A DNA stretch of 64,000 bases from Okamejei kenojei (lineage: Eukaryota): contig CM069149.1 in NCBI GenBank assembly GCA_035221665.1, forward strand, positions 13,392,001-13,456,000, read 5' to 3'. The notes under the pieces were generated by a model. It saw only the letters and a program-made list of their open reading frames with translations. It had not been told where the DNA came from and searched no databases. Positions 1-64,000 of the stretch are shown here, in pieces. How positions within the stretch are numbered: position 1 is the first letter of the stretch; every line of letters begins with the position of its first letter. A program made the position numbers and the translations under genes.

Positions 1-118
1 AAATTGTCTCTATGTATGTAGGAGTGTATGTAAGTGTGCAGGGATTGCTGGTCAACATGGACCCGGTGGGCCGAAGGGCCTGTTTCCTCGCTGTATCTCT
101 ACACTAAACTAAACTAAA
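1..118 (+). mobile_element. 3' end of HE1-type tRNA-derived SINE (tail shared with HER1/CR1 LINE)
   Basis: GGTGGGCCGAAGGGCCTGTTTCC..CTGTATCTCTA followed by a (CTAAA)n tail; the same tail occurs in the fuller copies at 32762 and 59623. Confidence 0.75.
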
Positions 119-175
119 AAGGTTGCCTTGTTAGTTGCACACATCTTTCGGGCTGATATAGATTAGATCAAAATT

Positions 176-511
176 GCCACCCCACACCCCTTCCCCTACC
201 CCTCTCCCACCCTCCCCCTCTCCCACCCTTCCCCTCCCCCTCTCCCCCCTCCTCCTCCCCCTCCCCTTCACCTCCCCCTTCCCCCTTTCCCCTCCCCCCC
301 TCCCCTTCACCACCTCCCCCACTTCCCCTTCCCCACCTCCCCACTCCCTCTTCCCCTTCCCCTCCCCCTCCCCCCATTCTCCTCCCCCCCTTCCCCTCCC
401 CCCACCCCCTTCCCGTTCCCCTACCCCCCTGCCCCTCCGCTCCCCTTCCCATTCCCCTCCCCTCCCCCCTTCCCCTCCCCCCCCCCTTCATTTACCCCCT
501 CTTCCCCTCCT
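176..511. repeat. C-rich polypyrimidine low-complexity tract (degenerate CCCCT/CCCCTT units)
   Basis: About 335 bp of almost only C and T; explains the Pro-rich and Gly-rich spurious ORFs. Confidence 0.95.
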
Positions 512-773
512 CAGATACATCTCGGTAACAATCAACTTAATTCATGTCCACCAAGAAACCTAAAGGAACAGTCTCAAAAATGTGTCTTCAGACTGTTAAA
601 GTTGAACTTTGATATTGAAACTAAATTAACTGTGATGTCAAGGCAACGCCCAAGATTTAAGAGTGTTGTTACTCAGGATTCAAATAACATTGGAAATAAA
701 TTGAACTTTATTCCTATAGGCTGCATCTCTGTTTCTAATTGAAAACTTATTTCTACTTGCCTCTTATTTTAAG

Positions 774-932
774 GTACGCTGAGCATTTAGGGTCATTTAG
801 AGACCCCAAAATGGAAAGGTCTTTGATTGTTGTTTGTTCACACAGCAGAACAGTGTCAGCATTCTCTGAAACTACATCTTGTGGTAAACAAAGCTTCATG
901 TCTGAGAAAGAAGAAAAAATCTCTTTGGAATG
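774..932 (+). CDS. LRRIQ1: LRRIQ1 coding exon (7th from last; gene starts upstream of window)
   Basis: ttttaag| acceptor and TG|gtaagt donor (phase 2). Encodes YAEHLGSFRDPK...SEKEEKISLEW, resembling the recalled LRRIQ1 SEKEEKISEEW motif. In frame with the next exon. The 5' boundary is less certain. Confidence 0.8.
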
Positions 933-1211
933 GTAAGTCCAATTTAAGATGTTTGATTAATAGAATAGAATAGAATAAATTATATTATATTAATATAATC
1001 TATTCTATTAATAGAATTGAATAGAATAAATGAAACATGCAATGGTATACCATATTTGTACATAAAATAATCTCATAAAAATTCACAATTTTGTTTGTAT
1101 TACTCCATCAATTGAAAATAAATATTTGTTCAGTTACTTAAAGGTTTTGAGTGGGGTTTTTTAAATAATTTTTGATGACAAAATATTTCTTATGGTTTAC
1201 ACTTCTGAATA

Positions 1212-2219
1212 TAGCAATGTTACAACATTTTGAGATTTAAAAAATCAAGTCTGCAATTTATCCCATCAGATAAAGCATAAAATTAAGTTTAATTTGACAC
1301 CTAATTCAGTTTCATATCTTCAGTATTAAAAGAGTTATGCCCATTTTCATACTCGGAAATTAGCATCTTGTTCCCCATTGCCTTTCCATTGACTTAACAC
1401 AAAAGCTGTGATCTAGGACAGTCAAAAGCCCATAACTTTCTTAAAAATTGAGAGAACTCAATGAAATGTTCAGTTATTATAGATTGAAGCATTCTGAAAT
1501 AAATATGAAACAATAACTTGGATGACCAGAAATTAAAGCATATAATTAGTTAGTTACCTAATTGTAGCTAATTACAAAATTGAATTACTAGATCTAAACA
1601 TCTATCCATTTCTTTAAAAAAAATAAACTTTTTTAAATTGCCTAAGTGTCCAAATAACATTCACACAATATAACATGCTTTTTAAATCTAATTTTCATGA
1701 ATTTAATGGCCAAATGGAAGGAATTTAGTGTTTAATTCCTGTAAATTAATGGCCATTTAAATCAACTTGCGAGTGGGTTTTAGTGGAACGTGGTGGATTG
1801 GAACGTTGCGGTTTGCGGTGAAGTCGGCATGAAAAACACTGCCGGTTCATACATTTTGCAACATGAAAATGTGATTAAATGCTTCCTAAAAACCAAGTTT
1901 TAATGTAAAAATAAACTGTGCACTTTATTTTCTCCCCTACGTAAAATCCTTCCCGTTGTCGGCGCTCACGGCTTTAGAAGATGATTTTTAAATTACTCTA
2001 GATAATAAATAATCTAGCGTAATTTAAAAATACCTTCATGAATGAAATGTCGGAGCGATTTCTCTTCAGCAACAAAATCCCCTGACATGGATCGATTTGC
2101 CCTGTCTGTGGAAAAACGGCACTTTAAACACGTCCCCCTCTGAAAGGCGCCAAAGTCACGCACACACGGGGAGCGGCAGAACTGCAGCGCTGCTCAAGGT
2201 AAGTTTTGTAACATACCTA
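1212..2219. mobile_element. Non-autonomous DNA transposon-like element, ~1 kb, imperfect TIRs, 7-bp TSD
   Basis: Left end TAGCAATGTTACAACAT; right end read as reverse complement TAGGTATGTTACAAAAC; CTGAATA flanks both sides (1205-1211, 2220-2226). Confidence 0.7.
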
Positions 2220-2455
2220 CTGAATACTGTACATTGAAAGCGTAGGAAACATGTAGAAAGATACCATTGTTTCTTCATAATTTCTAAAAACATAAATTTT
2301 GTAGTTTTGCATGCATTTTGTAGTTTTTAAATTTTGTTGATGTTGTCACTTGACTTGTGGTTTTGGTATGATTTTTTCATAATTTCTTTCAAGGCATATG
2401 TTTATTTGACACAGATATTCTTAAACTGTTTGCTTCTTGTCGTTGCTACTAATAG

Positions 2456-2544
2456 GGGCTTTAAGGATGTTCACACTGCACAGCTAATGCTGAAACGAGC
2501 TCAAAAAATGAAGTCCAAGAAAGCAGAGGCAAGAAAATTGCAGG
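2456..2544 (+). CDS. LRRIQ1: LRRIQ1 coding exon
   Basis: aatag|G...CAGG|gtatgt. Encodes (W)GFKDVHTAQLMLKRAQKMKSKKAEARKLQ, matching recalled human WGFKDISTAQQMLKRAQKMKSKK. Confidence 0.93.
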
Positions 2545-4759
2545 GTATGTTTGCATTTCCCTCTGCAACTTGACAGCCATCCAGCAAGGCAGTCTAGAGG
2601 GCAAAGAGATTCATGTACTCTTTCTTGATAAAATTGTTCACTCTTTCATTTACCTTTAGTATAAGAGCCTTAACTCGTATGTAAGGAAGTTTATTGTTTT
2701 GAGTTATTTGTGCAGAAATTTGTGTTTGATTAGCTTTGCAAGAATCATACGATTGTAATTTTTTTATGGATGAACGTAAAATGAATGACTGGCATTGTAC
2801 CCAGTCTGACCGGCTGCCCACACTCGCCACCAACTGCCACCATTCCTGCCTCCCCCCACCAGCCCCATGGCTTTCCTGTGGGTACAGTTTTGCAGCTCTA
2901 TGGCAGCCTTCAATCTGGAGCCGTTACTGCATGGCCGCCTACTGAAGCAGAATGTCCCATAATGGTAACTAGGCAGTGAAGACTAAGCCTCTGTCAAAAT
3001 TGGCTTTTCATAGCTTGCTGCTGTCAATAGCTTTTGAATGATTTTCCAAATGCCAAGGACATTTAACAACAGTTCAAATAGACTTAAATATTTTTTTTAA
3101 TAGCAAATTTCCTTTAAAGTGCCAAATTGAACATGACATTAATTAGAAACATTATGAAGTAAAATTAAAGGAAATTGTCATATCACTAATGCATTAATTT
3201 CCATTAATTGAAAGGGATCATGCTCCATGAACCCAAATGTAAAATGAGTCTGACTCTCTGGATTCAACACAGTGCACCTGATTGCAATTCATATCTGTGC
3301 TACAAACACAGGTCATAGATGAGCTGAGCCATGAAGAGGATAATGCTGGCATTTCCCAGAGTGCTGGATAAAAGTGAAAAAGGACAATATGCAGATACAT
3401 AATCCTCATAAGATCACTTGCTCTTCTAAAATTAATGTAATGGCTCTGAGGGTCTTATAATGTGCATTCTGTGCCAATCTTTCTCATCTTTTCCAGGCCA
3501 TCTTGTTCTGTCTGCATTAATAAGAATCCTGGGCCTTGAAATTTGATTTGAAAACAATTGTTAGAAAAGTAATACATGAGAAACTTGATTCGGATTGACC
3601 TGGAATTCTTGATTCGGATTGACATCTGAAATTCATATAAAGACACCATGGAATAATTACTGAATAAAGATGTTGCATTTGTGTAAAATCACAGACTGCA
3701 TTGTTGGGAGTGTTTAGCAGCAACTCACTATAACTGGTACTTATTCAAGTTATGCCTGTACCTTTTAAAAGGCAGTTGCAATATTTGCAGTCATTGCTGG
3801 AAGCCACTCCAGTTGTTTGGGAGTGATGAAGCAACACACCTTAATTATCTGACTTCAGAGTAGAAGAGGAGGAAAGTGCGCCTCCACACCTTTGGACCCA
3901 GGATTGATTTACAATAGAAATGCAGCAAAAGTAGGTACAATTTGCCTGAGATTTCAAGCAAAGAATAAGATCCAAAGGATCTGTTAATGATTTCATTCAC
4001 ATCATCAAGTTTATTGAATACATCAAGAAATCGTATCTCCCAAGTTCCTCGCGGCACACTTAATGATCCAGGTAACACTCGTCCATTAGTTATTTGACAA
4101 CAATGTTAATTTAAATCCCTAAATAACATGCATCTGCTCCACAACACACTCAAACACATTCCTTTAATACTCGTGCATTCATCACAGAGTTCTTAAAAAT
4201 TATCATCTGTTCAACATTTTAGGTGCATTATTTAGATACTTTGCAACACACTCATGAACATTGCATAGATGTTCTCACCAGGCTGGCAGAATTTGTGACA
4301 ACATCAGGCTAAGTTGCTGCAAAGGAAGGTACTTGTAATTACAGGCATCAGAACAATAGTAGCCTGTGGCATGATATTTTATTTTATCTGATCTTATTGG
4401 GTATTTACTTTCTTGGTGGACCGAGGTATTTTTCCTCCACCTTCTGTTATCAGTCTTCTTAATCCTTCGAGTAGTCAATTCCCTAGCCAATAATTTTGAT
4501 TTTTTTTCTTGAAGGATATCGATTCCTGTTTACCTCATCAGAACTTGAATTTTATTCCCTTCTAAGTTACAAATGTGATATGATCGTCATTAAATCTGCC
4601 AATATAGGAAGCAGTCTTATTGCACGGTAAAACAAGGTTTCAATGAGCAGAAGGAAAATTATCCAATATTCCTTTTCTCTCTGTAATATTATCCCAATAC
4701 TGAGCACCATTTTCCCTTCAATTTTCTTCAACTTCCCCATTTGCTAGTAGAATAGCTTA

Positions 4760-4875
4760 AGGGCCTGTCCCACTTATGCGATTTTTTCCGCGACTGCCGG
4801 CACCCGTCATAGTCGCAGCATGTCGCCGATAAATTTCAAAATGTTGAAAATCCAGCGGCAACCAGAAAAATGTGG
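4760..4875 (+). mobile_element. PIF/Harbinger-type MITE, left end only
   Basis: TTA|AGGGCCTGTCCCACTT TIR; the internal sequence aligns with the reverse complement of 19720-19828. Confidence 0.7.
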
Positions 4876-4989
4876 GAGATTTTTAAAGTGTGATAGCAAG
4901 AATTTAAGGACAGCATGTTCCTGTTAGGATGAATGGCAAGGCTGATAATTTTAGGGAACCCTGGTTGACGAGAGCTATTAAGATTTTAA

Positions 4990-5450
4990 AACTACCATTG
5001 GATACACAAATGCCAATGAGTGAAAGAGCAGGTTGGAGTCTGGGTAACCTGCAGCAAGTGCCTAATCTGTTTCCCTAAGGCCGGTCCATCATCTCTATTG
5101 TTTGGATAAATGCTGCACCAACACCAATGAAAGCAAAACAGTCTGCTTGATTAGTATCTTATCAATAAGCCTACACAGTCAGTCTCTCCACCATTGAAAC
5201 ACTGTTGTTGCTCGGTGCACTATCTACAAAACGCACTGCAGATACTCACCTAGGTGACTGTGACAGTACCTCTCAAACTCTTGACTATCTTCATGACCTC
5301 TACCTTTATGAACAAGAGCAGCAGGCACAGAGGATACCACATCTGCAAGTTCCCTTCATGTCTTATGCCATTCTGATTTGTGAATATATTTCAATACCTT
5401 CATCATTGCTAGTTCTGAATCCTTCATCTCCCAATCCAGCAACTTGGTGA
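4990..5450 (+). mobile_element. Degenerate chondrichthyan LINE (CR1/L2 group) 3' fragment
   Basis: CAAGAGCAGCAGGCACA..ACCACATCTGCAAGTTCCCTTC..CATTCTGATTTG..CCTTCATCATTGCT resembles recalled shark LINE 3' regions. Confidence 0.45.
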
Positions 5451-6929
5451 AGTACCTTTTCCAGGACAGCAGCAGTTAAAGAATAGCTCACCATTATTTT
5501 TGCTAGACAAATTAGAGATGAACAGTAAATACAGCTTGTGCAAGCAATTCTCAATTCTTGTGCATGATACTAAAACAAAAGCCAATAGCTTCAGGAAGAA
5601 ATGATACAAAAATATGGCTTTGGAAAAAATAACGAGTGTAAGACAAGATAGCAAAACAGTGGAAATATTCTAGATTGCCCACTAGAATTTCAGCATTATA
5701 TCTCAAGCATAATTTATGTGCCTCAGAAGAATTACTGTCATATTTCATGGAGTATTCAGAAAAGGAAGGGAAAAAAATAGCTGGCAAAGAATATGATTCC
5801 ATGTCACTCAGTATGCCTTTTGGCTGCCTGCCTATGGGAGCATCCATGGTCATGTCATTGTATTGGCGCCTTTATGCTTTTTGTAAAAGAAGGGTGGTAA
5901 ATGTTAAAAAAAAATCAAAACCAAAGCTTCAAAACAGAATTCCAGCTTTTGCAATAATACATTAATAATCTTAACCATCAATTTTATCTCTCGCTCCACA
6001 GACAGAGCTTTTGTTATATTATTTATTATGATTACATATTCTGTTGTGCTGCAGCAAGAATTTCATTGTTCTATCTGGGACATATGACAATAAAACACTC
6101 TTGACTCTTGACCTAATTAACTTTTTTCATTATTTTATGTTTTACATTTATGGCATCATACCTTTATGTGACCGATCACTATGTCAGAATTATACCCCAA
6201 AAGTACAATAAATCCACGGTTGATTGATTACATTCAATATGCATCATGTTGATCAGCCTAGCAATCATCCACAATTTTTATATCCAACAAGTCATATCTG
6301 TGGATCCTGGCACCAAAAATGACTGAAGAGGGTTCTCTTCAACGTTAGATGCAAACATCCACCATTTGCTGACAAACAGCCACAGTAAAGGCCTTCGACC
6401 TATGTTTCTTAGGCATTTTATAATCTCTTTTACTCGTACAAAAATGTTACTTTGCCTCTCGTATTCTGGAGTCACTCATGGCTCAGTAATACCACCATGG
6501 GTTTTGAGGAGGAAGTTTTTTGGTTGAATTTCTACTTTGATACTTTAGTCCATTTTGGTGAGGTATTGAAATCATTGTCCTCCATTCTGAGGTGCTGCAA
6601 ATTGTCCAAAATAATTATTCTCATGTATGACCAAATCTTACCACCTTTAGAATGTCTGTCTGGAAGGAAGTCTAGCCCCATGAGAATACAAGAACTCTCT
6701 CCTGTCTGTACCTCCTTTGAAATTATTCCATCAAACTCCAATGCAATGTTCAAAAACCTTGGCATTGGTATAATCACATATCCTGATCCTTGTGCTTATC
6801 TCAGGCTATACAATTTAATATAATTTACAAAACTCCTTTGTTTTCAATTCTCATATAAAAATCTGGTGAAATCCATCTTTTATAAACCCTGAAGTTCAGA
6901 CTGCAGTTAAAGAGGCACTTGCATGACAC

Positions 6930-7115
6930 TAGAGAAGATGGATGCATGAATAGCTCAGCGGTTTAGGCAGCATCTCAGGTCAACATTACAATCTGAAGAA
7001 GGGTCTCGACTGGAAATGTCACCTATCCATGTTCTCCTGGGATGCTGCCAGACCTGTTCAACTATAACGGCACTCTGTCTTATTTTGTAAATCAGCATCT
7101 GCAATTCCATATCTC
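6930..7115 (+). mobile_element. Penelope-LTR-like short repeat with degenerate hammerhead core (inverted plus direct arms)
   Basis: CTGAAGAAGGGTCTCGACTGGAAATGTCACC at 6993, preceded by an inverted family segment (CTCAGCGG..GGCAGCATCTC). Confidence 0.6.
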
Positions 7116-7510
7116 TACTTGTGTGAAGCTAATCGCATTTGAGGCTCTTTATGAGTTGCCAAATAGAGTTCCAGATTGCAGATCATTATATTTTCCTTAA
7201 TTTTGTATCTTATGAACAAGATACATCATTGTGCATTTTACCTTCCTTGCCATTGGCTCTTTCTATTCTTTTTGCAAACATTATCCTGATTTTTGTGTGT
7301 CTGTGGTGTACTGCTACGTTGTTAATGTCCTGTTTGGTTTTTGCAGGGCAAGTATTTTTATTTTCATAGCTAGACTGCTAAAGTCCTGATCTTTGTCTCA
7401 ATTAGGTTTTTTTCAGACTTCCATTGGTTGGATTATTCATTGTTATTCACGCTGGGTGTTTCAACACCTACTAATTTTGCATCCCATTAGGGGGAGGAGA
7501 CACCTCTGTA

Positions 7511-7746
7511 TTTCACACAGAGAGTTGTGAGTCTGTGGAATTCTCTGCCTCAGAAGGAGGTGGAGGCCGGTTATCTGGATACTTTAAAAAGAGAGCTTTA
7601 TAGGGCTCTTAAAGATAGTGGAGTCAGGGAATATGGGGAGAAGGCAGGAAAGGGGTACTGATTGTGGATGATCAGCCATGATCACATTGAATAGCGGTGC
7701 TGGCTCAAAGGGCCGAATGGCCTACTCCTGCACCTATTGTCTATTG
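7511..7746 (+). mobile_element. CR1-clade LINE 3' end
   Basis: TTCACACAGAGAGTTGTGAGTCTGTGGAATTCTCTGCCT (FTQRVVSLWNSLP) ... GGCCTACTCCTGCACCTATTGTCTATTG tail; close second copy at 27070. Confidence 0.85.
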
Positions 7747-7872
7747 AGACGGGACATAAGGTCAAGGGAATTGTTCATATAAGAATCATACTAGTCATAC
7801 TGCAATTAATCTTGATATTTTTTCTCCTTTTGCGAGTCCGACTGAACTTTTTTTCTGCTCTCCTTATTCTAG

Positions 7873-7971
7873 ACCCGGTAGCTCGATTGGCTTTGTTCAA
7901 GAATAAGAAAAATAAATATCTTCCCATAAAATCATCAAAGATGATGTACAATGGAGTGAAATATTTTAATG
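7873..7971 (+). CDS. LRRIQ1: LRRIQ1 coding exon
   Basis: ttctag|AC...AATG|gtaagt, phase 1 to phase 1. Encodes (D)PVARLALFKNKKNKYLPIKSSKMMYNGVKYFN, similar to recalled human DSTVRLALFKNNENK. Confidence 0.92.
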
Positions 7972-8392
7972 GTAAGTGTTAAACCCAGCGATTTGAGAGA
8001 CAGGTTTTGCATTAAGCAATTATATGCATTGATTGATATTCTATATGATGTCAAGTCATGTTTATTGTTACATGTGTAAGTATGGAAAAATGAAAATCTT
8101 GCTTGCAGTAGCATCAGAGGTATGTAACAGACCATAGATGCAATGTCAACACCAAACACAGTGCATTTCTACCACTTTATCTTTTGCATAATATTTCATA
8201 AAATTGTTGACATTCGTGAAAATAATGTGAATATTGTACATGAGTTGAAAGTTCAATATAATTCATTCTTCTATTTGTTACAAGAATGTATGCAACATAT
8301 GCAACAGCGAATTATCTTGGATCATTGATTTTAAGATAATCATTGATTTTAAGCCACTTTATCATGAGAGCGGATGCATTCATGGAAGATGA

Positions 8393-8876
8393 ACATAGAT
8401 CATAGAATCACAGGAACAGACCCTCAGACCCACGATATCTGTGCCAACCATAATGCCAATTTAAAGAAATCAGTGCCTGCATGTGGCCAATATCCCTTCA
8501 CCCTCCACATATTCATTTTAAATATCCTTTCAAAGTACTAATGTGTAACCCTAGAAAGGAAAAATATATATTTGTTTCTTTACAATTGAATTACTTCCAC
8601 AGTTTAGAAGTAATTTTTGTGCCAATTATATTTTATAATCTCACAGTAAGTTCACTCTGATTTTGTAATGTCAGTCAGCATAAAGTAACACAATGGACAG
8701 TGGACTAGTTAGCATAGAGCACAGAAAAGTACATGGGCCTTTCGGCCCACACTGTCCGTGCCGAACGTGATGTCAAGCCAAACTGATCTCATCTGCCTGT
8801 ACATGATCAATATATCTCTAATCTGTGCAATCCCATGTGCCTATCTAAAAGCCTCTTATACACCACTATTGTATCT
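8393..8876 (-). mobile_element. Two degenerate CR1-type LINE 3' ends
   Basis: GGCCTTTCGGCCCACACTGTCCGTGCCGAAC..CTATCTAAAAGCCTCTTA (8711-8876) and a similar segment at 8393-8540; both are reverse complements of the tail at 24400-24540. Confidence 0.6.
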
Positions 8877-8986
8877 TAACATCCAAGTTTCCATCAGCTT
8901 TACCCACAATACATCTTGCACTGAATTAAGCACATTTCATCCCCATATTCATGAACCTCTCCCTGCCTGTCCTTCCATGAGACTTA

Positions 8987-9306
8987 AGGCCCTGTCCCAC
9001 TTTCCCAAGTTACTCACAAACTCTCCCGAGTTTTCCCCTTGATTCGACTCGGGGAATGTCGGGTAATGTCGGTAGAGAGCCCGTGGGAGTCCGTAGATGT
9101 TTTGTAGCAGCTTGTAATGCCAGCCGTAGGAACACAGGGCATCAGGTAAGTCAGGATGTTTTTTCAACATGTTGAAAATTGTCCACGAATTTAAAAAAAA
9201 TAGCCCCGAGTACCTACGAATGGCTTTTACCGTAATTCTCCGAGTTCGAATCAAGGGGAAACCTCGGGGGAGTTTGTGAGTAACTCGGGAGAGTGGGACA
9301 GGGCCT
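8987..9306. mobile_element. Complete PIF/Harbinger-type MITE
   Basis: TIRs AGGCCCTGTCCCACT / AGTGGGACAGGGCCT extend as ~70-bp imperfect inverted arms; TTA TSD at 8984-8986 and 9307-9309. Confidence 0.88.
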
Positions 9307-9439
9307 TTACTTGTCAAAACGTACATTTTCTCATCAACCCTTCCATTTACTGACCTTCTGTTCAGGGTTTCCCACTCCTCTGCCATTCTAGTTTAAATCC
9401 TCCCAAGTAACACTAGCAAACCTCCCTGCAAAGTTGTGC

Positions 9440-9715
9440 AGTGAGTGCAGCTGTTTCATGGCTCCAGCCACCTGGATTTGATTCTGACCTTGGTAGTTCA
9501 CCCTATGACCATGTGGGTTTCCCTTGAGTGCTTTTGTATATGTTGGTCATTAGGTGAGTTAGCTACTTGAAATGCACCTAGTGTACATCAGTAGTAGGAG
9601 TGTGTTAAAGTGCTCATGTGACAGAATAGATTACAGGGCAGAGAAAATGGGATTGATGGAATTGCTGAGAGCCAACATATGATTGAGGGCACAAATGGTC
9701 TTCTCTTCTGTCATG
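9440..9715 (+). mobile_element. Degenerate tRNA-derived SINE
   Basis: GATTCTGACCTTGG..GACCATGTGGGTTTCC..GTGCT core is similar to the HE1-type copies. Confidence 0.5.
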
Positions 9716-10114
9716 AGAAAATCCGATAAATGTGAAAGCACATTTAGCAATAATCAAACAATAATGGTCTTTAATTCAACCCAAGAAGAGTTATCACTCG
9801 TTTACCTTCCTATCTAAATGAATGTACATGTCATCTCTTATTTGCACATTGTATTATTTTAGATATTGAAATAATATGTGTAGTTTTTTATTATGAGAAA
9901 TAATGGGCTTGTTTAAACCATCCCACCTCTTACACAATTGTGTGGTAGATTATAATTAGTTAAATACCAAACATCACAGTTCTTTACATTTTAAATGCAA
10001 AAAATTGAGCAATAAACACTCATAAAAGGCAGATAAGAACCTACTTTCCAAATCTGTGGTCTAACAATATATTTGGTACCATCATTTAAATTTAATGTTA
10101 ACTTAATAGAGTAA

Positions 10115-10201
10115 GAGACACAAAAAGCTGGAGTAACTCAGCAGGCCAGACAGCATCACAGGAGAAAAGGAATAGGTGACGTTTCGGGTTGAGACCCTTC
10201 T
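10115..10201 (-). mobile_element. Penelope-LTR-like short repeat (truncated in the hammerhead core)
   Basis: AGACACAAAAAGCTGGAGTAACTCAGC..GGTGACGTTTCGGGTTGAGACCCTTCT. Confidence 0.7.
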
Positions 10202-11609
10202 CCTAACCCGTGGGTTATCTGGTAGTTGGTCTGGCGTGAGAAGCTACTTGCGTGAGATTTTTAGCAGATCTGTGGTGAAGAAGAAGTAGGGCGCACCATC
10301 CAAGCTACTCTAGCTTCCCCGTCTTCCTCCTGCCATCTAATCTCAGTCCGTTATCCCACTGAGCTCCACCTGACCTTCATTGCTGCCATCCCAATCACTA
10401 GTGATTTACCAGTGCCGTTCCCCTTAAAAATTACACAAAGGAACTACTCATCTACTCATATTCCATGTTTTCTAAAAAGTAATGAGTCATTTAAATATGT
10501 GATTGCTAACAAATTTGAATAATTTTCCCATAGTTTACTGGCAAGAGAGTAGTTTTGTGCATTAAACAAGGCATATCTTATTGAAGGACAAATGATTTAG
10601 GCCGAGAAAGGCATGTAAATGTGAAGTAGCTCATGGATTCAGTATCAGGATTGTGCAAGCATTTTATGCAGCCATGTTCTACTACACATGTGCTCAAGTT
10701 ATGTGCTCACTGAACACTAAGAAAGAGTATTTAAAGAAAACCTGCTCTGAACAATATGGATGCTGAAGTTATCACGTACAATAATAAAAGCCTTACAAAA
10801 GGAAGCTCATACATATCGCCTGTTTTCCCATAATGTCTGACCATTGTTAACACTGGAGAATGCAGAGGAAGTGACCATCAGAATGGCCAGGTTAGGTGGT
10901 GGAGAGGAGAAAAGGATCACACATGGCCAGTTGGAAAATGGTGACTGATGGATGTATTGGGTGATTCAGTTTGTTTGCGGAGATGAGCTGATAGGACTTG
11001 GGCAGTCAATTGACAGGGCAAACATCATAGGAAATGCCAGTGATTCTGGGAAGAAAGGTTGGGCAGATAACAGCACCAATGATACAGAGAAGGGTATAGT
11101 GAGACTGTTCACTAAGGAAGAGTACTTAAAGAAAATCGTGCTCTGAAAAATATGGATGAAGAAAATATTCCCCAGAAAAAGCATGGAGATGGTGGAGCCC
11201 TTAAATAGCACCAGAAAGTGCTTTTCTCTTAGGTTAAATTTAAATTCCCTGGGCAATGCTCACATTGTTTGCAGACTCATATGTGCAGTACAGTGTGCGC
11301 AAGTGACATCAAAACAGCCATACCATGCCACTTGACTTCCTTGAGCTCATTCAGCCACCTCTGTGCTTCCAATCATTATGTTCACAGGGGCCTCGGCATC
11401 TAATCTCCAAAGGTGTACGCAAAATGAAATAAGAACCAGATTGTACTTAGCATTTGAATTTTTTTTAGTATAAAATATCAATGCAAAGCAGTACTAAATG
11501 TCTGCGTCATTGTCCTCTTAATATTTTTACATCCATTGTTCTTTAATAATAGACCAGATTGTATGCATTAACAGGCATTAGCTATACGCAGAGATTGGAC
11601 AAATTTATA

Positions 11610-11785
11610 TTGTGTTCTCTGGAACATCGGAGGTTCAGAGAAGTCCTGATAGAAGGCTTTTTGATGGGCACATGCACATGCAGGAAATGGAGAGTGGATC
11701 ACATGCAGTCAGAGGAGATTAGTGTAAGTTAGCATCATGGTCAGCACAGACATTGTGGGCAAAAGGGCCTGTTCTATGTTCTATG
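11610..11785 (+). mobile_element. Internally deleted CR1-type LINE 3' end
   Basis: TTCTCTGGAACATCGGAGG..AGACATTGTGGGCAAAAGGGCCTGTTCTATGTTCTATG. Confidence 0.6.
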
Positions 11786-13974
11786 GCCCTGAGTCTGGAG
11801 CCTCTGCTCACTGTCACCCTGCATCTGCACTTACTATGTCCATGTGATGACCTATCTTACTTGCTTAAAGTATTATGGACCATACCAGGCATTTAGTGAT
11901 GGGATGTGAAGCTCCACCTCAAAACTCCTAAGAAAGTTTCACCTCATCTTTGCCCACTATACAAAATCAGAAATATTTAAAAATGTTTTTAAAAAAATCC
12001 TTAAAGTCTAAAAACACTCCACGAAAAAATAAGCTAACCAAAATAACTTTGGAAAAAAACAGCCCCATATTCCACATTAAATTCAATGTGGTCTCAGATC
12101 ATGTGCCAGATTTAATCTGGTGCTGAATCCAAGAGGTAATTCCCTAGTGCAAGTGCTGGGCAGTCTGCAAGGAGTACAGTGATCGAGTGAACTGACAAAT
12201 TCAGCATTCCAAATCTGTCAATGTGTTCAAGGGCTCTGCATTTGGCAGCCTGTCATGGGCTTGCTTCCATTTAAAGAGGTATGTTCCAGTGGTTCCATTT
12301 AAAAATGTAAGCATTTACTCACAAGACCTGGGTAAATGGCAAGTTTTGCAGCAATCTTGTTAATGTATGATTACAAGGTGGAGTTCCATTTTGTACAAAT
12401 TCCTATATTCCACAATAGCAATTAGTTATCAGTTAATTTATTTTAAAAAATCAATGCACATATCAGTACCAGATAAAAACTCCTGAAATCGACCTTCTGA
12501 GATTGTGTTTCCTGACAACTGCTTCACTGAGTCCTATTATACACAAGTCCATGGTCTCAGGCGCTTCACCCTTCAGGCTATAATAGGAAATGCGATGACA
12601 TTCAATATCGGGGCTAAAAAAAGAGAGAAAATATGGGGTTTAGTATTTGGGGTGGGTTGGACAGGGAAGACAATACAATGAATGCACCATTCAATTTTAG
12701 CTCTTTAATTAGATTTGTTATTCTTCCATTTCAACTCCCCCAACAACTATATCTTTGCACGTTTCTTTTTAAATGACAGCTTGGGATTATGTAACATGCT
12801 TAACTTTAAGAAAGATGACTGGAGGCCATCAACTGTCAAAGCCAATACTAAAGCATTTACAATAAAGAGTTAAAAGTGTTGAAATGAAAAAAAAAAATGT
12901 TTATGGAAGCTGTTTTACAATTCGTTTCACATCTGTGCAGGACAGTTGTGTGTAATCAAGGAGTGAAATATATAAGTTTGTGAAACTATGGATTTAATAG
13001 CTCTCTTAGGGTGTAAAATGATAGGGACTTCAAGCAGGTAGATATAACCAGCAAAATCTAGAAAAGAACTAGAATAATATAAACACATGGTTTTGGATAA
13101 CTTGGAAAAAATCTGTGTTGTGTTTGTGTTAATCATCTCCAGAAGAAATCCAAACTGATACTTGAAACATAAGACTTGGAGAAAGCAGTAAGGCCTGAGG
13201 CATTGGTGATCTCAAGGAGCTCTCTATGGGTCAGAGCCACTTTTCTGGCAGAGTGCAACCCCAGTTCACAGGATTGCCTCTTAGAGAACTGTAAAACAGT
13301 GCAAGAGTTGTGTTGTCAATGCTACATACCATTTTGTACATTTTTATTTTATAGTTAAATGCTTTGTCACTTGTTAAAATATAAAATTTAAAGTGAAGCC
13401 TGCACTAATTTTCCGAGCAAGCATCTACTAAGTTATGATAATAGTTTCCTGCAGGTTTATAATGTAGTCATTTGAATTTTGTTTTATATCAACCAATCAT
13501 TGTACACATGTGTGGTATCTTATCTAAAACAAATGGTAAATATTAAAAGTAATTCACAAATGAAACATGCCGACAAATGTTCTGATCTTTACACTTCCAT
13601 GTTGTTTTAAAATGTAATTCAAATGCTTTTGCACTTTATGACATCATTTGTTTCTTTTTTTATCCCACTTATAACTCAGATAAATTGTCAGAAATGTGAT
13701 CAACTTGGAAACAATGGAAGTTGTACTTCACTTTTAATAGGATTTTGACTCCTACATGTTTTAATATGCCATAATATTATAGTGACAAGAATTCAAAAGT
13801 ATTTACCACAAACACCTTGGACATATTAAAAGTAAAGTGAATAGAGCAATATGTAAACTGAAATGTTTCAATGTTAATACATTAGGAACCAAAACTCTGA
13901 GTAACATAGAGATGGTGTAATCCTATGAAATATCTCATAAAATGACCAAAAGTACTATTATACCCCTTTATCCT

Positions 13975-14095
13975 TAATGGATGAGAAAGTGGGATTACAT
14001 AGAACTAGTGTGAATGGATGATCAATGGTCATTGTGACTCAGTTGATTAAAGGTCCTGTTTCCATGCTATATCTTTAAACTAAACTTAAGCTAAC
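13975..14095 (+). mobile_element. HE1/HER1-type SINE/LINE 3' tail
   Basis: AAAGGTCCTGTTTCCATGCTATATCTTTAAACTAAACT. Confidence 0.55.
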
Positions 14096-17000
14096 CTTAA
14101 TTTAGTATGAGCGCTGTGGTCAAAAAACCTCGTGGATTGATGGTTCTCAATCTTTTTCATATTTTTTTACGATGTAGGAAAACAAACTATTGAAAAGAAA
14201 ATTGAACATTTTGACGTTCTGTGTTCATAAAATATCTTTGATTTTCTTTTATTTCCAATATTTCATGTTTGATTACGTCTCTTTGAAATATGGCAGACAA
14301 ACTGACTGAATACTACAAGATTGTTTTTTTTCTGACACTTCAGCCCCAATTCACAGATTGAGTACTTGGTGTGGATGTGATAGCAAGCAGCATGCTTACA
14401 TTAAATCACTGTGTGAGGCCTGGAGAGATATTAACTCCTGCGATTCATTACTGTATTCCACCTCTTGCCCAAATCCAATGGGAATGACTCAGCTTGGCGG
14501 GTGGAAGCAGGATTTCGGGTGGCTGAAGACCACCTCCGGGGATTCCAGTGGACAGTCTGCTGAGACAAGAGAGACACAATTTTTCTTTATGAACTGGAGA
14601 AGCACGCTTACTCTTTCGGACCCATAAGGAAATAATTATTTACTAAATTCAAATAAGCAATGTCGCTTGGGCTCTCTCGGTTCTGATCTTGATTGCTGCC
14701 GTTTTCTGGCTGCTGTGGCACTAGTTGGGATTTATTTGACTGAGAGTAGCAGGCAGATAAGGATCCTGTTCGAGTCCAAGGACTCTTACGGTCTGTATTT
14801 CTGAGACAACATTAAATTGATGCTGGCTAAGGCTGCAGTAGGAATGAGTGAGTAATCCTCTGTTTCAGCCCCTGCATTCATCTTTCTCATTGGGCATGGG
14901 GGTTAAAATCAGCCTTTTATACTGCAGCTTCCAGTTGGTGGGGACTTACACAAATGGAACATTTCCCAACGAACAGGCAAGAAATTCGTAGAGGAACAAA
15001 ATAAACAAATTTTAAGCTCCTTTGTCAATTTCAATAATGCATTGTAGACAAAGTCACTTTAAGAAACATTGCTCTTACTGTGGTATTAAAATCCATAATT
15101 GAAAACTATAAATTAAACAATAAATACTGAAAATACTATCCGCAGGATAGTCAGCAACTGTGAACAACAAAATATATATTTTTTAATGTTGAAAATATTT
15201 CAGGTTTTGATAAAAATTCTTGGACAGAAAATCTTATTTAAGTATGATGTCTGTATGTATTATTTGTTGATAATTGTGATTTTGAAGCTGTACTTTTCAT
15301 ATTAAGGAAAAAAACAAGGTAAAGTAATTAAAATACCACCTGGGAGAAAATCTGCTTAAAAGCAGGTAGTTTCATTTTAGAAAGCAAATACTTGCCAGTG
15401 TACATTTTTGCCCTACATTTTTCCTTTGAATTATGAAGCCTTGATCTCAACTGAGCTGTTAATTTTAGCGGGTTTTCTGAGGTGCCAGAGTATTTAGACT
15501 TGTTTCTAAGCTTTGTTAAAAATAAACATGGAAATCTCCCTGCAGGTGTTTTGATGGCCCCAGATCAGAGCTAGATTTCCTGTTTTGGTTACAAAAATAT
15601 GCCAAACTTCAGTTGATGGAAGTAGCTAAAAAAAAAGTCAACAACATCAATTGATTACAAAAAGGAAGATCATGTGAACTCTATTTTTTGTAACTATAAT
15701 ACATTTAACTCTGTGTCTTTATTATGTTTTCATTAATAAGGCTCAACTGCAGATCTACAATCCAAGTCCATCTTACATTCTCCTCCTCCCACTACACCAT
15801 TTGTTACATGTGGCACTTTGAAAAATGAAATGAAATGTTTTTGTAACTTTCGTATAATTTAGGCTTTTTTGTCATCTTGATTGCACAAATTAGTATTTTT
15901 ATGTAATTTTAAAAAGTTTACTCCTAAGTGAGTATAACAAGATAAAGATGCATTTATCATGCCATATGACCTGGTTGCTCAAATAATAGACATAATTATT
16001 CTGTTTGTACAAGTTTGAATGCAAGTGGTGTGTTACGTACTGAAAGTGCAACCTGGCATTCACTAGCTTTATACATCTGCTATTCTTAAAATGTTGTTAA
16101 AAGGTTCAGAATTCTTCAGAACCACTTTCAGGGATGATAATCCAGTAACTTGATTTTTTTTTAAATATACGTGAATCTTCTGCACCAACAATGTCTTGGT
16201 TGCAACCCACTTGCCGGTTAATCACGATGCCCAAAATGTTTAGTCAAGTTATTTATTTGCATGTATAAACTCATAAAGATCTTTGATTAAAAGCCATAGA
16301 AGCGTTTCTATAGGAATAAGTAATAGTGCTCTTCACAAGTATTTGAAAATGTCTTGGACAAAATGTAACCTGCAGATGACCTTGTCTTGTTTATTCAGTA
16401 GGGAGTTTTGAAGCAATGCATAGACTGTCCATTATTCTCCTTTTTGAGAAAATTAATGGCAGATGGTCTTGACCTCAATGACTGTCACTAACATAGCACT
16501 GAATGCCTTCATTCTTTAATATCACGATATTGTTTCTTCTGTGGAGATAGTGACCTCTGATTGTGCAAGATCCCCAAGAGATCTACATGATAAGCCTGCA
16601 TGCACATTTATTCATGATAGAAGTATATACTTTTGTTCAAACACTTACATTTACTAATCCGGTTGTCTTTCAAAAATTGAATTGGCATTTATTACAAATC
16701 TGAAACATTTTAATGATTTAAAGTATTTAGTTAAAAAAAAGATAAAACCAAAGCCTTATGACAGGACTTCTTTCAGTCAATTGTCTAGTTAGCTTTCAGT
16801 TAATTGCAGTTTTCTGCCACTTGTGTTTGAATTTAGAAGGGAACTAAAGTCTCAATGCCAATGACAAAATCCTGAGCTGCCACTTGTCAATTCTAAACTA
16901 TTTACTCAAATTCAGTTTTATGTGTATATATTTGTCAATTATCTGGATATATGATGGATTTGATCATGTTAATTTCATAATTTTGATCACAAAGATTCTT

Positions 17001-17643
17001 AAAAATATATAAAGGAATAGTCACTAATGGGATGCAAGCCAGATGCTATGTGTCAGTCAGCACAGTGAATAAAGGAGAGCAGAGGCCATTTATTCTTACC
17101 CATTTAAATAAAAGCAGCTTCACTTAAAACAAATCTGATAAGAATAAGACAAACTTTGATCAACATGGATTTCTGTCTTTCTCCATTTCATTTATTTGGC
17201 TGGGAAATTCTGGGGGGAAAAAAGTCCTCTTTTGATCAGAGATTTACGTCTTTAAATTTATTCTAACCACCATGCATCAAATGTCTCATCATCATCTCCC
17301 TAATAAAACATACGTTTTTTAGATATCTGCAGAATGTTGTTTTAAACATGTACAGATTAAAAATCATATAATATTATGTAAAATATGTTGGTGATATGGT
17401 GAATTACTTTTTGAGCATTTGAAAAATTCTACTTTTAAGAATGAACTGCAGTTATTTAATTTTAATACAAGGATGTCGGTAAATGATTATTTCTCAATGA
17501 AATGTCTGTTATTGGCTGTAATATGGGGATTGTGGCCAATATTTAATGTACCGCAGTTGAGCATTTAACTGTTGCTTCCAGTATTTTACTTGCACTTTAT
17601 TGTTGGAGATGGTAGTTATAATTTATTCTGTTGTTTCATTCAG

Positions 17644-17773
17644 TGCCTGAAGAACCAAGTCACCAAGACACGTCCTCAATAAAGACACTACAAACAAGTA
17701 GGGAACTAACCTATCAATGGCTCCACACACAGATTGCCAACCACGAAGAAACAAATTCCAGAAATAAGAAACA
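17644..17773 (+). CDS. LRRIQ1: LRRIQ1 coding exon (not in supplied ORF track)
   Basis: ttcattcag|TG...AAACA|gtgaga, phase 1 to phase 2. Encodes (V)PEEPSHQDTSSIKTLQTSRELTYQWLHTQIANHEETNSRNKK, similar to recalled human EEDPIHKDT..REYTYQWLHTQV. Confidence 0.92.
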
Positions 17774-18594
17774 GTGAGATCTTCTTTGTTTATGTAACAA
17801 ATTATGTGAATTTTGCTACATGACAGGGGTAAATGATAAATGCTTCCTTCACAAAGAGACAGATGATGAGGATAGATTTTCAACATAACACCAGAATATA
17901 AAAATGGCTGTGTGACAGGCTTCCTATTAATTTTCTATTATCTATTATCCTATTATCCAGGATAGACAGATTTCTCAATGTCATTTAAAATCAGACTTAT
18001 TTTATGTTAGTTGATGATCTGCAACATCATTATTGTAAAATCTGCTCCTATATTCATTGCCCACATAAACAGACTGACAGTTTCAATAAATTGTATTTTT
18101 TAACTGCTATTGATCTAGATATGTCAAATTACCTATTCAGAAATATGCTTCTCATGCAGGGGACATTGTCGCCATGACTATAATCCAACCAGGTTTTATC
18201 ATCTTTGCTTAAGTTATATTCTGGTGTAAGGTATCATGACTGCTAACCGCTTATGATTGATGAAGCTGAAATGATTTGTAGTTGATACTCTAATTTAAAC
18301 AAAATTTGGAACTTCTATAGTTGAAGACAGTTATGAATATTTTGAAAATAAAGTTGAAAATTGCCAGCCCTCAGGATGAAGCAGTTGTAGGCAAATGGAG
18401 AATGCATGAGCATTTGTTAGTGGGGGGGAAGCCGTCAGAAAATCTTGATGTCCATTGCACCTTCTGCATATTTCAAAAATAATTGTGGACTGCTTGATAC
18501 ATTACAGTGAGTGACGTACTGAAATATGCCCACATAATTTCACAGTTCCAACAGTCAATGGCCTCACAGTTATTAAGTCAACTATTGAAGTTAT

Positions 18595-19120
18595 TGAGAC
18601 ATGCAGCATGGAAACAGGTCCTTCAGCCTGTCTATGCCAGCCAAGATACCCCGTTTGCCCATTTTCATCAAAATCTTTCCTGTACATGTACCAGTCAAAA
18701 TGATTTTAAAATCCTGTTTAACTGACATACCTTACATAAATACTTACTTTGGCAGTTCATTCCATATACATATGGTTTATAGAAGTTATTCCTGAGGTTC
18801 CATTTAAATCTTTCCTCTCTCACCTATGCCCTCTAGATCTTGATTCCTTACCCTGAAGAAAGACTTGGTGCATTCAATCTATCTATGCCCCCTCATGATT
18901 TTATCAATCTCTATAAATTCATGCTTCTGTTTCCTGCGCTCCAAATAATAGTCCTAACATGCCCAAAACTCTTCCTATTGCTCATGCCCTCGAATTCTCG
19001 CAACATAATCATAAATCTTCACTGCACTCTTTTTTGTTAAATGGCATCTTTCCAATAGCAGGAGGACCAAAAATGAACACAATACTACAAACACAGCCTC
19101 ACCAATTTCTTGTGCAATTG
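18595..19120 (-). mobile_element. CR1-type LINE 3' fragment
   Basis: CAGCATGGAAACAGGTCCTTCAGCC tail plus CTATCTATGCCCCTCATGATTTTAT and CACTCTTTTT..CACAATACT segments of the CR1 ORF2 3' region in reverse orientation. Confidence 0.65.
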
Positions 19121-19125
19121 TCATG

Positions 19126-19580
19126 TGGAGGAGAGGGGGCGCTGTCCTGTACGGCTGCCAGTCCTGCAGCTGTCCGTCTTTTTTCACTTCTTTTTTATTA
19201 TTTTTAGTACGTTAAAAATGTGGAGTTGGGGGTCTAACCTTCTTATGTGTGGGGGGTGGGGGGGGAGGGGGAAACTGCTTTTTCAAGTCCCTACCTGGTC
19301 GGAGAGGCTGCCTTTCTCCAAGCGGCAACTTCCCTACTAGAGGGAACCTGGCCCGAACTTCGACTTTGGCGGCAGCACAGCGCTGGAGCGCTATCGCGGA
19401 GCCAAGCCGGCGATGCCTTGCCTGGGTCGCCGCGCTGAGTCTGCCGATTGAACATCACGGAGCTGCGGGACTGTGGAGCGGCCAGCTGCGGGCGGCGGCG
19501 CTGAACTTTTTACATCAGGAGCCTGGGATCTCTCGCAGAGATCACCAGTGGTGGAGCTCCATCCAGCGGCTTTGGAGATA
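19126..19580 (+). mobile_element. GC/CpG-rich interspersed repeat, unclassified (LINE 5'-region-like)
   Basis: Abrupt GC- and CpG-rich block inserted between a CR1 fragment and a MITE; no credible protein. Confidence 0.45.
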
Positions 19581-19599
19581 CGATGGAAAAGTTGCATCT

Positions 19600-19828
19600 C
19601 CGTCGAGGAAAGAGATAAAAAAAGTTTATGGTCGTGAGAGGTCACCCGCGACATGTCGCCAGGGGTCGCCTGTATAATCATGAGAGGTCTCCTATGGTCG
19701 TGAGAGGTCTCCAAAGATTTGTAGCATCTTTCTGGTCGCTGCTGAATTTTTAACATGTTGAAAATTTCGGCGACCTATCACGGGTGCTGGCAGTCGCCTG
19801 TAAAGGTCGCGTAAGTGGGACAGGCTCT
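19600..19828. mobile_element. PIF/Harbinger-type MITE, right end
   Basis: Ends AAGTGGGACAGGCTCT|TTA; internal GGTCGTGAGAGGTC repeats; same family as 4760 and 33983. Confidence 0.75.
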
Positions 19829-21239
19829 TTAGGGTAAAAACCTTTGACCCAAATTTTCTCTAACTCCTCTACTCAACTAGGGGGAAAACTATCGATCCTA
19901 CCTCATCCTCTCATAATTTTCAATACTTCGTTTGAGCTTTCCCACCTCAAAGGAAAACAAACTACACTATTTATTCTCTCCTCATAGCTGAAACATAGAA
20001 GGTAGTGGCAACAGTCAGGGAATATTTTTGTTTTGTTCAATGAACATTATTGAACATTCTTTAAAAGGAAGATTAATTGATTTACATGGTTGAGGGGAAA
20101 GAGTGGGGAAAAAAACAGTTTTCACTGTTTCTCTGTACAAATGACAATAATACACCAATACCAAATGGAACAAATGGGATAGTTATAGCAATTGACTTTG
20201 CCTGATGGGCCAAATGGTATCCTCCAGTGTTATTACAATTCAGAGACACTATGATTTTAATGGTTTGTGAATGTTAATTATTTTACAAGTTGATTGACTT
20301 TATTCATCTGACTTTTGTCAGGATGTCCATAGCCATTCCACCTACCCTTTAAACTCATTCCCTGCCCACCCAGGTGACAGCATAATGCTACACAGGGCCT
20401 TAACATTGGGCAAGTTGACAATTGCTAGTTATATGGTCCTCAACACACAGGTCAACCTTAAGCTCAGGCAGCTCACCATATTCAGCAAGTTCTGATCAAT
20501 TCTCCTGATAATACAATATGATTAAACTGGTGATAAATCCAATCCTTATTTTATACCACTCCAGAACTCTTCCAATGGCTTTAGAATTGAATTTATAAGT
20601 TGCCTGTGAATAAGATTAAGGGCTTGTGATTAGCTGGAGATCCAGCTTAAGAGAACATATTGTTTGAGAGAAGGCTGAGCAAACTGGCCAAGCTGGCTTC
20701 TTGGCACCAGTGCAGGTTTTGGTTGGAGGGAGAATAGAATTCTAATCTTTATAACCTAAACCCATATGTGGCACACATACCACTACTCCCAATGGGCTGT
20801 GGTGCACAATTCCCACTAATCGTGGGGTAACTGGTTATGGGAAGCTTGTAGTGTGTGCGTAAGCTGGAAATGCAAGTCTTAGACTTTGTTTTATGCTTTT
20901 GTACATCTTGGTATGCTTTTTAAAAAAATAAAACAAATGGGAAAAAAATTATGAAGTAAAACAGAAACTATGGTATTCAATTATGGTATAACAGCCCAGG
21001 TCGTGTGGCTGGACTGCTGTGTGTGGGAACATTTGCATCATAATGCTGTCTGACTGAAAATACCTGTATTAGATCATCTCTGCCTTGAATCACTCCAGCT
21101 CAGATTATTGAACTAGACAATAAGACAAGTTCAACTCGTGAGAGAGGAGAAATTATATCTGCACAGTCACCTCGGCCAAGCCTGACAAAAAGATAAAAGG
21201 TCAGAATGCTATAATGAATAGCTTACAGAACAAAGAGAG

Positions 21240-21960
21240 CTGGAGTGAGATAAAAAATAAGGAGCTGGAGTGACCCAACAGACACGATGTACCCACTCTC
21301 TATGAAGATAAGGACTAAGAGTATCAAAATCACAGCCAGAATACTGATCACAGCATCTTGGAATTGAAGGTTACCCAGAATAGGAAAAACACAGAAATTG
21401 TGATGTTGTGATCCTGGAGGATATGCAATATCCTTCAGAAATAGGTTTGAGAAGCTGTGGTTTGTTGCCCCCCTGATGTCAGGATAAGGAACACCACAAA
21501 CCCAGTTTGAAAAGATTATGGTGATGGTGGTTATTGTGGCTCTGTTGGAACCCAAAACACAGGGAAGAGTATGTGCAAAATCCTGTTCAATTAATACCGA
21601 GTGCTAATGGTTACGTTTGAGGACAGGATCCCAGGTGATATAGCATCTAAATTATACTCAAGTCAAGGGTTATTATTAATGTTGAGGCAGCAGATTACAA
21701 AACTGAACATTCAGTTGTCGGATTGCTGTAAGGATTATTGTTTCTGTTTCTGGCCAAAATAGAATTGAAACTTTAGGTACAACTCGTGAATTGCAATGAG
21801 CCCAATATCCAAGTGGAAAGGGTTAATATGGTGCTCACAAGAAATTTAAACCTGTATATTTTGAAGGAAGGTGAAGTATTGATAGATTAAAGATAGCATG
21901 GGTTGGAGGGCTCAGCTGGAAAGACTACCAAGACAATCGGGACTAAGTAGGCTAGGCTTG
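21240..21960 (+). mobile_element. Highly degenerate CR1-type LINE (endonuclease-region remnant)
   Basis: GTTGTGATCCTGGAGGATATGCAATATCCT encodes VVILEDMQYP, resembling the APE motif VVIMGDFNYP. Confidence 0.4.
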
Positions 21961-21961
21961 G

Positions 21962-23035
21962 TATTAAGTTTATTATTTTACATGTACCAGTGTACAGTGA
22001 AAAGCTTTGTTTTACATGCTACCCAAACAGAACAATTATACTGTAGATAGATAACAATCAGTTCAAACTCAAGTACAATCGAGAGAGCAAAGCGGAAGAT
22101 CTTCTTATCGAGTCCCTTACAGGATTAGAAGTTGTTCAGCCAGAGCTGAACACACTTCTCGGCATCTGCACAATGGTGTTTGTCTTGCGCTTCTTGTGCT
22201 TCTTGTGTGTAGTGGTGGAAACAGGGCCATGACGTGAAAGCTCTTTCCTTGACCGCAAAGGGGAAGATACAGAGTGCAGAATATAGCTCATAGTTTTGTA
22301 ACGCATTGTAGTGCATCAAGTCGTTGGACAAAGTCAAATATCCTTAATGGGGTAAAGATGAACTGAACATTACCCTAGCTTATGGAAGGACTGTTCAGAA
22401 GCCTGATAATGAAGGGGAAGAAGCTGTTTTTATGGTGCATGCTTTCAAGCTTCTGTACCTTCTGCCAAATGGAAGTAGGGAGAAGAAGGAATGACTGAGG
22501 TGGGATTGATTGTTGAAAGCTTTTCTGAGGTAGCATGATGTGTAGAGTCAATGGTAGGAAGTTTGGGCTGTGTGATGACTGGACTATATCTATAACTCTG
22601 CAATTTCTTGCGGTCTTGAGCAGACCTATTTGCAAACCAAGCTGTGATACAACGTGACAGTATGCTTTCTGTGGTGCATCTGTAGAAGTTTGGAAGAGTC
22701 ACTGGAGACATGCCAAATTCTTCTGTCTCCTCAGGAAGTATAGGTGTCGGTGTGCCTTCTTAGTTGTCGAATTAATGTGGTTAGTCCACGACAGGTTGTA
22801 ATGTTAATGCCAAAGAACGTGAAGCTCTCAAACAGTTCCACATCTGCACTATTGATGCTATTGGGGCATGTTGTCCGCCATGCTACATCAAGTCAATAAC
22901 TAGCTCCTTGAACTTGCTCGCATTGAGGGGAGACTATTGTCCTGACACCATGTCATTAAGTTCTCTATTTTCTTCATGTACTCCGTCTCATAATTGTTTG
23001 TGATTTGGCCCATGACAATGGTGTCAATAGCAAAG
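21962..23035 (-). mobile_element. Rex1/Babar-type LINE 3' fragment (RT C-terminus plus 3' UTR)
   Basis: Minus-strand translation NFYRCTTESILSRCITAWFANRSAQDRKKLQ matches the Rex1 motif FYRCTIESILT.CITAWYGN; frameshifted. Confidence 0.8.
22101..22254 (-). mobile_element. Short 5'-truncated non-LTR insertion (AAG tail) nested in the Rex1 3' UTR
   Basis: Flanked by GCAAAGCGGAAGAT / GCAAAGGGGAAGAT (22087-22100, 22255-22268); the minus strand ends ...GACTCGATAAGAAG. Confidence 0.65.
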
Positions 23036-23184
23036 GAAAATTGTATGAGGAGCAACCTTAGTACTAGCACTGCTGTAACATGATAGTTGCATTCCTAAAG
23101 CCCTTGCATTCTCGAAAATCGCAATATATTTTTTTATCCAAAATTCATCAATTGACATGATAGCAGAACAGTCTGAAATTAAAG

Positions 23185-23720
23185 ATCAAATTATCCTTTT
23201 AATAAACGATATATTTACAGTAAAATATTGACTGGAGACCACAGGCATAATTAAAAATTGGGAGCGATTTAATAGAGAGTATATATTAAGAATATTATTG
23301 GCTCTCGGGTTAAGAATGTGAAGGTGCAGAATGCAAAGAGCAGAGGTAAGTAGCTTAAGTAGAAAAAGACAGAAAACGGCAGACAATCCATCACGGCACC
23401 TCCGACTCACGACCGACCGAGGCACCACCCCACTGTTGGGCCAGCCACAGCCTGACCGCATGGGCAGCCGGGGATTGGCGTAATCCGCTCCGGCAAGGAG
23501 CAGACAGACGTCGTTTGGCATCTGCCCCAGGTAGGCCTACTCGATCGGGAGGCAGGGCCGGTGGCCATCAATCAAGGCCTGGATCACGTCCTGCTGAGAC
23601 CAGTCACAGGCGGGGGTTGAGCGACCCGATCGCGCCTGCGGAGACCACAGATAAGTTACTGTAGTGCGTGAAGGCTGTCGCCGGCAGCATCATGCTGCAG
23701 CGCGGTGTTGGCAGTGGTGG
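23185..23720 (-). mobile_element. GC-rich retroelement fragment, unclassified
   Basis: CpG-rich block with an AT-rich tail-like segment at 23185-23360; no intact ORF. Confidence 0.35.
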
Positions 23721-24029
23721 ACCATTTTGGACAGATGGGGTCACCAATGTAGAGACACCAAACGTTGTGAATAAACGGTTTCTTCATTGAGGCATTATAG
23801 GTCAGGTATACATGCACGTTTGGTACTCTAACACAAAAGTTATTGTTGCTGCTGCGAGGCACATCTGTTGACTAGTGATCTCGAGGTGAGTTTCTGCTGA
23901 TGTGGCAGGACATTACCCTTAACTCATGACATCACTTTCCTGCCAAAGCCTGTCACGTGACAGTGCCCGTTCTGATGACGAGGGTTCGACCAGTATGTGG
24001 CCTGATCACCATGTGGCGCCACAATGTCA

Positions 24030-24540
24030 AATATCTTTACAGAAACAATGTAGAGGCTTTGGAGGTGGTGCAGAAGACATTTATCAGAATGCTGCCTGGA
24101 TTAGAGGCCATTCGCTATAAAGAGAGATTGGACAGACTTGGATTATTTTCTCTGGAACACCAGAATTGAGGAGCGACCTGATAAAAGTATATCAAATTAT
24201 GAGAGGCATAGGGTAGATGGTCAGTACCTTTTTGTCAGGGTGTCAATCTCAAAGACTAGAGGGTATAGCTTTAAGATGAAAGGGGAAGTTTAAAAGAGAT
24301 GTGCAGGCCAAGCTTTTTAGAGGGTGCTGGGCACCTGAATCACACTGCCATGTTTAGTGATGGCAGCAGATACAATAGTGGTGTTTAAAAGGCTTCGAGT
24401 TGGGCAAATGAATATGCGGGGAATGGATGAGTATGGAATTACGTGTAGGCAGATGAGATTCATTTATCTTGGCGTCTTGTTCGGCATAGACATTGTGGGC
24501 CAAAGGGCTTGTTCCATGCTGTATTTATCTATGTTCTATA
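24030..24540 (+). mobile_element. CR1-type LINE 3' fragment
   Basis: Encodes ALEVVQKTFIRMLPGLEAIRYKERLDRLGLFSLE (CR1 ORF2 C-terminus), then 3' UTR and a TATGTTCTAT tail. Confidence 0.85.
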
Positions 24541-26579
24541 GCAGTCATGAAGAGTATACTGGCTTTAAAGAATGGAAAATCGCAGGATGAAATAATATCA
24601 ATTTTAACTCTTTAAAGAAGCAAGATGAAAACATTATGTTCCATTATGTTCTTCCAAAATTTCTTGATACACAAATCATGCTTTTAGATTGTAAAATTAA
24701 TTGAGTTATTATATATTTTTTAATCTAAAAAATATACCTTTCTACCTTTAAGAAATTGTAAACAACATCTAAAATGTCCTCTCAGGATACTACTAGGGGT
24801 TTATAATTAGTCGACGCCCCTGCTTACCACCACTTCTCTTTTCTAGCTTTCACTCCCCTACTACAATCAGTTTGAAGAATGGTTCTGACCTGGTTCGGTG
24901 CCTACCCATTCCTTCCACAGACTGATCCATCAGCATGTTGTGTTTTCTTGAGATTCCAGAATGTGTACGTCCTTGTAACAACTACCTTCAGCTGATCATA
25001 GAAAGCCAGTATGGATGTGAAAAGGATAGAGCATACCCAATGAACCCGAATTAAGGTTTTCAACCAGTGACTAGGAATTTCTACATTGATTGTTTCTATG
25101 AATTCTGGTAAGGCATTTGATAAAGGTCCTCAGAGAAAACTGTTAATTTAAGGCAGTTAATTTACCAGGTCAAAAACAATGACTGCATGTAGGACAATGA
25201 GGTGAGATCATGAGCAGCTTCTGAAATTTGAAAAGTGTCTTGAAATAAACCATAGTCTAAAAATTATGCACATTTCTTCAACAAGTAAAGTATGAAAATG
25301 TCTTTACAACTAAAGAGTAGCAGAAATTTGGAAATGTCTTCTGCAAGTTACAATTAATGATCAGTCAATTGTTGATATAAATATGTGAATTTTTGACATT
25401 TGTTAACCAAAAAAATGTATGGCATAGACCAAAGGCAGAGATATGCGGCGAGGTGGATATTTAGTAATTTGGCCACATAGCAGCTATTATTTCATTGAAT
25501 AGCAAAACCCACTGAAGGGGCTATATGACTATTACATTCTGATAGGTACAGAGGTTCCCTTTAATTTGCCATCAAATGTTTCACCATACAAATGTGGGGT
25601 GGGGTGGGGGGTGGAGGGGGACAAAGAAGGAACCAAAGATATTTATGGGTACTTTGTAACTGTGTCTGCATCTTCTGGCAGCTCTGTGTACTGTGTATGT
25701 AAAAACAAAGAATTTCACTGTAACCTCACAGTACATGTGACAATGAAGTATACATCCATCCACCCATCCTGTTGAAAGTAAGATTAGCACAGATAATTAG
25801 TAATTATGAAAGTAAGACCTCAAGCTGATCAGCAATGTCATCAGACAAGCAGTGTGGATTTCTTGCCATCCTCTGGTAATTTTACATTTAAATTGAAAAT
25901 TGTACCTGATATTCTTATAGTATCCCATCATTGTTTTTTATTTTATTAGCATTACTTTTTAACTTTTCTACTGCAACTATTAATTAAAAAAACTTGACAA
26001 CTTAACCCACATTTTTTCCACATCATTTAAAAAAAAAATATTTTAAGCTTGTGTGTCTGAAGAAAATTTTACATTGAATTACATTAACTTTAAGTATTTG
26101 GGATCTCACATGTCTCCACGTTATATTGCATCTATTATCTATCCAGCCATTCAACCAGTCCTCTTGTGTTTTCCTGATATAATTTACAATAATTCACAGC
26201 CTGCTACAATACATGTTCAATTCACTGATCTCCTTCATACTTCTTCCCTTCAGGTTAATGACCGTGCCGTGGCACTCATGTTAATGTGCATGTTGACACA
26301 GTTTCATATAAATGTATGCTGTCTCATTTCTCTATGACTTTTTTACACCAATATAAATTTCAGACTACTGTCAAAGGATGAGCTCAAATGTTTATCATCT
26401 AATATTTTCATTTGATGCATCTACACATCCCACTTTTCATACCACAGCATGAAATATATTGTTAGAATAATTCAGAAAAATCCATTCTCATAAATGATAG
26501 GGCTGAAACCAAGATAAGACTTCTACGAGGAGGCGGAAATAAAGCGAGTCTTTTCCTTTCACAAGTTCCTCTGTGGTAG

Positions 26580-27000
26580 TGCAGTGAAAATGGCAATTTG
26601 GGAATTGGTATGCTCCTCCTGCAGGGTATGGAATGTCATGGAGATTTCTGATCCCTGAGGGCTACACATATGGGAAGTGTGGCCAGGTGCAGCTCCTGAC
26701 TGTGTGAGGGAACTGGAGCTGCATCTCAATAACCTCAGGAACTGGAGCTGCAGCTCAACAACCAGAAGTAAAAGAGTGTATTAGATGAGTTATAGTGAGG
26801 TGCTCATACCTAAGGTATAGGCAGAAAGTGCATGCTCATGAAAGGGATCCCGTTTCGGGCTGAGTGACCTATACAAGTGGAACAGGATGCCCTGAACTGG
26901 AGAGGGACCAATATCCTTGCAGAAAGATTTACTAGTGCCACGTGGGAGGATTTAAACTAGAATAGCTGGAGTTTGGGAGCCAGAGTAGTAGTTCAGCAAA
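26580..27000 (+). mobile_element. CR1 ORF1 remnant (Zn-finger/leucine zipper and esterase end)
   Basis: CSSCRVW..GKCGQVQLL..VRELELHL..; then DLYKWNRMP*TGEGPISL-like esterase tail; disrupted. Confidence 0.55.
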
Positions 27001-27069
27001 TTGAAGGACTGAGGAACATAGAGTTTCTGACCAGTCATTCTCAAAGGAAGGACAGAGAATGGAGACGAG

Positions 27070-27341
27070 CAAACACTTTTTCTCACAGAGAGTGGTGAGT
27101 CTGTGGAATTCTCTGCCTCAGAAGGTGGTGGAGGCAGGTTCTCTGGATGCTTTCAAGAGAGATCTAGATAGGGCTCTTAAAAACAACGGAGTCAGGGGAT
27201 ATGGGGAGAAGGCAGGAACGGGGTACTGATTGGGAATGATCAGCTGAAGGCTGAATGATCACAAATTGAATCTCTGGTGGTGCTGGCTCGAAGTTTCTGC
27301 CGACTGGCCCTACTCCTGCACCTATTGTCTATTGTCTATTG
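27070..27341 (+). mobile_element. CR1-clade LINE 3' end
   Basis: FSQRVVSLWNSLP motif and a (CTATTGT)3 tail; paralogous to 7511-7746. Confidence 0.85.
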
Positions 27342-27539
27342 ACAGGCAGGGAGAGGTTAAGTCACTCTCTTGAATATGGATTTGATTTCAAACTGCATAA
27401 GGCATAGGAGTAGAATTGGGGCATTCGACCCATTGAGCCAGCTCCACCATCCAATCATGGCTGATCTGTCTGTCCTTCCTTTGATACTTACAGGTCATAA
27501 CCTCTACCTTTCTATCGGCCTTTCAATTTGCTCTGGTTC

Positions 27540-28530
27540 CCACTCCCTTCACACTCTAATTTATACCCTCCTGAATAGCGCCTGTAAACCCCCCCCCCCC
27601 CCCCTGCGAGGATATTGGCTCCTCTCCAGTTTAGATGTAACACATCCCACTTGTTTAGGCCACTTCAGCCGCAGAAGGGATCCAATGGTCCGAAAATTTA
27701 AATCCATGCCCCTTGTGCCAACTTCTCAGCCATGCGTTCATCCAGTACTAGGAATAATTTGGAGATTACTACCCTTGAGGCCTTATTTTGTAATCTTGTG
27801 CTTAACCATATATTCACTCTTTATGTTCCTTCTTTATTTTCCTACCGACATCATTTTTGCCAATGTGCACACGACTTCTGGCTTTCCCTCACCTTTGAGA
27901 ATGTTCTGTAGCTGTGCCAATGCATCCTCAATCTTTGCAGCAGGGAGATAAAACACAATGGTTCGCTGGTACTTTATTGTCACATATACCTGCATAAAAT
28001 GAAATTCTTTGTTTTGCACGCAATCCAGTAAAATCTTGCCATGCATAAGCACAATTAAACATAAGTACAAAAGTGCAATGATTGTAATATAAGAATAGTA
28101 GATTACACTGATGCAGTACCTAAAACTACCACGTTTCTGGTTCCATCTTGTATCCTTCAACTTTCTGTTTAAAAAAATATAGTCTTATCTTGGTCTTAAA
28201 GGCCATTTGTCCTCGCAGCGGCACAGGGTAAGTGTTGCAGGTTTCGGCCTGGCCTGGCAATGCTATTGATGTCATTCCACCACTGCTCCGTGCACCTGCA
28301 GGCCATATTGATTTGCGTGCTTATCCGTCTTCTGTTGGGGCTCCAGCTACACCCAATCCAATCCCCCGGCTGCTGCAGGGTCTGCATTGGCATTTTTACC
28401 CACAAACACATTGCCTTTTGCCTCGTGCAGCTACTGCTCTGTTTCCCTCACCCAACCTTAGAATGCCTTGAGCACCTTCTAAGGCGCGGAAGGCAAGCTC
28501 AGAACCTGCTCACCGGCACTGATTCTCTCC
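27540..28530 (-). mobile_element. CR1 ORF1 (esterase) remnant, interrupted by a Rex1-type tail at ~27960-28100
   Basis: Minus-strand LPAAKIEDALAQLQNILKGEGKPEVVC resembles the SGNH esterase of CR1 ORF1. Confidence 0.55.
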
Positions 28531-28684
28531 TCCCCATTTTATTCATTTTAATGCACTATCTTGGAGTCCCGTTTGCGACAACAGAATCTCCTGTCTGTTC
28601 CCTAATTAGCAGAATTAAGAAGTGTTAACACTAGTTATTTAAGGCTCATCTATTTACCTGTGGTAAACTATACTGATGCAAGGT

Positions 28685-28890
28685 GGTATAGGGGTTATGT
28701 TGTTGAACATGTAATCCATAGGCTTTGACTAATAACCCAATGAAGTTGATTTTAGATCACACCAGAATTTGAATTGAGTCTTTTAATAATCTAGAAGTAA
28801 TAATTTAAGAAATGAAGGTGTTCAGATTATTATCAAATCCCAACTTGTTTAGTCATGTCCTTAAAGGTGGGTAGTCTGGTGACCTTGCCT
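28685..28890 (+). mobile_element. Old degenerate shark-type SINE
   Basis: GTAATCCATAGGC..CACCAGAATTTGAATT..AATAATCTAGAA..TGTCCTTAAAGG resembles recalled chondrichthyan SINE consensus. Confidence 0.4.
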
Positions 28891-28899
28891 ATTTGATAA

Positions 28900-29880
28900 T
28901 GGTTTATTATGTCACATATACCAAGATACAGAGAAAAAAATGTGTTTGCATGCTAAACAGTCAAATCATACTACATGAGTACAGTCCAAGCATACACAAG
29001 GGCAAAAAGAAAATATCAGAGTACAGAATATATGGTGTAAAATCATTATAGTGTTACAGTTAGAGATGGCACAGAGAGAAAAAAGTTTGTGTCGCTGGTG
29101 GGTTAGGGGTTTATGGTCTACACCTTTCACTTATGAAAGGATCGCTCGGTGGTTTGATAACAGCAGGGAAGAGACTCTTCCTGGATCTGGTGGTGCGTCC
29201 TTTCAAGCTTTTGTATCATCTGCCTGATGGGAGAGGTGAAAAGTGAGGATGGGAAGGCAAAAATGCTCCATGATTATTTTGGCTACTTTCCCAAGGCAGC
29301 ATGAAATGTAGGTGGACTAAATATGGGAGGCTGGTTTGTGTGATGGACTGGGCTATCCACAACTCTCTGTAACTTCTTGTGGTTTTGCGCAGAGCTGTTG
29401 TCAAACCAAGTTGTGATGCATCCCAATGGGTTGCTATCTACAATGCATCTGTGGAAGTTGGGAAGAGTTGTTGGAAACCATTGAACTTCTTTAGTCTTCT
29501 GAGGAAGTAGAGGTGTTGGTGTGCTTTCTTGACTGTAGCCTCAATGTGATTGTTCGAAGACAAAATGACGATGATGGATATTTCTGGGAACTTAAAGCTC
29601 TTAATCACCTCCCTGTGCTAACTGGCCATATATACCACTTCTAGTTTCCTAGATCCTTCGTCTTGCTGACATTGAGGGAAAGGTTGGTTGTCCTGATACT
29701 CTCTTTTTCCTTCCTGTATTCCATCTCGTCACTGTTTGAAGTCCAGTCCAATACACTGGTGTTATCTGCAAATATATAAATAAAGTCAGAGCAGAATTTA
29801 ACTGCACTGTTGTGAGTGTATCGGGAGTATAGTAAATGGCTGAAAATGCATCCAGGTTGGGTACTGATGTTGGGACCAGC
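28900..29880 (-). mobile_element. Rex1/Babar-type LINE 3' fragment
   Basis: Paralogous to 21962-23035 (TGTGATGGACTGGGCTAT, AAACCAAGTTGTGATGCA, TGAGGAAGTAGAGGTGTTGGTGTGCTTTCTT); HFSPLPSGR motif. Confidence 0.75.
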
Positions 29881-30160
29881 CTACCATCACATTTTCAGAA
29901 ATAAAGGTCACCACCACCTTTACAGGCCACTTAAGAATGGCTATAATTGTCAGCCTTGCCAGATGTTTCCTAAGTGTAAAAAATATATATTTTAATAGGA
30001 TTTTTGGTCGTTTTCTCAACAATATTCACAGATAAAGGATATTGCACTTAACTGTTTGGATTGCAATTTGTTGGTTTGGGTACAGTTCTTTGTAAACAAG
30101 GTTTGCTTTCTAATTTTCACAGAAGTGATTTGTAAATGAATATTACATTACAGAATATTA

Positions 30161-30290
30161 CTGAAGAAGGGTCTCCACCCAAAACCTCATCCATTCCTTC
30201 TCTCACGAGTTACTACCTGTCCTGCTGAATTACTCCAGCATTTTGTGTCTATCTTTGGTGTAAACCAGCATCTGCAGTTCCTTCCTACAC
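30161..30290 (+). mobile_element. Penelope-LTR-like short repeat (mutated hammerhead core)
   Basis: CTGAAGAAGGGTCTCCACCCAAAACCTCA..TACTCCAGCATTTTGTGTCT..AAACCAGCATCTGCAGTTCCTTCCTACAC. Confidence 0.7.
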
Positions 30291-32016
30291 ATTACATTCA
30301 ATATCTTTGCATTTCTTCACTATAAAATTCTAGGCCAAAGCTTTGGTTGAGCAACCAATTTTCTTTGAAGACAGAAGGGACAAATTTTGAACAAAAAACA
30401 AACTGCTGGATAAATCTACCAGTTAGACAATTTGGGGTCAGTTAAACAGTTCTGCTTTACCTCTTTCACAAAGAAATCTGCAACGTATTTCGCCAGAAAT
30501 TTAACAATGATTAGAATACTACTTTATATGTTTGCGATGATTTGTTGTTTCCACGATCCTGTCTTAGTTTTTACTCTAGTTTATTTTTAACATGAATATG
30601 TCTTAAAGGATTATTTTAAAAAGTGCCCGAAACCTACATCTGGGTAAGTTCTTTTCTTGCACACTGTAATTCTAAATAAATAAGGTGTGGAGTTACAGAG
30701 TGCTAGTAGGATGGCCTGAAACTATGAAAGGCCATCATTCTTGGTGGGAGAGGTAAATAAGCAGCCCACTGCACCCTACCCACAATGATTCTTAATCTTA
30801 AACTAGAATTTGGAATATAACTTTTCTATCACAATTTCCTGCAGCTGAATGCTTTCCATGACTGGTCCAAAGAAGCCATTAGACACGCTGTATAAAATGT
30901 CTTTACCACCCCTCAGGCTTCTTGGGAGCGATCATGTGCATTTTGTTACAGGCTGTGTTTTTGTTGTCTTGTATTCATTTATCCCAACAGTGCATTGAAT
31001 GGCAGGCATGCATTATGTGAAAATGCATTAAATAATTAAAAACGTTGTTGAATTTTCTTAACTAAAATAATTGGTCAATTATTCATGATGAAATTATTGT
31101 TACATTCATATAATTTACACATTGTTTGGTACAAGAATTCAAATATGAAGCATCAGAACAATCAGGATGTACTCGATAGAAAACAGACTCTAAATTAATA
31201 CTGGCAGTTTTGCTGAGGCATAGTATTTAAAAAAAGATGAAATAGACTGTGTTTACAGAGTAAAAATATGAAGTACTGCATGGATTCCTGATTCAGGGTG
31301 AACAATATTCAGACGATACTTTTATAGTTTGAGTTCACATTTCACAAATTTAGAAATGTGAAGCTGGATTCTTAAACAGATTTTGAATGCCATTTCGGCA
31401 ATTACTGAAATTGACAGTTATCTTCTGCCTCTAATTTCTTACATTTAAAACATAGCTGAAACGGTTGTTGAAAGTAAAAATGTGTGCTGATAGTACAGAT
31501 AAACTGGTGTCTGCATTGGAATGATCAAATTGCAGAATAAATTCATACTTGTGCATGGTTCACTTTCCAATTTAATTATGATCAGTTTGTCTCGTACTGT
31601 GAATATAGTCCATAAATAGTGTCTCCATCTAATTTAAGTGCATTGAGAAAACCTGTATTTTACAAGCCATAGAATTTGAGATCTGCAATTTAGAAAAAAT
31701 AAGAGAAATTAAACTATCAGCTAACAATAATGCTGCACAGTTTTTGCTCTGAAAATATCCAAGTAATCATTTTGATAATGATGAGTAGCTTTCTACGATG
31801 AGACCAAAAACATGGATCAATATGAGGTTTCCAGTGGAATTTAACTCCACTGATTTTTCCCATTAAATGTATTGGGCTCTGAATAACCACCACATGACGG
31901 CCTAAGTTTATTTTGACACTGTTATTTTCAAATCATATGTTAATAGAAACTTTAAACTGTATGCTTCACTTCTTGAAATACCCTGTGAATATTACTCTCA
32001 TGTTTGTTTTTTACAG

Positions 32017-32077
32017 ACATCATTTCCTGCCAGAGATGGACCCAGACGTATTGAATGGGGGCCGTGTTCAACTGATG
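32017..32077 (+). CDS. LRRIQ1: LRRIQ1 coding exon
   Basis: ttttacag|A...ATG|gtaaga, phase 2 to phase 0. Encodes (Q)HHFLPEMDPDVLNGGRVQLM, matching recalled human HFLPELDPDVLNGGRVQLV. Confidence 0.95.
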
Positions 32078-32481
32078 GTAAGAACTTTTTTTCCAGCTTG
32101 ATGCTGAAGAAATGTAATATGCTTGGTCTTTGTCATGATATATAATTTCTTGTTAATTTGCAGTTCAGTCTTGTTTTTAACTGTTTATTTGAACTGATAA
32201 TTCCTTTTATTTATATTTTAGATGTTATATGCACTTTACAAATATGATGGGTATTTTTACTTGGGATTAATTCATGGATTTATTTTCAGAATGCTAGTGG
32301 AAGTTTTAAGAGTTTAAAGAGCAGCAATCTGAAATAAGCCTCTGTGAACCAATAATGAATTGCATGCTTTACCACCCATGGAGTCGCAGTAATTCAATGA
32401 AATGTATAAACAGTTTCCATGTTCAAAAAATTAACAATTTGCATGCAGAACAAATAATTTACTTTTGCTCTGTGACTTCAG

Positions 32482-32602
32482 GCAAGTCCTATAGGCAGAG
32501 AAGACTCCGACTTAGATTTGGTCTCTGTAACTAGTGGCAGTACTATAAGCCAACAAAGTGACAGATTCAAGATTAACCGTTGGCATTCGTCAGGATCTAC
32601 AA
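32482..32602 (+). CDS. LRRIQ1: LRRIQ1 penultimate coding exon (read-through alternative ends at TAA 32641-32643)
   Basis: acttcag|GCA...ACAA|gtaagt. Encodes ASPIGREDSDLDLVSVTSGSTISQQSDRFKINRWHSSGST, similar to recalled human REDTDLDLFSMTNGS. Confidence 0.9.
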
Positions 32603-32761
32603 GTAAGTCAGCATTCCTAATCCTTCAGAATTGCTACTCATAATGTAAATGCTGAGATGTGATAGGTATGGGATTTTTTTTCACTTAATTACTCTCTGGA
32701 AACACTTGTTTTCACTAGGAATGCAGCCTTATATTGTTTTGCAAGTAAGTGCTGGAATAGT

Positions 32762-33061
32762 CTTAGTTTTTAGAACAGCGTGTAAAAAGGGCATCCGGCC
32801 CACCGAGTCCACTCTGACCAGCAATCCCTGTAAACTAGCACTATCCTACACACTAGGGGCAATTTACAATCTTTTATCAAGCCAATCAACATATAAACCT
32901 TTACGTCCTCGGATCGTGGGTGGAAACAGGAGCACCCAGGGAGCGTGGGTGGAAACGGGAGCACCCAGGGAAAACCGACACGTATAGACAGCACCTGTAG
33001 TCAGGATCGAACCCGGTCTCTGCTGTAAAGCAGCAGTTCTACCGCTGTGCCATCATGCCAC
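32762..33061 (-). mobile_element. HE1-type tRNA-derived SINE
   Basis: Minus strand has A box TGGCACAGCGG, B box GGTTCGATCC and a HER1-like tail; internal ~29-bp tandem duplication at 32915-32970. Confidence 0.85.
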
Positions 33062-33689
33062 ACTTTACCTTTACTTCACTGAGTACCAGAAATGTATAAT
33101 CATTGTACCACTCAAAATGTTAAAATGACAGATGTATAGGTAAATGCCCTGTGAGGTTCTGGCACATTCAAACAACAAATGATTTTATTGATCACTACAC
33201 AATCTATAGTTTGAATAGAAAAGTTTCAGGTGCCTTTCTATGGTCAGAGAAACTCTTCAAACATTTTTCAAGACTGAAAGAGCTGACTCTGAAAAATGTT
33301 TCCTGCGTATATGATGTAATGTAAGCCGCCCAAACATCACTTCAAATCTGAAATACCTTTAAAAGAATAAAACAATACACATGTTATACTCTTTGTATGG
33401 ATTTTAGATTGAAACCATATTGAAGTTCTATTTGTAGACATGCTGTCAAATGCCTATATGTAGAAAGACGACCCGATTATAGTTCGTATCTTTTAGTACT
33501 ATGCATTATTCAAGGATAAAATATACACTACCATTTGGGCTACCTACATCCGTTAACTTTTTGGCTTTCTTGAATGAGACAGAACCAAGACTGTTTTACC
33601 AAAAGACCAGTTAAAGATCCCATCTTTTTAATTCTCCATCCAGTTGATTGTACAATTTGTAAGCCATTCTTGAATTTAGGTTTGGGTTT

Positions 33690-33850
33690 TGCTTTATTAT
33701 TGTTATGTGTATAGAGGTACAGTGAAAAACTTTGTTTATCATGTTATTCAAACAGATCAAATATACTATACATAAGTACAATTAAGTCAAACTTAAGTGC
33801 AACAGATAGAGTGAAGGGGAAGATACAGTGTGTGGAATATAGTTGAATAT
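33690..33850 (-). mobile_element. Rex1-type LINE 3' UTR tail
   Basis: TTTATTATTG..GGTACAGTGAAAAACTTTG..AAGGGGAAGATACAG; paralogous to 21970-22290. Confidence 0.65.
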
Positions 33851-33982
33851 GCATCCAATTAATATAAGGCTTATCGCTCATTTTCGGTCTTTTCAATCGG
33901 AGTTTCCTGTCTTATTAAGTGTTGAGATTATTTGAACCATGGCATGTGTGAATACCATCAGGGCCTGCATTTCTGTCCTTAA

Positions 33983-34699
33983 TGGGCCTGTCCCACTTTG
34001 GCGACTTTTTAGGCGACTGCAGGAGACTATGCAGTCGCCACATGTTCACGGGTGGTCGCCGGGGAGTCGCCTTCATGGTCGTGAGGAGTTCCCGCATTCT
34101 GGGAACTAGTTGCGGCCTCATAATGGTCGCCGTGAACTTTTCAACATGGAGCGTAGCGAGAATTCTCGAGCCGTATGTGGGTTGCCAGGAGGTCCTAATA
34201 GGTTGCCAGGAGGTCGAAGTTTCTCGGAGGTTCTCGTAGGTTGTAGCCGGTGTTGACATGTGAATTTCATTGGCTCATTGGGAAAAAAAGGTTAAGCAGT
34301 AGTTTTAACCGGATAACCGACCGGTAATGTTAATGTCCGCCGAGCTTCACAGCCGTGTATCTCTGATTCTTAAAAGTTGTCTCCACTCCGTTTCCCCCCT
34401 CTCCTCCCCTCTTTTAAAGGATGTACTGTGGTTTAGCCATCTTTTTACAACGCCAACCTTCCTGTTCATCGCGGTGTGTGTCTGTTTCACCTTGGCTGTG
34501 CACCATGTGAATTTTTTAGACAGCGCTCCCCCGCTTGCCCTGTCCCCCGCCTGCATGACGGGCTGGTGAAGGAAGCGATGTGTTTGTGTGTGTTCCACTC
34601 TGACAGTCGCCGTTCCAGTTGCCGGATTTTCAGGCGACTGCCAGCAACTTGACAGTCGCCGGCAGTCCGCTGAAAAATCGCCTAAGTGGGACAGGCCCA
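33983..34699. mobile_element. Complete PIF/Harbinger-type MITE (~717 bp)
   Basis: Perfect TIRs TGGGCCTGTCCCACTT / AAGTGGGACAGGCCCA with GGCGACT subterminal motifs; flanks are TAA and TTA. Confidence 0.88.
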
Positions 34700-35722
34700 T
34701 TATGTGACTGCTTAAAGGACAGAAATGCAGGCCCCAATGATATTCACTCAACAGTACCAAACCTTCATGTCATTTGACATTTGCAACGTATTATTTGTAA
34801 CTCAACTTGCGGTGAAGATAAAGTAAGGAAGCCTTTCAAAGTCTCCGCCATATCCCTTGATACATCCAAGTTCAATTTTGAAGACTTCATCAATCCGGCC
34901 CACAGTCCGGGATAGCCCTCTAAACTCTAACACAACTGAAAAAGCCATTACTATAACTACATTATCTTCTCTGCCATCCTCTTGATATACCTTTCATTGT
35001 CTTTAGCTGAAATCCATACCAATTCCTTCTCCTGAGGTGAACTTTTTTTTACTTGTAAAAATATTTCTGCCTTTGTTTGATTGGTCATTGAATCTGACGC
35101 AGATTTTTCCTATGTTCCTTTTTCACTGCGGAGATAGCAAAAAAAAACTCTTTTAAGTGTATGAATAAATAGAACAGACGTTTCCATGAATGCATCTTAT
35201 TATTTCAGTAATGCTGTAATTCTATTAGGACTCTTTACTGAATATGGTTCGAGTCTTTTGCCGACTTTGCCGTCATGCCTTCATGAATCTGGCACCAGCT
35301 TGATATTTTAAGATTTTAGATGAGGTTTGGCCGACCAAGTTAAATCTAATATGTTACTGACACAAAAGTCATGAGTCCATCACATTTTTCATGTTGCTGC
35401 CTAAAACACGTCACAGTTACTGCTAAAAGCTAAGGCCAGGACCCGATTACTCATAGTTTCCCTACTAACATGTGTAGCAAAACAGTTGTTTCCTATGCAT
35501 GCACATCTCTCATCTGCCCTTCACTTGAAGATATATTACCATTAAATCATTGCATATCTTGGAATTTAACCCCTGTTCCCACTCTTTTACATATATTTGT
35601 AATTCAGTTGCTCTTGAAATTGTTCCCCGCAACACCTCAATATAATAGGCCAGTTGATTAACAATGGTGGTTTGACTGCTAATTTATTTAAAAACTAATA
35701 AAGGTGAGGTCTCCCATTCCAG

Positions 35723-35756
<34 letters not shown>
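35723..35756. repeat. (AAT)n microsatellite
   Basis: About 11 perfect units. Confidence 0.95.
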
Positions 35757-35758
<2 letters not shown>

Positions 35759-36164
35759 TCTGACTATCAAAGCCGAAGAGATAAAGTGGAGATGTTTCTT
35801 CTAAAGTTCTCATGCTATGTTTTCATGGTCCAGCATATTTTGAAATCCAGAATGTGATGAGTATTGGTTTATGTTACAGCTATTTTGATTTGTGAGTCTG
35901 TCTTGGCATGTGATCGGCCAGATCTTTTTCTCAATGTCCTTCAGTGAAAATGCTCTAGTTTTATCTGCTTGGAGATTAAGTAGCATGATTTATTTTTTTC
36001 CTCAGTTTAACGGATAAAAACTATTCCTTCCCAGATCACATCAAAATAATTGGTGCAAAATATACTTGCAAAGTAGATGAACTATACCCCGAACTGTAGA
36101 TTAACTACAAAGTAGACTACAAAGTATACAGGGTATATTTAAAGTATGCAGGGAAGCACAGCGA

Positions 36165-36550
36165 GGGCAGCATAGTGGCTCAGCAGGAGAGTAGCTGTCT
36201 GACAACGCCAGAAACCCAGGTTCGATCCTGACTTTGGGTGCTTTCTGTATTGAGCTTGCACTTTCTACCTGCAACTGCATGGGTTTCCTCCGAGTGCTCT
36301 GGTTTCCTCCCACACTCCAAAGACGTGCAGGTTAGTAAGTTAATTGGCTTGTATAAATTGTCCCCAGTACAGTGCCCTCCATAATGTTTGCGCCAAAGAC
36401 CCATCATTTATTTATTTGCCTCTGTACTCCACAATTTGAGAATTGTAATAGAAAAAAATCACATGTGGTTAAAGTGCACATTGTCAGATGATCGGGTGAT
36501 CAGGTGGGCTGAAGAACCTGTTTCCACGCTGCATCTCTAAAACTAAAGCT
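36165..36550 (+). mobile_element. HE1-type SINE interrupted by a Tc1 fragment
   Basis: A box TGGCTCAGCAGG, B box GGTTCGATCC, core GGGTTTCCTCCGAGTGCTCTGGTTTCCTCCCAC; the tail resumes at ~36490. Confidence 0.8.
36370..36489 (+). mobile_element. Tc1/mariner terminal fragment
   Basis: TA|CAGTGCCCTCCATAATGTTTG is a Tc1-type terminus after a TA target; no second TIR seen. Confidence 0.65.
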
Positions 36551-36749
36551 ATATATAGAGAAAGAAACACCCTTGATCTCAAACATTAATTCCAGTTCTT
36601 TCCCCAGATTGACCAGCTTCCAACAATTTTTGATTTTGCTTTTGTTTTAAAGACCATTTCTGGGTTGTCTGCGTCACTCAGAAAATTGGTCTGGGCCATT
36701 AACATCATCGGCTGTCTTTCCTTTGGACCACTGCAAAACTCAAACTACA

Positions 36750-37012
36750 TGGCATTGTTGTGCAGCAGGTAGAGCTGAGGTCTTCCCACTCCACTGACCG
36801 GGTTTCAAACCTGCCACCCAGTCCCACATCCCAATGACATGCACATTAATAGTTAGATAGCCACTATAATTTGGTCCTGCAGTATAGGTGAATGGTAGGA
36901 TCCAGGGGGAGTCAATGAAAATGTAGAGAGAATGATAAAAAGGGATTATTGTAAATACCTAATGGTTAATGTAAATTCATTATATCATAGGGTCATTTTC
37001 TGTGCTTTATGA
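36750..37012 (+). mobile_element. Degenerate SINE
   Basis: GGCATTGTTGTGCAGCAGGTAGAGCTG..CCGGGTTTC..CCCACATCCCAATGAC. Confidence 0.45.
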
Positions 37013-37509
37013 CTAATTTATGGGGATGACCTCTGTTGGGATGCATTGTCTTGAAATTTCATTACCGAACTGAAAAGGCTACAGGTTAAACATATACCTA
37101 CCTGTGTTATCTAACCCTCTTCTCTTCCCCTGTGCTAAAACAATCCGTCAGCCATTCCCTCACTATGACAACCCAGCTAAACCAGCATATGCCAAAAAAG
37201 TGAAATAATTCCTTTTGGAGGAATAGTACTTTACTGTTCATTTAACTTTGTAATTCATTTATATTTATTTCATTCATGGGACCCCATTTGTTATCTTTGT
37301 ACGCTATTGCTGGTAGAAAGTATACAACTTTAGAAAACAAATTGTCAAAGTCCAATAATGGCCTATTAAAAATGCTTGCACCAATGTATGTTTTTTGTAA
37401 TATTTTATGCATTTTTAGGATAATCTAATGGTGTTATTCAGTAGAAAATTAAAGAGCCAACATAAATTAAGTTAAAGTATTTTATTTAATTTCCATAGCA
37501 ATTACTGGA

Positions 37510-38410
37510 TTGTGTCCATATTCTAATGGCATTGTTAAGTTTGTCAGGTAACATAATGTGGTTGATATAGTGCATATGGACTTTCCAAAGACATTTTATG
37601 GATGACCACGTCATATACCTATTAGCAAAATTGAACCTCATGATTATGTGAGTGGTATGTTATGAATATAACATTGGTTAAGAACAGAAAACAGAGGAAC
37701 TATGAATAGATCGTTAGATAGGATGAGACGGAAGAGGTTAACTGTGATATTGTGGAGGATCGATGACCTTTACCTGGGCATAATTCCAATAATGCAAATG
37801 AAACATAATTCATGTGTACTGTGGACATGATGACAATAGTGACATATTTTAGGAAACGGTGGACAGACAGGTAAAATCAATGAGTACATGGTTGATGCAG
37901 AGAAGTGTGAAAATATGATTTTGGTAGGGAAAGAAAGCAGGCATTATGAATTAAATTGTATAATTATTGATAAAGTTGCAAGAACGGAGAGACTACATTT
38001 GCAAATCTTTGAAGTGCACCCGGGAATCCCAGAAGTTAGTTTTAAAAGCCTTTATTAACAGATAAATGGTAAACAGAACTAATACAAGTATGCTAAAGCT
38101 GACTAGGCCAAAGATCAAGTATTCATGATTAATTCTAACCATCATATTTTCAAGAAGAAGTTCAAACTCCAAGATTCAATGCCACGAGATCTACGAAAAT
38201 ACTAACAGTACAAGGTACTCAGTGTAGCTGAGTTAATCTCCATGGGCCTAAGACGTGTGAGGAGATTTGGTAATGTTTACAAAATCATAAATGGTTTGAC
38301 AAAATGAAGAGCAGCTATATCCAATGAGGAGATCTCAGTCTCTGAACCATGCAGATTTAAGGTGGTTATCAAAAGACCTCTAGGTGATCTGAAGAAACTT
38401 TCTGTCATGG
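37510..38410 (+). mobile_element. Degenerate CR1 reverse-transcriptase remnant
   Basis: VVDIVHMDFPKTF resembles VDVVYMDFQKAFD; many stops and indels. Confidence 0.55.
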
Positions 38411-40800
38411 ATCAGAATAATGGGAAACATTCTGCAGAAAATTGGATAAATAATTGAATGAAAATAAATTGCAACTCAATAAGCTGGACTCCCCCGGTAA
38501 GGGTATGAATGGCTGCCTTCTCTGCTACCTTCTTCCACACTTCTATGTAGCAGTTTTTAAGCAAACATGGAAGTGGAAAGGAAGTCAAAAACTGACAGGT
38601 TGTTGTCTGAAAAGTGATCAAAACAATGGTATAAAGGAGGGCTGTTGAAACAGGTTAAAGAGGTGGGTCTGAAATGCTTTAACAAAAATAGAATTACTTC
38701 AGGCACCTGTTGTCTGAAACCACAAATTAACAATCTAGCTTTCAATATCTAACTTTTATTTGAGCTACTTAAGTCAGCTTTAAAATAAATCGTGATTTGC
38801 ACTATTGTTTGAGTAAAGAATTGCTTCCTGGCATCACCACTGAACAATCTAGTCTAATTTTAAGTTTGTCCCATTGCTTTGTTTGGTCACACCAGAGAAA
38901 ATAATTTCTCTTCATTTACTCTATTGAACCCATTTTTCATGTTAAAGAATCCAGTTGCATCATCACAATCTAAACACAAAAGTTAATACAGACTTAGTTT
39001 CTTCAAACTGCCCACAAAACTCTTTTGGTTTCATTCATTTGAATCTGCATTTAACCATTCCATGACCTTCCATTCCATATACTCTTTCTGAAGTGTGATG
39101 GCCAGATTTACTACAATTTTGTGAATACTCCGGTCTAACCAGAATTTTTTTTTTTGCACAATAACTCCTACCTCTTAGTATTGCAGCCCATTCAAAATGA
39201 AAGCTGGCATTCGATTAGCTGCTTTAAATAGTTTTTATTGACTTTTGTACCTGGGCGCATTCCTTTCGCAGTGGAGCACAAGCGTGCATCACATACACAC
39301 AATTCAATGAAATGCTTTGCAACATTCTTCTGCTTAACAGTTGCTGCTAACATATTGAAAAGATGGGGAAAAAAGGAGGTTTTATTGATTCTTTTTTCGG
39401 TCAGGCATTCCAACATGTGTGGTGACATCTGAAAGAAAAATAACATTGAATTAGTCAATTCAATGAAATTCTCGCTGCTGGTGATGATTTAAGAATAGAA
39501 AAGAAAAGAAACATTTTGATGTTTTCAGACTGATTAAGGAATTTCCCTTGTATGTATTCATTTTACTAATTGTAAATAATCATTATAAACGGTTCATTAA
39601 TATATAGCAGAAGATCTGGCAGTGAGACAACAGTTTTCATTAACTTTTCGGTGAAGATTGTGAATTTATATTTTGAATATAGGCACAATTATGATACCTC
39701 CCCTACAATCAGTATTACTGATTAAAATGCGGAAACTGTTAATAATTATGCTGTTAACCACCCTGGGGAAATCTTGATAAGACTATAAATAGTGTAAGCA
39801 GCACCAACCCTACTCCAGTTGTGAGTGACTAGACATCTTTGAGAATGTTAAATGAAAATTTCCTCGAAGTGGAATTAAAAAAAAAGAATTGTTGGAGACC
39901 GGCTAAAAATACAATTTGTCTGTGAATCAGTGAAGTTTCTGGCACCGATGCTACAGCCTCCTTAATACATGGGGTCTGGTTTGATCTATTTAAAATTCAT
40001 TCTGATGTGTAGACGAAGACTTGAGCTTGCTGATGCTCTTTCTTTCCTAGAAAAGGCAGCTGTAATTGTTTGTAAAGGTCATTCCACGGACACAGAAAAA
40101 AAAACTGAAGCATGACAGGAAATAGCAAGCGACCTATTTTAAAAGAAGGCTGCCCTTCTGCAAGGATTTTTCTTCAGGTCTTGCCTGACAAAGATACTAT
40201 ACAAGAAGAAAAGCACAGGCATCTCTGGCTGTATTATATAGGCTTTTAAAATACACTGGTATTTCATTCGACTCTTTCCTTGGTTCTGACAAATTGGTTT
40301 TGATTTCAACATAACTTAAATCATTGTCAAAACTATGGTGCATTTTATTTGCTGGTTTGAAGAATGTTGTCCCAAAAGATGTGGGTGGTTTCAACTATTG
40401 TAAGAGGTATCGTGTATATCTATCTCGATACAACTAATAAAATCAAGACAACCATTTCATAACTTTACAGTTCAATAAACTGGTTAGAAGAGTTTTTTTG
40501 TACCATTTGATGTCTAACCCCTCACTCCCCTTAAATAAAACAAGCTTCAAGTTTTGTAGTGCATTATAACATGAGCAGATTTTTAAATAATCAGATATGC
40601 AGTATGTTTCTATAGTTCAAGATACTCTTTTTAACTTTAATTTCTAATCAATATTTAAAGTATCCATGGTATTTGACATCATAGCTTCATTGTCCACTAA
40701 ACATGTCATTTCCCTGGGATTTTTGCAATGCTGAACATCTTGCTTCTGTGAAAAGGGAATAAAGTAAATTCTCTCGTTATGCAAGCGATATTGGGTATTA

Positions 40801-40911
40801 TGTCATGAGTTAAAATGCATAGGTATCACAGTGACATTTGTTCTATCAATATATTTGCAGTTACAAACAAATGTCACTGTTTTAAAGATCTTTGCATTTT
40901 AACTCATGACA
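40801..40911. repeat. 111-bp hairpin-forming inverted repeat
   Basis: 19-bp perfect outer arms (40801-40819 / 40893-40911) and 15-bp perfect inner arms (40828-40842 / 40866-40880). Confidence 0.9.
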
Positions 40912-41048
40912 AAATGGGTATATTTGCAGTTGTATATATGCATTTTTCAAATCGGTCAAAATGACTAGTAAATAATGTGTAAAATATGCAGATAAATACC
41001 TTCTATTAAAGTTTAACTAACTTACGTTCATTTTTTTCTTACAAACAG

Positions 41049-41173
41049 AAGCCACTGCACCACCAAAGAGTGGTCCCCAACCTTTGAAGCAGGAACGCAT
41101 GTCCTTTCGCGATAATCAAATGCGTCTCAGTACAGGTTGGGGAACTGGGAAGAAGAGAGGAAAACCATCCTAA
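41049..41173 (+). CDS. LRRIQ1: LRRIQ1 terminal coding exon (not in supplied ORF track)
   Basis: tttttttcttacaaacag|AA is phase-compatible with the 32602 donor. Encodes (K)ATAPPKSGPQPLKQERMSFRDNQMRLSTGWGTGKKRGKPS*, similar to the recalled ERISFRDN..GWG.GKKR C-terminus of long LRRIQ1 isoforms. Confidence 0.85.
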
Positions 41174-41461
41174 TCATTACCTGTTTTCATGGGAACTGTG
41201 TTAACAAGTAAACAAATATGTCTACTATCATTAAGGTTATGCCACTAAAGTTTAAAATATTTAGCATGTTTGGCTAGAAATTTCTATCATATTTGCAAAT
41301 GTGGGTCATTTTACATTAGTGAGATTAGTTGTTTGACAGAGCTGTTGAACAAAATAATGACAAATTCATTATGGAAATACTGTTCATTGCTATGTCCTTT
41401 TATTGTGATACATATTGATTTGTGGATTTTTGTAGTCTCTACCAGTGATTTTCACAAAAAC

Positions 41462-41467
41462 AATAAA
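41462..41467 (+). terminator. Candidate LRRIQ1 polyadenylation signal
   Basis: AATAAA ~290 bp after the stop codon. Confidence 0.4.
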
Positions 41468-41606
41468 AACTAGCATATTAAAACAGTATTGTAATTCTTA
41501 TGTCCAGCTATAATAACACACTCAAAAACCCATTGCACCTAATTCGTATGAAAGGTAATATTTCAGAATACATTAAAAGATTTCTGGCTAACATGAATAA
41601 TTTGTC

Positions 41607-41790
41607 AGTACACAGAAGGCTGGAGAAACTCAGCGGGTGCAGCAGCATCTAAGGAGTGAAGGAGATAGGCGACGTTTCGGGTCAAGACCCTTCTTCAGAC
41701 TGGTCAGGGATCAGGGAAACTAGAGATATAGACGGTGATGTGGAGAGATAAGGAACAATGAATGAAAGATATGCAAAAAAGTATCGATGA
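41607..41790 (-). mobile_element. Penelope-LTR-like repeat with intact minimal hammerhead core
   Basis: Minus strand reads AGT-CTGAAGA-A-GGGTC-TT-GACCC-GAAA-C-GTC (41698 to 41671). Confidence 0.75.
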
Positions 41791-42869
41791 ATAATTTGTC
41801 GTAAGTTTCTTCAAACCATGATTTTGTTTGTAGCTGTTCATAATCCATTATTTAGGGAACATTCTTCACCTAAAATAAAACTATTAATGTACAATAAAAT
41901 CAATATATTATCCTGAATCATATGATAGTATGTCATTACTGTTCAATTTATGCCCTTAAATGAGCAACTGAACCAACATTTAGCTATTTTTCTTAATAAT
42001 AGCTCCTTCTGACACCTTAATTGAAGGAATGCACTTATTTTAATTATAACTTTGTAGATTATAGGTATTGCTATGGAGGACCGATACCTAAATTTGAAAT
42101 TGTGCCTGTGGTGAATGCTAAACCCATTACTTCTATGCTTCTTACATATAACTTCATTCTTTTCAAGATTTCTTTTGTAATGAATTGAGATTTTTTTTTT
42201 CTGATTGAACTGAGCTATTTTGTACTGTGACAATTTCCTATATTTTACTGTTTGTTTAAATTTGTGCTGTGAGTGTATTCAGGGCATTTTGTGTCACACA
42301 GTGTGTGTTTCATTGTTTAATTGGGTGCTTAATTTAAAGAAAAATTACTATAAATAACTAATTCAAAATGCAATTTCAAACGGTTTCAGCAACAATAATC
42401 TGTTTTTTAAGAGGATCTTTTCAGAACATAACATGTTTTTTTATTATTATATTACAGGAAACAACAGCTTATGTTTAAACATGGCTATTACTCTCTCCAT
42501 TTGAGTTTTCTTTTACATCTTTGCAGCATATTTGAGTATATTTGTATTGTTTTAGAATTGACATAAAGTCAGGCTTCTGGTATTTGTGCTTCAATAAAAA
42601 CTACAATTAGAACAAAAATGATGAAGGAAGAGAGAGTACCAGGATAACGCTGAAAAAAATGTGCTGCAAAATAATCTGAATAATGAGATCTATTCTTTTG
42701 TGGGATGAGATGTAAATTGCTCGGACAGGGAATCATGTAGGACTTTCATTTAGGAAACTGGGATTTTGATAGTGTAATACCACTAGGAATGAAAGGAATG
42801 CAACTAATGCAACAATAAATGTAGGCGTACTAGTCTTAACCCAGGGCACATCATTATAGGCACGTTTGC

Positions 42870-42955
42870 TTGAAGAACGTTCCCGACCCGAAACGTCACC
42901 CGGTCTTTTCCTCCAGAGATGCTGCCTGACCCGCTGCATTATGTGTTTATCTTTA
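42870..42955 (+). mobile_element. Penelope-LTR-like short repeat
   Basis: TGAAGAACGTTCCCGACCCGAAACGTCACC..CTCCAGAGATGCTGCCTGACCCGCTG. Confidence 0.7.
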
Positions 42956-43630
42956 GCCTATAACCTCAATTAGACTGCATACACTTGAACACAGGCTCAC
43001 CTTTAAGAAAATCAAAGATATTTCAGTGGACAACTTAACTGATTTACACTTGGCGTGAACCTGCGCCGGAGCAAAGCTAGAATGTAGAACCATCTGATTT
43101 AGATACCCTGTCGATAGACCAGTTATTTCCCTTTACTGATAGCGACTGTCTTGGGGTTCTTTGCAACATTTGATAAAGATTTAACCTCTGCTTTGCAGTG
43201 CTTCAGTATTTAGTGCCTTGTCTCCCTCTCCCCTGCGCGAAGTGTCAAAACAATATTTAAAAAAAAACATATTATTAAAATACCATTAAAAGTCAGCGAA
43301 AGGGTCTCCCAGTCACCCAGTCTTTCACTCCAGAGAACATTTTGTGTCAATCTTTGCTTTTGATTGTTCAACAGTTGCAACCGCGTTGCATCAGCAGGAA
43401 ACTATACAGCGATGCCCTGCTATTTGTGACCATCGTGGGAGGAATGGATACGCCACAGCTCCGCTACAAAATGTAAACTAGATCAATGCCAATATTTGTT
43501 CCACATTTCTTTATAATCCGTACGCTTGTTTTTACGTTCTCGCCTGTTCGTGCACTCGCTATCTTTCAGTGCAGTGTATGCATTATTCATATAGACTGAC
43601 TTCTGTGTTACATTTTAATATAAATAAACG

Positions 43631-43718
43631 AAGATAGACACAAAACGCTGGAGTGGGTCAGGCAGCATCTCCGGATAGAAGGAATGGGTGACGTTTCGAG
43701 TCGAGATCCTTCTTCAAA
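43631..43718 (-). mobile_element. Penelope-LTR-like short repeat
   Basis: AGACACAAAACGCTGGAG..GGTGACGTTTCGAGTCGAGATCCTTCTTCA. Confidence 0.7.
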
Positions 43719-45947
43719 CTATAAATGAACTAAGGTTTATCAAGGAATTAATATTTGTTAGTTTACTACCTTATTTACACTAAGGAAACTCTACAGTCAA
43801 CAGCCATTAGGGTATATTTTTGCATTGCTTCCTGTTGATTCCTATTATGGACGTGGCTGGATTCACCGCACGCAATGTCAGCGTGTCTCATGATGCAGTT
43901 TACTGAGTTTAGCTCGTCCTGATGTGTCGAGCGATAATTGAATACTGCTTAAAAGTAATGATCGCGTTACCTGTGTGTCATCTGGTACTCGTGTGCAGAA
44001 AGCGTCGTATACATTCGTTTGGCAAGTTGAGAGAGGAAAGATAATCTCAATCAGCAAACAGCAAATAGACTGAAGGTAGACAATCGTATTGTTGCAACTT
44101 ATTGGTGAACATTTCAAATGATTTAACAGACCTGCGGAATAAAGATCATCAAGCATCGATCATAAACGGCACTGAACGGTAAGATTGCAATTGTTTTGCA
44201 AATCCCTAAAATAGTTTATATTCCACTTGCACTGTCCTACGGTTGTTGTATTTTCAATACAGAGGTGATTCGTGTTGTCAGCGGCGTGGTTTAACATGTC
44301 TGAGTGATCGTTCGGGACCCTCGGGGTGGTTGTAAATGTCTTGTTCGCTCTGAATCAACAGAATGATTTCAAATTGCACCTGATGTTGGAATTCCGATTC
44401 AGAACTAAAGCTTTCTAGTATTGCATCTTTTTTGGTGTTTGTTGCTTTAAACTGTCTCGCGTCTTGTCCTCAATAGAAGCATGATCAGACCTGCTGAGTG
44501 TGCATTGTTACACTGTTTCTTATGAAACGTTAAGCCTTTGACCCGTCACAATGCAATCCCGTGTTTGCACTCCACGCTTGTGGAGTCCACGTTTAAACAT
44601 GTGACATACTCAGAAGTATGATCCTGGCGGAAAGGAGTTGAATCAAATAAACAATTAAACTTCGGCGAAGAGGAAATTGTTCGTCGTTTTTGACGCTACC
44701 GATAGGAAGATTTTTAGGAGCTTCTTCATCATACATACTTCCTTTTTAAACGCGACGTCGCTTTCCGCTAACTCAATTTCGCAATTTAAAAGACATTTAT
44801 CTCCCACTGAAAGATCACGATTACAAACTCACCTCTACGCACACTTTGCCCATGTAGAGGTGAGAAATGAAACCGTCAAAAACTGCGGTGAAAACAACTC
44901 AATAGCAAACATGTATGTGTATGTCATCCTTGGTACCAGACAACATTCATACGAGCATGACACCCATGTGCACAACACGAGGAAGTGGAAGGGGTTTCCA
45001 AGTCCATTGATCTTTTTTGAAAATTGTATCCAAAGTGAGGGATGGGTAATTGAGGATAAAAAAAGCAAAAACATTAGTCCTGACCCTAAAAAAAACATTT
45101 CTGTTCTCGTGTCGAAAGTTATGCCAAATGAATAATATTTTTTTTAAATAAATATTATCCTTCATATACAATGGCAAGTTATGCCAGTTGTTGAGTGGAT
45201 AATACTTTTCAAGGATGTTGCCATGTATTTGTCTTGTACTAAAAACTATTGAACACACCTTCCTTAAATATTTCCAGAAATGTATGCAGCGATGTGGTTT
45301 TGTATCAACCTATTTTGTCAAGACCCAAACACAGTGTTTTAAAGCTGCGTTTAATTTGAATGTGATCGCTGAGCGCATGTGTCAATTGGCGACTCAAAAA
45401 AAAATGTATTACCTCCAAGTGTTTATATGCTGCAAGTCACTGTAGGTTCCCATTATCGCCAGAGGAACTGGTCCATGGGCCGTCACGATACCCGCACAAA
45501 CCATCCCTACAAACACTCCCTAATCTGTGTCCATCCTACTTCAGTGGATGTTGGTGAATCACACGAAGTCGTGTTTCCCATCTCTATACTTTTTCGAAAA
45601 AAACCCAGAGAAATATGTGCCTCAAACATCTTGTCAGATTCGCAAATTGGCCGATCTGATATGCAGACGAAATTTTAAAAACACAACCTATCGAGTAAAA
45701 TGCTCAATTATATTGAATACTGACATGTTAATCATGCTGATGAACTGGCTCTCTTTATTTTTTCCGCACTCTCCCAGAGATCTATACTAAACAATCTGGT
45801 CTAATGTATTCAGGTAGTCAGATTGTTATCCACTCTATTGATTTATCGGAATATATAAACGTAATGTTCCACCCAGCTTTACTTGGCAAAGTAGGGTTTG
45901 CGTGTGTAGAAGCGAAGTGTCAAAACAATATTTGAAAACATACTAAA

Positions 45948-46045
45948 AGTCTGAAGAAGGGTCTCGACCCGAATCGTCACCCGTTCGTTCTATCCAGAGA
46001 TGCTGCCTGTCACGCTGAGTTATTCCAGCATTTTGTGTTTCTCTT
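45948..46045 (+). mobile_element. Penelope-LTR-like short repeat ~0.5 kb upstream of the ALX1 ATG
   Basis: CTGAAGAAGGGTCTCGACCCGAATCGTCACC..GCTGAGTTATTCCAGCATTTTGTGT. Confidence 0.75.
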
Positions 46046-46259
46046 CTTTTAAAACGATCAACAGGTTCTACGTTTAAGGAATTGATGAAATATAATGGAC
46101 AATACGACGTAAACAGTGTGAAGTTTGTCTTTGTCGGAAACAAAACGCGGGTTATTTGTAGCACTGTCGGCACAATATCAATATGAACAAAAAGAAACAG
46201 AAACTCGAGGCTGAAGCCTTTCGACTACCAAAGGCACTTTTACGTTTCGTTGCTGCTTA

Positions 46260-46365
46260 GGGGTGTACTCGGGGTGGAGAGTACGACTCTGAGATTTGCA
46301 TATTCATTCGGTTGGGAGGAGGCTGCATTCAGACGGCCAGCGCGTTTACTCTATATAGGGCTCTT
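46260..46365 (+). promoter_or_regulatory. Putative ALX1 proximal promoter
   Basis: GC-box-like GGGGTGGAG, octamer ATTTGCAT (46294-46301) and TATA-like TATATAG (46352), 110-200 bp upstream of the ATG. Confidence 0.4.
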
Positions 46366-46471
46366 TCTCCAAAGCTTACCCACGGCCAAACGCTGCAGTT
46401 TCTATCTGAACGTATTCACAGCGAGAAAGGATCCCTCCTGCGAGACCTCCGTTAAATTGGTTTAGATGATT

Positions 46472-46694
46472 ATGGAATTTGCAAATGAGAATTTTCCAGT
46501 CGTTGGCCATTACTCGAAAGGGAACGAGTACTACGTGGGAGCAGAAGCAACCCTGGAACACGTTATGGACAGCATGGAAGGGGGACCTTTCTACAACAAG
46601 AATGCTTCAAAACGGATCCACACTTTTCTTAACATGGAAAGCAACGAGCCTCGTGAGAGACTTGCAAAGACCGTTCACGAGGACGGTGCGAACG
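46472..46694 (+). CDS. ALX1: ALX1 (CART1) coding exon 1
   Basis: MEFANENF..SKGNEYYVGAEATLEHVMDSMEGGPFYNK aligns with recalled human [37 protein letters not shown]; phase-1 donor AACG|gtaggt. An in-frame ATG lies 2 codons upstream (46466). Confidence 0.9.
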
Positions 46695-49600
46695 GTAGGT
46701 GTGACCACTACTATCTGCCACCACTATCGCCCGCAGTGTGTATGTTTTGGTTTATTTCACGGACAGGTCATCAAAAATAATAAAACAAATATCCAGAAAA
46801 TACCTTGTACATTTAAGTTGTCCATCGGTCTGCTTGCTTTGCGCATAGTTGTTGTAATTTGTCTTAAACGGTGCGGCGCAAATAATTGTCATCATTTTTA
46901 TATATAAATCTCTTTTTCAAGAATGGTGACTATTGCTTTCGAGAACTGTCTCATCTTAACCATAAATGACAAGCAGGAATTGCCGTTTATTCTGGTAGTT
47001 CCTCGATGTGGAGGTGATATGTTACCATAACAAACTATTTATCTTGTTTCAGTAACCTATTGTGCAGTCGGCGGAACATGGCGAAAGGTTTTCACAACTC
47101 TAATACAGCTACACATAAAATCTCCTTGACCTGTTTTATGACCTCAAGCTGCAGTTGATGTTTTTAGTTCTAAAATCCTCGACAGGCTAATTTCCAGTGG
47201 TCCGATTAATGCGGTATTGAGAAAAACAAATCACCGATACATTGTATTTGCTACATTGAAAGGTGATTAGCTGCTTGGTATTGTTTTTAAATGACAAACC
47301 CCTGAAGTAAACAACATCTGGGTTCTGTCCAGTGCTCAGGGTCGAACCCCCACCCCCATGGATTTGGTGCTTTCTTTATTATTGGGGAGAAGCGCACCAA
47401 TCCGTCATCTATTGCAAACCAGCCCTAAACAATTTCTAATCCAAGCAGTAAATTACTCGTCAATAGGGCTTTACATACCTGAGTATCTCATAATCTATGA
47501 GTTGCAGCCAACCCGCCTTGGGAGTGGTGGGGAGGGGTTGTGCTGTATATTTTAAGCGTAGTCCTATCTCTACCTCACAATAAATATTTGAAAAATATCT
47601 CTTTTGATTCAGACAGTTCAGAAGAAGGCAGACCTCTCTCGTCAGCTTATTGATCAAGAAACAGTGATGCAGTGTGTTTTAGTAATGATAATCTATTGTC
47701 TGGAATAATGAAACTTGTATTTAAATCCTGTCAAATCTATATATATTTATTTATTTTATTTTATTATAAGCTGTCAATGAAAGTGCCCTCGCTTTTCATT
47801 GTCTTAAGAATGAAAATAGTTTAACCTGTAGGTGACTCCGGGCCCAAACTAGTACTGGGATATAATTTAAGTGTTCTGCCGTGTTGCATTAGCGGTTTAC
47901 ACTGTTCCATAAAATAGCTCATCGTAATCATAATAGTCACGTTATTTGTGATGAAATATCTCGAGATTTCTTTGAAAAATAACTTTTAGAGTATTATTTT
48001 GTTTTAAACTTTGCATATCAAGATTATAAATCGGATTATAATCAGGATTATAAATAGCCGGCCAGAATGTCAAAATATTGAAATTCTTCAAATATTTCTG
48101 CACCATTACTAAATAAGAACGGCGAGCATTTGGGAGAAACAGGTCTAATACTCTACTTGTTACTTTGTTTTAATGAAAACGTTAGCGTCAATACAGAGGT
48201 ACCTATTATTGGATTGAGAATGGTTCTTTTATCTTTATATGTCTTGGGTGAAGTGTTCAGAATCTCACCTCAGCCAATGTGTTTGTAATGCACATTGGGT
48301 TATTGAAAGGACGTCCATTTATTTCTGAGTGTAAGTTCACAAGGCCGTCTCTATCGCCATTTCCCCCAGTGGAATATGACGAACCTTTAAAAATATACAC
48401 GCATCGTTGTTGTGGTAATAAAATGAACTTGTACTGGACAGAAAAAGTCGGTTTTGAATCAAAATAACCAGAAAATCGCAGCTGCCGGCGCTAAATTTCA
48501 TTGAATTGCCACGAGTTATTTAAAAATGGACATTAAAAATCTGCTTTTATTCTTCAACTTCTGCAATTGACTCGACAGACAAAAAAAATCATAACTTTTC
48601 CGAGGCAATGAATAAAATAATAATTATATATATTTATTACAACGTGTTTTCTATGGACATTAAAACGTGCACTTTGTAAGGTACGAAAGGTTGGCCTCGC
48701 GAATCTGTTTAGAATAACGGCCTGATGTCAGATAAACACGTTACAGTCAGAAAGGTTTCTGTGGACTGGCCTCAGGATATGAAGATTAAATAATATTTCC
48801 TAACGTAACGTTATTTTTTAATGTAATAAATGCTGAATGATTAGTTCACATTTAGTTGATTGCCTGATTCGCGTAATCTATTTTTTGATTACATTTTCTG
48901 AACCTGTGATAAATTGTTTCATTCTAAAACTGTTTATTTTCAACTGGGAAATTAAGTACTTTATTTAATTAGGAACTTGTATCAACTTCTAGGATTTTCG
49001 ATGAAGAATCATTTTGAGAAAGTACTGCGGAATGGAACTGGCGTGTGAACTGTTCAAAACCCTATGGACCTCTTTCTTTTAATCAGATCTGGTTTCAATT
49101 GTCGTTGATTTCCTTTCATTGTATCTCCCGACGACCAGGCTGCGACTCGTTAGTTCCCCAAAACTAATGTGCAATCACACTGGGCAGCGACCATACCCCG
49201 GAAAGTAGTCATTCTTTTCGAAGTCCATGCCGCGAAACGAAATTTAGCCTAAACTCGGGACACGGCTGGAATTTCGTCTGCCTCGCTTGACACCGTACAT
49301 ATCATTCAGGTGCAATGCGAAACACTCTGGGTAATGATATGAATTACAGTCTGAGCAGCATTTACTAGTTGGCGTTTCAGTAGCCGACGGGGGATTTAAA
49401 CTCGGTACTAAATTACAGTTAAACAGCCAATGCCTCCTTCAGCTAATGTTCAGTCTGTGTTTAGTTTTCACGCAGGGATCATCTTTTCTTTTGGAAGAGT
49501 TGGGTTATAGATAGGAGAGAGCGAGGCATATTTAAAGATCATTCTCCCAGTGAGTGACCTACTAAATAATTAATTTACTGGAAAATTTTACCCTTTCGTT

Positions 49601-49716
49601 TCTGTGTCCGGGATAACAGTACGCATTGTGATTACTAAGCTTGCGTTGAAAATATTAATCTTCAATATGTTGCTCCTAGACCCGATAAAACGAAAAACAC
49701 GTGCATATTCTTGCCG

Positions 49717-49861
49717 AAGATAGACACCAAATGCTGGAGAAACTCAGCGGGACAGGCAGCATCTCTGGAGAGAAGGAATGGGTGACGTTTCGGGTCGAGA
49801 CCATTCTCCAGCATTTTGTGTCCAGCTTCGGTTTAAACCAGCATCTGCAGTTCCTTCCAAC
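49717..49861. mobile_element. Penelope-LTR-like insertion with inverted arms and a 14-bp flanking direct repeat
   Basis: GCATATTCTTGCCG at 49703-49716 and 49862-49875; a minus-strand arm is followed by a plus-strand arm. Confidence 0.8.
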
Positions 49862-51404
49862 GCATATTCTTGCCGTTCTGTGGTCGGGCACAATAGTTCA
49901 GTTAAATGAAATGATGTCCAGAAAAAAAAATGTAGGGATGCGATTTGTGAGTTTCTAGGAATAAAATAGCTAATTCGACAAACGGAATACAAAAAAAAAG
50001 TGCGATATCCCGAAACGGGGCGAGGAACGAATGTCTTCTACAACAACAGCCATTTCTCCAGTCATAGAGGTAATTGGTTATGTTGCCACAACTAATCTGC
50101 GGGTTTTACAACTTACAATGACCAGGCAGCGATAACGGGTTCAGAGCTAATATGCTGCGGTTTACTTTTGAGGAACATTAAAGATCAAGATTTTTTCAGC
50201 AGCTCATAAAATATATAAGCGGCCCCTGAGATCTTTCAGAAAACTGATTATTTTTAGTGTGAGAAAATGATGATGCAAGCGATTTTAAAGCTTGAACATC
50301 ATTGATCAATTAACAAGGACTATGGTGACAAATAATGAGCAAGGAATAGAAATAAGAAGCGGAAGCTTCCATCTTTTCCCCTGCTAAACATACCTTTTAA
50401 AATGGAAAATAAAACATATGTAAACATGTTGATGCTCTTTACCAGGCCATGCCTTCACTTTATGGTGTTAGAACTTACACACACGATCAGAATTCAATAT
50501 TCCGGAGATGTTATTTGTTGCATATCAGACGGTCCTAGTTATGCCTTTAGCCATTCAATTAAAAACAGCGCCAGCCTTGATCTGCTTCAAATAAGTAATG
50601 TTACTCTGTGTATATGGTTCAGTCAAAATTCTGGTTTATGTCTTAGTGTGATTATATTTTATTGTTTTTAATGAGTCAACAGAAACTAAATAACATTTGC
50701 AGATTTAATATGCCCAACACAAAAATATATATTTTGGCATATTTTCTCTAAAAATGTAGTATTTTACAGCCATACCTCAATTAATTTCCTCATGTAACAT
50801 AATGATTGATTGTAATGTATCAGCTTATTCCTCACTATTTTAGTTGTGGCCACCTAAACTGTGTGAGTGTCTGTATTGTAAGTGTATAACCCATGTCTAT
50901 TAAGAAATCAAAATCAGATGTTCATTTTCCTTAATATTGTGTGTGTGTGCGCACTTTAAAATTTATGAAACAAATTCTGTGTTCAATCTTTTCAAGATGA
51001 CATATGATTTGATGGTAACTATTTTAATTGTTATTAAACCATTTGAAGTTTATTTAGAAGAACACTTAGAATGACATCTTATAGTTTTTCGAATTCCTTC
51101 CATTCTTCCCTCTATCTTTCTTTACAACTTCCAATAGCCAGAGTAATAATTATATTATCTCTATAACATTTACAATGTGGATAGGTATCTTTCAGATCTT
51201 CTAAGTCCCTCGGATGATTTGCTTCTATTCCAGTTCTAAAGTGGGTTCTAAAGTGGCTGATGAGGCCAATGTGAAATATTGGACAGAGGGGTAGGTTGGG
51301 AGATTGTTACGCAGGGGTTTTGTAAGTTCTCGATGAATGGATCTGTGATGCGCAATACTATCCCAGATGTCCCTTCCCCATTTTGTCGTAAGCCAGGGAT
51401 TCCA

Positions 51405-51492
51405 AGGGTCACAAGGAATGGCAGACGCTGGATTACAAAAAGAAAAGACAAAGAGCTGGAGTAACTCAAGGGATCAGGCAGCATTTCACGAG
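51405..51492 (-). mobile_element. Penelope-LTR-like short repeat (tail only)
   Basis: AAGGAATGGCAGACGCTGG..AGCTGGAGTAACTCAAGGGATCAGGCAGCAT. Confidence 0.6.
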
Positions 51493-52819
51493 TCAGCGGG
51501 AATGTTCCATTTTTTCCCGAGGAGGCTTGAATCTATTCCTCTGTCAAAATGGTAATGTCCTCCAGTGACAGAGCATTGAAACTCTGAAGATTTCTATTTA
51601 AACAATGCTACTGGTGATCTTATAATATTAAAAATATATACTTTATAAGAGAAAATAAGTGTCATGTTTCTTCCGGGCATTCTAGTGTTTTCCGATCTGA
51701 AAGCTGGTGTTTGTGCCCCATGGCTGCATTTAATAGATCAAACAGCAAGATGGGAGCAAGGATTGTACTGTAACTTTTCATGAGAACACTATTCTTGTTG
51801 GAATTCTATATCAGAGATTTGGTTACTAGTACTCTGATGCAGGTTACATAACATTTCTATTTTTGACAATTTTTTAGTTTTCGACATTGTAAGATTTTAC
51901 TGTTAACTGTTATTGTGATTTTTCATGGCCTTATTGAGATGATTATACTCTTTCCACACGCACTTCCTTGTACTTCAGTGGTTGTAGTTCATTTGGTATT
52001 AGTTTATTATTATGAATTACTGAGATATGATTAAAAACGTTGTTTTGTGTGACATCCAGGTAAGCCATATCACACATGATTAAAATCAAACTATACTTAT
52101 CTTACACCATAACCATAGTAATTTGTCCCGTAACTCTGTACTGTAATATTTAATTGACCAAATTTTAACATTAACACCCATTCATAGTGTTGGGGCAGAA
52201 TCACAAAGGAGCTCGGCCCAAAACATGATTATTCAGCCGACTGAGTGCTGCAACGTTTTCAAGAGCACCACAGTTGGCCCCCATTACTCTGCACTTTCCC
52301 TGTATTCCTGCAATTGTCTTTTTTATATTTGATATTTATGTGATTCTCTTTTAAAAACTACCATTGCATCTATTTCCTCCATCACGGAATGCACTTCAAA
52401 GCTCAACACCTGATGTGGAAAGAATGTATTTCCTCTGTTGGCTCTGGTTGTTCTTGCCAGGCACCTTAAATCTCTGCCTGGTGGTTATCGACTTTTCATC
52501 ATTGGAAACCGTTTTTTTTTCCTCCTCCAAGCCACTTATGATTCTAAATATATCAATTAAATCCCTTCTTTACAGAAAATAACCCTAGCTTCTTCAGTCT
52601 GTTTAGGTAATATCTTCCTTGTTCCTTTCCAAGGCCTTCATATCTATGGTGTACAGAATTGTAGGCAATTGCTAGCTGGCCCTGAATCATTGTTTTACAT
52701 TTGTTGCTAGATTCAGTGCTCTGAGCCTCTGTATGAAACTCAAGATCACATTTGACCGATTCACTGCTTTGTTAATTTGTCCTGCCAGCTATTATTTACA
52801 AGAGTAATTGCCTCAAAAC

Positions 52820-53055
52820 GACAACTGGCATCATCAGAGACCCACACCATCCTGGCCAGATTCTCATTTCACTCCTGCTATCGGGAAGAAGGAATAGAAG
52901 CTTTTAAGCTGTAATGTCCAGGTTCAGGATCAGCTTCTTCCCTACAACCATTCTGCTTTTAAACATTACAAACTCCAAATAGGCTGTGAACTACATAGAC
53001 GTGTGGGTATTATTTTTAACTTTTCACTATTATTGTTTGTTTCATTATTTCTCTG

Positions 53056-53119
<64 letters not shown>

Positions 53120-53385
53120 CAGAGAAATAATGAAACAAACAATAATAGTGAAAATATATATATATTTTCTTGCTTGTAATAAGAAATTCTTACCTGCAAC
53201 AGCATAACCATAAAACCCATTATAAACAACAAATACGTTCAGTATATCTATAAACTGTACTTTTTGTTGTTTTGTTTATGGTACTTACAGGGTACTATGT
53301 TTAAATATCTGTTGTGCTGCTGCAAGTAAGAATTTCATTGTTCCGTTTCAGGACAAATAACAATAAAACATTATTGACTCTTATG
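52820..53385 (+). mobile_element. Rex1-type LINE 3' fragment containing the (TA)n palindrome
   Basis: IIRDPHHPG..LLLSGRR..RFRISFFP motif; tail GTGCTGCTGCAAGTAAGAATTTCATTGTTC..CAATAAAAC, also seen at 6040-6110. Confidence 0.7.
53021..53154. repeat. Perfect 134-bp palindrome centred on (TA)31
   Basis: 36-bp arm (53021-53056), then (TA)n (53057-53118), then the exact reverse-complement arm (53119-53154). Confidence 0.95.
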
Positions 53386-54087
53386 TCTCCGTTCCTTTGT
53401 GCAATTTAATTCTAAACCATATAGCAATTATTATTTTTTCACTTATTTTCTTCCAAAATTCAAATTTTCTGCATATTTTTTACCCTGAGGTCTCTACCCA
53501 CTATTTCTCTCCTCAACACTGTTTGTTAAGTTACCGTGTTTTCCGTGAAGTGCATTTTTGACATTGTGATTTTTGCCGCCACATCCAAGATAAATGTTAA
53601 TTGTAAATAGCATTGGTTCTTTATTCGCTGAATTGTTGCTTCTGATACAGCGCTCCAACACTAAATTTATTTCAGGAATTTAGTGGATGGAAGATGAACA
53701 TATTATTTTGCATCCTTAACTGACTACACCCACATTTTTTAAATAGTTTTCTTTGTGGATCAATTTCACAGCAAGAGGATTAATCCATAAAATCATTTAA
53801 ATTATCCAATTTCTTGTATTGAATTTTGTTATGGTTCCTTTTTCGTAAGGGTCTTACATATCATTGTTCTTAAACTTAAGAACCTCTAAATTTGACTTGC
53901 TATTTCCGAATACTGGCAGACCAGTTGTTTATTATTTGTATTACAGATATTCAACATCTGCACGGTTTTATTTTCTTTATGAAGTTGTAGTTTTTTTTTC
54001 CAGCCATTATCAGAGGACATAGTTGATGAAGGGCGTGTGTGAATTGGTTCCTGTTTGAGATGTTTTCTTGTTTTCTTTCTTGCCCAG

Positions 54088-54392
54088 CCAATTATGGCGT
54101 TTCAAAGCCAATGGGTACAGTGGCCTGTGCAGACCTGCCGAGACCCATCGAGAACTACTGTAACATGAAGGTGTCACCATTGAAAGGTCTGGAGGAAAAA
54201 TCTATCATGGATCACAATGTTGACAAGAGTGACTCCAATGTCTCCAGCACCAAGAAGAGGAGAAATAGGACAACATTCACCAGTTTACAGTTAGAAGAAC
54301 TGGAGAAAGTGTTCCAGAAAACCCATTACCCAGATGTGTATGCTAGGGAGCAGCTGGCTCTTCGCACGGAGCTCACCGAGGCCAGAGTTCAG
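54088..54392 (+). CDS. ALX1: ALX1 coding exon 2 (homeodomain residues 1-46)
   Basis: ttcttgcccag|CC...GTTCAG|gtaagc, 305 nt. Encodes [69 protein letters not shown]. Confidence 0.97.
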
Positions 54393-54746
54393 GTAAGCAA
54401 CTACCACTCACTGAACAAACCTGGTTATGAAAAGCATTTGGTGAATATTTAGTGGCATGATTGATTACGGCCATATTTTAAAATGCGTCTTCAGTATATG
54501 ATGCGCGATGCTCTCATGCACCGATAACTTTCTGAAATAAAATAAACACAAATGACTGTTGTAAAATCTGTTGGCTAAGATGTTGTGTTAATATTAATGA
54601 AGTTATCGCTGCACTTTGTTTGCAGTGGATTAAATCTGACAGCAACTTCCCAAATAAGCATGTGAGTTATTAAATCTTAAAATGCATAAGTTGCTGCTTG
54701 AGTTGCTGTTGCTCTTCCCAAACGTTTACTGCACCAGTAACTCGTT

Positions 54747-55064
54747 AAGTAAGTAAGTAAGTTTATTGGCCAAGTATTTGCATACAAGGAATTTGCTTTC
54801 GTGCTCTGCCCTCGTACCAACATGACATACATTGACAGGTTATGAACGACTCAGAAAACACTAAACATTAATAATAATAAAACATTAATGATAAAACACC
54901 ATTGATCAAGCATGTGAACAAACCAAATAACAGATCAAAGGGAAGCTACAGATTTATGGCTGTTGAGTAGAGCAACTACTCGTGGATAAAAACTGTTTTT
55001 ATGTCTGGCTGTGGCAGCTTTGACAGTCCGGAGTCGCCTTCCAGAGGGAAGTGATTCAAAGAGT
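54747..55064 (-). mobile_element. Rex1-type LINE 3' end with (CTTA)n tail
   Basis: (AAGT)4 then TTTATT, and later AAACTGTTTTTATG..GTCGCCTTCCAGAGGGAAG (LPSGRR on the minus strand). Confidence 0.65.
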
Positions 55065-55909
55065 CAAAGTGATTTAATGGATTCAGCATTGAAATTCCAT
55101 CACGATTGTGAATTTGCAGCTCTCACCAATTAATAACTCAAAAGCAAACAGGATTAAAAATTAAGGCTTTCTGCATTCAGCAACGAGTGAATTTGTTAAC
55201 GGCATGATTAATTTTGTTAAGTGGAACCCCACTGCCCCTAATGTGTGCCATTAAACGCCAGACTTACCAGGTTTAGATCTGTTGTATTTATTGAAATTGT
55301 TGGCTGTGTGCTTTTGTAAATAATACATGAGGCATTTATGGAGCATTGGCCTTGAACAGTGTACGTTGGATGCCAAATAAGCCTTGCCCTCCAATATCCT
55401 CTGAAAATCTTCCCTGTAATTATGCCATGTGCCAAAGCAGTCAAGATTTTCTCTGTTTCTGAATGGAGCTAACATTCAGAAATAATTAAAGCTATTAAAA
55501 TTTGAATAAACCATTAACATTTAAAAGAGTATTGGAAAAAAATTACAAAGAGTATCATCTAAATAGACTTTTAAATATGTTTAAAAGTTAAAGAAATAAT
55601 TAATATTTATAAATCTTATAAATTATTCTTGGCCGACAATGTAACCTTGTGTGCGATCTGTTAGCAATTTCTCCAGTTGAATACTGCAGTTTTGTCAACC
55701 TACTGCCTGATTGCTGGACACCATGTGCAGCACAGTTGCAGAGCACAATTAAAAAATGTACTTGAACATTTCCACCTGTATCACAACTTACACATATGTA
55801 CAGAGGTCCAGAATGTGATTGCATTTCTGTGCTGAACTATCAGCCAAGCACAGCACAATTTATACAGTGAATTACATCTCCAGTTTTGAAAAAAATAATT
55901 TAAAGCACT

Positions 55910-56781
55910 GTCACAGTCAGCAAATGGCTGTTGTTGGTGGTGGTTGGTTTGAAGTGAAGCACTGCAAATGGCTGTTGGTGGTGGTGGTTACTTGACAACT
56001 TCCTGTTTGCACTGTATATTGATTTTAGATAAAACGCTACCAGTTACGGCTGTAATTTTTGGCCATCTTACTCAGTCCCCCTCCGCTCATCAGGTGCAGA
56101 GAATTCTTCTCATCAATGAAAAATTAAAGTGGTATTAGTGTTTAAAAAATGTTGAGAATCTCTCTCCTGTCAATCACCCCATGAAGGCCACGCCCATTCT
56201 GGTGGGAGCGGGGATGGATTATAAAACCCGGTAGTGTGGGTGTGGCTCAGTCTCTGCAAGATAGGGGAGGGAAAGGTCACAACTCTGTCTGAGCTGTGGA
56301 TCAACTGAACACACTGAATGTCTACTGAACTGTGAGTGTCGTATTTATGTGGTGTTTTGTGTCGTTTTATGGTGGTTTCACTCTGCTTGAAATTGAACGA
56401 AACTGCATTTGAATTTGGTGGCTTTGCACCCTGCATGAAATGGTATGAAACTGCATTTGAATTTGGTGGCCTTGCACCCTGCTTGAAATGGAATTTCAAG
56501 GAATAGCCTTGAGTCAACTGCCAGCCCACCAGCCGTGAGTGAGCTGTCAGCACATCAGCGTTGAGTGACTGAGCTGTCACCCCAAGAATCTATTAGCCCA
56601 CAATGTCCATACCAGCCCTCTGGAAACCAGTCCCTCCAGCCCACAAAACCCATACTAGTGCTCCAGAAAGCCCCCCCACCACTGGCCACCAATATTCGAA
56701 TTGGTGGAGAGGTGGAATATTGTGTTAGGGGACCAGCCGTCTCGTGTGAACACGGGACCCAACAGGTCCCACTTAGTCTAG
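55910..56781 (+). mobile_element. Non-autonomous Helitron-like element (5' boundary uncertain)
   Basis: 3' hairpin GGGACC-CAACA-GGTCCC (56754-56770), then ACTTAGT-CTAG|T terminus; internal ~49-bp tandem repeat at 56399-56490. Confidence 0.65.
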
Positions 56782-59622
56782 TACTATATATGTATCTCCC
56801 TCTCTCACTGCCTCATTCTCTCTCACTCCCCCTCTCTGTACACAATTTATATCCAATTTATGCTGCCTACTATTTATTTGTTCATTTGGATTCAGTGGAT
56901 TACTGTCAGGAATCTTTAAATTATTAGGATGAAGACCTTATCGTTTTGCTCCCTACCACAAATGCTAAAGTTAAATTTTAAAAGGTTATTTTTAAGACTT
57001 TTTCCAAAAAAATGATGTCTTAGCAAATGGGCCCCCACACATGTATTGGTCAATTTTCCATGCTAGAGAAATTGGTTTGTAGTTATTGAAAATTATTAAT
57101 TTGTGATAAGCATTAAATATCAACTCGAAAAATGGAGGCCGATTTGATGAATACCTAATGTACCAACATAATGTTCATTGCCCACCATTGGTGAGAAAAA
57201 TAGCAAAAAGGCATTTTTGCAAAGTTGATGGAAGATCAATGAAATTCAGGCAGCATCTTTTAGATTTTGTTGTTTCACCACATATCTGTACCGCACTTAA
57301 TGTATGCATATCGTCAGTTATGGCAACATTTGACTTACAATTGACACCACAAAAAGATCTTACCTATAAACGGATAAATAGAAATTACTGAAGCAGAAGT
57401 TAAAACAAAATAATTTCTCCTAACTTTAATATTCTAGCTGATGCTCTTTGCTGTGAAGAGTTGTTGAATATTGTGAAGACTATCTTTCTCAAATAGCAAA
57501 TGTTTAGCATTATACTGGAAATTAATTAAACCTTTTCCCATTTAATATATTGACCACTAATCAGTTGTATATAAACATTAGTGGATATGAATATTATTTC
57601 TATTGCCCATCAAAATGTACTTCTAATGATTTTTGGCATTAAATAAACCCTGAGCAGCTTCCATTTATTTAGTTGAGTAAAATATTTATGCATAATTTTA
57701 CAAAATAAATCATAGGTGCCAGATGAATACAATTATCTTACCAGTAACAGAGCAATAAGATGATTATCTATTTCTGAGATTAAATATATTTTTGTAGTTG
57801 ATCTGTTTTGCATTAGTGGAATTCTACAATTCTATTCTTGGCCTCACCACATTCACATCTCTTGGGATTTTTAAAATAAATTTAGAATTGTGTTATTTGG
57901 TTACCAGATCACATACAGTTAATAAGCACATTGATTGGAAGTCCACCAATGGCTTATTTAATATTCCAACCATTACTCATTCAAGATTTTATCACTTGTG
58001 AAATAAAACTTCATTTCCCGTGTACGATAACACAGCGCTTCACTGTTCTGGATTTGTTGCACTGCTCTCAATATAATGTATATGGTCTAAAAAATAACTT
58101 TGCAGTGGATAATCATCACAAAAGCTGAAAGGTATCGTTGATGCCTCAAGGATTTGCAAATGACAGATTTGAAAATTTAGGATTTTGTTTTTCTGGTATT
58201 TACTCTATTACCTTCACATACTTCTTCAGATACTATCTAATATTGCAACAAAATATTGGCACAAGGGCGGAACCAAATAAATTCACATGTTTAATCAGGG
58301 CAAGATATTCTCCAGACTGTTCTTTGTTGAGACAAAATGCATATTAATTCCAATCGTATATCCTGAACCACAGACACAGAAGAGATCATGGGATAACATG
58401 ATATGTCATGATGGTTGAAGTTACCATTAGCATTTCACTGCATATAAAAATAAGCCAGCACCTATTTTGACAGGGCCATGGTGGATGGGGTTAATAGGGA
58501 TCCAAAGGCGTGTATTAGTATTTTTCTATTTGAAACAATTAATGCTTAATTAGTAAATTTTCATTGATAATGTTGCTAAGTTGATAACTGCAAACAGATA
58601 ATGCAAATTCACAAGCATTTCTGCCATATCAAAGAATGTTATAAGGTAGTTCTCCCTCCCCAACTGTTGCTGAAGGATGAGATTGGAAACATACTGAAGA
58701 AGAAAGAAATGTGTAATTGGTGCAAGCAGTAAATGTCCACTGTCGATTTGCCTTTCTGGATTATACGTTTTGCCAGACCATCAAACGTCACAGCCCCCGA
58801 GAGGAGTTTAACGGTACTGCAACGGTCCGTCTAGGCCACCGAAGAACCGAGATGCCGGCACGCAAAGTTGCCTTCAGAAATTGGCTATGGGAACAGATCT
58901 GCTGGCTCTGGCCGGGCTGGAGTTCCAGAGTCCCAGTCGCAGGGGGCAAATTCCACCCGCCGATCAGCGTGGAAGTCCCAATGAGGTTGAGATCGGCCTC
59001 CTCACCTGCCTAGGCACTACATCCGGGAAGAGGGGGTATTTCAAATGTGTTCTCGTAATTTTGTCCAGATTATAGCAGGTGCCAGACCACCAGTTACTGG
59101 AAAATTGGTGGTGGCCCTGTATCAGAAAATAATAAATAGTGAAATTATAGGTGGCAGTAGAGCTGTGGAGACACGAGATACTACAGATGCTCGTATCTGG
59201 ACCAACAACCAATCTGCTGGAGATTGACCCTGCATCATACAGCAGTGTAGCCATACAGTTGGCTTGATATGTCCCGATTGCCACACAGCCTCTGGGTTGT
59301 ACCGGCTTCATAATATTGCTCAACCCTTCTTCACATTTAGTTTAAATCAACCTTTCAAGACATGCAATTAATAGCCCATGTTGATTGCAAAAAATCCTTT
59401 GCTCTTGTCATTAACATTAAATGTTAAAATAAAACTGCAGTGGTAACAATTTACCACCCGATTCCTTTCAGGAAATTCATGCAAAATCCACTCCACCCTC
59501 AGCCACGGTGGGGACTTATTGACTGTACGCACATTTTGAAAGTAAGTGCTTACATCAGATTATCCTGTCTATGAATTAAAAAAAACAACTACACAGATTC
59601 TGTGAAATATGTGCCATATTCA

Positions 59623-59922
59623 TAGTTTAGTTTAGAGATACAGCACAGAATCAGAGCCTTCTGCCCACCGGGTCTGCGCCAACCAGCGACCACCCCATAT
59701 ACTAACGCTATCGTACACACTAGAGACAATTTACAATTTTTACCAAAGCCAAATTAATCTACAAACCTGTATGTCTTTGGAGAGTGGGAGAAAATGGAGT
59801 ACCTCAGGAGAAACCCACACGGTCATGGGGCGAACTTACAAACTCCGTACAGACAGCACCTATAGTCATGATCGAGCCAAGATCTCTGCCGTTGTAAGGC
59901 AGCAACTCTACCGCTGTGCCAC
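59623..59922 (-). mobile_element. HE1-type tRNA-derived SINE, near full length
   Basis: Minus strand GTGGCACAGCGGTAGAGTTGCTGCC..GGCTCGATCATGAC, with a (CTAAA)n tail. Confidence 0.85.
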
Positions 59923-61232
59923 GAGTTGGTTCTTGGTTTGAAAATAATTGTGTGCCTTTCTCATCAGCTGGAATTTGCAACCTGTTGTGATGCCTTCAAC
60001 AACAGGACAAATATGTTGACATATTGATATCTGTGTCCTGTGAGTCCTTAGTGGACCATGTGGTGCATCGTCTGTCATTTATTTGAGCAGATGCAACAAT
60101 AATTGATATTGACTGTAGGGTTACTATAGAGTGGGAATGGTTTATTAGTTCTAACATTCCCAACTAAATAAATTGGTAGCTGAATATACATTATGACCAT
60201 TATTGTCACTATCTTAAACAGTACTGGTTTTATCTAATTTAAAGGCAGAGAGTCACACAGCATGGAAACAGGCTCCTCTGCCCAACTCCGCCATGTTGAC
60301 CAAGCTAAGCTAAGCCTTTTTTCAACAATGGCTTGTTTTCTTATGTGGGTTCATTGCTATATTAAAGCTTACATCAGAGTGGTAGACTATGGACAGAGAG
60401 TCAAAATAGAACCTTTGCTCTAGGATGGATATTCAAATAGAATAGCAAAGAATGTAGGAATTCTTGCTTCAATTATAAGACAACACTGGCCTGTGAGAGG
60501 AGAGTGATCTCTCTGCTGGTATCTGTTTACATTGTTTTATAGGATATTACACAATGGATAATCATTATTTTTCTTTCTTGTGAAGCCAAGATGTGGTCCT
60601 CTTATATCCATCGATGGCTAGGAAAGAGAGGATGGACTTTGCTGCGTACTTCAGACGTATCTCATGATTTGGATCTAAACCAATTTTGATATTAAAATGC
60701 AATGAATCGTTTCCAAATTCATTCTGCAGCATTTGTTTCCCACTTCTCTGAAGAGCCATAATTTTTCTAAATAAGGATGAACTGGGATATAAAATTGACC
60801 TAAGGAGTAGCACAAAACAAATGATAGCAAATCAACAGTATGTTTCTATTCTAACTATAATAAAATTGATTGTTTATTTTACATTCTACGTGATTTTGAG
60901 CAGATTTGCTCTCATTCATTTTTTTTAATTGTCTGTGCTTATTTTCTAACACCTTCCAAGATTAATTTGTTTGATTATTCCAGTGCATGAGTGAATGTGT
61001 TTATTTTCCAATGATGATAATGCACTTGTTGGATAGCTGATATTATCTTTCAAACATTAAGCTGGAGAAGCCTTTCTTTCAATGCATGTTCCTCCAGAGC
61101 AAAATGTCAAGGAAGCTTTCCATGGTGGAAACTAACATGTGGAACATCTTCGAGCTTCCAAGGAAGCTTACACTGCTATTATATGGTTGTCAATCACACA
61201 AGAAATGAGAACTGATGTGTTATTCTTCGCAG

Positions 61233-61361
61233 GTTTGGTTTCAAAATAGAAGAGCAAAATGGAGAAAGAGGGAACGATATGGCCAGTTACAGCAAGCTCG
61301 AAACCACTTTGCAACCTCCTATGATATATCTCTTTTACCTAGGGCAGAAACATACTCACAG
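61233..61361 (+). CDS. ALX1: ALX1 coding exon 3 (homeodomain helix 3 end plus the conserved post-homeodomain segment); gene continues beyond window
   Basis: ttcttcgcag|GTT...TCACAG|gtaggt, 129 nt. Encodes [43 protein letters not shown] (Q50 paired class). Confidence 0.97.
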
Positions 61362-61392
61362 GTAGGTGAAATGAAGGGAGACGGGATTGTGT

Positions 61393-61521
61393 AGGAAGGA
61401 ACTGCAGATGCTGGTTTAAACCAAAGATGGACACAAAATGCTGGAGTAACTTAGTGGGTCAGGCAGCATCTCTGGAGAAAAGGAATGGGTGACGTTTCAG
61501 GTCGAGACCCTTCTTCAGAAT
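61393..61521 (-). mobile_element. Penelope-LTR-like repeat with near-intact hammerhead core and a 9-bp flanking direct repeat
   Basis: GGATTGTGT at 61384-61392 and 61522-61530; minus-strand core CTGAAGAAGGGTCTCGACCTGAAACGTC. Confidence 0.78.
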
Positions 61522-61669
61522 GGATTGTGTTCCATAGACACTGGTGACTACATTTTGACAAGTAAACCAATCATGTAGAAAATAATCACATGTATGTTTT
61601 TTTCAATGTCTTTAAAAGTGAAAATATGTGCTTCTGGTGTGGATACTATTTGCTGAGAGGCCAGTATGA

Positions 61670-61880
61670 GACGATACAATACAGTAAAACGTTATTTATC
61701 CCAGGAGGATAATTGATCTGCCAATAGTCATTAAAAAACATAAAATACATGAAATTATAAATGGCTAGTGGAAAGGCTTGGGGGATGTGCAAAAATTGGG
61801 GGGGGGGGAATCACTCAGTCTCAGCCTACCCCATAGCAGAAGGGGGAGGAGTTGCAAATCTTGAGTAAGTAGGGGGAATA
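61670..61880 (-). mobile_element. LINE (Rex1-like) 3' tail fragment
   Basis: GATACAATACAG..TTATTTATCCCAGGAGG..GGGGGAGGAGTTG. Confidence 0.45.
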
Positions 61881-62149
61881 GATTTAGAATTAGAATGGAT
61901 GATTTAAGTAATTGTTTTATCACACTAAGAACTTGGTGCCTGCAAGGGCAGTGGAAGTAGAAAATATCATCTGACTTTAAATTAAGATGCAGAAGCACGT
62001 ATTGTGCTGTAACCTAGGTTAGGACTGAGAGCAAGAACATGGGTTTATTTGGCATGGACACAATATGTTTTGGCCTCCTGATATAAACCCATATGAGCCT
62101 GTGACTAGGTCTGCAAATCTGTCATGTATAGTACAGAAGCAAATAAATT

Positions 62150-63330
62150 AAGAGTCTCAATTGTCATTCAATTATTTTTAAACAGTGACATTTTTCATAT
62201 TCTTACAAGGGAATATATATCCACTCCACATCTCTCATGTCAAAACCCATCAGTAACGTTTTCGTTTCAATCTACCATGTCCTCTCTCATTCATCTATAC
62301 TACAGCAATTCTCATGACACAATCCATCTATTCCATGCACTAGTCCAGTAAACCTTCTCTGAACTGCTTCCAACATATTTATATCCTTCCTTAAATAAGC
62401 TCACGCATAGTACTCCAAATGTGTTTTTTGCCAATGCCCTGTAGAACTGAAACATAATCTCCTTACATTTCTAATACAAATCCACAGCAAGAAACAGTAA
62501 TATTCTGTTAGCTTTCCAGATTACTTGTGCATAGCAGATGAATGAATCAAGGTACTCAAATCCCTCTATTCTGCAGCGCTCTACAAACTATGACAATTTA
62601 GATTAAATATTCTCTAATTTCTCCAATTTCTTCCCCATATTATCCTCATTTTGTCAGACATTTGCCTACTCATTGAACCTATCTATATCCCATTGTAGCC
62701 TCATTACATCCTTGAGACAACTTATTATATATATCTGTGTCATCAGCACACTTAGTAACCATACCTCAGTGCCTTCAGCCATGGCATGTATATACATTGT
62801 AATAGATTGAGACTATTAGATCATGCCAATCCAAAATCATTAGATCCTTGTTTGGCAAGGTCGAATGATTAATAACTAATCGTTATTTCACGCCAACCAA
62901 AAAACGACTTATTCATGCCCACTATGTGTTTTCTGAGAGCCAGCCAATCTTCTAACCATGCCAAAAGTTACTTCCTATATCATGTTTCTATTTTCTGTGC
63001 CAATCTTTGATGCTGCACTTTATCAAATCCCCTATAGAAATCTAAGTATAATGTATCCATTGGTCCATTTTCACCCACAGGCATGTTACTTCTTCAAACA
63101 ACTCAAATACATTGATCAAACATGATTTCACTTTCAGAGAACTATGTTGACTTTGTCTGATTACCTTGAGTTTTTCAAAGAACATTTCTAAGTTTAAACA
63201 TAGTTTCCAACATTTTTGCTCTAGCAAATGCTAAGCTTATCTGACCTGCAGTTTCCTGCTTTCCTCCTTCCTCTTGAATAATGAAGTTACATTTGCTATT
63301 TTCCAATCTAATGGAGCCTTCCCTGAATTT
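62150..63330 (-). mobile_element. Degenerate CR1 RT-region remnant
   Basis: Minus-strand IRQSQHS..KSCLINVFELFEEVT resembles I..SQHGF.KGKSCLTNL.EFFEEVT. Confidence 0.65.
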
Positions 63331-64000
63331 TTGCTTCTTTGGAAGAAACAAAATACGAGTGGTTTTTATGAGCACTATTGGCAATTGGCGGAATTTAAAT
63401 GAATCCGATTACTTTCATGGGCATAGATTGTACAATGCGACAAACATTTTTCATTTGTGCAATGATAATGCTCCACTCTAATCTACATTCATATTATGCC
63501 AATTTATACATTGAATATGAATCAAATTGACTGCAGTCTGACCACATTATCTAAACGGAGTCTTTGATCTTTGAGTATCACATCAATTCTGACTGCTTCG
63601 GGAAGCATAAACTGAAATGACCCCTCCCCCCTTCCCCCTACCCACTGATAGTTTTTAAATGTTTCAGATCAAGAAACCTCTTGTTCCCTTGTCATGTGAT
63701 TTATATCGTCCTTCAGAAGATAACAGAGGACCATTTTTTACTTTAACACACCGTGAAAATTAATCTCAACCTTTACTGCATTATCAAGCACAGATACTTG
63801 GGGTTCTTTCAAACATTGAAGAAAATTTTATGATTGTAACATTTTGATAGAATCACGAAGGTAATTGCTCCATAATGAAACCAGACACATAATGAAACCA
63901 GACATATAAAAGCTAATAGGAAGTCAAAGGTCGATCCAAGGTTCATTCTTTTCCGAATGGAATATTTTTCTGTGAGTCCCTGTCTTTCTGTCTGATTGAG

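Follow-up and report, generated by a model that had tools for sequence, protein, structure and literature searches.

Identification of a minimal hammerhead motif

Within the window, by which the whole analyzed stretch of 64,000 nucleotides is meant, a short dispersed repeat carries what looks like the catalytic core of a hammerhead ribozyme. This raises the question of whether the repeats are working ribozymes, a mobile family of their own or remnants of a larger element. The copies are most likely end-pieces, probably dead ones, of a Penelope-like element (PLE), a kind of repeat that is already known. The flagged copy reads AGT-CTGAAGA-A-GGGTC-TT-GACCC-GAAA-C-GTC on the minus strand (41671-41701) and contains the following elements:

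41671..41698, minus strand: minimal type I hammerhead core, with C3 at 41698, an extra A at 41691 and C17 at 41671
41690-41686 paired with 41683-41679, minus strand: stem II of this core, followed by GAAA and the ACGU palindrome

The cut site of this hammerhead is predicted between 41671 and 41670. An earlier reading of the DNA letters alone (hereafter the sequence-only reading) had given a consensus head for the family, which is found on the minus strand as described, but at 41671-41701 loop II is UU and not UC, and GCC instead of ACC follows the cut site.

For metazoan PLEs, the consensus CUGANGAH, stem II from G to C, GAAA, N, palindrome, U and H is given in the part of Cervera and de la Pena (2014; PMC4209133) considered here, together with the recurring traits of minimal hammerheads, namely a base between positions 9 and 10.1, a G10.1-C11.1 pair and a palindromic stem III without a loop. 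All features of the published consensus are present in the flagged copy, and the proposed hammerhead core was also matched by a descriptor at 41698 on the minus strand. The ACGU palindrome noticed in the place of stem III could be found at 41671-41698 and in the majority of copies. The extra A had been regarded as a tolerated variant; it is present, and A9.1 is invariant in 10 of 10 copies, but it is a regular trait of PLE minimal hammerheads and not a rare variant. Helix I consists of 2 pairs, in agreement with the very short stem I reported before, and reaches 2 bp at best among the copies with an intact core.

The descriptor combined the core with a stem II of at least 3 bp, GAAA and a self-complementary stem III, and matched the window at two sites, 41698 and 61518, both on the minus strand. 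In 60 block-wise dinucleotide shuffles, the mean number of matches was 0.28 for any match and 0.017 when C3 and a stem II of at least 4 bp were required. Of the 10 copies covering the core region, 5 retain every core letter, with U3 in one case, and the five stem II pairs are complete in only two of these 5. The G-U closing pair claimed for the copy at 61491-61518 could be read from the sequence.

The Rfam search of the window with E-values up to 5 returned no hammerhead family and no tRNA- or 5S-type head, and its matches fell mostly on a (TA)n hairpin at about 53050. Metagenome contigs, viral contigs and prokaryote genomes contained 0 matches to exact or degenerate core patterns. Judged by the sequence features tested, the window motif belongs to the minimal hammerheads of PLEs.

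Genomic context

The window consists of AT-rich animal DNA with a GC content of 33-45%. An aristaless-like homeobox exon was found at about 54250-54400, for which ALX4 was the top match among solved structures. The gene is presumably of the ALX1 type.

46467-46700 and 54030-54400, plus strand: exons of the ALX homeobox gene

The first coding exon of this ALX-type gene likely starts at 46467. Three repeat copies (45948, 49811 and 51500; n = 3) are located immediately upstream of the gene or in its probable first intron.

Other repeats were observed as well. A long (TA)n tract inside a palindrome with 77-nt arms (53011-53164) is the origin of most spurious Rfam microRNA matches. Elements with terminal inverted repeats beginning GGGCCTGTCCCACTT are present at 8986-9307, 33980-34702, 4761-4809 and about 19802, and look like MITEs or DNA transposon remnants. 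A further repeat family at 21992-22759, 29005-29243 and 33717-33842 contains short frames, which we take to resemble LINE ends (Rex1/L2-type). Two repeats with two copies each (7511-7676 and 27079-27244; 11564-11784 and 24097-24524) are probably LINE 3′ ends, and a low-complexity C-rich tract of about 350 bp extends from 177 to 523.

Copies of the repeat family

A family profile was built from 12 pieces of the window; these training pieces match by construction, while 43292 and 6942-6979 were outside the training set. The profile search identified 14 pieces at 12 of the 13 previously listed loci, with E-values from 5.7e-41 to 8.5e-4, and the reversed window used as control gave a single match with an E-value of 3.5. 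The earlier count of about 13 copies in 64 kb therefore holds for 12 loci, which form one family by the profile, but not for 59165, which is borderline and was kept outside the family count. This locus had no match to the family profile. In comparison with the two best references, 4.5-5.4% of 1,000 random window stretches scored equally well as 59165, and with three other references 12-72%. At 59165-59225, the minus strand weakly resembles, from end to end, the 3′ part of the tail, and this stretch is possibly an older related family. The following copies were characterized:

41607..41786, minus strand: whole 180-bp insertion (the flagged copy), with a 5′ extension (41702-41786), the hammerhead and a tail (41607-41670) with short 3′ end; limits based on the target duplication, the contig depth profile and the empty-site joint from 41592 to 41787
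49703..49875: head-to-head inverted pair, with hammerhead and short tail on the minus strand (49717-49811) and an inverted long-tail piece on the plus strand (49806-49864)
49703-49716 and 49862-49875: 14-bp target duplication of this pair
6935..7111: second head-to-head inverted pair, with a short-tail piece on the minus strand (about 6935-6979) and hammerhead and long tail on the plus strand (6992-7111)
61388..61518, minus strand: copy with intact core, G-U closing pair in stem II and long tail; 9-bp direct repeat 61384-61392 / 61522-61530
30161..30291, plus strand: copy with long tail and broken core (G12 to A); 8-bp direct repeat 30142/30291
10114..10203, minus strand: copy truncated within the core, short tail
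24815..24980, plus strand: older copy with decayed core and a pyrimidine-rich 5′ extension of the second type; left limit approximate
42870..42956, plus strand: copy with broken stem II and short tail
43290..43358, plus strand: copy with an internal deletion; 22-nt leader in common with the 45948 copy
43626..43720, minus strand: copy with U3, a stem II mismatch and short tail; weak 7-bp direct repeat
45948..46054, plus strand: copy with altered A15.1 and short tail, about 420-520 bp upstream of the likely ALX-type start codon
51408..51511, minus strand: tail-only piece

The leader precedes the 43292 and 45948 copies as an exact 22-nt sequence (43237-43258 = 45912-45933) that is otherwise unique in the window and was reproduced by chance in 0 of 100 shuffles. 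A local duplication or a transduced flank could account for it, as could a third 5′ extension.

Anatomy of the insertions

Exact flanking direct repeats of at least 8 bp were found at 4 of the 12 loci, with lengths of 14 bp (41593/41787 and 49703/49862), 9 bp (61384/61522) and 8 bp (30142/30291). Among 1,500 random pairs, repeats of at least 11 bp occurred 0 times, those of 9 bp in 1.3% and those of 8 bp in 3.7%. At the other 8 of the 12 loci no target duplication of at least 8 bp was present, and the repeats of 4-7 bp seen there are at chance level. For the inverted pair at 6935..7111, no target duplication was found in the flanks.

41593..41606 (left) and 41787-41800 (right): 14-bp target-site duplication of the flagged copy

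Owing to this duplication, the flagged copy can be delimited as a 180-bp insertion (41607-41786). The empty site was also detected: among the joints listed for 41560-41830 in runs X14, X15, X18 and X1, 41592 and 41787 are connected, at flank depth, in a contig of run X14, with 0 such joints in the other three runs. Sequencing run X1 is probably DNA.

Each of the two inverted pairs (49703-49875 and 6935-7111) consists of one short-ended and one long-ended arm, and an opposite-strand joint 41663/41700 was found in 3 of the 4 runs. With regard to the 3′ ends of the 14 pieces, 8 are short, 5 are located at reference positions 121-131 and one is ambiguous (24870; 88 by local alignment, 131 by profile). 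Seven of the short ends fall at reference positions 88-104; the eighth is that of 49811, which was set by the target duplication, the local alignment extending to 116. The two groups of 3′ ends are about 30 nt apart and correspond to the 'tail' of PLEs. Neither poly(A) nor a repeat tail was found at the 3′ junctions.

Inverted pairs with a one-sided tail and the absent 3′ repeat tail are PLE features. The traits of EN+ PLEs that are present in the repeat are an optional tail of 30-40 bp, an inverted 5′-truncated copy and a target-site duplication; the optional 30-40 bp tail and the inverted 5′ copy are described in the parts of PMC8557442, PMC3846280 and PMC8969392 considered here. The Penelope origin suggested in the sequence-only reading is strengthened by the target duplications, the inverted pairs and the two 3′-end classes, which had gone unseen there.

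Abundance, extent and tandem joints

The summed contig depth over the core was 370,000-650,000 times that of the flank in three runs, which is not a copy number and indicates an order of magnitude only. The density in the window (12 per 64 kb) corresponds to about 190,000 per gigabase. Approximately a quarter of the depth continues into the 5′ extension of the flagged copy. Loose ends demonstrate in 4 of 4 runs that the element runs past 41790 in other copies (agreement 0.67-0.76), and a second, different 5′ extension at 41702 resembles the sequence ahead of the 24870 copy. The proposal of a self-contained non-coding family of 90-180 bp mobilized in trans is not demonstrated by these data, since the element extends past 41790 and has more than one extension. 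The longer copies fit 5′-truncated ends of full elements equally well.

Tandem joints lead from 41700-41704 back to 41662-41668 (a core unit of about 39 nt) and from 41702 back to 41608 (a 95-nt unit). Among the joints listed, those of the core in run X14 amount to at least about 108 times the flank depth, compared to about 370,000 times for the core. No tandem arrangement was found in the 64-kb window, where every copy stands alone at a dispersed site or belongs to an inverted pair. In X14, X15, X18 and X1, the 39-nt core is rarely duplicated head to tail; such duplications are natural candidates for an active dimer.

The 5′ boundary

By inspection, the junction to unrelated or inverted DNA lies no more than about 11 nt from C3 in 8 of the 11 copies with a core; among the remaining ones, one begins inside the core and two are longer. 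Two of the eight sharp-start copies share the leader described above, the possible third extension. In the contigs, loose ends that lead into mixed DNA are concentrated at 41700-41702. The preferred 5′ boundary is located about 30 nt upstream of the predicted cut, which argues that the copies were not made from cut RNA.

41696..41730, minus strand: pyrimidine-rich stretch ending in CAG ahead of the core, with an initiator-like 7-mer and TATA at −29

These features were scored against what we take to be the promoter and splice consensus sequences. In both longer copies, pyrimidines make up 73% and 77% of a stretch that ends in CAG, and an initiator-like 7-mer is located at AGT; TATA at −29 is present in one of them and absent from the second extension. 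Going by its letters, 41696..41730 may be a splice acceptor or a transcription start. The 5′ edge of helix I is the place where an intron ends in D. virilis (PMC4209133, in the part considered), and this edge, along with the pyrimidine-rich stretch, its CAG and the initiator-like 7-mer, suggests that a transcription start or a splice site could fix the end.

As a tentative proposal, held with rather less than even confidence, the AGT boundary may be the start of the Penelope RNA, either as an initiator or as a post-intron exon, with a very large share of the copies being run-offs from priming at the 5′ tail or products of a short ribozyme-headed RNA in trans. If AGT were the RNA start, the genome would hold natural footprints, in the order of 100,000, of both PLE reverse-transcription ends, uncut RNA would be shown as the template in vivo, and the hammerhead would not set the element end.

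Folding, covariation and decay

In the predicted monomer fold of the 41701 copy, the pairing probability is about 0.05 for stem II and 0.003 for helix I, and the fold is not that of a hammerhead. For six folds, z-scores ranged from −1.2 to +0.9 and the stability was not above that of shuffles. The earlier doubt about monomer activity is supported by these predictions.

For stem II, 0 pairs were changed on both sides among 10 copies and the covariation score was below the shuffle mean. Non-CpG mismatches amounted to 13/110 in the core and 74/498 in the tail (P = 0.46). Within the window, there is thus neither covariation nor preferential core conservation, the two findings that the sequence-only reading had named as evidence against itself. 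The power of this comparison is low because it covers only 10 young, neutrally decaying copies of one family. The negative result speaks against activity of the window copies, not against the origin of the motif. From the lack of stem II covariation and of extra core conservation, it can be concluded that the copies decay neutrally.

The contig data show no variant of at least 3% from C3 to G10.3 or from A13 to A15.1, whereas changes of about 7-11% occur at the catalytic G12, a base within a CpG. Two non-CpG stem II variants of at least 3% (41682 and 41686) retain a G-U pair. These variant counts are biased near a private indel of the window copy. The pattern fits, without proving it, selection in the source elements and neutral decay after insertion.

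Search for an associated PLE gene

A six-frame scan of the window with short motifs revealed nothing convincing for an RT or GIY-YIG gene beside any copy. One frame of the tail is open in the 30161 copy for 44-45 codons and has no ATG. Protein searches with this frame gave 15 matches and 1 match, all of them short readings without a Pfam family and none an RT; P0015 among them looks unrelated. No long RT protein carrying the frame was found in the protein searches. The tail was also considered as the coding start of a PLE protein, as in PAc, and this received no support, since the frame has no ATG and the searches gave no RT. In several matched proteins, the reading passes from an inverted tail into the hammerhead, which shows that inverted joints also occur elsewhere.

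Three of the protein searches returned no PLE protein; two of these three used residues 90-158 of P0004 and returned P0004 itself only. In the ESM Atlas, unnamed clusters under 0.9 were all that was obtained. P0004 consists of a reading of hammerhead and tail followed by about 70 residues, the shifted frame of which is compatible with 11 of 14 shared C-terminal residues of PLE endonucleases, although the position of the catalytic Asn reads Asp. A score of 11 was reached in 6 of 2,000 shuffles and in none of 105 window stretches, and for the other 16 proteins the scores were 5-9; the test concerns 1 of 17 proteins with an ambiguous back-translation, and the motif was chosen after the stretch had been recognized. 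The resemblance is only suggestive of a link between P0004 and the GIY-YIG PLE endonuclease. The supplement of Craig et al. (2021) contains no shark entry and neither of two core motifs.

Proposed origin and alternative explanations

Taken together, the repeats with the minimal hammerhead are probably terminal (pseudo-LTR) pieces of a hugely amplified PLE family, present as short and probably dead insertions. The full element would be transcribed from the terminal repeat, with a hammerhead near the RNA start and again near its end. By analogy with PAc, as far as described in the part of PMC11167929 considered here, the RT/GIY-YIG protein would nick the target, and reverse transcription would begin either about 70 or about 100 nt beyond the cut. 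Insertion leads to a target duplication and sometimes to a head-to-head inverted second piece, as seen in the window. Since the copies retain the hammerhead in full ahead of the cut site, the template would be uncut RNA. Copies starting at AGT would represent run-off to the 5′ end of the RNA, and those with longer extensions ordinary 5′ truncations. Cleavage in the parent RNA would require either dimerization through the ACGU palindrome or the help of a protein, and the solitary genomic copies are predicted to be inactive.

That the repeats are instead a separate non-autonomous family is unlikely, if still a serious candidate. A short RNA starting at AGT and consisting of the hammerhead and a protein-binding tail would here be copied in trans by PLE proteins, with solo terminal repeats or a short master copy as the source of the RNA. 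The abrupt start of 8 of the 11 core-bearing copies near C3, the pile-up of loose ends with about a quarter of the depth entering the 5′ extension, and the initiator-like 7-mer at AGT in both 5′-extended copies, with TATA in one, speak for such a family, and trans action on pLTRs is documented in the part of PMC3846280 considered. A separate short master element would account equally well for the sharp 5′ boundary. However, longer copies with at least two different extensions exist, TATA is missing from the second extension, and no diagnostic changes private to the short copies were found among the 10 window copies. Run-off from the element's own full-length RNA after priming at the 5′ tail is favored over a short element copied in trans, and both predict the same 5′ end.

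The terminal-piece explanation was further compared with three others. A non-LTR retrozyme, whose tandem hammerhead units would self-cleave to give circular RNA for reinsertion, is very improbable: tandem joints with units of about 39 nt and 95 nt exist, but they are rare relative to the core, the window copies are all dispersed singles or inverted pairs, the unit ends at the 5′ edge of the hammerhead and not at the cut site, and helix I has 2 bp compared to the canonical 6. Similarly small is the probability that the likeness to a hammerhead is accidental, with the repeat being the tail of a different retroelement (LINE or SINE). The missing Rfam match, the monomer not folding as a hammerhead and the lack of covariation would agree with chance, but the descriptor hardly matches shuffled windows, the diagnostic features of the published motif are all present, the one-sided-tail inverted pairs and the absent 3′ repeat tail point to PLEs, and a tRNA- or 5S-type head was not found in Rfam. 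Least probable of all are working ribozymes kept by the host for regulating the ALX-type gene; three copies are indeed located upstream of this gene or in its probable first intron, but all three (45948, 49811 and 51500) are broken or coreless, the core accumulates mismatches like the tail, and the 41701 copy is missing at the same site in run X14.

For annotation, the repeats should be labeled as PLE ends and not as SINEs or working ribozymes. The family provides many insertions with defined 5′ and 3′ ends in a vertebrate genome, with which the copying of uncut RNA and the two internal RT starts, as observed in vitro for the Anolis element, are testable for PLEs.

Comparison with known systems

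Minimal hammerheads in PLEs have been known since 2014. In the part of PMC4209133 considered, monomers showed no cleavage and dimers low cleavage, and the motifs were mostly single, dispersed and tied to truncated PLEs; dimer cleavage by Lunse et al. is reported in a review (PMC6765202, in part). The window motif is identical to the PLE motifs in the core, the G10.1-C11.1 pair, the base between 9 and 10.1 and the palindrome, as far as supplementary Figure S3 of PMC4209133 was covered. Helix I has 2 bp, which is shorter than the 3-6 bp of most vertebrates listed in that part of the source and equal to the 2 bp of Drosophila virilis. Stem II, with 5 bp and a 2-nt loop or 4 bp and a 4-nt loop, also differs from that of the published PLE motifs. 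The density of about 12 per 64 kb is far higher than the 4,000-9,000 motifs per genome given for coelacanth and Xenopus in the same portion of PMC4209133, where only intact motifs are counted. The searched part of its supplement contains no cartilaginous fish, and the family adds a probable example from this group with a very short helix I and a very high copy number.

The non-LTR retrozymes of animals (Li, Clavereau and Pollet, 2026; 10.64898/2026.07.22.740005, in part) are non-coding, carry a type I hammerhead, are derived from pLTRs and were described with one chondrichthyan genome included. They are defined by tandem ribozyme units, whereas the window copies are dispersed and tandem joints are rare. 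The literature search found no paper on the family by name; the supplements of 10.64898/2026.07.22.740005 may list it.

For pLTR insertions in Adineta vaga and Drosophila virilis, target duplications of 8-10 bp and solo pLTRs are described in the parts of Arkhipova et al. (2013; PMC3846280) and Craig et al. (2021; PMC8557442) considered here. The duplications of the window copies reach 14 bp, and no reading frame was seen in the window, but the head-to-head inverted pLTR with a tail on one arm is common to both. In PAc, the Poseidon element of Anolis (Frangieh et al., 2024; PMC11167929, in part), two RT start sites flank the tail, and the template is mainly uncut RNA. The reading frame of PAc begins in stem II, unlike in the window family. 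In both, about 100 nt follow the hammerhead, and the 3′ end falls at two sites that are 30-40 nt apart.
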